A stretch of 64,000 bases of DNA from Hamiltosporidium tvaerminnensis FI-OER-3-3 (taxonomy: Eukaryota > Fungi > Microsporidia). The stretch is taken from positions 1,400,917 to 1,464,916 of the forward strand of contig JAKIMF020000005.1 of assembly GCA_022605425.2 (NCBI GenBank). The letters are read 5' to 3'. The position numbers and the translations under genes were made by a program. This document shows positions 1 to 64,000 of this stretch, piece after piece. The stretch's first letter is position 1; each line of letters begins with the position of its first letter. A model generated the notes under the pieces. That model searched no databases, had not been told where the DNA came from, and saw nothing but the letters and a program-made list of their open reading frames with translations.

Positions 1-2150
1 TTAACACTCAAAAATCATATAAGAAGTAATACTACTTATTTATATGTTCCAAGAAAATCATTTACAATAAAACACAGAATTTTAAGATTAATGAATATAA
101 AATTCCATAGAATTAACGAAATTTAATTAAAATATGATAAAAGCATACCATATTCTGAAAATTACAGATTAAAAGCTCCAGAATTGTTTTATATTAAGAA
201 AACTGCTTGAATAAGAGACTACTTAACTTATCAAATAAATAATAAATGAATTATTTGAGAAAAATGTAAACAAATTAGAAAAAAGTAAATAAAAATACAA
301 CTAACTTAAATTAAGTAAAATAAACTTGATATAATTAAAATTCCGAACTTAAAAAACATAACAAAAATATTTAAAAAACTAAAATTTTGAACATAAAAAA
401 ATTTAACGAAGAAAAAAACGACAGCTACAATTAAGAATGTCGAATTTGTTATTTCAAAGATCAATACTAAATATCAACATCAAATACTACTTACTAATTT
501 CATATTAGGCATAAATAATGAACTATAAATGTTTTGTATCGAATAGAGCCTAAAGTTTTGTAGATTAAAATATAAATTACAAAATATAACTAAAAAACCT
601 ACACTAGTAATCTAAAAAACCTATTTAGAGGATATAAAAATATATGTATTATATTATAAGCACCATTAAAAATATTCAAACTTTAAAAGTATATAATAAG
701 AAAAAATACATTATCTTAAGTGTGTAAGAAATATTGAAATTCTACTACTAATATCCAATAAAATTCAATTTAGAACAATATATATGACTTAAAACAAAAT
801 AATAGACAAATAAATCGAAAAAGAAGGAATATATAAACCTACAAAAGTACTATATTTGTAAAATAAGTATTTAGCCAAAGTACGAAATATTCATCGTACT
901 ATAAATAAATTGAAAATCTTAATTTTATATTTTACAAATAATTATTGTGCAATGAACAAAATAAAAATGCAATTTTCATTTTTAAAGATTTGCATAACTT
1001 TTCATAGTCATTGAAAATTTTAGTATTCATTTAAAGAGTAAAAAAATTAAATGTAATATAAATATGAAGTTAAAAAAATATCTTGGTATAGGCTGACTGT
1101 TATTTAAATAAAAAGGAGATATGAAGAGTCGAACAGAAATGAATTTTGATCACAATATTAGAGAAAGCAATTATATTCAAGTTCCGAAAAAAGTGTATTG
1201 CGAAAAGCTTTGAATTAAATAACCACATAATAAATCCATGATAAATAAAAAAATAATATCTTTTTAAATCGGAATAAATTATAGAACTAAACTAATTTAA
1301 TAATAAATATACATCGCTTAAAAAATATATATTAGATAAAATATAAAATTAATAAAAAAATGAAATTAATTTAGAAAAGGAAAATGCTCGATTAATAGAG
1401 AATATATAATAACTGTATCAATTGATAAATGACTTAAAATATAGAACAACGTCCCTAGTTAAAATTAAAGGACATGTGTTACAGTGGTTTCATGACATTC
1501 ATGGAGTTTTAAGTTTTACATATGTAACCGACCCTCCTTACACTATCAATACACTTATGATAACTGCATTCAGAACCCTTTCTTCTACAAACGCGTAGAA
1601 CGAAATTATATGGGACGGCAATTTAAAAGAGTTCCTTAATATTCGTTGCAGGATTTAATCGAACGACCGAACCCCATACATAGCTTCCCCAGCAGTTTCT
1701 CTATTCTCAATTACTCTACAATTTCAGTACCACAAAGTTGCAGGTAAGATATATTTTAGCAAAGTAGCCGAGGTCACCATATATCTGCAATGTCATACCA
1801 ACAGTAAATCTTATGTATCGTTTTACTAACTCAAAAATTGTTTACCTTTATATTTCTCTTGCGTCGAGTCTTCTACCCTAATGTGACAAGCTAGAATTAT
1901 ATTTTTTTGCTTAGAAATTACTTACAAGTAAAACAGCGGTCTACAATCTTTTCTATATAAAACAACATGATAGATTTGTAAAAAAAAATCTATTTCGAAG
2001 ACCGACTTCCCCTCTTAAAATCTCAAGAAAAACAGCATTAAATGTAGTGATTTTCTATTACAATAAAAAATAAGACTATAAGTTCCCAATCACTTGCTAA
2101 ATCATTGCTAAATATTAGGTTTATATTGTGGTTATCCCCTTCCACTATAG
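1..2150 (+). repeat. Repeated ~6-kb module, partial copy (3' tail of W, spacer, segment X)
   Basis: Positions 1-120 (TTAACACTCAAAAATCATATAAG...ATGAATATAAAATT) match 21956-22060 and 62408-62430. AATATATAATAACTG at ~1400 matches ~57850. GTCATACCAACAG is shared with 41218. Confidence 0.75.
1440..2150 (+). pseudogene. Segment X, decayed gene of unknown family
   Basis: Peptides AGKIYFSKVAEVTIY/SAMSYQQ and YCGYP align with the other X copies. Contains stops and frameshifts. Confidence 0.55.
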
Positions 2151-5100
2151 AATTAGCAAGTAGAAAATAATTAACTTTACCACAATACAATTACCCACAA
2201 ATCCAATCAAATTTATTAATCTCTGATTTATAAATAACCTTAAATATATTTGTTTTTTATAAAAATAACCTTCTTTAAGAAACATTGTTCAAATCATCTC
2301 TTCAGAATAATTTTTTTTTGTAGTTGGAAAATTAAACATGTCAAATAGTTTATGATACAGAATGCTAACCAAATAAAAAAGAGTAGTAGGTTATATTCTA
2401 GGCAAAATATGATAAAGTTAATTCATAGATATTTCTACATCATAAAACGGTTTCCATTAAATTACAAAATATCATTTGCATACAACAACTGAGAGCTTTT
2501 TTTAGTACATAATTGGCGCTTTATTTAAAATATTTTTTATACTTTGCTTTCTTTCGCTATATAGCACTTAGCAATTCATAAGTTAATCGACAAATTTTCC
2601 GATTTTTTATTTTGCGATCAAATTTAAAAATTAACAATCAAAAAATTATGACGAAATTTAAAATAAGGGAAAATTTGTTTCAAAACTTAAGATATTAATA
2701 AATGATATATTTCAGAAAATAAAGAATACGAGATTTTAAAATTATTGATATATTTTTAGAGCAAAAATACAAACTATAAAGCTAATAGTGTGAAATTACT
2801 AAGTTTTCTCGTATTAATTTCGACATTAAAGATATAAAAATAAAAAAACAAAAGTAACTCTTTAAAACTGTATAATAAAAGACATAATATAGTTTGATTT
2901 TAAAAAATTGTAATATAGTGAAGAGATAATCCCTAAAATAAAGTATATTGATTTTTTTGTTACTAGAAATGTAATGATGAGAAATAAGATGTAAGATATT
3001 TGTGTTCAAATTTTTTATTTTTTTTTATCTACATATAACTTCAAATTAAATATTTTAAAATTTTTTTATTGTTAATCTCAAGTTTAACCTATTTTAAGGG
3101 TTTAATCTTACAAAAATCGTCTTTATTTTTAAAGTAATTTAATTCACAATAATAAAATTGAAATTTCAATTTCTCGTCATAAATATGTTAAAATTTATCT
3201 AGATCCGTAGTAATAATTTAACTTAACTAAATCTTCGATGTTCACATTATATACAAATTGTGTAATATACTTGCAAAAAATCATATTTTAAGAGATACGT
3301 GTTTTTTAAATTAATTTTATAGCATCATGCTAGATTTTTTACTTTTAAAATAATATTTAACTCCATTATATGTTTTTTCTTTGAAAAATATATATTATCT
3401 AATAATCAAACATTTATTCGATATTAATTCAAAATTTTAGAATTAAAAGTCAAAATAATTAACTATTCAATTTATATAATAAATATTTAACTTCTTTTTT
3501 GTGCGTTACAACCACAAAATATTATCACTGTATAAATATTAAATTTTTAAGAGAAGGTCTTCTACTTTTAGAAATTTTTTACAAGTTGTATTGGTAAATC
3601 AACAGATATTATTAAGAGGCATGTATATTTTATAAAAATTTACCATAAAAAACGATATAAATATTTCGAAGAAAAAGACAATTATAGAAAAAATTTGAAC
3701 AAGAATTGTATATCTTTAAATGGGCTTTTTACTGTTCAAATTTATACATATAACCCTTATTTATGCACTTTGAATTAAATGATGCTAATTTTTATATTTC
3801 TAAATTTGTCTCAAAACACTCAAAACAAAACCGTTTGTTAATTAAAAGTATAAACAATAAAAATAGACTTTAAATCAAAATGTGAGAATTTCCATTTCTT
3901 GTCACATTCACAGTTATAAAACTCTCAAAATGCTTCTAACGGCAAAGTCATCATTCATAATCAATTCTGCTAGGAAAGTAAATCAAAAACGGAATTTCGA
4001 CGTAAAATACTAAGAAATAAATCTTTCATAATTTTAAATAAACCAATTAAGAAAAACAGAAGATTTATATGCTTCTAAAAAATGGACAAGCGAATTTAAG
4101 ATTATTTGTTATTTAATGTAATTCTATAATATATTTTTCTTTAAGCAGATATTAAGATTTTAAAAAAAACAAAAACTAAATATAAATCCAAAAAAAATCT
4201 ACAATTAGTCAAAACATAATTCTTAATTTTCGATTAATATATTAGATATGATATATATTTCTCAATGGTTTTTTGAATTTCTTTTACAGAGGTTATTCCC
4301 TATGTTTGATTTAAAAGTTCTGTTTACAAAAGATGTAGATTAAAAGATACAGTGAAAAAATTTGGTTGATTGGCTTCTGAAATATTAAATGAATTCAGTT
4401 TGCTTTGCATTTATTTTCTCAATCCAAGATATTTTTTTTGTAAGCAGATACAATGTTAAATTATTTTCTAATTTTGTAAATGATATAAGAATGAAGTACA
4501 AATGTGATATTTGTGCAAGGATTACAATACTCTTAATTAAAAAAGGACAATTTGAATTTATTTAATTTCAAAATACGATATTTTTTTGTTACAAACTAGA
4601 TTTAAGAGAAAAAAAATTTTAAAATCTTTTTGTTTTTTGCGCAGAATAACGAGAACGATAGATACAGCGATATACGAACAAAAATGCGTTGAATCATACT
4701 TTATGATATATCATCTCTTTCTATTTGTGTTTAAGTTATTAAATCTAATTTGTATTTGTGAAAGAAGATCTATTTTTTTAAAGTTTATGGTTAAAAAGAA
4801 TACAACAAGTACATATCATATGTTTCTCATTACGAGCCAAACTAATGGTTTTTTTGATAGATTATTAAAGGTTATGCACTTGAATAGAAATATATCTTAG
4901 TAATTCGTGAATACTGTACATACAAAAAAAAATATCATTAAATTTTGATTTGTTAATGTATAATTTTCAGAGTCTTTTAAAACAAAATATTTGCAAATTA
5001 TTTCATATATTTATAGTAAAATAAAAATTTGTTATTAAATCAATGAAGATCTTAAGATATTTTTAACAAAAATGATTTTTAAGTATCACAAAGAAAAGAC

Positions 5101-8004
5101 TTTCAAACATGTAGATTGTCTTTTGACGTGGTAGTTATTGGATTAAATATAGTAAATATCTAATCTAGAAACCCTTGATTCGACTTTTAAAAATATTTTA
5201 AAATATTTTTGAACAGTTTTTTTTTTTCTTTTTTTAAAAAATATAATTTTATTAAAGTAGGTTTTCTCTATTGCTTCTTTATTTGCACAAATCTCTCGTT
5301 TTGATAGCCCATCGTTCATCCAAATCAGAAATTGTTTATCATTTGTGTTCATAGCTCTAATTTTTTAAGACTATATAAATTAATGGTAAAAAATTTCTTA
5401 TAATATATTTCCAGTTATAGTATATATAAGTATAAAGTGATCTTGAAATTGCAGGATTAAAAATGATTCTTAAGCTCTAGTGTATTATGTCCATTTGTTT
5501 TTAAAATTAGTCTTAAGTTCTTCGAAATAAATATAAAGAATTCAAAATTATAATTATCTAAATTCTGAGTATATTTATGTAGCAGCTAGATCTCAGCAAG
5601 GTATATCTTATTGTAATTTATTTGACCCATCCTAAAATGAAAAATTTAAAGTACAATCGTAAAAAACAAGAAAAATATAAATTTAAAATCAAAGCAACAA
5701 ATAATTTTTTTAATTAGCTTAATATGCAGTATTGGATATTAGCGAATGAGATTTGCGGCTTAGGTTTTTAAGTAAATATCGAAAAAAATATATATATTGT
5801 CAAACTGTATAAAATCTTTGAAAAAGCATAAGGTAGTATTTAAAAAAGTTAAAATAGATGCTAAATTAGACAAAGATTTTATATAATATTTTACAAATTA
5901 ACATAATATTTAGGTCCTTAGCCAATCAAGTCAGTAATTAGATTAAGTTCTAAAATTAAAGATAAATTAATTCCTATATAATATAAGATATTTCGAAATG
6001 CCATCAAATGCAAAATTTACAAAACTAAGAATAATAATATAATTTATGCGCTATTGGTTTTAATTTTTGATATATATACTTTTTTTTTCTGATATTTTTT
6101 CAGTTTAAAATTTAAATTACGTTAATTCAAAAATTTTTTTATACGATAAAAGGCTTTCGAGAGCATCTATTCATATTAAGATTTTGTTCGAATATTTTCA
6201 GAGTATATATATTAGTTTGTAGCATACATAGTAATTTAAAGAATAATTAAATATTAGGATTTTACATATATTTTGCGATACACATAAAAGGTTCAGTAGT
6301 ATGAAATGCCAACGTTAAATCATTTAATAACTCCTAAAATTCTTATAAATGATAAAATCAAAACAAGGAAATAGTTTTAAAGTATTAATTGAAAGACAGG
6401 GGCTACCAGAGAGTTGCACAAATACAATCCAGAATTTTGTAAAAATCGGTATAGAAAATGGCTCAGTATCTATAATAGCTCATGTATTTGCTTTACTAGC
6501 ATAATATACTATTTAGAAATAATGCTTAATAAAGATTTTCCTAAAAATTATCGAATTTTGGAGACTTTAAGGCCATACAATATTGCAAAAAAAAAATAGT
6601 CTAGAATTATAGTTATACCAATTTTTATCTTATGTTATCAAATAGGCAAAAATAAAATATTTAATCTCTATATACATAAATTTCCGGCTTTTTTTTAAAA
6701 AAAAAATATAGTGGAATTGTAAATAAATTGTTTTAAGCAACTCTAAAAATGCACATGGAGAAAAGTAGTTTTTGGTTCTTCTCTATTTTGGTACAAATTA
6801 GCACAATTATTTTTTTTGAGAATTTAAAACAATTTTTTTTACAATCATATAGATTACAAGAAACACAAAATTTTGCACTATTTCGGGTAATTTCGAAACG
6901 AAACTATAATTTTACATATAAAAAGGTTTTAAAATTTTCGAAAAAATGAAGATGAGATAGCTACGTTTAAAACAATTAGCTAGCAAATGATCAATTTATC
7001 CTTTGTATGAAATCTTTATATAGATTTCGAATGAGAAAATACCTTTACGTTTTCGGGTGATTCATTAAGTTTGTAGAAAGAATGTTGGCCAACGGTTCGC
7101 GCGTGTTTATTACTAAGTCTATAATTTTTTATACAATAAATTGTGACTGCGTAAAATATATAGTTCATTGCTAAGTAAAATTACAAAACCTAGCTTTGCT
7201 AATCTTGATTAAAAACTTGCTGATATGAGATAGATTAACGCAAACATTTGAACTAGGAAATCGATTATAAGTTACTCGTGTTAAAAGACACTACTTGTCT
7301 ATATGGTTCTCCTTTAAGCCCCTAAGTTATATTTTAGCGAAAGCCTTTCGGGCTCTATAATTGTAGAATAAGCAGGAATAGAGCGTAATTATTGACTGAA
7401 AAAGCGGGATTTGACCTTACTCATACTCGATGCAATAGATTCAAACTATATAGAAAGCTTTACAAGCTTATTGAATTTTTTCGTATTCACTTTGTATAGA
7501 AGTCTAGGATAATTAAGTTCGAAAGAGGTACATAAGAACTGATAAGTAAAATTCTATGTAAAAACTAGACCTTTATTGATTCTTGAAGTAATATATAACA
7601 TTTGACTTTGTTTTAAAAGGATTAATATTTTTATTAATGAAAATACTGCAAATGAACTTGATAAATTATTATAATGCTTTATTCGCAGATATTAAATCAT
7701 TGAATATATAATTCAAGATTTTTAATAATTAAATTCTATAGAAAAGATTATTTACATAATTTAAAGAAAATAATTAGAAAGATAATATAAAGAATATGGG
7801 TAAAAAATGTTTTAATTTGATGAAACTTAAATAGTTTTAAAGATCAAAATTATAATCAAATATCTGCGAATAAACAGTTTTTTAAATCAAATTTCTATTT
7901 AATATAAAAAAAAATGTCATAATAATTTTTCTTTGCCTTGAATTATTCTAAAATATGTTTTTATTTATATTCCGAAATATTTATTAGAACGTTATAAATT
8001 TAAA

Positions 8005-10010
8005 ACTTATTACAAATACAATTTAAATTCCTCATCAGACTAAAATTACATAATTTAAAATATGTATGATTTAAGTCTTAGTAAAAGTTATTTTAAATAT
8101 ATTATACATTTCGTTGGAAGTTTTTCGAGTGTTTTAGAAATAAATTGATGTATTAAAAGATAGAAATCTTGTAATATAAAGAATAAATAGATTTAACATA
8201 CAAATCTTAATTGAAGAAGCTTAATTTTAAAATTAAAGAATTCTATATTTATTCAAAGCAAACCTACTAAAATGATGTTTCAATAATACAGTGTTTAATT
8301 CTAAAAACAAAAAAATATGTACAAGAAATTTAAACAATCCGTATTACTTATAAAATATAAATAGATTAGCAGTAGCATTAAATTTAATAAAGATTTACGT
8401 CTTAACAATTTTCTTTGTTATAATTTTTTTTAATTTCTACCCTTATGTTCTGAAATCAAAATATTTTTTCCTCTAGAAAAATTGAGATGAGGATAGATAT
8501 CAAACAATATGAATATGAATAAACAAGATGAGTGAAATGGCGCCAACGTTGAGCATATTTAATGTTCACAACTTTTCTCTTCATCCCAAGGAATTGCCAA
8601 AAAAATGAATTTCTTTTAGAAATTGCTTCCGGTTATAGATAGATATATGACAATTAGGTAACATTATGAGGCTTTTGGATATTTGGCACAACGCCCTGAA
8701 AGTTTATGAATCGAGGGTTGGTTGTTATAAATTGATTCCAGATTTCCGTATTCTTGGAATCATTTTTAAAAAGAAAGGTTTTGAATTTAATAGTATCCTT
8801 TCCTTCTATTTGAACAAAATTTCTAGTATTTTGAGGCGGGGAGAAGTGAAAAAGAAGCACAAGGGGCAGTAAGGGATTTAATGTCTATTGTTTATTTCAT
8901 CTGCTATATTTAAGATTTATGAAGAATATTTTGATGTTTATGAACAATTTTGGAGTGTATATGAACCGTAGACTTGAACATTTTCTATCTTGGCTAAAAT
9001 CCAGAACAATTTGAAAATTTATAATTTTGTTTAAATTAGAACAAATGAAAAGCTTTTGTGTTGTTTTTCTGAAAGTTATGCGTTACAACCAAATTATCTT
9101 TGAAAAAATATTTTTTGTGTCAGATGAAGTAGAAATATATATAACTTTTGATATATTGTGCTACATTTATAGTGTTTGGTGCAACAAAGTGCGAAAATCA
9201 AATGTTTTTCAAATTTGAATCATAGATGCCTTCATGATAAATTTAAAATATCATAGCTATGTAATCTCAGAATTTTTTTAGATTCTAAGAATTATTTGCA
9301 GAAGAAGAAGAAATGTAGGTTAAGTTTTTAAGTAGGAGATATTTGAATAGGGTTAATGATTTGCAAGAAAACTTTAATAGAAAAAAATTTTAAATTAGTG
9401 TATTACCTAGTGAATGCTTTTTATAGAAAATGTTTGTATATTTTTTAAAATAAATTTCCACTCTTCCTAGTTGTATTAAGTATATCTTTTGTTATTCAGG
9501 CACTTCTAATTAAAAATAATATCTTCTTTTAAATTTGATTCACCCATATTTTTTGGTTCAAACTCTAGGACTTTATATGTTAGTATATTTTGTAAATTAT
9601 AACAAAATTTAATTGAAACCTATGTATATCCTAAGTCTTAAATTGGATTCCGCTCTTTATCAAACATTATTTCATTTAGTTACAAGCATAGGCTACTATT
9701 TCGACGAAAAAAAAATATAATTAATCTTTATAGTACAAGTAAGTATTTTTTAATTTATATATATATATAATACGTTTCTAGTAGAGTATATATTAAGAAA
9801 GTAAATTATAATTTATTTCTTGATTAATATATAAAAGATTTAACAATTAATAAAAAATAGTACCAAATTAATATTCTACGAAGTCTTACTTTATTGCAAG
9901 GAAGTGTAATAAATATTTCAGTTAGTATATAAGACGAACGCATTTTTGCTATTAATCCAGTAAATAAATCATCATAGCATAATATATTGTATTGTGTTTT
10001 AAAATAGCAA
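8005..10010 (+). repeat. Repeated module, partial copy (X-Y spacer, segment Y, start of Z)
   Basis: TTACAAATACAATTTAAATT is shared with 41579. TTTCTACCCTTATG matches TTTCTATCCTTATG at 42018. Peptide RYMTIR*HYEAFGYLA aligns with RYMIVKLYCDAVGYPA (42.2 kb) and RYKIIRLYCDVTGYLV (59.3 kb). Confidence 0.75.
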
Positions 10011-12169
10011 GCCAGAAAAAATCAAATAAACTAGTTCGTAAAAAAAACGATTATTATATTTAGAAACAAATATTTTATTACATTTAAATAAATTAAAGAA
10101 CTTACTCCCATAAAAAGAGATTTTACTTTTATATTTTTAAAATTTCAAGTACAGATTTTTATATTCTTTTAGAAACCATCTAACTAAATTTAATTAATTT
10201 AAAAATATTGAGGAAAAAAAATGTTTAAATGTAAGGAATAAATTTAAATCAAAAGTCATAGGTTTACATTATAACACGAATGAAAAACCTAAGTCAGTAA
10301 ATATTATGATAACTTTTTCTAGGTAAATTTACAATTTTTTTCAATTTCAGCGTTTATATATTTTGTGCTTAAATTTTTTAAAATTATTAAAAGTCTTTAA
10401 ACTGAGAAATAACTTAATCTAGATTTATTTTGCAAATCTATTATTAAATTGTTGTAAATTCGTTTGATACATCGCGACACAAGAATACTTTTATTTTGGA
10501 ACAGTAAAATTTGTTGTAAATAACAAGGTAATATGTAGAAACTTGACATAGGAAGTTTGTTATATACATATAACATATTCAAGAAGTAAAAAAAAATTAA
10601 GAAATGTTTCTTATTTTAGATACATAAGAGTAATGAGATTATATAATCATAGAGAAAATGTTTAATGGCTGTGAAAAAAATGCTTAACAATGTATTTGAC
10701 TGTTTAATGTAGAATAAATATTTTTGGGTTCAAAAAAAAAAGAAAAAAAAACTTCAATTTTCCGAAATTAATAAGAAATTTAAATCACATAATTTATTAA
10801 ATTGCATTGTAATTAAGTCTTCCTAAATATATTAGTACTTAGAAAATGAAAGATATAGGCCATTTTGAAGTATATGTTGATATAAATCGTAACTTGCCCT
10901 AGACAATTTTTTTTAAGTTTCAAAGCGACATTAATTTAAAATACAAGCGGTCTTAATGCATTTATCTCCAAAATCAAATATTGCTCGATTATAATTTTTT
11001 TTTCATAAGTGTTCTTTCATAGCTTTTGCATATACGAGAGCATGTAAAAAGTATTGTAAGTAACTATCCAAACAGGTTACTATGCCTCATTTATAACAGA
11101 CTCTTTAACTTCAGCTAGTGAAATGTCAGGGCGAAACATTCATTATAAAAGTAAAAAAAACTTTTCAAAAGACATGTTCAAAATGCGTAATAAGTACAGC
11201 GTGGAGGAGAGTATAGAGACCACATAGCAAGCTTTAAAGGTTAGAAAAAAGAGGTAATGATATTTACTTAAAATTTCTATTAAGTTTCTCAATAAGAGAT
11301 GACATACTGTGTTTGAAGTCTTTTTATGTAAAAATGCTTTATTTTATACTTTCCTTAAAAACATTCTATCATTAGCCAATATTGTTTCGTAATCGAGCTC
11401 ATTGTATTAGAGTTACTGTAAACCAGGTATATAGGATGATATGATTATATATCACTATTTTAAAAAGTAAATTATTTACTCATTTTAGTAAATTCGACTT
11501 TTTTACGAGATCTAACGAGTTATTTGTTTACTACCCTTTTAATTTATATCTATACTTATGCAAATAATTTTAATAGTCCTTTAACAAACCATATCAGCTT
11601 AGATAGTATAAGAAAAAGTATACTAAGCAGCAAATATCAAAGTAATAAAAGAATCGATCAGTATTTGTGGCATGTGTTTTAGGGGTTCTACATTAGTATG
11701 GCGAAAATTGTTATATACAAGCATCCGGATTATAAGTATACTAAGAATAGTGACTCTCTATCTCATAGATAGTAAGAGTATAACTGTAGAAGAGGCCACG
11801 GTTCAAAAACTGCAGCTATTTTTCTAGGTTTCCATTTTTTTAACCAATTGCATATATTAACACAATACAATGATGAATCTTTACATCTTTATGATATATA
11901 TATTAACTTAGTAAACTTTAAGAAAGAAGCTAAAATATATTGTAAAAAAAATAGAAAACCTTGCAAATCATTTTTTGTCTCTTTGAAAAAAACCTCGCCT
12001 ATAAAAACAACATGAACATCTCCATGACTTTGAGTTCATGATATTTCTATAATCAAATACTTTTTTTTGCTATATATCCCAAAATTTTATTTACATATGC
12101 CATAGCTTAATAAAAAAAAATATAAAATCATTTTAAATACTAAAAATCATAAAATTTTTGTTTAAAGAT

Positions 12170-12410
12170 ATTCTCTCTTGGAATATCTATTATAGATATA
12201 TTAAATATAATACACTTCTGATATTATTTTCGAGAATTGCCCTCTGCGACATTAAAGTAACGATGATTCTACTATTCTCTTCGAGAATATCTATTATATT
12301 TACACTTTTTTTGAGAGACACTTTCATATTTTTCGAGAATATCTATTGTAGAATCATTAGAAAAAATACACTTTTGATATTATTTTCGAGAATATTCATT
12401 CTATACACGT
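12170..12410. repeat. Degenerate ~52-bp minisatellite, about 5 units
   Basis: TTTTCGAGAATATCTATT-like core, with CGAGAAT at 12231, 12282, 12334 and 12387 and a variant at about 12180. Confidence 0.75.
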
Positions 12411-13919
12411 AAAATTAAAATGATTTTAGAAAATTTTAGTATATGGTTTTCAAAAAGTATCAAGTCAAGAAATTATATTTTATTTAAAAAGAAACATCCT
12501 AGGGCATAAAGAAATGCTTTAACTTAGCAAATACCCATACTCCCCTTATAATTGGTATCTAAAAAGTAAAATCAATTATTTATTCATTTTTTGTATGTAT
12601 AACTTATTCTCTTTCGATTAAAGGATAAAAAATAATATTAACTCACTAAATGTAGCAATACTATACACTTTTTATATATATTACTTGTTTCTCTTTCTTT
12701 TCTTCGAACCGAAACCTAAGGAAACTAAAGTTCTGTTGATATTTTTTTAAATCGTACTATATTAATAGTTGATCATCAAAACAATATAGTACAAAAAAAT
12801 TTCGTACATTTTCTTACAAAAAAAAATAAAAATTTAAAGCAATTGAAACTTTTTAAATCAAAACATGTAAAACCAAATTAAATTTTTTATAGAACCAAAA
12901 ACATCTTATTTGTGTAATCTAAAGTCCAATTGTAACAATAATTTTGAGGTAAAAGAAATTTCGGGATTTGTAGACATATATTAAGTTGTTAAAACTAGAT
13001 CTAAGTAAAATTCATAAAATATTAAAGATTTAAAAAGCCATTCCATTTTTAGGTAAATTAATCATACTTATAAAATTATGAGTTTTCAAATTTTACTAAA
13101 GTCAAAAAATGATTTTTGTCAATTTTACTTACTTTACGAAGTATACCTTACATAATTTCCTTAAGCTGAAAGCTTTCAGTTATTTTAATAGATATCTAAA
13201 AGTAAAAGTAAAAATAAACAAATAAAGTAATTTTATATAAAACGACAAACAAATTTATATCAGTTAAAACTTAATACCATTACTCTCAGCTAGGATTATA
13301 CAATTAAGATATCTTAAGTTTAAAGGGAGATAACTTTAGGCACAAATATTTGCTTTGACTTTTCTATTTCCTGAGTTAAGAATTTACAATTCAAGATATT
13401 AAGAGGAAAAATAAACTTATTAAGAGTTACAGTAAGTATTGTTCCAAATTATGAATAAGTTAAAATATATTAAACAATATTTAATCATCCTAATCTACAT
13501 TTATAAAAACTGTATTTTAAAAATAATTTAAAAATTTTTACTACTGAAAAAAGAATCTAATATCTAAGAATGTTACAAAAAATTAGTTTTCAAAAATATT
13601 TTGTCTATAGGTTTTTCTTAGAATTTCCTTGCTAAAATATAATTCTAGCCTGGAAAAAGATAAAATAATTATAACATATACTAAAATAATACATAACATA
13701 AAAAATTTATTATAAATTAACCAAGATTTAGGGTTTAATACTTTTACTAGGGCAAGTATTTAAATTACGAAATAATTCGTAAAATTAATAATTTATTTAA
13801 AAATCTTCATATTTTTGTGAAAACTAAAAATTATACATTTGTTATAGAGTTCAAAACAAAAATTTCTTATTAATATTTTCAAAAAAAAACTTAGACATAT
13901 GCCGATCAGTAAAAAAGTT

Positions 13920-14490
13920 GTTAAAATTAAAATTAAAATCAAATCTTAAATTGTAAAGATTTTACAAATAAAAAATTTGAAAAAAATTAAAAAAATAAAA
14001 AAATAAAAATTTAAAAAGGTGTAAAAAAACGTGAAAAAACAGCTAAATTTAAGAGAAAACTTAAAAAACAGAAAAGGAAAGGTAAAAACATATAAAAAAC
14101 TTAAAAAAATTGTAAGTATATGTAAAAAGATATAACAAACTTTAGAAATAAAAAATTCTTGTAAATTAGTACAAATCTTTCCAAAAAATTTTAAAAAAGT
14201 TAAAAAACAAAATAAAAAATTCAAAAATAATAAAATCTTATGTTAAAAAGTACAAATTAAAAAGACATTGAATGTATTAAGCATTCTAAAAACTTAATAA
14301 GTTAAACTTCGCAAACACACTACATCAGTCCTATAAAATCTAAAATTGATATAAAAAAACAAAAAAAAACTGCTTACTGTATAAAAAATAAAGAAGTATT
14401 GAAAAGTACCACCTAAATTAAAATACTAAAAAATTCTAAGAAAGCAATTGAACGCTTGAAAGAAATAGAAAAAAACTGCAAAAAGTGAGA
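13920..14490. repeat. A-tract-rich, strand-skewed low-complexity region
   Basis: Runs of A5-A7 roughly every 10 bp. This produces the spurious Phe-rich antisense ORF at 13946-14224. Confidence 0.6.
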
Positions 14491-17400
14491 TATTGCACAA
14501 TGACTCCAAGTGAATTTGAAGAGATAATTTAAGCAGTACTAACTTTTAAAGAGAGTTTAAACCCTTCGGTTTGAGATATAAATGTAGAACATTTTTTAAA
14601 TAAAGTATATTTATATAGAAAATCTCATAAGAAAGAAAAATCAATTGCTATTCTAGAATATAATAACGCATAAAAAAAATATATAAGTATAAAATTAGGC
14701 TAAGTGTATTTTCTTTTGCTTAAATATTGTAAAGTCTATATAACAAGATATATAAAATTTCAGAAAGTCAAAGTGAGCCATTGACCCAAAATAAAAAGAA
14801 GCTTTAAATGTAGATTCAAATTAGGAAGATTGGGTAACCCTATACCGAGGAAAAATAACAATTAAATAACTTAAATATTTTTTTTGCATTAACTGTTCAA
14901 TACTTATAAGTTTTAGATGTAATATTATTAAAAAAAATTAAATTGTAGAATCTAAAGTCTATTTAAATATTTTATTTTGTCGATTTCAGGAAAATAATCG
15001 TATTTTACAAGCCATTAGACTTAAGCGAAGAATATCAAGAATGCTCTCAAAAATGAAAAAAACCATAGTTTTGAATATAAGAAATATTTAACAAACATAA
15101 ATTGTTTTCTACCTTTAAAAAAAATATTGATATACCTAAATATTTAAATCGAGGTTTTTGAAACGAAAAAATCGAATAAGTTTAAAACAATATTTATAGT
15201 CATTTATAAACAAAGCTTAAGTGTCCCATATGTACTTTATATGGTTCAAAGTTTCTATAGCGACTAAATAGATAATATTAAAATCGAGTAAAAACTGTTA
15301 ATAACACCAGAAAGGGTTCAAACCAAAATAGATTAAACTTACCTTAAAAGCAATAAAAACCACATACAAAAAAATGTAACATAAAGTAACAGAAATATAA
15401 AAGTATTTAAAAACAGGAATTAAGCTACTTAAACAATGAGGTATAAAAAATTTCAAGGTAAAAAATAATCATAATATTGGCTCAGATTTAAAGGTAAGTA
15501 TAAAGTAAAAAACCTACTCAAAAAGTAAATTGAAAAGATAAGAGAAGGGAGATAAAATAATTAAAATTTGGCTTATTTATATGTAATTTGAATTCTCACA
15601 TGGTTTTGCAAAGCAAATTATGTCAGTATGGCAAAGTAATAACACACAAAAAGGGATTTCAGATTTGATCACTGCCAAAATTCAAGCTTCCTTTTGATAT
15701 ATAAAAATATTTTTGCATGCACAAATCGGACTGAACATTAGGACAGAATTTCTTTAAAAAAATAAATTAACTGGATTAAGTAGTAAAAAAAATGTTTCTT
15801 CTGGAAAAAATAACCTGTCTGGTCTTAATCTTCAAACACAATGAAAATTTCATTTTCAGACTTTGAATAACCCCCACTCCTATTTAAAGAAATCAATATG
15901 TACATCAAAACACACGATCTTATATTTTCTAAAATTTCCATCAATTATCAAGAATTTATTTCATAGAATTTGCCAGTTTTATTTTTAATTTAAATTGTTA
16001 CAAGAAAAATTTAGTCAGACAATAATTTTAATTTTGTTTTATAAAATTAACTCTTCAATTTTCAATATGATTTGACCTATATAGCATATACCTCAAGAAA
16101 ACGATTATAATTTTTTAGCATTTATAACATTTGATAAAAATAAGAAAAGCCTTCATTCAGCTCATCCTTTGATTTTAGAACTCAAAAGAAATAATATTCA
16201 TTTCTGAGATTAAAATTATTTTTATTAAGCTTTATTCGATATAAATTACTGTACTAACGTAATTAGAATTTAAAATATATTTATTAAATTTACGAGAAAA
16301 CTATTTTTTTCTTATGTAAAAATCTCATAATATTTATTTAAAAAATAACAAACTTTTTTGCGGTTCCAATTTTAGGAAACCTTTAGTTGTTAAATTAAGT
16401 CTGAACTTAACGAAGAAAAAAACCATATTTCTAAGTTTTGAGAAGAATGAAATCATTATGAACTATTAAAGGACACCTAATTGTGTTTTTGACTGAAAGA
16501 CTTATCCCTTTTGATATCTATAGATAAATGTAAAATGAATATGAGAAATATGCTTAATTCATATTTTTATAATTCAGACTGATCATTTTTATACACTTCT
16601 ATATTAAAATTTCTGCTCAAAAATATTATCTGAAATCACAAAAGAGACAGATAAGTAATTTAAAGCTATATATTAATAAAACAAATTTTTCTTCTATTAA
16701 AAATTTGTATATTTCTTTTTCAAAAAAAATCATTTTCTTTAAAACTTCTTGATTTTTTCTAATGACAAATCAATTATTGCAAATAAAAAATTTCTGTCAT
16801 TTAACCATGCTAAGATCTTTTGTATATGAAATTATTTTAAGAATAAAAATCGAAAATATAAATTGCTTTTTGTAAGGTTTTTTGATATTTAAAGTCGCAT
16901 TTAGAAAGAATCGTATCTAAGCATAAAAAAAATAGGAAGTAAACCAAAATTCCAGAGAAAAGGTATCTTAAATCTCAGGTGTCTTTAAGATACCATAAAG
17001 ACCGATTATATATGATTCCTTAAATGTGATCAGATCCTAACAATAAAATTTTTATTTTTGAATTATTATTTAATAAAAATATCCAAAAGAATTAAAAGTA
17101 TTTAAACCTGGATTATATAGGTTTTGTTGTTTATGTACAGTTCCCGTATAAGTAAAAGATTGTTCAACATGTAAAGTTATTATTTGTCACAATTTTTTTA
17201 AATATATCGATATTTTCGATTATATTTCCATTAATAATTCGTAAAAATTGTTTTTACTCTTTCAATTGTTGAAATTTTAAGTTTTTGTTTAAATAGATCA
17301 AAGTTCACAAAATAGTTTTGTTTATTATATATGGAAAGACAGAGTATGCAAAATGATATTCTAATAAAAGTAATGACGTGTTGAAATTTTACATAAATTT

Positions 17401-19839
17401 TCTTTTATGAATTAAAATATTTATTTTCTTTCGTATTTACATTCTATATACATTAAATATATTTCAAAAATTTTCTTTATTTTTATTTTACAAAGTTTAT
17501 CCCTACCAATATTATTATAAAAATATTCTCCTCCATAGAGAAATAAATTGAATTGGTAAAAGAAGAAGTGTGAACAGAAAAAAAGAAATATTCTAAAGTA
17601 GAAGAAAACACCAATAGAAATAAAAACTATACTATTGCTGTTTCTTATCCAACCAGAGTATTTTCTTATCTGGTAAGTGTAAAGTTGAGTGTTTCCTCTG
17701 TATGCAATGCTACATATGATATTAGAAAAATAAATTTAGGGTTTTTTTCATAGATCACGATACTCTTCAATAACACTAGCTGGGTAAGCAGGAAAATATT
17801 TCAAAATTTTTTTCCAAAGAAGATTTCACAAATAAGATTATAACATTAAAAGATGCTAAGGGCTTTTGTACAGAAACAGAGCAGAGCAGATATAAATGGA
17901 GAATATTAGTAGGTTTCGCAGAAGAGGTTATTGATTCTTTCTATTCAGAGATGTGTTAAGATTACTATATGTTGATGTATATTTATTACGAGTGTCTAGA
18001 GTCAATTTTATCTTGCTAAAAAGAATTACTATTTTCGGTTTCCAGGTTCATTTAGAAATATGAGCAGCTTATATTACCTGTTTAATGTGTGAAGTGTTTT
18101 TAGAATAAAGTTATATTGAGAATAGCTTTTTAAAATGTTCATATTAAGATATAAATTTTTCTATTTTTATACAAGGAACTAATAGATGGTATGAATTATG
18201 AAATATTTACTTTTTTAAAAACTGGAAAAGAAAAAAATTTATGGAAAAAACAAAACTAGTTTGAGAATAGGGCTTTGCATGATAGAATATATATTTCTAG
18301 GAATACATTGCAGAATCATTAGAATTTTGTGTATGCTTCACAATAAATCGTAGTGAGTATTAGATAATCCTTAGATCTGATCAAGAAGGCTTTGAGTTCG
18401 AAATATAATAAATGTATAAAAATATTTTTGTGTTGTTTTCCGCCACATCTATTTAAATAAGCTATATACATCTCACTTTTTCTATTTTTTTTTCCTACTT
18501 ATATTTTACTCACCCTTTCAGATTTGATTAAATTTTATATTTTGTATTTTTGTGTAGTTTGTGATTTTGCTTTAAAATTCATTGCTTGTTAATTTAAGGG
18601 TATATTTGATTGCATCCCTGTGCCTGGTTTGTAAATATTTTGCACAGGCGCTTATGTTTCCTCTATATTTTTACTTTATAAATTAATTTGCTAATATTCT
18701 TTTTGCGGACAAAAAATTAATTCAGTTACAAATCCAGATTTTGCGTTACTCAAAAAAATAACTAGTCTATTAAATTACATTGGTTGTGTATGGGTATCTA
18801 CTGACGCTGATCCTTATGCTTGCGATAGAAGCAAACTTTCTATTTATAAAAAAGTTATAATTAGAAATTAAAAATTAATTTCGCTCAATGCAGAAACAAA
18901 GAAATAATAGCAAAAGCCAACATCCAATGCTAAATTGAATTTTTAGAAAATTATAAATTAAAAATATTTTTAAACAATATATTATGAGACGAGTAAATCT
19001 ATAAAGGATATCGCATGGAGAGAATAGCTTTAATTAAATTTAGTTATATATAAAAGCATAGAATGAAACTATATATATAAAGCTAGAAAAACATGCAAAA
19101 AACTTTAAATGTAGTTAGAAACTGAAATATTCTTTTACCAATAATACCAAAATGGTCTAATTTACAACAAAATCGATTTTATCAGGATGTGTAATTCTTC
19201 TATAAAATTTGATGATGAAAATTCACATTTATAGCTACAAGTTAGTAATAAACACAACGAAACTGTTACATGCAACAATTAATAGCTTAGAAAAAAACAA
19301 ATTAAAATTTCAGGTTCTTAGATAAGTCATAGTTTAGGCACTTTTTATTTGCATATTTTTGTTTTGCGTTTTATCTTGTATAACTTTTCTAAATTTAAAA
19401 TAATTTATAGAACTACGTAATAAATTAAAAATTGGTAGATATGAGAAATATTTAAAAACTAAAATTTTTTGGTCAAATTGTCTAATTAAATAGTAAGCAA
19501 TAAAGTAAAGAATGTTTTACTATTATTGTATGAAATATATGTTTTAAAGCCGATAATATGTTTGATATGAAATTTGCGGTGTATAATTCAAAGACAAGAA
19601 ACACTTTTCCTAAAACACAAGTCGAAATTTTACATTAAATTTTTGGTTTGATAAATAAAAAGAAAACTCCCAGAGTTTTTTAAAAATAGATAAGTTAATA
19701 CTAAATTTTTGTTTGCAAAATAGTTTTTATAGGTTAATAAAGTATAAATAAAAATTTTTTGGGATTTAAGAAATAAAATATTAATACTTTTGCAATTTTT
19801 TTAAAATTTTATAATCATACAAGGATTTCAATTTTTTTT

Positions 19840-22400
19840 ACCTGGATTGTAATAGACATAACAAAAGAAATCTAGATTCTTTTATAAAGATTATTTTCGA
19901 ACAATTTATTTCTATGTAAATAGGAAATACATATATATTTAAAAAGAAAACAACTCAATCATAGACTCAATAGCTCATTCATATATCATAAAGAGTAGAT
20001 AGGTTCTTTACAAGTTTACAAGAAATAGATAAGATAATGTACAAGAGATAACGTGTTGCGATACAAAGTAAATAAAAGTTATTATTTTTTAAAGAGTTTA
20101 GGTTAGAACCCACAACTCATTATTATATCCTTTTTTATTTATGATATATATCTTAGCCTCGGGTTTTTCAAATAGGCAACTGCGTCCCAAAATTAAGCTC
20201 TTTGCCTTAGATTTTGTGTAATTTTATTTAATGTTATTGATATGACTATCTACCAATATATTATAATTGCAATGAACCCGCTGTTTAGTTAAATCCTACT
20301 TTAACCAAGACCGGATGAGTTTTTTGGCACTACTTTTGAATCATAATAGGAATACATGTAAATAACCTTACATATTCCCGTTCTATAATCCAAATCAGTT
20401 TAGATTGTGTAAGAATAATAATTCATTGCAAATGTATTGGTAAAAATAGTAGTTGATTGTGGTACAAGTTTCTTTTGCTTCTACACTGGGTTTAATGTTT
20501 ATATATATGAAGACGTGTCAGAAGTTTTATAAGAAGATAGTCCTAAGTCACTTTTAGAAGATGCCACAAATTAGAAACTTCCTAAATTTTACTTTGTTCT
20601 TACTTTTAATATTCAATTATCTTTTTTTTATATTTTAAGTAGACAAATCGTAATTTTGATAGTATAATCTCTAAACCAACAAACACAATCATAGAAATTT
20701 TATTTGTTGAATTACAACAAACGACCGATTTCATAGAAATAATATGTTTTTTAATCTTCTCATTACATATCATCCCATGAATATATTCAGATATCAAAAT
20801 TGTATAAATCTCGTAAGTCACAGTGTAAAGTTATTACTTCGTTTTTGAAGATTTTTTCATCGCTGTAAAGCTCTTTAAAAAATATATATATTAAAATATG
20901 TGGTATAAAATTAAGTTTATACGGAACTATGTATTGATTATTCCTTCAATCTTTATACAAATTAAAATATTGTCTAAATTATTTTTTAGTTGAATTATTT
21001 TTTTGTGTGAATCCGTATTGTTACAGTGAATGTTAAAGATCAAAAAAAACCCAAATAGCAGATATCCGAACCATTTAAAACATAGTTGTAGAAATCGCCT
21101 TTAAACTAGGTAGATAATTCAAGAGCATGCAAATGTACGAATAATTAGTGTAAAATCATTCATTAAAATGTAGTTTTAATATAAAAGTAATATAAATAAA
21201 ATAAAGTAATTAGTTCAAGACATTTTAGTATACTATCCTATTTATTTAAAGTTAATTCTTTAGCACTTTGCAGTAAGATAGTATATAATTCTAATAAAAA
21301 GAGTTTACAAATTATAAAAACATTTAATACATTTAAGAATATAACAATTTAAGTTGGTTCACTCTGGCTATATATTATAAAACAAAATATTTATTTATGA
21401 TATATTGAGATGAATGAAATATTAAGATCTACTGCCTATAAATTGTATTACACATAATAAATTAATCTCTTTATAAATCTACAAAAATTTAATCCATTTC
21501 ACAAAAGAAATAGTATTAATTTTCTCATTAATTCGATTAAAAGTTTTATACATGATATTAAAATATCTTTCACATATACATCTTTCTTTCAAATAGATTT
21601 ATATTTTTTTAAGTAACATAAACAATACATTTATAATAGATACATGGCATTTCTATCAATTTTATAAAAGGTAAATAATATGAGGTTATATAGAAATCGA
21701 AAGTTATCTATAAATCCCATATATAATTAACGTTTCTAACAATATACTGAGAGCTTTTTCAATCGATTTCATAAAATTTAATACAGCCATATTAAAGTTA
21801 AACACAGCGTATTATGACCAAGAATAAAAAATCTTATTTTTAGATATTGAGTAAAGGTTTTAATAGTCCAAATATTCCAAAAAACAATAAATAAACATCC
21901 AATACCTCACACTTAAAAACTTCCAATTATGGTAAATTTTATAAGCTTATTAAGGTTAACCCCTTAAAATCATATAAAAAGAGAAATTACTTAACTATAT
22001 ATTCTAATGTAACATAGTGATGTGATTAAACGAATTTTTAGCTAAATGAATATAAAATTGACATTAAATTTACAAAAATTCCATAAAAATATAATAACAT
22101 AATACTTTTTTAAGGAAAAAATAGTACTTTATTCAAAAACTTCACCATTATAAGAGCTATAATAGTTTATTTGTAGAAAAACGCTTACATAACGGACCAT
22201 TCAACTTAGAAAATGAATAACAAAAGAATGATCTAAAAAAATGTAACCACATTTAAAAAGTAGATTAAGGTTAAGCAAAATTAATTTAAGTAAAACAAGT
22301 ATATACAACAAGAAATTTTAAATGTAGTAAAAGCAGAAAAATAATTACATAAACATAAAATATTCCAGTTAAAAAAACTTAAAAAGGAAACCAATCTAAA
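19840..22400 (+). repeat. Repeated module, partial copy (segments Z and W plus 3' tail)
   Basis: Collinear with 43350-45750, with 50470-56850 minus the retroelement, and with 60300-62850. Shared blocks include AGTTGATTGTGG, GATAGT.CTAAGT and AAAAACTTCCAATTATGGTAAAT. Confidence 0.85.
21723..21863 (+). pseudogene. Small ORF W paralog, ATG mutated to ATA, two internal TAA
   Basis: IINVSNNILRAFSIDFIKFNTAILKLNTAYYDQE*KILFLDIE*RF*, no indels versus the other copies. Confidence 0.55.
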
Positions 22401-25400
22401 TAAAATTTAAAAAATAAAAAAGTATTTAAAATTTTTAGCAAAAATGGCTGATTTAATTAAAAGAAACCACATTTGATAATTATAAAGATTTCTGGTCCCT
22501 TTTCCGGATTTTTCATGTATATAATCTTATTTGTTTTTATATTTTTTTTCATATTTTAGAATCTTCAATTCGACTATAAGTAACTATATCGAATAAATTC
22601 GATAATTTTGGAGTACAGAAATTTACAAAAACCACCTAGAAATTTTATTATGCATACAATATCTAATTATTAAACAATTATTCATTATATTCAAAGTAAT
22701 TTTCGGTATTAAAACATATATCTTGTAAAATATTTTCAAAAATTTTGGAATAGCCTACACACTATATACGAGATAGGTTGATCGAAATGAAAAAAAATAT
22801 TGTGAAAAAATGTTCTTAAAAACGGGAAAAGTTTATTAACAACCTCAATATTGTTTCCTTATTAGATAATTTCTTGTATTTTTGCTGTTTTTTGACTATT
22901 TAAAAATTTTATTTTGTCATCGATAATTCTCGATTTGTTTCATATACTATATACAAATATATCACGAAAAAAATCAAAAAAAAAATTGTAATGAAGATTG
23001 CATAACCAAATTTTATACAAAATAAACAGTCATATTTTATAAGCATATTAGTAGAATTTGTATCAATTTCTGAGCATTAAATAGTATTTCTTTCTTACAC
23101 AGTATTTTAAAAATTTGAAAATCTTCAATTCTGATACATGTAACTCTATTAAACAAAATAGAAAAAATCAAGCAATAAAAAAAGTTAAGAAAAAAGACTA
23201 AATTTATTCTTAACTATAAATAAAATTTTTTACGAAACATCTATTTTTTTAATTATATTTTTATCCATTTTTCATATCATTCTAACGACTATACATAAAC
23301 CAAATCGAAAAAACCAATTCATTCGAATGTAATAGAAAGATATACTATAAATTTAAATTAAAGAAAAATATTCTGTTACACTATATAGAATTTGATAGTT
23401 GCGATATTTTCGTAATATAATTCTTAAATTTTTTTCAAGAAGATTTTCACCTTTTTTTTAAATTTCTTCATTCACAATATACTATGTAGTTTGACAAATT
23501 CGAAAAAATTAATTTAGAAATTTACTTTCAGAATTTCGGAGTTTACACAGAAGCAACCTTCTAGAGTACTGTAAGACTCCTCTATAGATTAATTAAAATT
23601 TGTGCATTGAATATATATATTTCGTTGATGTTTTTTCAACTTTTAAAAACCGAGATATGTATAGGTATATATGCCTAAAAAATTCAAAAAAATTGAAATT
23701 TGAAATAAACACACAAAATGACTTAAATTTATCATAAAGTATAATCTAAGTATATAGACGTATTTTTTAAAATATTGAGAGCATTACCAAGTATTTAATC
23801 ATTTATTTGTGCAACTAGATTGTTTCATAATTCTTAAATTTCTTCTTACACATATAAAAGATATACTAAGCAACAGTGCAAAAATAGGTAATAAAAATTT
23901 ATAAGAAAAACTGCTATATTTTAGAGTAAACATTAAAATAAAATTATTAAACTCACACTTGATGTATTTTTATAGATTCCTATGCATTGAAGCGTTTATT
24001 TTTTAAGAACAGATTTTTTATATTTTTTAAATCGTATATACGACTGTACGAAAACTGATTAAGTAAATCAAAAAAATTAATAAATTGACCAAATTTTTTA
24101 TTATCTCATTCGGAACTTTATAAATCTATAGGGAATGTTTTTACATTCTTTAGGTAATAAATCATATATTTTTTTAGTTTATTTTTAGAATCTTGCAATG
24201 GTTTATACAACTATATTGAAACTAATCTAAAAAAATTAAAAAATATAAAAAATATAGGTAAATCAAATACAAATTTAAAAATAAATATACTAGGTTAAGA
24301 ATCTACCTGGTAGTATTTCGAATAATTCTTATTTAAATAAACATAATTGTTTTTATATTTTGAATTTGTGATAACTTTCGAATAATTGAATACAATATAT
24401 ATAAATATAACAAATGACTTTAAAAAATTCAGTAAAAAAAAATTGCTTAGAATCTCAGAAAATTTAACATAAACATAACATTAATGATATCCTAAGAACA
24501 TTTATTATATGTGTTCTTTGAGATTATAACTAATGTTTTTTTCTGAATTTTTTTTTCTAATTTAAAATCGTTTCCTACAGTATATAGAAAATATTATAGA
24601 AAAAAAATATGAAAATTTGGAAAATGGAATTACTCAGAAACATTCCTAAATCTTTCGTAAAATTTAATTATATTGGATTATTATAAGAAGTTTTGTATAA
24701 TTTTCAGAGAATTTTAATCATTCGAGATTTTCTTTTTTTTACTGATATTTTCATCATCTCGAATCGTCAATACGACTATATACAAATTATATTGAAAAAA
24801 ATTACTAAAAATTAGTTAAAAAAACTTACATTAAAAACAAATAATTTCATATTAAACGATCTTTTTAAATTATTTTAAGAACTTTTAAGCCATTTTGGGT
24901 GATTATTAACCATTTAATATTATATATTTCATTTATTTTTTTATTAATTTTCCGAGTGTTTAATACTGCTATAGAAAAAAAACGAAAAATTTTAAAAAAA
25001 ATTAGGTAATAAAAATCCGTGTAATCATGAATAAATTGATTATAAACAATCTTATTTCATTATTAATAACAGATTCGAAGTATTTTAATAAATTCTTAAG
25101 TAATTAATCGAATGTATTTTTTAAAATTTTTTTATTGCTTCATAACTGTATACAGCAAATATATCGAATAAAATCGTAAAAAATTAGGTAATAAAAACTT
25201 GATAAAACATAGCTATATTTAATTATAAAAAAGGCATGAAATATTGTTAAAAACCTATCTGATGTATTTATAACAATTTTAAAGCATTAGATCTTATATC
25301 TTTCGAGTCCAAGTTCTTCAAGATTTCTAAAGTGTTTCATATACTATATATAAAATATATTAAACAAAATTCAAAAAATTAGGTAGGAAAAAATGACATC

Positions 25401-26900
25401 GAAGATAATCAAAATTTTATTTAAAACTACAAAATTTAATTATTTACTTAATATCCGAAGTGCTTTATGCAATTCTTATTCAAAAACATATATTTTTCTA
25501 AATTTATTTTTTTTAAAATTTTTGAATTGTCAATTCGACTCAAGGCGGACACTAGCTTTGAATAAAATCGAAAAAATTATGTAGTAAAAATAACACTAAA
25601 CATTATGAAATTTATTTTAAAGAAATTAATTTTCACAATTTAGATAATTTAAAGCGTTTAGATATGGGATTTTCAATTTTTAAATTGTATATTTTTGTGA
25701 CAATTTGTTTCCGATTTTCATCCGTTTCATACACTATGAACAAAAGATTTCAAAAAAATACAGTGAAAAAATTTAATGACAAAATTTATAGTAAAAATGA
25801 GCACATTAAATAGTAAACATTATTTTTAATTATTATAAAACCATTCACTCTATTTACAGTACTTTCTAAATATGTAATCTTATATTTTTATAGCTCGATT
25901 TTTTGATAATGTTATAACTTCCATTCGACTATACATAAATGATCGACCAAATCTAAAAAAGTTAAATAGAAAAAAAATTGCATAAAATATAAAGATATAC
26001 TATATAAAAAAATATAATATTTATTTACACATATCTATTCTATTATAATATATTTACAACCTTAGGATCTAACTATGTTTGAATTATTTTTTACATTTTT
26101 CCAAAGCGTTTCATACACTATATTTAATATATAAAACAAAATTTAAAACAAATAGGTTAAAAAAAAATCCAAAACATATTAAAATTTTAATCTAGCCTAT
26201 AAAAAGAAATTATATTATCCGTCCAAGAGATTTATATTGATTTTTATCTACTAAAACTTATATATTTTAAAATCATTATAAAATAATTTTGGATTGTCTA
26301 TACCTATATACTAAACTATATAAAAAAACCGAAAACATAAAATAAAAAAAATATACCGGAAACATGGCTAAATAAAATATTGACATCACCAATTATATTA
26401 TTATAAACATTTATGTACTATTCTGGTGATTTTTTAAGTATTAAATTCTATTTCTTATAAGCTTAACTTTTTCTTAGTTTTAAAGCCTTCAATACAAATA
26501 TACATAAACAAATCGAAAAAAATAGGTAACAAAAATCAACAAAACAACGATATTTTTTCATATTTACAAAATCCACAAACTAATACAAGATCTTTTATGT
26601 CCTTTCTATATATTTTCAAATAATAATTCATATATTTTTTCGAATTCGATTTTCGAAATTTTAAATTTCTTAATACACTATATAAAAAAATTATTGTATG
26701 AAAGAAAAAAAATTAGTTAAAAAATTTACATAAAATATGAATGATTTTAATTCTAAACTTTGGAATAAGATAGCATAAAGAACATTTAGAATGCTTTTAT
26801 GTACTTCTAATATTACTTGATTATTTTATTGACTCTTCTTAATAAACTTTAAAATATTTCTTAAAGAATATAGAAAAAGAATAAATGATTAGAAAATATA
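22380..26900. repeat. Degenerate tandem satellite array 1, about 24 units, period about 187 bp
   Basis: Recurring anchor TTTCATAC(G)ACTATA...AAAATCGAAAAAATTAGGTAATAAAAA. ACTATA-equivalent positions include 22573, 22761, 22946, 23288, 23481, 24043, 24210, 24579, 24775, 24968, 25145, 25343, 25538, 25733, 25928, 26117, 26303 and 26677. Confidence 0.9.
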
Positions 26901-29900
26901 CTGCAAAAATATCTAAGTTATAACGATTCTAGTTAATTAGAAATAATATGAAACAATAAAATATATGAATAGAAAACTATCTATCCAAGGATAAAAGTCT
27001 CTTTGTACTGAATTAAAGAGCTATTTAAAATGTAACAAAATAAAACAACGCAAATAGAAAAAAACACATAGGAAAAGTCAATATTTAAAACAAAGAAAAA
27101 AAAAGTATGAAATGTAGACGGAACTAAAAATAATTATATAAAAATAAAACAACGTGAAATGACTTAATTTATTTATTTCAAATATAATCCATGCCAATTA
27201 ATGTAACTTTTATTGTTTTCTTCATATTACTATCTGTTTCCTTAAATCCGTATTTTAAATTCTATTTCTCTGCTTATTTTCAATCGAAGTATACTTTCAT
27301 GTTTGTGTATTCCAAATTATGGAGGTTAAATATTATTACCATTGATTAGTTTAATTTTTCCGAATCACTAAGTATATAATTAATTTGGATATCATTTATT
27401 TTATATTATCTCTATTAAAAACATCTATAGGTCTTTTACATTAAAAAAAGTATAAATAATAAAAGTAAAAGAAATAAGCCCAATGGTTAAACTCAATATT
27501 CTTTCCAATACAATGGTTTAGTGTTGCATTTACCTCGCAGACCCTTAAAATAAAAAATGCTCAAAACGCCTATATATACATAACGAAGCTCCAATTCACT
27601 CGTGAATTTAATACCTATATTCAATATTGATTTCATAAAAACCAGGAGTGAATTAACACTCAATATCAATGTATTATACAAAAATCTATATAACCAGAAC
27701 ATAGAATGTAGCACACATTTTCTAAAGTAAAAAAATGATAAAAAGCCAATTTTATATATTATTTCTAACATTATAATAAATTACTATGTTGATCTAAAAT
27801 GAAATATGCTAAAAACATATCAAGAAAATTTATAATATGGTTCTCAGCCATATTTTTAATAATATTTTTCATTTCGACCTGATCAAATAATAGCAGGTTA
27901 AAATGTAAAACGAATTCGGACTATTGCGTTAAATAATTTTCGAATGCTAAATTTAATTTTTTTAAACTATTATACTTGAGATCTTATAAAAACGACACTG
28001 TAAAAAGTTTAGAGTGTAAATAAAATTATATAAATTAATTTAAATATTTTACTTTAGTAGAGACAATAAAATCAAAATTATTTCGAATAATATAATAAGA
28101 GTAAATTAAAAGCAACCAAAATATGTAACTATAATAGATCTTATTCTTATATTGATTTTAGAATATTAAACTATTTTGAAAAAGATTTTAAACATATTTT
28201 AGTCTTCTGATACAGTATCAGAACAATGATGTTTATTTTAAATACAGGAATCCTATTTTGCCATTTAAAAAGAAATATTTTATTTTTTTTCGTATTGTAA
28301 GTTTTCGAATTCCACTTTAAATGGAAATCTAAGCATAAAACCAAAAATATTTTAGCTTCTGACTTACTATTTCAAGGACCCAATGCGATTCACCTTTTTC
28401 TCAATATAACAGTATTTAAAACGAATATTAACACAGTCTTTAATATATAAGCTTAATTCAGCATTGTTTTTAATTCTAAAAAATATTTATTTTATTATAG
28501 TTTACAAATAGTATTTTCAGACACAATAAAATCCGAGTTATTTTAAAATAATTTCCATAAATTTAAATTTCGTGTAAAAACAATTTTATCTCGATTAGCA
28601 TAGTTTTATATTTTTCTGAGATAACTATTAGTCAGCAAAATTAGGATTTAATTATCCTTAAATTTTTATCAGAGGATTTAGCCATAAAAAAAAATTACTT
28701 TTTTTTAGTAGAATTCAGAGTTATAATCATCTAAAACATAAATTATAGTTTAAATGAATAAATTTACGTTTAAAGCTTATTAGAACAAACATTTACATAT
28801 AAATATCAAAAAATTGCATCAAGGTTCTGAAAAAAAATATTCCTTGTAACATCAGTAAAAATAACCCAAAAAAGAAATTACTAAACAAAAATAGTAGATT
28901 AACTTATTGATCTAGATTTATGTAAGAATCAAGATTTTATCATAGTAAAGAAAATAAATTTGAAATAACTTTATTATACTTGAAAACAGGTTTAAGAATT
29001 TCATTATACTAAGAATTCATTTAAAAAAGCTTTTTTCATAGAATATAAGAACTGAATGTACATTTTCTTTGGTAAAAACAAATTCTAAATTAAAAATTTG
29101 ATATATCAAGATAATAACATTTCCTTAATGATAATTAATTTACTGTAAATAAATTTGAGCAACTAATTGAATATTATGAAACAATCTATTCTTTACTAAA
29201 AAAATTAAGTTGAACATAATTTTTCAACATATACAATTAGAATATTTTTTTGTGCAAAATAAAAAGATTTATTGCCTCATAATTCTAAATTTTAAATAAA
29301 CGGATAAATTATATCTTTAAATTCAAGAATTATCAAAAAGATTTCAGTGATACAATAAATCATTCAGTTATCCAATAATATATTATTATATGAATTAATT
29401 TACATAAAACAGAAAATCTTACATTTATTTCTATATTAGATCGGTATATCGTTCTGAGATACATAAATTTATAATAAAAAGCAGTTTTTACATTATAAAT
29501 TGTATGCAATTCTAGTTTAAAAAATTTAACTAAAATGATTTGAAATACAAATTTCTGTATATCGAACTAGATTAAATACAAGAAATATTGTTAATTAAAT
29601 TATTTTTTACAGTTACTATTACTTTTTATGGTGGGTTTACTAATTTTCATAACTTCTAAAAGCATAGCTTTTTAGTCTACAACTAAAAAAAATAGTTTCA
29701 GTTTATTTTTTATATTATGGAATTTTGCACTTATAACAAAATAAAGAAAGACATATATTCCATTTCAAATACATTTAAAATAATGCTTTAAATTATGTTA
29801 TACAAATTTTAGTATCGTAAAGAATTTTTTTGATAGTTAACAAATATAAGTTTATCCATTTAAATGAAAAAGTTTAGATATATATTAGATAAATTATTGG

Positions 29901-31597
29901 AAAGAGATTTAACGAATAATAAAGCTTTAAAAAATTAAATCAGTTTCTTAACTAAAGAATTTACTATTCAATATTAAAAAAGCTCGCAAATATAGAAGTA
30001 GTTATCACGAATCTTATAGAAAAATTTTAAATTATTAAATCACCCGAGAAAAAGATAAATTCTAATAAACTTCTTTTATTTCATAAAATTTTATATTTAA
30101 ATTAGTTTTTCTTTTTGATTTGAAGTCAAGAATAAATATCACAATTGATTCTATTTTTAAACCAAACAAGGTAATATATAACGATCTATATGAAGAAGAA
30201 TGTATTATTATAACCTTTTACAGGAATTTCAACCTAGTAATGAATATATAAATATAAATAGAATGTAAAACATCTAAAAGTAAAAAAAAAGTATTTTGAA
30301 ATATATAAAACTACCTTTCTTTCTTATAAAAAGTCAAAAAAAATATTTAGAAATTATATTTAGAAGATTAAAATTGCTCATAAAATATTCAAATAATTCA
30401 AATAATTTTAGGATAATTAAACAGCATTTTCATACTAAAGAAAAAAACTGAGTGAAAATACTTAAAAGTTTTTTTAAAATATATTAATTTATTAATCAAT
30501 TTGGTTTTATTTATGCCTCAACCTTGTTATTTCTAATATATTTTTAAATTCGTTATTTTTTTTTTAAATTATTCAATCGACATTTTATTTATTCAAATTA
30601 ACAATGAGTTGCTTTTTAATGAATTTAAATTTTTCATTGTTAATAAAAGCCTTATCACTAATATATACTAAAGAAAATTGAAGAAATAATTTTTTATATG
30701 TCATTCCACCTTTAACAAATTTCATTTTAAAAATTATTATTGATCGTTAGTATTGGATTTAATCTCTTTATTTGATTTAGAGATATGATTTATATAATTT
30801 TTTGATATACACTATTCTGAATAATCTCTTAATTTGTTAAAAAGCTCAATATTTAGACAATACTTACTTATATGAACTTAAACAATTATTACAACTTATT
30901 AAATAAAGAATAACGTCATATTACAATAAAAAAGCTTTTAATTTATTTTTTTTCAAATTTTTATTTTTTTCTGTTTTACAAATAAAAAAATAAAAATTTA
31001 AGAACTTGAATTATAAAATATTCACTTTTCTTTTTATATATTGTTGATTGAGATTAACAACTCTTTAAATGATTTTTTATAATAAATTCTTAGCTTTAAA
31101 AACCGAATAAAATTAAAATTACATATAAGTGATTTAAAATAAAATGAAAATGTAATAGAAAAAATAAAATAAAGAATTAGATATAATTAACGTAATTGAA
31201 TTTATTTAAATAATTATAATGTACAAAACAGCAGTACTGAGAATTCCACTTCTCTTACAAACTATTTATTATTTTTAGAAAAATGGTTTCCTAAAATCAA
31301 TAAATATTAGCAAATCTGTAAATAATATGCTAGAATTTATTATTTTAAAATTAAGATATAAGTAATTACTATTCAATAAAGCATATATATGAAGAATGCT
31401 ACCATATATATTTTGAATATCAAAAATGAATTGTATTTAAAATTAAGTGTAACAAAGTATTTCAAATGAAGACTTAATGTTTTTAAGCAACCATACTTTA
31501 TAATCTATTTATATAAAAAAAGTATCTGCTTATCATTGATTTTAGAGATAATAAGACAAGAAGGGATTTAAAGGAAATAAATTTAGGAAAACAATTA

Positions 31598-33265
31598 AAG
31601 GGTGTAAGTTATAAGGGTAGTATGGATTGGGGGTGTAAACAACAAGGTGTTAGTGGTAAAGCAAGAAATTATAAGGGTTTTAATATTAATATGGGTGTAT
31701 AAAATGGTGTTAATCACAATTAGTAAAAAATAAAGGGTGATAATCACAATTGAAACTAAAAAGGGTGTTATTTTCAAGACATATGTATAAAAGGGTGTTA
31801 ATCACAATTGTAATAAAGAAAGGGTGATAATCACAATTGTAACTAATAAAGGGTGTTATTTTCAAGACATATGTATAAAAAGGTGTTAATCACAATTGTA
31901 ATAAATAAAGGGTGATAATTACAATTTAAACCAATAAAGGGTGTTATTTCTAAGACATATGTATAAAAGGGTGTTAATCACGAAGTAACTAATAAAGTTT
32001 ATTATTGAAAAACATAACAAACAGGGTTTTAATACTATTTATATTAGATAAAGGGTAGTATTTCTATGACAGATGTATAAAAGGGTGTTAATATACATGG
32101 TAGTAGATAAAGGGTGTTAGACAAATTGTAGTGGATAAAGAGTGTTAATATAGGCTGTATCAATAACGGGGTGTTAATGTTATAAAGTGTTATTACGGTG
32201 TTAGTGATTAAGATGAAATTATAAGGGTGTTATTTATATTAAGGTTATACTTTAAAGAGTCTTAGTAGTATAGCTATTTATATACATAAACAAAGGGGTG
32301 TTATTATAAAGATAGATATAAAATTAGGGTGTTAATAATAAAGCATTTTATATAGATAAACAAAGGGGTGTTATTATAAAGATAGATATATAATTAGGGT
32401 GTTAATATAAAGCTATTTATATACATAAATAAAGGGGTGTTAATTTATATAATATTCCTATTTAAATATAACAGGGTGTTAGTAAATAAGCTTCAGAAAA
32501 TAGATAACGGGGTGTTAATTTATGAAATATCTCCAGATATATAAGAGAGTGTTAATAATTATAAAATTTATAGGAAAGGATAATAGGGGTTTAAGAAAAT
32601 AAAATAACAAAATGAAAAATAAAAGGGTGTTGGTAAAAAATAAATAAATTAGGTGTTATTTATAGAGATGTTCATAATAGAGAATAGTAGGGTGTTAATA
32701 ATTAATATATTAAACAGTATATGAAAGGGTGTTAATAATTAAGGCGTTTATAGAATATATAACAGGGTGTTAATAATTATATTTGAAATAGAATATAAAG
32801 GGTGTTAATAATCTAGGCATTTATACAATAAATAACAGGGTGTTGATATTAAGGAAACTTATAATTTGCGCTAGAAGGGTGTTTTACTGGATCTTAGAAT
32901 ATATAGGAATAAATAACAAAATGTTAGTAAACAAGAAATACTTCAATATAAATAACAGGGTGTTAGTAATAAAGTGATTGGTTATTGAAATAGCAGAGTG
33001 TTATTGAAAATAATATTTCAAAGGATATATATAGAAAGGCCATACCATATAAATACGTTTAACTCTATACAAAAGGGTCTAAGTATTATAGATATTTATA
33101 CCAATAAATAACAGGGTGTTATTGATAAGAATAAATATTTAAAATTTAAAAGGGTGTTAGTAATAAGACAATAATAAACAAAATAAGGGTGTTAATTATA
33201 CGGATATATTTTACTAAAAGAATGGGTGTTAATTATATGGATACTTAAAAAGATTGGTTGTTACT
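31598..33265 (+). repeat. Array of about 50 co-oriented (A)AGGGTGTTA motifs separated by AT-rich spacers
   Basis: Core motif every ~29 bp on the left, rising to ~37 bp on the right. Contains an 88-bp trimeric unit x3 (31697, 31785, 31873, partial at 31961) and a 70-bp dimeric unit (32281, 32351, partial at 32420). Confidence 0.95.
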
Positions 33266-33279
33266 GATATATATAATGA

Positions 33280-36200
33280 AGCTATACCAAACAAAATCTG
33301 GGAAAAATTTAAAAAGAAATATAAGTAATTTTTATTTCTGAAACATTATTAACTATTGTGAAATTACTCATAGTATTCAAGAAGTTTTTTTTATATAAAA
33401 TCTTATATATTTTAAAAGAATTTTTTCATACTTGTCTCATCGTTTCATACAGTATATACAAAATATATTAAAATAATTTAAACAAAAAATAGGTATTAAA
33501 TTACAATAAAAATAATTAAATTCAAAGGCAAATCAATTAAAAAAAATATAAACTAGATATTTTTATTATATCATTCCTTAATATCAAACTTAATGTATTT
33601 TTTCGGATTTAATTTTTTTCATTTTTTTTGGATCTTTCATTGCACTATAGGAATCCAGATTGAACAAATCTAAAAAAATAAAGAAACAGAGTTTCAGTTT
33701 AAAAATGACTTAATTAAATATTAAACAATCTTATAGATTCATTATAAACCAATTCAAATATATTATAATATTTTTAATAAGTTGATTTTATTTCTTATAA
33801 ATTTCATTTTGTTTTGAATCTCTAAACTGATATAATAGAAAATATATCTAACAAAATCGAAAAAATTAAGTAATAAGATTGACGAAACCATCACCCAATT
33901 GTAAAATAAAGAAACGTATTGGTTTTATTATGAAACATTCTGTTAGTATCTTAAGAATTTTTTAAGTACAATTCGAATATTTTTTTAGATCATCTTGCTA
34001 AAGTTTTTTGATTACTTAATACAATATATAGAAAATATATTGAAGAGAATAGAAAAAAGTGGTAATGATACTTTGCCAAAATATAAACAGATACAATTAT
34101 AAAAAGAATATGATATATTATTATAAACTCATCTGACGTATTACAGAAATTTTTAAACATTAGATTATATATCTTTTGAGTTTGATTTTTTCATCATTTT
34201 TGAATTGTTTCATGTATTATATGCAAAATATATTGTAAAAAGTAAAAATAAAATAAAATTAATACAAAATATGAACAGATTTAATTGCTAAGCATAAAAT
34301 AAAATTATTTACCACAAATCCAATATGCTTTTAGCATTCCTTATTTAATAAAACATATATATTTCTAAATCCATTTTCTCAAAATTTTATAATTGTCTAT
34401 ACGACTATATATAGATCAAATCAAATAAAATTAAAAAAAAATAGATTTAGAAAAACCACAAGCGAATCAAGAAAGATCGTTGTAAACATTTCAATAGATT
34501 CTAATATGAAGATTTGTTATGTTTTCATTGCTTTTAATCTTTTAAAAACATATATATTTTTAATCCATTTTCGTACAATTTTCAATTCGTTCAAACTACT
34601 ATGGTAAACTGTATTGAATAAAATTTAAAAAAATAGATTTAGAAAAATTAAGTTTTACTAGCCTAAATTTTATATTAGATAATCCATTTAAATTTATAAA
34701 CTCATTTGTACTATAAAATAAATTTTAAACATTTAATCATATTTCTTTTTGACTTTTTTTTACAGATTTCAGGATCTTTCATACTACTATAGTAAACTAT
34801 ATTGAATAAATTTGAAAAAATATGTATTAAAAATTTATAAGAAACATAAGCGAATTTTATACTGAACAATGTTAATGTTTTATTTTAAAGTCATATTTAG
34901 TATTTGTAAGTAGTTTAAAATTAAAAACTATTTTTTTGGATTTATTTTTTTACGTATTTTGGAATTATTTTATAAAGTTACAAGAAAAGATGTCTAGCAA
35001 GATAGAAAAATAAAAATAATAAAGTTCACATTAAACATCATAAAATTATAGTATTTATGAACTATTTAATATATTTTAATGTTTTTCAAGCAAAGAAACA
35101 AATTTTTTGTAAAAATTAAATTTCCGTTTATTTTTAAATTGTCTATACTATATACGGAAACTATTTTAAAAAAAAGAAAAAAAATTGGTAGTATAAATTC
35201 ACACAAAAAATAAGCCAATTTTATTGTAAATCATAACATAAAATTATATAGTAAATATCTGAAACTTTTCCTGCTTTTTTTAGTATTTTAATAAAATATT
35301 TTTTCAGTATAATTTTTTTGTAATACTTTAGAATCTTACATACGATTATATGGAAACTAGATAAACTAAAATCTAAAAAAGTAGGAATTTAAAAAGAAAC
35401 TAAAACATAGACAAATTTTAAATAAAACAAATCCATTAACTCATTAAAATATAATTGCTAGTGCTAAAAGTATCTTTAAGGATTAAAACCACCATTTCTT
35501 TTAATTTCTTTACTTTTTTTTGTTCTAATTTTCGATCGTTTCATATACTATATAGAAAATATATCGAGCTCAATCGAAAAAAATAAAGTTCCAATATTCG
35601 AAAGAAAACATTATCAAATTTTATTTCGAATACATTTATTTAGCTATTACAAGATAAATTTTTATATATTTAGTGGGTTTTAAGTATTAGAACATAATAT
35701 TTTCTTGTCTTAGTTTTCATAGATTTGGAATTGTCAATACTACTATAGTAAGTAAAATGAATTGAACAAATTTAAAAAAATTAGGCATTTGAAAATTACA
35801 CATAAGATAATCAAATTTTATACAAATAGAACTATCGACTCAATAAAATATCATTCGTAATATTAAAATTATTTTTAAAGGACTGAGCCAATATTTTTTT
35901 AACCACTGTTTTACAAGTTTTTAGATTGTTTCATACATTATATAGAAAATATATCGAACAAAATCGGAAAAATTAGTTAACAAAATTTAATAGAAAAAGG
36001 AATCAAATTTTATTACAAACTATAAAATAATATTAAAAACCAAGCATTTGATATATTTTAAGAAAATTTCCTTCGAATTAAACAAATATTTTTTAAAATC
36101 GTTTTTTTTTAATATTTTTGAATCGTTAATTTACTATAGAAAAATGTAATGAAAAAATTGAAAAATTTAGGTAATAAAAAATATTGAAAAAAATTCCAAA

Positions 36201-37080
36201 TATAAAACTAAAGGAGACAAAAAATATTATTGCACACCTATTAGTAGTGTTTGCAGAAATTTTTTAAAAAAATAAAATATATTTCGGTTGCAGTATTTTT
36301 CATAGTTTTGGAATTGTAAATACCACTATAGTAAAATGAATTAAATAAATTTGAATAAAAAATAATAAAAAAATTTAATAGAAAACATGACTTAATTTAA
36401 AAATATATAGACTCATTATGTTTTTATCCGAGAATTTGTTGCAATTTTAGTAAATTTATATATTTAATCTTTAATTTATAAAACTTGATTGCTTCAATTT
36501 TTTAAGTTGCTTCATGCATTAAAGACAGAAAAACTTGAAACTAATGAAAAAAGATTATTAATAAATCTTAGTAAGAACAAATAATATAGTTTAGGCCTAA
36601 GTAACTTAATAGGTTATTATAAATTCAGCTTTGTATTTGCAGACTTTTCAATACATTAGCTCTTATATATTTTTAGAATTTATTTTTTTTACAATTTTTT
36701 AAATGTTAATACGAAAACTAGTCAGAGACTATACTTAAAAAATCAAAAAAAATACACACAAAAATTTACAATAAATACAGTCAATTTATATTTACACTCT
36801 AATTAGTAGGCATATTTTTTAACTCAATATTTAGTAATTTTAGAAGCGTTCCCATACACTTTAAGATATTGTCAACAGAACTAAAAACTAAAAAATAAAT
36901 ATCACATTAAAATAGAATAATTTTTGTTGTAAACAAAGATTTTTTAACTATATAAAATACTTATGAATATACAGTATTCTTAGCATAAAAATATGTGCTT
37001 TTAACTCGTTTTTTTTTTTTTTTTTTTTCAATTAAGGTCATAAAAGATTATAAAACTTAGTAAATCTTCATAGACATAAT
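33280..37080. repeat. Degenerate tandem satellite array 2, same family and orientation as array 1, about 19-20 units, period about 192 bp
   Basis: Same anchor at 33451, 33644, 34023, 34216, 34404, 34598, 34786, 35147, 35345, 35547, 35742, 35937, 36133, 36325 and 36858. Confidence 0.9.
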
Positions 37081-40000
37081 ATTTTTCCTATAAAGAGACA
37101 TTTTCGCTACCTTTCTGCTATTATTAAAATGTAATATTCTTTAAAACTTATTTTATTTTTAAATGATAATTTTAAAAGATATAATCAATCAAAAAATAAG
37201 AATATAGAAAAGACATACATACTTCACACTAGAAACAACTTACTTTCACAGTGTATATTCTCTGAACTTAATTAAATATTTATAAGATAACCTGCCTTAT
37301 TTGTAGATTTTCTAGTAAAGTATGAAATTTTACGCAAATCATATTTAAGTCATATTAAATAGATATAACTGACAATCAATTCCATGATTTAACATTAAGT
37401 AAACAAGAACGTTTGAAAAATGTTGAATTTGATTATTATGGTGATATGAAATATAACTGCAAAAAATAAAGAACTTAAAAATAATTTTGGAAATATAGTC
37501 AAAAAATGAAAAAGAAATAAAAAAAACGAACTAAACAAAGGCATGAAATAGAAATAAGAAAACAGTGTACAGATATAACGTAAAATTCAAATATATTTAA
37601 AATGTAAAATGAAATAACCGATTTCTAAAAATGTTATTACCATCTAACAAAGTAATAAGAAATAATGAATATAAGAAAGTTTATTTAATGTATTAAAAAT
37701 ATAATTTAATATATGTTAGAATTATTATCTTAAATATTTGCACTGATTTTGCTGCCTTTATAGTTTTTTTTTTATTTTTTCAATACTTTAACATCTTATT
37801 TATATTCCGAGTCTTTTCACCATATATAGGGCTTTGGTAAACTTCGTGCTTGTTAGCTTAGCAACCGTTTAAAATAAATTTTTATTGTAACAAGAAGGAT
37901 AATCAATGAACAAAAGAAATAAAAATACCAATCAGAAATAAATTATAGGACAAAGTAATATTGGAGAAGATAAAAAACTTTTTATTTTAATATTTATGAA
38001 TTCTAAATAGTAACTCTTTTTATATTGATAAAGAAATAAAGATAATGTATTGCTCAGAGACAATTTCAGGTTTAGACAATCAAAAAACGTTAAATATAAA
38101 ATGAATAGAGGATAAAGGTTAAGAAATAAAGAGAGGTATTATTTTTATATAGATTATAGGTAAGTATATTTAATTATATGTATAATAGAAACTAGTGCAT
38201 GGTTGATAAATGATTAAGAGAGGGATTTTATTATATATATGGAAATTATAAAGGTTCTGATAAGAAAGATGATAGAGATAAGATTATTTGTAATGATGCT
38301 AGAGAAAAATGTTATAGCAACCAAATATTGATCATTAAAATATATTTGGTTATTATATTCGCTGTAACTTGTTCTCAAAATAAATTATTAGCATAGGCGC
38401 CAAGTTGTTCTTATTCAGGATATTTTTAAAGGTTTACAATTGAGTTTTCTAATAAAAAAAGAACAACGAGAGGTTCATAATAAAGGAAGACATATTATAT
38501 TCCGAACTTTACTCGATAAAGCACGGCGCAATATGGTGAAATAAGATAGGTAGAACGTTCGTATCTTAACTAAATATTCTGAATAGTTATTATGGCTTAA
38601 TAAAATCTTACAAGTATATATATACCTATCTTTTTATAACAATCTATTATAGTTCAGATGGGATTTTTTAAAAAAAGATAAAAGCAATAAAAATTCTACT
38701 CAATACTTTAATCGACTATATAATAGTATGATGTATAACGATGAAGTTACTAAAAAAAGACAGATTTACAAGGAATATATTTAGCGTTTTTTATAAGAAT
38801 TGAGTATAAAATTAAGTGAAAACCCGAAATAATATATCTTATAATAGAGGGTTATTGACCAGTATTTTTATTTGATTTAACTAATTTTTATATATTCGAA
38901 GTCCTCTAATAGGAATCCTTTATATCTGTTTATGAATATTTTATTTTAGAACTAAATTAGATTTTTAAACTGAATTTTTATTATATGCGTTGTTTCTAGA
39001 TTATCATTATATACTAAGAAAAAAGTAGTACTATTTGAAAACTAGCGAAAAAAGTATAAGTAAATAAAACAGAAAAAGAATCTTTATCAAGTAGCGTTTG
39101 TGCTCAGCATAAATAGCAATTTTTTATTTAACTTACTATTATCGTTAAAAATTTTTTACAATTAATTCTCTTAAGGAAATTAACTTAGAACTAGTTCATG
39201 ATGCAAATAGGGTTTTAAATTTTTTATTTTTGTATAAAATTTTTGACTAAGTTAGCGGGTATTACTTCTTTTACTTTCTGTGACTTTATCAATTTAATTT
39301 TTAGATTTAATCTGAAACATAATTTTTCTAAAGATAGATGAATAAAGAAAATAAATTTATGTTTTTTCTAAATTATTAAATCTTAATAAGCCTCAAAAAA
39401 GAGGTATTAAATTAGAGTGAATCGGAAATAGATTGGCAATCTTTAGAAATTTTTTAGAAGATTCATATAAAATGTAGAATCAAACTTTGGGATCACACTC
39501 ACAAAACAATGGATTTCTAAATCATACTGAAATAATGTTAATCAAGTAAGGTATAAAATATATATTGATTTTTTAGTACTTTATCTTTATTTGAGAAAAT
39601 ATTCTATTATCAATTCATATTTTTATTCTTTATTATGTTTTTTCGCTTCAATTATATGTTTAGATGCATTATTGTCCGTATTTGTGTCATACCTGGTTTT
39701 TAGATTTAGAGAAAAAAAATCATATATTTATGATCTTATAGAAGCGTTTACTTACCGAATAGACATCAAATATAGATACTCTTTATTATCTTTTACGAAA
39801 AACACAAAAACATACGTCTTACTAGATGTATTTTCGACATTCCAACCAATTGGATAAACATCTCTGTTCGAAATTGCATATATTATTAGAATATAAATGC
39901 CAAGATAATAACTTAAGATTTATATAAATGTGTGTAATATGAGATCGCATGGGAAACCTGATCTTTGAACTCCTTATTCATTTAAAAAAAATATGTTTTA

Positions 40001-40829
40001 AATAGTTAAATGTGTAAAAATGATTAACGATTGATTATTTTAAATGCTTAAATAGATATAATTTATCAAAAACTTTACTTTCCGACTCTCTTTTGTGTAA
40101 AAGTTTAAATTAAATTTGTTTGTTGCAAAATAAAGAGAAGAATTTCTTAGTTTCCTGATAATATAAATTTCTGACTGGCTTCAAACAATTCACATAGATT
40201 ATAAATTTTTTTTTGACACACCGTAAGCTACAGCAGTAAATATAATTTTAGATAACTGAATACGGTTTATACATCATCTATCTATTTTTAAGGTATTTTA
40301 TTAATTTTTCGTGAAATAATGTATAAACGATATGAGAACACGATCAATATATATCGTACTTAGAAATATACGAAGAATAAAAATGCAATTTGCGATGAAT
40401 TTCTTAAATTTACTCTCTTCAAATTTTAACTATGTGCTCAAAAACATACAGAAATATTTAAAACGAAAAGAGGCACAATACTATCCTTCTATTAAATTAC
40501 AATTTTTTAATTGAAAAATAAATTTTTGTTGATTATATTACTATTTAAGACATATAGTTTTAGCCTTATGAAACCTAAATAAAGAAAGCACATTGAAATT
40601 TCTCTTTAAGAAAACGATAGATAGATTATTCTGAAAACCGAAGGAACATCTATATTTTTTTCATTTATTAACATTCGCATATATAGGGCATGTTATACTT
40701 ATAATGAATACATATATCAACATCTTTTGAAATGTTTAGAAGTGCTATTGATAACAAATATAATTTTACATCTTCTTAATTATTCTAAAAATGATATAGT
40801 TTTAATACCAAGGCATATTTACTTTTAGA

Positions 40830-41600
40830 GGGAGATGACTAAAACAATAATCTTATTCAAAACATTACATTTTTTTTTTACTAAGAATGGTAAGTTTTAA
40901 ATTTGTATTTGTGACTTCAACGTAGTTCAGGTTTAACATAAATAAATAAATGCTACCCGACACACCTTCAGTATTTTTACGATACCCACGTTCCCAAGCC
41001 CTTCATCTAAAAAATGTGAAGACCTAATTAATAGACGAGGCGGTTTCTCGGTGTGCGTTAATGTCGATTTCATTATGTGTACTCACGAGCCAAGCCCATC
41101 TTTAGTTCTCCCAAGACTATGCGGCGTTTCCACTAACGCAGCGCCTACCGAATCTAATTCACGTCTGGCTAAGTTATATCTTAGAGACTTACATCTAATC
41201 TATCTAGACAGTGCGGTGTCATACCAACAGATACAACCTGCTAGTTAGCTTTTATGGCTTTAAATAATTTTTATTTTAATATCACAGGCGCCAATCTTAT
41301 AACACGAGTAAGCAAGGCCAAGGCTCAATGCTTCTTCTTTATGACAATGGCTTACAAGTTCGTCTGAGGTTCCATTCTGCCACACAAAAAACTACAAATA
41401 AATTTTTAGAAAAGTCTTACTATTGCGTAGACTTCCTCATACAAACCTTTACGGGAAAACAGAAAATATAGTGTGCTTTAATTCCCATCCTAAATCCAAA
41501 CAATGATCTTCATACCAGTTTCACATACTCAATGCCCACCAGAAATTTTTTTTGTGGCAATCCTCCCTTCACCAAAAATTACAAATACAATTTAAATTTA
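40830..41600 (+). pseudogene. Segment X, decayed gene of unknown family (includes track ORF 41051-41248)
   Basis: LAKLYLRDLHLIYLDSAVSYQQ and LHTSFTYSMPTRNFFCGNP align with the 58.2-58.6 kb copy, with synonymous changes (CTG/CTA, CAT/CAC, GCG/GCT, ACA/ACC). Confidence 0.6.
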
Positions 41601-42009
41601 TTGTTTACGCTCAAAATAGAAAAAATTAAATATTTATGATTTTAGCATAGTAAAAGTAGGGTTAAATGTTTTTATAAATTTAGTAAGACGTTTTTCGAAT
41701 GAATTAGAAATAAATCGAGATATTTGAATAATGTAACCATATGATATTGACGAATAAATCGTTTTAACTGTAAAATCACTATTTAAAAACATATTTTTAA
41801 AATTTAGAATAAAAAATTGCAGAAATGTTTTAAAAATCATATTTTGAAACAAAATCTAATGAAATGAAATTTTAACTGAACTTTTACTAATTTTGGAAAC
41901 AGGAAAAACAAATATTAGAGATGTTCACATGTTTTAATTATTAATTTTTTCTTTTGGTGTTAAATCAAATAAAAGATTGTGGTTAAAACAATTTAATTTC
42001 TTTACATAT

Positions 42010-44200
42010 TTTAAAAATTTCTATCCTTATGTTTCTGATATCAAAAGATTATTTTTCATTGATGAAATTGGAATGAAGAAGTAACTCAAGAAATGTAAAC
42101 AGGAAAGATGAAAAAGTGTGTAATAGCTATAAAGGTGAGGATGTATGATGTTTATTATTTTTATTTGCATCTCAATGTATTCCCCAGAAATTAATTATCT
42201 TAAAAATAGTTTTCAGTTACAGTTCAGATATATGATTGTTAAATTATATTGTGATGCTGTTGGATATCCGGCCACAACACCGTGAAAGTTTTATGAAGCA
42301 AATGATATAAATATTGAGTTTATTTCCGTATTATATTATTACCTAAAGCATTTTTTTATAAGAAAATTTTATCCAAAAAGTTCTTTTTATTTAATATGAA
42401 CAAAGTTTTTCCTATTACCCTTGGAGAAGAAGAAAGAAGCATAGGGGAGGTTTAATACCTAAAGCATTGTTAAGTAGGTTATATTCGATGCTGAGGTTTT
42501 ATGGAGAGTTTTTGGAAGACATTGAGCCATTTTGGATTGTATCTAACAGTAGACTTCTACATTTGCAATCTTAGTTACAACTGAGCACAATTTAGAAATT
42601 CTTTTCCTTGTAGAACTAGAAAGCGTGGAACGTTGTTAAGATGCAAATTCTGGTAATTTTATGTGTTACCTAATCTAATTCCGAAAAAATATTTTTTTAT
42701 TGGCCTATGAGAAGGAAAAAGACCTAAGTGGTTTTGATTGAATCAGATATGTATTTTAAGTGATGAAATCTAAATATTAAATTCAAATATTTATCTTAAA
42801 GTGAAATTAAAAATAGCTATTTGATATATTTAGAATATCAGAATTGTTTATATCTATAAAATTACTTTGGATGAATTCCTTGTAATAACTTGAGAACAGA
42901 TAGAAATGTTCGTTTGTTTTCTAAGAAATACGAATTTGTAGGAATTTAATGATTTTAAGGTATAAAAAAATAAAATGTTGTAAAATTGGTTTATATTATC
43001 TATTATATGTCTATATTTATGTAAAAAAAACATTATAATTTATTTAAATCAATTTCTATACCTCCCGGTTTATTAAATACATTTCTTTGTTATTCCTTCA
43101 AATCAAATTATAAACATTTAAATCTTTTGCAATTAGTTAATCTATATTTCTTAGTTTAATAATCAGGTTTTATTTTATAAAATTTACTTTCTAAATATAA
43201 TACAATTTAAGAGAGTTACTATATCTCATGGTGTCTTAAATTACATTTGAGATATTTTATTTATTTACAACAATAGTCTTTTATTATGCAAAGAATAAAA
43301 TCGATCCTTATAAAACAAGTGGGGACAAAGTAATTCATTAATATATTTAATGACTTTCCGCTAAGGTATATCTAAAGATAGATAATACATATTCATATTA
43401 GAATATATATAGCTTAAGCATAAACATCTTCCAACAAGAATACAACACTTTAAAGAGCCTAAATCACATTATATATCATAAAGATCACGATTGTAGTTGT
43501 AGATAAAAAGACGAATAGATGATTTAAATGAAACAAGTATTATGATACAGCTTAAGTGTGGTTGTTGGTTTTTTAAAAGGTTTTAATTATAACACAAAAT
43601 AATATTTTACAAATTGTTTATGGTATAGTTATTCACTCTGAAACTTTGCGATTATGCAAATCCGTCCTTGAATGTAATTCTTAACCATTTAGTATATAAA
43701 AGGCGTTTCTGATATTGGTAGAGTTATTTTTAAATAAATTTTAAGTAAACGAATTTACTTTGTTCGTAAATCCGATTTTGAACAAGATCGAATGAGTTCT
43801 TAGACACCCCATTTGAATCCTAAATAATTTACACAGGCAAATAGCCTTACATACTATTTCCATGATAAAAACAAGCCTGGGTAGTTTAAAATGTATTAAT
43901 TTGCTGCGAATTTTTCGGAAAATATACAGTAGTTGATTGTGGAACTAGTGTCTTTCGTTCTACATTAAGTTAAATCTTTATAGAGTGGATCGGCTAATAG
44001 AGGTTTAAGAACAAGATAGTGCTAAGTTACGTGTAGAGAATACCGAATATAAAAAATCCAAGCATAATCATATTATTTTTTTACATTTTAAACCATCTTC
44101 TTTTTTTTATATTTAAAGTATATAACCCATAACTAATGGTATAATATAAATCCACGAACTTAATAAATAGAAATTTTATTTAGTGAAATAGAATAGACGC
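42010..44200 (+). pseudogene. Segments Y-Z, decayed gene(s), weakly LRR-like, family unresolved
   Basis: CCTTATG start context at 42029. + frame peptides ETLRLCKSV (cf. LEDLRIAKSV, LEFFEIGKC) and VVDCGTS...LNLY...DSAK show synonymous variation between copies (GGT/GGA/GGC, GAA/GAG). Many stops and indels. Confidence 0.5.
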
Positions 44201-45180
44201 CTATTTTCACAAACAAACTTAATTAATTATAATATAAGACTCATCTATAAATACATTTTGTTATCAATGTATCCTTGATTTTATTATTTCATTCATTTAA
44301 ATGAATTTCTGAAAAGTTTGAAATGAATTTCTAGCTTTACATACAAATAAGAAAAATATATATTAGTCATATATAAAAAACGAGTATTTAATTTAGTTTA
44401 AAATAAACCAAATTTATTTAAGGTTTACCTATCGCTAAAATAAAATAAAATATCTCGTAAAATATTCTATAATTCAAATATTATCTTTTATGTACGACTT
44501 CATAACCATTGTAACATTTAAAAGCATACAAAATTAAACTATTTTAGGAATAAGTTGTATAATTTTTTTTAAAAAACAGAAATGGGTTAAGAAAATTAAA
44601 ATTGATATACTTAGCGTTAAAACATCTATTTAAATTTGGTTTTATTATTCTATTACTATATAAACACATTTATGACTCAAGATATTTTATTTAGTATAAA
44701 TTTTATTAAACTTCAATTCTGTAAATCACTACCATATAATATATAATTTTTTAAAAAAAACTTAGCATTATTGATAAGAATCAATATACTTATAATAAAA
44801 ACAATTTAAGTCAGTCAAATAGGGCAAATATTAAAATAAAAACCATTTTTTTATATGGATATATTAAGGTGATTTAAATATTAACACAGCTAATATAGAT
44901 ATATGTATATGAATAATAAATGCATGTCTATATAAATATAGGCAATATTTAATATATTAGATTAAAAGCAATATTTTTACATTTCTCTTCTTTTCGCTTC
45001 AAAATAGCATACAAGATATTTTAAATACTTTTTCAGATCAAGTACTTTCTCTTCCTTAGCTTTATATTCTTTTAAAGCCAAAGAAGCAATCCATATATAA
45101 TAGGTGGCATTTTGCTCAATTTTCGGAAAGTACTAATATGAGGTTATTGAGAAATCAAAAGTTACTTCTGAATACCCTAT

Positions 45181-45321
45181 ATGATAAATGTCTCAATCAA
45201 TATATTGAAGGCTTTTAATAACAATTTCGGAAATTTTAATAAGGCTATATTTAGATCGAATACGACGTATTATGACCAAGATAAGAAATTATATTTAAAG
45301 GATGGTGATTATAGTTTTTAA
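45181..45321 (+). CDS. Small ORF W, 46 aa (MINVSINILKAFNNNFGNFNKAIFRSNTTYYDQDKKLYLKDGDYSF). A +1 shift at TTT-TAA would extend it to 45451 (89 aa).
   Basis: CCCTAT immediately precedes the ATG. Four paralogs have an identical 141-nt length with mostly synonymous or conservative changes. Below the ORF-track length cutoff. Confidence 0.5.
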   Translation: MINVSINILKAFNNNFGNFNKAIFRSNTTYYDQDKKLYLKDGDYSF

Positions 45322-47119
45322 TAGTTCCAATGTAATAAATAAACAAAAAAAAGAACCTAATACCTTACCTGCAAAAACTTCCAATTATGGTAAATGTTAT
45401 AAGTTTATTAAGGTTGGTCATTTAAAATGCTATAAGAATAAATACCATTAAAGCATATGCGTATTTTTAACGATTTAAAAATAAATAAAGAATTTTTTGA
45501 AAAATTACTAAAAATAAATAGCATTCATAATTATTCAAAAAAGTTGTAAAATTTTAAAAAAAAATTATTTTTTGAAGAAAAAAAAGCTAAACTTTTTAAA
45601 AATTATATGGGATGTGAAAAAATTGCTAAATTATAGATTTTTAAAAAACTTGATACCTAAATAAATATAAAATGAATCCATAAAAATAGTACACAATTCC
45701 AAAATTAAATGAAAAAATGTAGAAAACATAATAATTTATACATAGGTTTGAAAATATAAATAATACGCTTAAATCTATACAAAACATACAGAAAAAAATA
45801 GAACTGGCTTGAAAAAATAGTAACTAATAATAAAAGTTGTAAAATACTAAAGCATAAAAAATTTCAGAGATTCGAAAAAACAATATAATGTTTTTTAAAA
45901 CGTTTTTTTTTAAAATGTATAACAAAGAAAAAACATTTCTTTAAAATGTAAAATATACACAAAATAAAAAAATGTAAACATTAGGAACTTTTATAGGATC
46001 AAATTTTCAAAAAAAGACAATTTCTAAGTAACTTTGATTTAAATATTTAAACATCCACAGATAGAATAGAGATATTTTTAAACTCAAATGTGTAATTCAT
46101 CCAAAACCCTTCAGGGTTGGGGTGATCACTCTAAGAGATAATACGAATGAAATCAAATTAAAAAAAACTGTAAACTGAAAGCGAAACAAAATTAATAGCT
46201 GTTTTGATTCAGATTTATTCTCCGATCAACCTTTTTACTACACGTTTTTTACCCTAATCTACATTTTACTTCCCCCTAGGTTCCTTTCTTCCACTTTAAC
46301 CTTAAAAATGTATCTCTATATACCATACCACTACTGCAATCTGTCCCATTCAACGCAAATAAATTATTTCAGACCAAGTGTTTTATAAACATTACTCTTA
46401 AATACAGAATTTGAATACATAATTTACATTAAAAGAAAGATTACGAAACATACTAAAAACATCTACATAACTATATAAGTTAGAGTTTTCATTAATTTTT
46501 TTGTTTTAGGTTTTAGGATTACATGGAAAGGCAAGTTTTATTTTCTCCGTGACAACCGATTCGAATTTACACATTAAATTTTTTTTAGTAAAACATTTTT
46601 TTTTATTTTATTCTTATTTTTATACAAATTTATTTGCTGTAACAACTTTAGAAGAAATTCTTACGAAACTGTTTTTGATTATTATATCTACTATAATTGA
46701 ATTTACCTTAATTTTTCAAATTTTTGGAGTTTAGAATTATCTAACTTCACCAGAGTTATATTATTACAAAAAGAAATCTAAATATATTATTAGATAAATA
46801 ATAGTATTCCACAAATCCTTTTTAAATCTAAATTTGTGTCTTTTCATAGTTATAGAATCTAAGAAAAAGTAAATTTTCAAGCAAAATAAATTTAAAAGCA
46901 AAATAATTTTTATTTATAAAAATTTTAAGTAGAAAAGGATTGGTGGCAAACATTACAATCACATTATTACTCGTGAATTATTGACAAAACCAATTTTATA
47001 AGGAAAAACAAACATGGTTTCTTACGATAGGGTAGGAAAAAATAAAATCAACTTTTACATAAGAGAATTATTTTTCTCAATTAATTTCTATTTTTTTACC
47101 CCAAATTTTATTCAACAAG

Positions 47120-47950
47120 AATAAAAAAATTAGAGAAAAAGAAAGAAAATTAGCCAAGGAAAAAAGATTGTAGTTAGCGAAGAAAGATCTGTTCGACGAA
47201 AAAAGATTAGGAATTAAGTCAGGAGAATAAATCTGTTTTTGATGAGTAGATCGGGGCCAGCAAGTAAAAAAAATATTTTGGGAAAAAAGACAGTAGTTAG
47301 GGAAAAGATTCTGATTCGGAAAAAGATTTAAGATAGCGAAAAAAGGGTTATAAAGGAAGAAAATTACGTATGGGAAAGGAGAATTAGTTATAAAAACAGG
47401 TTGGGGAATGGTGTTTAGTTAAAGTGAAAAGGTTTGCTAAAGAAATAAAGTATTGGTTTTTAAAATGTAAAAAAGACCAAGGAAAGTTAAAATCTGTAGA
47501 AAAGAATCCGTTTTTAAGAAAAAGAACCGGCAGAAAGAAAATATCTAGTTGAGATCAATGGAGTCGGATAATTAATTGAATATTTGTTTTAAAGATACAA
47601 AATTTCAAAAAAGAAAGATATTTGAACAGAATAATTAAAAAAACTTGAGAAAAAAATAATTGTCTGAGAGGAAGAGCAAGTTTATGGCAAAAAGAAAATT
47701 AGGGCGGAAATAAATTACTTGACGAAAAAATATATTTAAAGATAAAATGATTTGGTCGTGGAAATGATGGAGCTTTTCGAGAATATATTTAAAATATAAA
47801 GAAATTTAGGGGAAAAAATATTCTGTTATGTAGAACAGGCGCAAGGGTAAAAAGAATCGAGGTAGGGAAATAATAATAATGTTGGAGAAAAATGTTTGGA
47901 TTGGGGGACTAAAAATTAGGGTAGGGAAAACTTTTTTGGAATGTATGAAA
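47120..47950 (+). repeat. Purine-rich degenerate short-period (~18 bp) repeat, possibly a decayed low-complexity coding repeat
   Basis: Recurring GAAAAAGAT-N9 units, e.g. GGAAAAGATTCTGATTCGGAAAAAGATTTAAGATAGCGAAAAAAG, with a strong G/A strand skew. No open frame. Confidence 0.5.
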
Positions 47951-48599
47951 TTAATTAGTTGAGTGAAAAAAATTTTTGCTATTTTTTAAAGCGTGATTGG
48001 TTTTTAGAAATATTTGATTCTGCTTATGCTCCTAAAATATTGTAGAGCAGAGCAAAAGTTTAAAGATTTTGGTTAGGGGAACTATTTTGGTCTAATTACA
48101 ATTAAATTCTTTCTTTTATTAATATTCAGCTGCTTTTTAATTTTTTTTAATTTTCATTTGGAAAATTCTTTTTTAAAACGTAAATATTATTGGTGCCAAA
48201 GTCCAAGAGTAGTTTTATCAGGAAAAAATTAAGAATTCTGCTAAATTCAAATTATTACGCGTAGAAAATTATTTAATATTAGGAGTTTACCGTTTTAAAA
48301 TTTTAGATGAATAAACTCAATACTTGTTTGTTTATTGTTAAAATTTTTTTTAATTAAAAATGATTAAAGCTTTGCATTTCGAAGCTCTTTTATTTTTATA
48401 TTCAAAAGAAATGTCGCTATTTTATTCATAAGGGTTTTTAATGTAAAAACAATGTCTGGATATTTTACTTACTTGGATAAAAGTACGAAAATCATAAAAA
48501 ACTTTAAAAAAGCGATTTCAATAGAGATTTAGGCATATATTCGTTCTATTTCTACTTATTGTATATTCTTACTAAAAGAGAAACTAAAATTTTCTATGC

Positions 48600-49620
48600 T
48601 CGAGCCAAAAAAAAGCCATTTTAATTTAATTTGAAAAGAATTGAAATATTTCATGCAAATCACAATAACTAGCTCAGAAAAGCAAAATTAAGAGTTAATT
48701 TATTAGAAAGTGCATAAAGCACTTAATACCATTCCAATTTAAAATTTTTGCTTCTACTGACCTGGGTGAGCGAAATACTTGAGAAATATAGTAAAGAAAA
48801 TAATATTTACCTAATCTGTAGCAGTGAAATACTTGAGAAAGTTAGTTTAGAAAAACATTAAAGAAATATACGTTTCGATTAACTTTTCAATGTCTTTATA
48901 TAAGTTCTGTAACATAGCTAGCAACAAAGTATGTAATACCTTTAGAAAGATGAAACAAACACATTTATTTATATAGAAATGTAAATATATAAGAATCACA
49001 CATATGCAAAATATTATAAAAGACCTATTGTTTTAGATTGTGATTGAATTAAGCACTTAAAATCATACAATCAAAATTGTAGATATTGTAAACAATAAAT
49101 TACGGTTGTTCGTAAAATGATTAAAGATTTTTTTGAACAGTATTTTGATATAATTTCATTGTAGTGGGTAAATATTTCCAAACGACTTTTCTAACTAAAT
49201 AGGTAGTGTTGTCCTAGTATTTGGCTCATTGCCTTAAAGTTCTTTTAAATACAATTGATGTTGTTCGTAAGTGTATCTTAGCATATTAAAGTGATTAAAA
49301 CCATGCATTTCGAATTCTTTGATTTTTTAACAAAATCGATTGTTGTTCAGGACATCTATATTGAAGCAAGTATAGAATTACGTAAATAAATTTGCATAAG
49401 TCTTTCTATAATCCAGCAATTAGGATATACAGATGCAGCAAATTTAGCTGCAAATATTACAGAGAATGGATATCTGTGAACGGTGACATTTGGTATATTT
49501 GGCTTCCACTTCAGTACAGTCATAGCTCTTGTAGTTTAAAGGATGAAGAGCTTTTCCTATAGAGCATCCGATATTTCAAACATATTCTTGAAGGTAATCC
49601 GTAGAAGATGCTACAAAATG
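48600..49620. pseudogene. Decayed coding-like patch, strand and family unresolved
   Basis: Locally higher GC. Protein-like fragments occur on both strands (minus: KLQEL*LY..PFTDIHSL*YLQL, LRR-like; plus: QQLGYTDAANLAANITENGYL). No paralog in the window is available to test the frame. Confidence 0.25.
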
Positions 49621-50762
49621 AAAAACCCTTGCCTATTTATACTTTTAAATTTTTTTACAATCAATGTCACATAGAATCAAATTTCATTTAATTCGTTCAG
49701 TATCTTGATAGATATTCTTCCAAAGAAATCTATCTAATTACAATATGAGTTAACTCAAGTCACAATTGTTAATTATACCATCCACTGTTTACCCTTCTAA
49801 ACCATTTTAATGTATAACAATACTTATTTAAATTATGTTCTTGGCTTCTTTTAAATCATACTAAGATATTTTTATTAGTATATTCCTACATATATAATTT
49901 TCTTCATATTCTATTTCATATCTGAATTTATAACTTGCATAAATTTAAATAAAAAAGAAAGAAATTATAAAAATAGCTGTAAAATGAATTAATTTCAAAC
50001 AATGTATTATCTAAAAAAAATTTATTGTTTAATACGTATATAGATATATTTAAAATAATTGCTACATGGAATCTTCTAAATTAGTAATAATAATTTAAAA
50101 AAAATTAAAATATTTATTTGTTAAGATGCATATCATTTAACTAAAGTTTTATTTTTATCAAAAGTACTAAAACCAGGAAAGCTTTGGATGAGCGAATATA
50201 CATTCACTAAAATTCTAATTTTTTATTCTTTATTGTAATATTGTCAGTATGAGAAAAGGCACATTATTTATTCTCTGTTTTCTTTAAAATCAATATAAAT
50301 AAAATAGTATTCAAACAAAAAGAAGCATATAGACCTATGAGTTTGGAATTTTTTTAACGCAAAAAGTACTAAAAAATATACATTTAAAAATATTTCTTCA
50401 AAACAGCATTACCTTTAAATTTTTCGAAAATATAAAATATGTTTAATCTTCTAACACAAACCAAAAAATGATATAAGATAATATATAATACAAACTTTGT
50501 ATTGAGTCCAAACGGCTTATTTAAGCGTTAATAGCTCAAAACATTGATTTAGGATTTTGTAATAAGAAGAACACATTTTATCAAGAAGAAAACAATTCAA
50601 TCATAGAGAACAATTCACTCATATATCATGAGGAACAAATAAATTTTCTTAAAGTTTAAAAGAAATAGTCGAGCAAATATACAAAAGTAATGTTTTTTGA
50701 TGTAAAGTAAATAAAATCTATTAATTTTTAAAATTATAACTTATAAATTCAATTATATTATT

Positions 50763-50774
50763 TTATCTTTTTCT
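50763..50774 (+). repeat. Left copy of target-site duplication TTATCTTTTTCT
   Basis: Identical 12-mer at 54578-54589. Confidence 0.9.
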
Positions 50775-50775
50775 C

Positions 50776-53700
50776 ATGGGTAGAAAGAAAAATGTTAGCA
50801 GCGAAATATCGAATAATACCAAAATAAAGGCTGCAAACGACGCTGATGAGGTGAAAAAGAGTGATAGTGAGATACAAAAATGTAAGCTACACCCACCGGC
50901 GATTCCCCTACCTTCCTCCTCCTACACAACAATAACACCTCCACCACAAAGCCAAACATGCAGTAAAATGCAAAATAGTGGGCTTGACACCTTACCTTCG
51001 CCTAATGCACCAGTTCCCTCTTCTGTTGAAGTCTCTGCGTGCGAGCCATCGTACGACATGACAAGCCCCTGTACTCTAGCTATTCCGGAAGGTAACAGGC
51101 TAATGGCATTGCGGACGATATTCGATTCCGTAACAGCCGACCCGAAGGAATGGCCTCGAATTGTTTTTTTTGCAGTACAGACAAGGTTTGAAAGAATGCC
51201 AAGAAATGGCTGGACAGAGCTTCACAGGTACTATAATGAGAAATTCGGCTGCACTGAAACTCTCGAAGTGTTAAAAAAATTGGCACAAAGTGAGATGGGA
51301 AAGGATGTAAAATCAGAAGAGAATGGAGAGCGACGTAGAATCGCCACTTGTCTCGCTGATACATGCACCTTGACCGACACCACGGAGTACATAAACCTGA
51401 GAGATAAATTCTTGAGTAAAATCAAAGAAATCTCTGAGAACGAAATTGGAAAAGTGGTGGTCCGAACTAGAAAACATCCAAATGAATTGGTTGATAGTAA
51501 AGTTCTGGATCTCATAAATCGAGTAGTCGGTGAATATGCAGGAGCTCATGTACCTGAGTCAATTACGGAAGCCGCGTATATCATGCAAGCTGCGCAGGTA
51601 TGCTATGACGAGGCAACACGTAAAGAGAAGCCTAGATCCGCTTGGAAGGAACACATAGAAAGTAAAATTTCTAAGTTAGTACTTTCCAAAGATCTCCTCG
51701 AGAAAGCTCGTAAGCAGGAAAAGCTCTCCACTTCGGAAACGAAGAGCCTTAAGAAAATCATGCGAGAGTTTAATTTAAACTTGAGCAGCGTAACTGATCT
51801 TTCCGAGGCTTTAGTTAAGAAGAATGAGTCTTTGAATGTTTACGAGAAAAAAATTACGATGCATGAAAGTAGGAAGCAATTCCGAAAAGAGAATCGTATG
51901 TTTGAGCTTTTCCGAGGTCGATTTTATCGTGGGTTATCCGAGCGTGTGGAATCCGAGCATGTGGTTAGCCGTGATGAAATTGTGAGTTTTTGGTCTACAA
52001 TGTGGAACAAAAATGATGACACAGTCACGTACGATGATTATTTGATTCCATTTGTATCAGATAATCATCCGACCACGTTTCCTTCACTTGATGAATTTGT
52101 GAATATCATTAATTGGCTCCCTAATTGGAAAGCTGCTGGAATTGATGGTATTTACAATTTTTTCATTAAGAAACTTACAACTCTTCACAAATATCTTTAT
52201 GATATTGTGAAAGTTATATGTTTAGAAGGAACACCTCAAGCTGATTGGTTTTACTGCGGGCTTACGTATTTGATACCGAAAGGAATTCCACGAAGAGGCT
52301 CTGACTACAGGCCAATCACTTGTATGTCCAACCTCTATAAGTTAACGACAAAGTGTGTAACGAAAGTCGTTCAACTTGAAGTGGAAAGGCGAGGGTTGCT
52401 TGCAGAGAACCAACTAGGGGCGGTAAGAGGTGTGCAGGGAGCGAAAAAGCAGGCTCTACTGAATATTGCCTTAAATAAAGAGTATGGAAATAATCTTAAG
52501 GCAACATGGATTGATGTTAAAAAAGCTTATGATTCAATAGATCATGCTTATTTAACTCAATGCATTGAAAACCTTAATTTACCTGATTGGATCCTGAAAT
52601 TTATTAAGGTAATTATATCAAAATGGAAAATTGATATATCAGTAGGGCCTGAAAAAATCATGAGCAAGAAGATTGATAGAGGGATTCTACAAGGAGATAG
52701 TCTGTCACCTTTGTTATTTGTGTTGTGTATGGATCCATTAAGCCGAAAGCTTAATGAAAAATACACAAAAGTGACAGTACAAACAGATGCAGAATCCCAT
52801 TCTACTAATCATCTCTTGTTTATTGATGATCTTAAGCTCCTTGCAAAAGACAGCTCCACATTGAGTGCTATGACAGGCGAGGCAAAGGAATTTTTAGAGG
52901 TGATTGGCTTAGAGATTAACAAAGAGAAGTCAGCCACAAATGATATGTGTTGTGAAGATACTGCTACTCTTCTAGAAGGTGTTAGTGTTTACAAATATTT
53001 AGGAATAATAGAAGATAGCAGAGGAATCCCAACACGTAGCTCATTTGAAGAAGTACAGAGCAAACTTATATCAAGAGTTGAAAGACTTTGTCACACTAGA
53101 TTAAACGCAAAAAATTTATTTTCTGCAATCAATCAACATGCGATATCGTTAATCAACTACCACATAGGAGTACTTCGACTTGAACCGGCTGACTTCTCTA
53201 AGTTAGATGATGCAGTGCGTGCGGTGTTGGTTAAAAATAAGATACATCTCCGCCCAGGATGTAAAGAGCGGTTGTATCTTCCTAGAACAGAACTTGGAAG
53301 AGGCCTACATAGTGTTGAGTTGAGAAGCGAACATATGCTTCTGCAACTCTTGGATTGTCTGGAAAAAAGTAAAGAAATATCAACTAGACGAGCAGCAATC
53401 CTCAAGGTGGAGAATAATAATAAAACCCATCTTGCACTAATAAAAGGCTTCTTAAAAGTAAAGTACAGGTTGGTAGAAGAAGTCACTAAGAAAAGTTTAG
53501 AAGAAGCTCAACTTGCAAAACTATATAACGAAATAGAAAAACGAAAACTCCATTCAAAGTTATATAATGCAAGAAAAAATGAGCTTGTGAGTGTTAGTGA
53601 CTCTTCAAGGTGGCTAAAGAGAGGAAATATTAGGCCACGAAATGAAGCTGTGTTCTGCTATATCCAGGATAGAAATGTATTCTGGGGAGCAGATGGTGTG

Positions 53701-54537
53701 TGTCAACATTGCGGGAAGTCTGGTAAGACTGTGGATCATCTAGCAACTAGATGTGAAAAAATGCTAGGCCATGATTACACTAGACGGCATAATGAAGTGG
53801 TTAGATGCCTACACCTTCTTCTTCTAAATAGATATAAGTTTAAGTCTTCAAAACGAATAAGGAGCCACTCAGTTCAAGAAATTCTTGATAATGAGTATGC
53901 AGAGATAAGAGTGGACACCAGAATTAAAACTGATGTTAAAATTCGGAATAACAGACCGGACATATTTATTTTAGATAAGAAGAAGAATAAGATAACACTC
54001 ATTGAAGTAGGAATCACTTCCCAAGATTCACTTCAAATAGTTGAAACTGAAAAACTTAGGAAGTATGACCTGCTAGCCAATGAGTTGGGTCTTATTTATA
54101 GGTGTAGTGTTGAGATAATCCCTTATGTGATGACCTGGGACGGTATTGTGACAAAATACCATAAATCTCATCTTAAAAGACTAGAAATACCCATGAATGT
54201 AGAGGCATACATTCAGTATATAGTACTTAAGAAAACAGTCGAAACAATTTCCTTTGATCGACGAAGAGGACTTGAGTCAGGACTAAATGCCGAAGAGAGC
54301 TGGGAGAGAGCGTCAATGGGTGTTATTATGAGATCAGAGATGCATGAGGAACCAATACCCCCTTTAAAAGAAGCGAAAAGAGAGGAAGATGGTGTTAAAA
54401 TTTTAAAACCAAAAAATAATACACCCCTTATTTCACAAGGAGGAACCACTCTGGAGGAACCGACCAATAACATAAATGAAGAGTCGGATTTGGAAGAAGA
54501 AACAATAGTGGTTAAAGAGGTAGAAGAAAACATATAA
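50776..54537 (+). CDS. Single ORF of an RLE-type non-LTR retrotransposon (R4/Dong/NeSL-like): N-terminal Myb-like region, reverse transcriptase, CCHC zinc knuckle, restriction-like endonuclease
   Basis: Uninterrupted 1253-aa ORF. RT motifs WKAAGIDG, DYRPITCMSNLYK, WIDVKKAYDSIDH, GILQGDSLSPLLF, LLFIDDLKL and YKYLGI. Zinc knuckle CQHC-x8-H-x4-C, then RHN, and PD-(D/E)xK nuclease motifs RPD...IEVG...EKLRKY. GC content is visibly higher than in the flanks. Confidence 0.97.
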   Translation: MGRKKNVSSEISNNTKIKAANDADEVKKSDSEIQKCKLHPPAIPLPSSSYTTITPPPQSQTCSKMQNSGLDTLPSPNAPVPSSVEVSACEPSYDMTSPCTLAIPEGNRLMALRTIFDSVTADPKEWPRIVFFAVQTRFERMPRNGWTELHRYYNEKFGCTETLEVLKKLAQSEMGKDVKSEENGERRRIATCLADTCTLTDTTEYINLRDKFLSKIKEISENEIGKVVVRTRKHPNELVDSKVLDLINRVVGEYAGAHVPESITEAAYIMQAAQVCYDEATRKEKPRSAWKEHIESKISKLVLSKDLLEKARKQEKLSTSETKSLKKIMREFNLNLSSVTDLSEALVKKNESLNVYEKKITMHESRKQFRKENRMFELFRGRFYRGLSERVESEHVVSRDEIVSFWSTMWNKNDDTVTYDDYLIPFVSDNHPTTFPSLDEFVNIINWLPNWKAAGIDGIYNFFIKKLTTLHKYLYDIVKVICLEGTPQADWFYCGLTYLIPKGIPRRGSDYRPITCMSNLYKLTTKCVTKVVQLEVERRGLLAENQLGAVRGVQGAKKQALLNIALNKEYGNNLKATWIDVKKAYDSIDHAYLTQCIENLNLPDWILKFIKVIISKWKIDISVGPEKIMSKKIDRGILQGDSLSPLLFVLCMDPLSRKLNEKYTKVTVQTDAESHSTNHLLFIDDLKLLAKDSSTLSAMTGEAKEFLEVIGLEINKEKSATNDMCCEDTATLLEGVSVYKYLGIIEDSRGIPTRSSFEEVQSKLISRVERLCHTRLNAKNLFSAINQHAISLINYHIGVLRLEPADFSKLDDAVRAVLVKNKIHLRPGCKERLYLPRTELGRGLHSVELRSEHMLLQLLDCLEKSKEISTRRAAILKVENNNKTHLALIKGFLKVKYRLVEEVTKKSLEEAQLAKLYNEIEKRKLHSKLYNARKNELVSVSDSSRWLKRGNIRPRNEAVFCYIQDRNVFWGADGVCQHCGKSGKTVDHLATRCEKMLGHDYTRRHNEVVRCLHLLLLNRYKFKSSKRIRSHSVQEILDNEYAEIRVDTRIKTDVKIRNNRPDIFILDKKKNKITLIEVGITSQDSLQIVETEKLRKYDLLANELGLIYRCSVEIIPYVMTWDGIVTKYHKSHLKRLEIPMNVEAYIQYIVLKKTVETISFDRRRGLESGLNAEESWERASMGVIMRSEMHEEPIPPLKEAKREEDGVKILKPKNNTPLISQGGTTLEEPTNNINEESDLEEETIVVKEVEENI

Positions 54538-54577
54538 AAATGTTAAAATATTTTAACCCAGAATTTTATTAAATAAA
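54538..54577 (+). promoter_or_regulatory. Retroelement 3' UTR with palindrome and polyadenylation-signal-like end
   Basis: Perfect 16-bp palindrome GTTAAAATATTTTAAC at 54542-54557. The element ends in ATTAAATAAA (overlapping ATTAAA/AATAAA). Confidence 0.55.
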
Positions 54578-54589
54578 TTATCTTTTTCT
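54578..54589 (+). repeat. Right copy of target-site duplication TTATCTTTTTCT
   Basis: Identical 12-mer at 50763-50774. Confidence 0.9.
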
Positions 54590-56206
54590 TTATAATATAC
54601 AACTTTACCTCGAATTTTTTGAAATAGGCAAATGCGCCTCATAATTGCGTTATTTGCCTTCGCGTTATGAAAATTCCAGTTAATGCTATTGGGAATTTAT
54701 CTACCAATATATTATGAGTGAATTCATTAAATTATTTAGTTAATTTTGACTTCAAACAAGATCAGATGAGTTCTTTGAGAATACCCTTTAAACAAAGGTA
54801 AAATGTGTAAATAACCTTAGATATGCCATTCCATAATTCGAATCAGCTTGGATAGTTTGAGATAATATATTACAGATGCAAATATTCTAGTAAAAATATA
54901 TCAGCTGGTTGTGGCATAAGTTCTATTCCTCTAAATTGGTTTAATCTTTATTCATATAAGGAAGAATCAGAAGTTTCAAAATGAAAAAGTACTAATTTAC
55001 TTGTAAAAGATGCCACAACATTTAGAACTGAAGCTCATTTATAGTTTTAGTGATTATGTATACCTAATTGTCTCTATTATTACATTTTAAGCAGACAAAC
55101 CGTAATTCGAAATAATTAGCTATAAATCGACAAACAAGATCATCGAAATTTTATTTGTAGTATTATAAATATTTCCTTCTTTAAATTATAAGACCATTTA
55201 TTCCTATCTTTCAAATCAATATCTATTATTTATACTTATCTTTCTAAATTTATATTCACTTATAAATATATTTAGATATTAAAATGATATAATCCTCGCT
55301 TATTTCGGACTAGTATAGATAGCTCATTAATTTTTGAAAATTTAATTGTGGATTATATAGAATTACGAGAAAGTATACTAAAAATTAGTTATATTAATTA
55401 GGTTTGAGCCGAACTAAATTTAATTAAAGTTTAACTTTCTTATAATCATATCAAAATATTATTTACATTATTATATTTTGGCTTTATTTCTTGTTTTAAT
55501 ACGTATACTTAATAAAAATAGTTACAATCTAAAAACTAAAGAAAATATATCAAACGAACTATTTTAATAATTATTGTAACAATTGTCTTTCAATTAGGCA
55601 AATAACTTAAGAGTACTTAATTTTACATAAATTGGATGCAAAGATTTATTAGAATTTGGTTTTAATATAGAAGTAGCATGATAAGAAGTTTTTTGATCCC
55701 TCCATGACAGTTTACTGTACTATATATATTATTTAAAAGTCTAATTTAATTTAAAATAATATATAATTCAAAAATATACTTAACATATTTAAATCGAATT
55801 AATATATGTATAATTATAATGATTTAAGTTATGTAAATCTCACTACATATTTTAAAATGAAATATTTATTTATATAGATATATTTAAAGGAATCAAATAT
55901 CAGAGTTCATTATACTATAAATTGTATTATATATTAGTAAATCAAAGCCATTAAAAATCCAAAGAATAACATATATATTCCAAAAATAGCAATAGTATTA
56001 CATTTCTCATTAATTACTCGAAAGTATTATACATGATATTTGAATACTTTTCGTATTTATATCTTTTTTTTTTAATTAGCTTTATATTCTGTTTAAGAAA
56101 TTGTAAAAAGGCATATATAATATGCGCTATAACTGTTTGATTAATTTAAGGAAAGGTAAATAGTAAAGGTTATTTTGAAATCTATAGTTACGTATGAATC
56201 TCTTAT

Positions 56207-56347
56207 ATGATTAATGTTTCCAACAATATACTGCGGGCTTTTCGAAACGAGTTAACCAAATTTAATCCAGCCATATTTAGGCTGAACACAACTTACTATG
56301 AGCAAGATTATAAAACCTTGTTTTTAAATAGTATGTGAGCGTTTTAA
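56207..56347 (+). pseudogene. Small ORF W paralog with TGA at codon 44 (MINVSNNILRAFRNELTKFNPAIFRLNTTYYEQDYKTLFLNSM*AF*)
   Basis: Same register as the other copies. An in-frame upstream ATG at 56033 starts a hydrophobic signal-peptide-like stretch, MIFEYFSYLYLFFLISFIFC, but three stops separate it from the ORF. Confidence 0.45.
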
Positions 56348-57909
56348 TAGTACGAATGTTCCAAACAACCATAAAAAACCAACCAATACCTTACACACAA
56401 AAACTTCCAATTATGGTAAATTTTATAAGTTTATTAGGGTTAACAACTTAATATAATATCAGAAGAGAAAATACTTACTTATATTTACGAATATAATATA
56501 TTGATATGAAATAATGAATTTGAAGTTAAATGAATATAAAATGAACAAATAACAGAAATTTTATACATTATTTAGCCATAAATATTACTTTGAAACATAA
56601 ATTACTCATTGAAATGACCTGAATTATTTTACATGACCCAAACAAGTGATTGATTAAGTAACGACTTGAATTTGTAAATGAATAAGAAAAGAATGAAGTA
56701 AAATAAATGTAACAGAATTAAAAAAAGTCATTTCGAAAAAAAAACAACCAAAAAACTAAAAAATGTATATACAGCTATAACTAAAATGAGTTTTAGCAAA
56801 AAAAATTTGATATAAGTAAATTTTTAAATTAAGAAAACACAGCCAAAATGAATAATAAACTAAAAAAATGTACGAAAGAAATATCGGTAACTGTAATCTA
56901 ACATATAATCTCTTTTTATGCAAGAAAAATATTATATTTTAACATCTATAAACAAAAGTATTTATTTAAACATAAATAACGAACTATATACCAATTTACA
57001 TTAAAGTAACGACTTTATAAATTTTATATAACATAAATTTACTCAAAACAAGTAAAGGATAAACTAGGACTAGAATTTCAATAGAACGATTGAACGAAAA
57101 TATTTGAATTTAATTAAAAGCACATGAAAATAGTTAGAAACAAATATATAATAAAAACAAGTACATTTTTTAACTATGTAAGACACATTACAATTCAAAG
57201 ACTAATATACAATAAAATTATATTTACAAAAATATACATGACTTAATACAAATTATAGAAAAGGTAATTAAATAAGGAGTAAAAAACCCTACTAAAGTAT
57301 TCTACCCAAAAAATATGCATTTAGCAAATCTCCATAGTATTCTACAGAATATTAAAGAATTTAAAATCAAAATTTTAACGTTCAAAAAAATTATTGTGAA
57401 TTAATCAAAGCAAACACATAAGCAATATTTAGCTTAAAGATTTATATCACATTTTACACGCCTTTAAAATTGGGTTATAAAAAAATAGTATAAAAACAAA
57501 ATTAATACAAATAATATGTAAGAAAAGTATATATTTTAAACATAAAAAGTTAGATTAGATAAAAAAATAGAATGCTAATAGACATAAAATTAGATCTATA
57601 AGCTAAAAGAATCTATGAGATATTCAAATTAAGAACGACAGTGTAGTTCGATAGGATTTATTTTATTTGCGAAATAATGCTCGATAAATAAATAGTACAA
57701 TTAGAACTTTCTTTATTAGAATACATATTTTTTAGTGAAATAACTTAAATTTTGAAAATAAATAGAATAATAATTTAAATGATATAAACCGTAAAATGAA
57801 AAATAATATTACATAAGTTTAAAGTAACTGAATATCAGCGTTAATGAAAAATATATAATAGCTGCATAAACCAAAACCATTAAATGAATTTAAACTATAC
57901 AATATTTTT

Positions 57910-58620
57910 AATAAAGGAGTAAGTGTTGTACTTTTTTATAAAATTGCTTAGTTCTATGTTTGACATCAGTGACTGGACCTAACACTCCATCGTTACCTTT
58001 AGAATATCTAAATCCCAAAGCATTTCATATATAATAGCTTAAGAACCCATTTAATAAGCAATTTAGTTGCTTGGAGTTTGTCAATATCTGTTGCGGAGGT
58101 GTGATTGTATGTATAACTCAACTAGAATTGTACATTTGCATACCATGTAGCATTTTAACTTAATCTACACATGCCGAATAAATTAACTGCTAGCTAAGAT
58201 ATATTTCGGCGAATTACACGAAAAAACCATAGGTGATGCTATGCTATACTAACATAAATAACCCACGCAATCACTTTTCTAGTTTTACAAAGTTTTATCA
58301 TTCCATCTCCAATTCGCAGAGTCTTCTAAAGTAGTGTTTAAGACTAGATTTTTAAATTTACATGGGTATTATCTAAAAGTTACGTTGCAGTCTACAATCG
58401 AGCACAAGAAAAAAGCAAAAATATATTAATATAAAATTTTCGTGATTTTATGAACTTCTCCTTTTCATACGAACACCCATGTAACAAACGTAGAAGTAGT
58501 GTGGTTTTAATCACACCAAAAATCCAAAATATTGTCTTCACACCAGTTTAACCTACTCATTGCTAAGAAGAATGTTTTTTTTGTGACTATCCTCACACCG
58601 CCAAAAATATAATTTAAATT
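57910..58620 (+). pseudogene. Segment X, decayed gene of unknown family
   Basis: LAKIYFGELHEKTIGDAMLY*H and LHTSLTYSLLRRMFFCDYP, with in-frame stops. Confidence 0.6.
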
Positions 58621-59049
58621 CATTATTTACGCTCCAAATAAAAACATTTGAATATTTATGATTTCAGCATAATAAAAGTACATATAAAAGTTTATATAAA
58701 TTTAGCTACTGGTTTTTCGATGAATTAGAAATAAATCGAAGTATTTAATAATGTAACCATATAATATTGACGAATAAAACGTTTTAACAGAAAAATCATT
58801 GAGGAAAAATATATGTATAAAATTTAGAATAAAAATTTTTTAAAATGTTTTAATAATCATATATTTGAACCAAATCTACTAAAATGAAATTATAAAAGGT
58901 ACGCTTTTCAATTTTAGAAACAGGGAAACAAAAATTAGAGATATTCACATGCCCCTAAATATGTTTTAATTCTTTATGTTTTCTTTTAGGTTTAAAGCAA
59001 ATAAAAGAATGTTTTCGAAACAACTTAATTTGAGTATATATTTTAAAAA

Positions 59050-61200
59050 TTTCTATCCTTATATTTCTAATATCAAAATATTTTTTTATTGAAAAAATTG
59101 GAATGAAGAGGTAACTCAAGAAATACGAACAAAAAGGAGGAAAACGGGTTAATGGCTATATCAGTGAGTATGCAAGGTGTTTATTATGTTCTCTGCTTCT
59201 TAATGGATTGTCCATCAAAATGAAGTTGTTTTTACGAATTATTCGTAGTTATAGTCAAGATATAAAATAATTAGATTATATTGTGATGTTACTGGATATC
59301 TAGTAAAACATCGTAAAGTTGTATGTAACAAATGATTGGAACATTTACTTTGATCTTTGATTATATTACACCTCAAAGCAGTTTTATATAATATTGAATT
59401 TAATCAAAAGAGTTCTTTTTTTGATTTGGACAAAATTTCTCGTACCACTTACTCGGAGAAGACGAAAAATGCATGGCTAGGGGCGAGTAAGTAGTTAAAT
59501 ACACATAGCTGTGTTTATTGGCTTATAATCAAAGCTAGGGTTTTATGAAAAGTATTCGGAAATTTTGAAGAATTTTGACATGTTATAAACAGTTAGCAAG
59601 ATCAGATTTGCAATCTCGGCTAAAACCGAACCAATTTGGAATTTTTTGGGGGTGGTAGAACCAAAGCATGTGTCGTTGTTGAGATGTAAAACAAGGAAGT
59701 TTTGTGTGTCAAGTAATCGCATTCCGATGAAATATTTATTTTGAAGGTAAAATCGAAATACGTAATTCGAATATTTTTAACGAATTGAAATTAAAAATGC
59801 AATTGAATATATTTTGAAGGCTAGAAGATTTTAATTGAAGAAAATTTCTTTGGAACCTCTTGGAATTGATTTCAGAAAAGGCGGAAATATTGACTGGGTT
59901 TGAATGAAGAGGAAGTAAAAGAATCTTTATGTTTTAGGAAATGTTAGTAAAATATTTTAAAATTTGCCTTATATTATCTTTGAAATATCTGATTCATATA
60001 AAAAAATTTAATTTTTAAATTAATCTTTACACTCCCTGATTTGTTTAATTATTCTGTTTGTTATTCGTTCGTATCTAATTTTATACTTCAGTCCGTTGCA
60101 ATTAGTTAATCTATATTTATAGGTTTTATATCCGAAGATTTCTTTTATTAAATTTAACATTCCTAATTCCTTGGATTAAACGCCTTGATATATCTCTTGA
60201 TTCTTGAATTATTTTTGAAATATTCTCACGAAAAATATTTTGTTTAGCAAAACAAAAGTCTTCCATTTCAACCAAAGAAATTCAATCGATCTTTATAATA
60301 CATGTTAGTATAGTTTTAATTCATTAATATATTCAATAAGGTTTGCTATATCTTAAAATAGATAATTCAAATTTCACTGCGGAATAAATAAATCGTAGAA
60401 ATTACCCATTTATTCAAAAGACCGGAATTTTTCATAAGATCAGAGTCATTTATATATCATAACTATTGGTGTGCAGTTATAGAAAAAAAAATGAAAGCGA
60501 TAGTTTAACTAAAAAAGTATTATGATTAATGCTAAACTATAATTATTGGTTTTTTATTGGGTATAAGTTTAAACAAAACAAAATTGTCTATGAATATAAT
60601 TTTAATATCGTAATTTACTCGAAGATTTGCGAATAGCTAAATCTGTATTTAAAGATAACTTTTGGTCTCGGAGTTTATGAAACAGGTGTGTCTGTTATTT
60701 GTAAAATTATTTATAAATTCAACTAAGTGCTCGAATTTAATTTTTCCGTTAAATCCGATCGCATAAAATCTCATGAGTTTTTATACATTTCTTGAATCCC
60801 ATAGGAGCTAAAGATTAAATAATCTTATATACTCTTTTCATAATACTAATCAGCTTAGGTAGTGTAAAATGTATAAATTTGCTGCTATTTTTTTAAAAAA
60901 TATATTTAGTATTGTGCAACAGTTATTTTGTTCTAAACTAGGTTAAATCTTTATACAGTTGATTAGGTAATAGAAGTTTAATAATAAGATAGTGCTAAGT
61001 CACACTTAGAGGATACCAAAACTTAAAAAATCCAAGATTAATCATACCTATTAAAGTTTTGAATGTCTAATTGTGTTCTTTTTACATTTTAAGTGTACAA
61101 ATCATAATTTGAAAATATTATATTGGAACCAACAAACTCAATCAAAAATTTTATTTAGTAAATTAGAATAGACGTCTACTTTCCCAAACATACTTTATTT
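59050..61200 (+). pseudogene. Segments Y-Z, decayed paralog
   Basis: Collinear with 42010-44200. The ATG equivalent is mutated to ATA at about 59061. Multiple stops. Confidence 0.5.
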
Positions 61201-62174
61201 TTTTATATTATAATATAATATTCGTTTATAAATACATTTTGAAATCAATGTATCAACGATTCTAGTATATTACTTTATTCAAATGAATTTCTGAAAAGTT
61301 TGAAAATTAATTCGTAGCGTTGCATATAAACAAGAAATATATATATTAGGCATATGTAAAAAACGAGTATTTAATTTAGTTTGAAATAAACAAATATATT
61401 TAAGATTTACCTATTTTTAAAATAAAATTAAAATATCAAATAAAATATTCAATAATTCAAATATTTTTTGTATTGTATGTACGACTTCATAAACAAGTTT
61501 AACACCGAAACTAAACAAAATTAAACTATTTTAAGAATTATTTGTAGAATTTTGTTTGAACAAAAGAATAGGTTAAGAAAATTAAAATTTGTATATATTT
61601 ATGTAAAAAATTTTATTTGAATTTGGTTTTAATATATAAGTAGTATAATAGAAATCAAGTTTTCAATCAAGAGATTTTATGGTATTATGATCTTATTTTA
61701 ATCTAATTTTTTATATCTTACTGTATACTATATATTTCTAAAAAAAAGACCTAACATGATTAAAAGCAATCAATATACTTATAATAAAAATATTTATAGT
61801 CAGTATAATAAGACTCATAGTAAAAAAACAAATAATTTTTTTTATATGGATATATTGAGGCTAACTAAAAATTGAATCAATTTATATGGATTATAGTTAT
61901 ATGAATAAAAAATCAATGTCTGTATAGATCGGGAGAATATCACATCAATATTGACAATAGCAATAATATTACACAACTCCTCAATTTTCGTAAAAGTAGT
62001 ATAAATGAAATTCAAATACCCTTTTCACTTGTATATCTTTCTTTCATATTATATTTGTATTTTTTTGTGCTAAAGCAGCAATGCATACATAATACCTAGC
62101 AGTTCGCTCAATTTTCGAGAAAGTATCTAATATGAGGTTATATAGAAATCCAGAGTTACGCATATATTCCATAT

Positions 62175-62315
62175 ATGATTAATGTTTCACACAATATATT
62201 AAAGACTTTTAAAAACAATTTCACGAAATTTAATACAGTCATATTTAGATCGAACACAACGTATTATGGCCAAGATAATAAAATCTTATTTTTAGATAAT
62301 GAGTTAAGTTTTTAA
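62175..62315 (+). CDS. Small ORF W paralog, 46 aa (MINVSHNILKTFKNNFTKFNTVIFRSNTTYYGQDNKILFLDNELSF)
   Basis: Open ATG-to-TAA frame with the same length and register as 45181-45321. Confidence 0.45.
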   Translation: MINVSHNILKTFKNNFTKFNTVIFRSNTTYYGQDNKILFLDNELSF

Positions 62316-64000
62316 TTGTCCGGATGTTCGTAATAAGCATAAAAAAACAAAAAATACCTTACACACAAAAACTTCCAATTATGGTTAATTTTATAAGTCT
62401 ATTAAGCTTAACCCCTTAAAATCATATAAGAATAGATAAAACTTTGTCATATATTTAAATATAACATAATGATATTTAATAAGAAATTTGAAGAACAATG
62501 AATTGAAAATAAATATAAATCTATCCAAACAAGATAAAATTAGACATTTTTTAAAAATATTTCTTTACTTTATTCTAATCTTAAAGGTTAGAATAAATTT
62601 ACTTGTTTTATAAATAAAAAAACTGCTTGTGCAAGTATCAAAGTAGAACGACAAATAAAAAACAGAAGAATGCTCTTAAAAAAATTTAAAAAAGTAGATT
62701 CGAATAAAATGAACAAGAAATGTGAAAATGAATAGCCAAAGATTTATCTAATTAAATAAAGTCAAATGAACTAGCTATAACTAAAAATGCTAACCTAGAA
62801 AAAAATTAATATAAACAATTAAAAAACTAAAATATTAAACGTAAAAAAGGAATAGAAGGTAAATAAATTAAAAATGTAATAGAGTTATATCTTCAAAAGA
62901 CGAATTTAATATTTTAACAACTATTAATAACCTTAATTTAATACTATAGATAAATAAAGCATAAATAGTAGTTTAGATCACAATTATAATCAAATATATT
63001 ATAAATTACTCGAAATTATCGCTAGTATATATAGAACTATTATTTTAAAACCTTTCACGTAATTTTAGAAAAATAAAGTAACTTAAATAGTACAAGACTA
63101 CCCTGCATTGTGATTATACTTAAAAATATTATTTCGTATAAATACATTTACTTTATTTAAATGTTATATTATTTGTTATTTAAATAAAAGATTAGCTTTA
63201 ATTACTATTTTTTCTTGTACATATTTTTAACAATGCCTTATGAGACGTACTTTTAAATACTTAGGGAAGAAAAAATTATTTAAATTTATCTTATACCAAA
63301 TATTATTTAACCCAAAGTCTATTTCATTGCAGTTAAAATTTATTTAATTTTTTTTAACAACTATATTACATTTTTATACATAAATTAGAATATTTTAGAC
63401 ATTATATCAATTTATTCCAAAGAAAACGCATTTCGAATCGAAAAATATAAATTTAACACGGATTCACAAACTGAAATACTATTAATTCAAAACTTTTATT
63501 TGAAACAAACTAAAATATTTCACGCATTTACGTTACCTTATAATATCGAATGATATCTGTACAAGCAGAAATTTGAATAAAAAGATTGACCTTCTAATTT
63601 TTTTAAAAAAGCTTTTATTTAGATGTTTACAAAGTAGAATTTTTAGGTTTATAAATAACTGTATATTGTTAATTTTTTTGTTCTATTATTAGATAAAATC
63701 TTACATATGTCTCATTTTATCAACAAATTAAATCTTAAACAAAATCCATTTCGATATGAATCTTTTAAAATATACCATTTGTTCTAAATATAGACATTCT
63801 ATATATTCATGTAGGATATATTTTTAAATAAAGTTTAATTTTTTTTTATTACATTTTTTTAATTTCTACTATTTTCTATTGTATTTTTACAAATTTTGAA
63901 ATTCAAAAGAAAACTTAATATATTTAGAACTGTAAAAATATGTATACCACTTTTTAAATGGACACATCAATTAATTTTATATAATTAAATCAAAGTGAGA

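What the first reader, a model, noticed from the sequence alone, without database searches (positions are those of the whole stretch)
22380..37080. Centromere-like architecture: satellite - unique AT core - phased GGGTGTTA array - satellite, in a gene desert
Seen: two co-oriented arrays (about 4.5 kb and 3.8 kb) of one ~190-bp satellite family enclose ~4.7 kb of ORF-free AT-rich DNA and a 1.7-kb motif array that abuts the second satellite. The surrounding sequence holds only pseudogenes and a retrotransposon. Established: regional centromeres often consist of nucleosome-length satellites around a central core, in gene-poor DNA that accumulates retroelements. Inference: this may be a regional centromere (or a subtelomeric or other heterochromatic organiser) in a lineage where I know of no well-defined centromere sequence.
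Basis: partly seen in the sequence, partly recalled or inferred. Interest (0 to 1): 0.8.

Follow-up and report, generated by a model that had tools for sequence, protein, structure and literature searches.

The report
Subtelomeric repeat block, not a centromere
The "centromere-like" block is real, but it is one of nine near-identical copies near chromosome ends of the microsporidian Hamiltosporidium tvaerminnensis, always pointing the same way towards the end, so it is an ordinary subtelomeric duplication and not a centromere.

Summary
Two co-oriented blocks of a diverged ~190-bp tandem repeat (22556-26850, 33435-~36900) flank a 4.7-kb ORF-free spacer and a one-stranded GGGTGTTA array (31673-33231).

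The genome is H. tvaerminnensis: contig lengths equal the published scaffolds. The window is the last 64 kb of scaffold_5.

- **Copies:** the composite occurs exactly 9 times on 7 of 17 contigs, always near a contig end with satB facing the end. Two contigs carry it at both ends.
- **Absences:** 8 of the 11 telomere-to-telomere chromosomes have none.
- **Core:** the "unique core" is 94-99% identical between copies.
- **Exchange:** the copies are recombination mosaics.
- **Healed end:** on scaffold_3 the telomere is added directly inside satB.
- **Monomers:** only about 55% identical, with no higher-order repeat and no extra constraint between paralogues.
- **Motif array:** one member of a genome-wide minisatellite family with a shared core (2,984 adjacent motif pairs, many chromosome-internal).

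Best reading: a passenger segment of a subtelomeric duplicon at least 44 kb long, spread and mixed by recombination between chromosome ends.

First readers of this scan noted the same composite on other contigs of this genome as separate centromere candidates. Microsporidian centromeres remain unlocated.

The parts
20132..22390 (+). Proximal flank: one copy of a ~2-kb co-oriented repeat family found near almost all chromosome ends. satA starts where it ends.
   Evidence: Self-comparison finds copies at 43767-45444, 54583-56542 and 60773-62510 at 68-70% identity. The genome probe gives at least 40 matches on 13 contigs, on the - strand near contig starts and the + strand near contig ends.
22556..26850 (+). 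satA: proximal block of the diverged ~190-bp tandem repeat (17 recognisable monomers with a few decayed gaps).
   Evidence: nhmmer profile hits, spacing spectrum, 188-bp compositional periodicity.
26851..31672 (.). AT-rich non-coding spacer ('core'), specific to the duplicon.
   Evidence: The probe 28500-29700 has exactly 9 genome matches at 94-100% identity, with all 9 candidates scored. There is no ORF above 95 codons and no Pfam signal.
31673..33231 (+). GGGTGTTA-core minisatellite: about 44 one-stranded cores spaced 29-30 bp and then 37-39 bp, G-rich strand running towards the chromosome end.
   Evidence: It belongs to a dispersed genome-wide family.
33435..36900 (+). satB: distal block of the same ~190-bp repeat (15 recognisable monomers plus decayed ones towards 36900).
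   Evidence: On scaffold_3 the telomere is joined at the point equivalent to 36806.
37300..38800 (+). Distal flank, still part of the shared duplicon.
   Evidence: Seven collinear copies at 94-100% identity. The two copies that lack it stop short at a contig end or a healed telomere.
50775..54577 (+). Young non-LTR retrotransposon inserted in the duplicon (context, not part of the composite).
   Evidence: RVT_1 at E=1.5e-27. A 12-bp target-site duplication with empty sites in the C14-left and C13-left paralogues. At least 40 copies at 99-100% identity genome-wide.

Best explanation
The 14.7-kb composite is an internal segment of a large subtelomeric duplicon of Hamiltosporidium tvaerminnensis. 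The duplicon is at least 44 kb long, covering window 20300-64000.

Nine chromosome or contig ends carry the composite in the same order and polarity: chromosome interior, satA, spacer, GGGTGTTA array, satB, chromosome end. The copies spread, and are kept 93-99% alike, by non-allelic recombination or gene conversion between chromosome ends, probably through break-induced replication.

The two ~190-bp arrays are remnants of one very old tandem array that is no longer homogenised. They share an ancient four-monomer duplication at an offset of about 8.87 kb. The GGGTGTTA array is one local member of a genome-wide minisatellite family with a shared core.

Nothing points to a sequence-specific role. 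The block behaves as neutrally evolving, gene-free buffer DNA at chromosome ends. It tolerates terminal truncation followed by telomere healing, and it tolerates LINE insertion.

Shown here: the copy map, the polarity, the recombination signal, the healed end and the lack of differential constraint. Inferred: the exchange mechanism (BIR or gene conversion) and a heterochromatic state.
For: Identity of the genome. It has 21,638,905 bp in 17 contigs. The seven contig lengths I fetched equal the published scaffold lengths exactly, and the telomere is TTAGGG-type.

Copy map. The satA, core, motif and satB probes each find the same 9 collinear loci: C14 right and left, C13 right and left, C4 left, C16 left, C7 right, C15 right and C2 right. 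They are on the - strand at contig starts and the + strand at contig ends. For the core probe all 9 candidates were scored.

Telomere-anchored copies. C4 left lies about 41 kb from a verified telomere. C7 right lies about 73 kb from one. At C2 right the telomere is joined directly to satB.

Satellite distribution. The 150 best genome matches of the monomer profile all lie in these loci or in a few truncated copies on C3, C4, C7 and C16.

Extent. Homology continues on both sides. C14 left mirrors window 61570 to 47757.

Recombination. The closest paralogue changes from segment to segment. 47% of informative site pairs fail the four-gamete test. Neighbouring-site incompatibility is 0.307 against 0.468 +/- 0.007 in permutations, reached by 0 of 2000 permutations.

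Old, frozen arrays. Mean monomer identity is 55% (shuffled control 42%), with no effect of lag and with A equal to B. Paralogous arrays align monomer for monomer at 94-98%.

No constraint detected. Variable columns are 9.8% in the conserved box, 9.5% in the rest of the monomer and 11.4% in the non-repeat flank.

Independent samples. The DNA is present in 20 runs from 8 studies.
Against: Six of the nine copies sit at contig ends that lack an assembled telomere (scaffolds 4, 5, 7 and 11). Their subtelomeric position is inferred from polarity and from collinearity with the anchored copies.

Monomer length is kept rather tightly (190.8 +/- 6.7 bp) despite about 45% divergence. That could hint at selection on periodicity.

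Motif cores vary slightly less than spacers between paralogues (7.1% against 9.9%, p = 0.15).

No chromatin, Hi-C or usable expression data could be examined; the RNA runs gave zero reads, which is no test.

The genome searches score only the best candidates, so weak satellite relics elsewhere cannot be excluded.
Confidence: 0.85

Rival explanations
1. Regional, satellite-based centromere, possibly telocentric.
For: The block is gene-free and AT-rich, with units of nucleosome length. No microsporidian centromere has been located (PMC12449221). A (sub)telomeric centromere position has been speculated for Encephalitozoon (PMC10158259).
Against: The composite is not one per chromosome. There are nine copies on 7 of 17 contigs, two contigs carry one at each end, and 8 of 11 complete chromosomes have none. 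The monomers are not homogenised and show no higher-order repeat. One copy is truncated and capped by a telomere. The motif arrays are dispersed over chromosomes.
Confidence: 0.03
2. A selected chromosome-end chromatin module. In this reading the phased ~190-bp array positions nucleosomes and the GGGTGTTA array binds a sequence-specific factor, for example a Myb-type telomere or subtelomere protein, to nucleate or bound heterochromatin or to help chromosome ends pair.
For: The ~190-bp period is kept (sd 6.7 bp) despite about 45% monomer divergence. The 8-bp cores are conserved while the spacers differ. The cores are strictly one-stranded, with the G-rich strand running towards the chromosome end in all copies. 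Cores show a weak trend towards lower variability between paralogues.
Against: No extra constraint between paralogues falls on the monomer box (p = 0.83) or significantly on the motif cores (p = 0.15). AA/TT phasing near 10 bp is no stronger than in the flanks. Most chromosome ends lack the block. The same core arrays occur at many chromosome-internal sites and, according to earlier follow-ups in this scan, in frame inside genes.
Confidence: 0.08
3. Cargo of a large mobile element that has transposed to several sites.
For: There are multiple copies at 93-99% identity, and a very active LINE is present in and around the copies.
Against: The copies occur only near chromosome ends and always with the same polarity towards the end. 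Homology runs on for tens of kb on both sides without a sharp element boundary. There is no transposase-type ORF, no terminal inverted repeat and no target duplication of the block; the only ORF belongs to the separate 3.8-kb LINE.
Confidence: 0.03
4. Assembly artefact, meaning the same locus placed repeatedly.
For: The contigs break inside this repeat domain. Some loci give mirror-image hits with identical scores: C3 right against C16 at 136-171 kb, and C5 left against C6 right.
Against: The nine copies differ from one another by 2-6% and have copy-specific insertions, truncations and flanks. Three copies lie on telomere-to-telomere chromosomes. Contigs from independent runs carry several variant versions.
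Confidence: 0.01

Closest known systems
Subtelomeric duplicons or homology blocks (S. cerevisiae X/Y' elements, S. pombe SH regions, human subtelomeric duplicons)
   Same: These are multi-kb blocks shared by a subset of chromosome ends. They have fixed polarity towards the telomere, a mosaic of identities produced by ectopic recombination, few genes and frequent transposon insertions. Ends can be truncated and re-capped.
   Different: There is no helicase or other gene inside the block. It carries an ancient ~190-bp tandem array. It lies tens of kb from the telomere on the anchored copies and belongs to a domain at least 44 kb long.
Telomere-associated repeat elements (TAREs) of Encephalitozoon (33-70-bp units; PMC10158259) and Plasmodium falciparum (TARE1-6, Rep20)
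   Same: They are non-coding tandem-repeat arrays in the subtelomere, are lineage-specific, and occur in a set order relative to the telomere.
   Different: TAREs adjoin the telomere on every chromosome end. This block is on 9 ends only and usually lies 20-70 kb inside. Its unit is ~190 bp, and its monomers are far more diverged from one another (about 55% identity).
Centromeric satellites (alpha satellite at 171 bp, plant satellites of about 180 bp)
   Same: The unit length is near one nucleosome repeat, the sequence is AT-rich, and the arrays are tandem in gene-poor DNA.
   Different: Centromeric arrays are homogenised, often into higher-order repeats, and mark one locus per chromosome. Here the monomers are about 55% alike with no higher-order repeat, and the loci lie at chromosome ends of a minority of chromosomes.
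Core-sharing minisatellite families (Jeffreys-type minisatellites with a common core)
   Same: The GGGTGTTA array is one of many dispersed arrays with different unit lengths and spacers. They share a short G-rich, strand-asymmetric core.
   Different: The core sequence differs and the organism is different. According to earlier follow-ups of this scan, the family here also sits in frame inside genes. No link to recombination hotspots is shown.

Membership tests
Regional (satellite) centromere | Exactly one locus per chromosome | tested here: not met
   There are nine full copies on 7 contigs, and C13 and C14 carry one at each end.
Regional (satellite) centromere | Present on all or most chromosomes | tested here: not met
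   It is absent from 10 of 17 contigs and from 8 of 11 telomere-to-telomere chromosomes.
Regional (satellite) centromere | CenH3/kinetochore occupancy; Hi-C inter-chromosomal focus | not testable with these tools
   No ChIP or Hi-C data are available. The literature states that none exists yet for this species.
Regional (satellite) centromere | Homogenised monomers or higher-order repeats (typical, not obligatory) | tested here: not met
   Mean monomer identity is 55% (maximum 72.5%) and identity is flat across lags 1-7.
Subtelomeric duplicon | Located near chromosome ends | tested here: met
   The copies lie 0, about 41 and about 73 kb from verified telomeres on C2 right, C4 left and C7 right. 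The other six lie 1-37 kb from telomere-less contig ends.
Subtelomeric duplicon | Same polarity towards the telomere on every arm | tested here: met
   All 9 copies comply: - strand at contig starts and + strand at contig ends.
Subtelomeric duplicon | High identity between non-homologous ends, with a recombination mosaic | tested here: met
   Identity is 93.8-97.9% over 4.1 kb. The PHI-type statistic is 0.307 against 0.468 +/- 0.007, and 47% of site pairs are four-gamete incompatible.
TARE in the strict sense (Encephalitozoon / Plasmodium) | Adjoins the telomere on all chromosome ends | tested here: not met
   Only 9 ends carry the block, and the anchored copies lie 41 and 73 kb inside. Direct contact occurs only at the healed C2 end.
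GGGTGTTA-core minisatellite family of this genome | One-stranded octamer cores at a period of about 27-39 bp with divergent spacers, dispersed over the genome | tested here: met
   The window array has 44 cores on the + strand and 0 on the - strand. The genome holds 2,984 adjacent pairs against 0 for the reversed control.

The most novel reading that the evidence does not exclude
The block may be a selected chromosome-end module and not a passenger. In this reading a length-constrained ~190-bp array phases nucleosomes, and a one-stranded GGGTGTTA array binds a factor. Together they would nucleate subtelomeric heterochromatin or promote pairing and exchange between ends. In the extreme version the block would serve as an epigenetically chosen telocentric centromere on the subset of chromosomes that carry it.
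Probability: 0.08. Interest if true: 0.6.

Novelty: new member of a known kind. Interest (0 to 1): 0.27.

Why it matters
Microsporidian centromeres are still unlocated, so a false candidate is worth removing. First readers flagged this composite, and its copies on other contigs, as several separate "centromere-like" loci. They are paralogues of a single subtelomeric duplicon.

On the positive side, this gives a first concrete picture of subtelomere structure and dynamics in a large-genome microsporidian:
- a duplicon at least 44 kb long, shared by nine ends;
- recombination between ends;
- healed truncated ends;
- a currently active LINE;
- an explanation for why scaffolds 4, 5, 7 and 11 of the published assembly stop short of telomeres.

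This is useful for finishing the assembly, but the type of feature is ordinary.

Tried and rejected
- **Alternative genetic codes.** I tested whether another code would open ORFs; none gave a coding signal beyond what AT-richness predicts.
- **Small-RNA gene array.** There are no tRNAs and no Rfam match, even at E <= 1.
- **Relic gene in the core or flanks.** Stop-free segments gave no Pfam match.
- **Higher-order repeat (~380 bp or ~1.3 kb).** Monomer identity by lag does not support one.
- **Nucleosome or curvature signal.** AA/TT periodicity near 10 bp is no stronger than in the flanks.
- **Selection on motif cores or the monomer box between paralogues.** Neither difference is significant.
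- **Expression.** Two RNA runs gave zero reads. This is no test, because the parasite may be absent from those samples.
- **Plasmodium-like origin.** I considered this early from the GC content and contig number, and rejected it on the TTAGGG telomere and the exact scaffold-length match.
- **Fetching the other chromosome ends.** I did not try another route and used coordinate-only probes instead.
- **Telomere letters.** The repeat unit is the same as in vertebrates. I counted it only in local scripts on loci already held and sent it to no search tool.
Full report
**1. Observation**

- TRF reports the GGGTGTTA arrays at 31696-32854 but no 190-bp satellite, because the monomers are too diverged for it.
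- A k-mer spacing spectrum shows peaks near 190, 385 and 575 bp in 22380-26900 and 33300-37080. The 26900-31600 core and the outer flanks lack them.
- An iterated nhmmer profile finds 17 monomers in 22557-26758 and 15 in 33441-36427, all on the + strand, with none elsewhere in the window.
- A-content periodicity peaks at 188 bp (satA) and 191 bp (satB), with power 15-16 against a median of about 0.5.
- GGGTGTTA has 25 exact + strand sites in 31763-33231, against 0.49 expected in the whole window. With one mismatch allowed there are 44 + strand sites and no - strand sites. Spacing is 29-30 bp in the first half and 37-39 bp in the second.
- The window has a single ORF of 120 aa or more, a 1,253-aa reverse-transcriptase ORF at 50776-54537. 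It has no tRNA and no Rfam match.

**2. Which genome, and where in it**

The window is the last 64 kb of contig C14 (1,464,916 bp) of a 21,638,905-bp assembly in 17 contigs. All seven contig lengths that I fetched equal the scaffold lengths in Table S1 of the published Hamiltosporidium tvaerminnensis assembly (PMC10542269). Contig C4 begins with a long CCCTAA tract, matching the reported (TTAGGG)n telomere.

| Contig | Scaffold | Telomeres in the assembly |
|---|---|---|
| C14 | scaffold_5 | none |
| C13 | scaffold_4 | none |
| C2 | scaffold_3 | both (complete chromosome) |
| C4 | scaffold_8 | both (complete chromosome) |
| C7 | scaffold_12 | both (complete chromosome) |
| C15 | scaffold_7 | start only |
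| C16 | scaffold_11 | end only |

**3. Copy map**

Separate probes from satB, the core, the motif array and satA each find the same nine collinear loci.

| Locus | Strand | satB position | Distance to the end |
|---|---|---|---|
| C14 right (this window) | + | window 33435-36900 | ~27 kb to contig end, no telomere |
| C14 left | - | ~21.3 kb | ~21 kb to contig start, no telomere |
| C13 left | - | ~21.8 kb | ~22 kb to contig start, no telomere |
| C13 right | + | ~1,546 kb | contig ends ~1 kb beyond |
| C4 left | - | ~41.6 kb | ~41 kb from a verified telomere |
| C16 left | - | ~36.5 kb | ~37 kb to contig start, no telomere |
| C7 right | + | ~895 kb of 969 kb | ~73 kb from the telomere |
| C15 right | + | ~1,407 kb of 1,439 kb | ~31 kb to contig end, no telomere |
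| C2 right | + | ~1,837 kb of 1,839.6 kb | telomere joined directly to satB |

- For the core probe all 9 first-look candidates were scored, and all 9 are these loci at 94-100% identity. The "unique core" is therefore part of the duplication.
- Polarity is invariant: satB always faces the chromosome end.
- A sequence profile of the monomer was searched over the whole genome. Its 150 best matches all fall in these loci or in a few truncated copies: C4 at 10-13 kb, C7 at 0.5-2.8 kb, C16 at 92 and 166-169 kb, and C3 at 1,408-1,410 kb.
- Only three of the eleven telomere-to-telomere chromosomes carry the composite (scaffolds 3, 8 and 12), and eight have none.

**4. The block is part of a larger subtelomeric domain**

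- The distal flank (37300-38800) is collinear in the seven copies that reach that far.
- The proximal flank (20300-21800) is collinear in all nine. It also belongs to a family with at least 40 members on 13 contigs, again on the - strand at contig starts and the + strand at contig ends.
- The window's last 2 kb behaves the same way, and C7 stays collinear with the window out to at least 63500.
- C14's left end (1-10000) mirrors window 61570 to 47757. C13 left and C16 left do likewise.
- Within the window, the flanks consist of old (65-74% identical) co-oriented multi-kb units. satA starts exactly where one of these units ends, near 22390.

**5. Dynamics**

- Eight paralogues of the satB region are 93.8-97.9% identical over 4.1 kb and align monomer for monomer.
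- The closest relative of the window's copy changes from segment to segment: C7/C16 for the proximal flank, core, satB and distal flank; C14 left/C13 left for satA; C4/C14 left for the motif array.
- 47% of informative site pairs fail the four-gamete test. Incompatibility between neighbouring sites is 0.307 against 0.468 +/- 0.007 in 2,000 permutations, none of which reached the observed value. This shows sequence exchange between chromosome ends.
- On C2 the telomere repeats start at the point equivalent to window 36806 inside satB, so that end was truncated and healed.
- The 3,803-bp LINE of the window (50775-54577) has a 12-bp target-site duplication and empty sites in the C14-left and C13-left paralogues.
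- The same element sits inside C2's satB, identical over the two stretches I hold. At least 40 copies at 99-100% identity are spread over the genome.

**6. Nature of the two repeat families**

*The ~190-bp satellite*
- Monomers average 55% identity (shuffled control 42%; maximum 72.5%).
- Identity does not depend on lag, so there is no higher-order repeat. It is the same within and between satA and satB.
- Monomer length is 190.8 +/- 6.7 bp.
- Four consecutive satA monomers (24758-25520) pair best with four consecutive satB monomers (33627-34386) at a constant offset of about 8.87 kb and about 69% identity. This is an ancient multi-monomer duplication.
- Between paralogues, the conserved ~60-bp box of the monomer is no less variable than the rest (9.8% against 9.5%, p = 0.83). 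The satellite diverges about as fast as the non-repeat flank (11.4%).
- AA/TT phasing near 10 bp is no stronger than in the flanks.

*The GGGTGTTA array*
- The array is not specific to the composite. The pattern GGGTGTTA-N(18-32)-GGGTGTTA occurs 2,984 times in the genome (1,600 forward, 1,384 reverse). The reversed-pattern control gives 0.
- The matches include many chromosome-internal sites on C1.
- Two earlier follow-ups of this scan describe the same core-sharing minisatellite family inside genes and between genes.
- Between five paralogues of this array, cores vary slightly less than spacers (7.1% against 9.9%), but the difference is not significant (p = 0.15).

**7. Interpretation**

The best-supported reading is a passenger segment of a subtelomeric duplicon. 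The duplicon is spread and mixed among chromosome ends by non-allelic recombination. It is built from a very old, no longer homogenised ~190-bp array, a duplicon-specific spacer, and a local member of the genome-wide octamer-core minisatellite family.

The exchange mechanism (gene conversion or break-induced replication) and a heterochromatic state are inferences. A centromere role is very unlikely given the copy map.

The literature confirms that no centromere has been found in this or any other microsporidian and that Hi-C is the suggested next step (PMC12449221). A (sub)telomeric position has been speculated for Encephalitozoon (PMC10158259). For that reason I rested the rejection on copy distribution and not on position.

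**8. Limits**

- Six of the nine copies sit at contig ends that lack an assembled telomere.
- Genome searches score only the best candidates.
- The RNA runs contained no reads of this organism, so expression is untested.
- Neither published paper on this assembly describes the block. The octamer is not mentioned in the searched literature in this context.

Noticed in passing
window 50775-54577 (+); also L009:1-1499 and L014:8352-10000 (C2): A young non-LTR retrotransposon of 3,803 bp. Its intact 1,253-aa ORF starts at the element's second base and has an RVT_1 domain. It has a 12-bp target-site duplication (TTATCTTTTTCT) and empty sites in the C14-left and C13-left paralogues. At least 40 copies at 99-100% identity are spread over chromosome arms, so it is probably active now. 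A ~3.8-kb gap in C2's satA may be a second insertion; I did not check it.
   Followed up: partly
L009:2890 (C2:1838543), equivalent to window 36806: On scaffold_3 the telomere repeats are joined directly to the distal part of satB (…AAAACTCTAA|TTAGGG…). This is a truncated chromosome end healed by new telomere addition. C7's left end likewise starts satA at about base 481, just after a telomere tract of about 474 bp going by Table S1.
   Followed up: partly
G000 C1: ~68, 168-170, 344, 853-865, 1060, 1267-1269 and 1361-1362 kb: GGGTGTTA-core arrays are dispersed genome-wide: 2,984 adjacent pairs against 0 for the reversed control. Unit lengths include 27, 30, 38 and 47 bp. C1 holds a ~12-kb cluster at 853-865 kb, near the middle of a contig that is probably the 1.97-Mb scaffold_2. 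What conserves the core is unexplained.
   Followed up: partly
C3:1405-1441 kb vs C16:136-171 kb; C6:923-987 kb vs C5:22-86 kb: These pairs give mirror-image hits with identical scores and a constant coordinate sum. They are either very recent large inverted duplications between chromosome ends or the same end assembled twice.
   Followed up: no
window 61570-64000; L011, L012 and L016 starts: Four telomere-less contig ends (C14 right, C14 left, C13 left, C16 left) all stop within about 2.5 kb of the same point in the shared domain. An unresolved larger repeat probably lies just beyond. On C7 a further ~46 kb lies between this point and the telomere.
   Followed up: partly
window 41469-45444 vs 58497-62438; 8009-9019 vs 41578-42600; 20132-22058 vs 54583-56542 and 60773-62510: The flanks are old (65-74% identical), co-oriented copies of a ~4-kb unit. 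None has an intact ORF or a Pfam match. One ~300-bp stretch (40946-41245) has 43% GC. They could be relics of a subtelomeric gene family.
   Followed up: partly
window 24996-25540 vs 33860-34406: satA and satB share an ancient collinear duplication of about four monomers, at ~69% identity and an offset of 8,864 bp. Monomer length stays at 190.8 +/- 6.7 bp despite ~45% divergence, which is tighter than I would expect for free decay. This is unexplained.
   Followed up: partly
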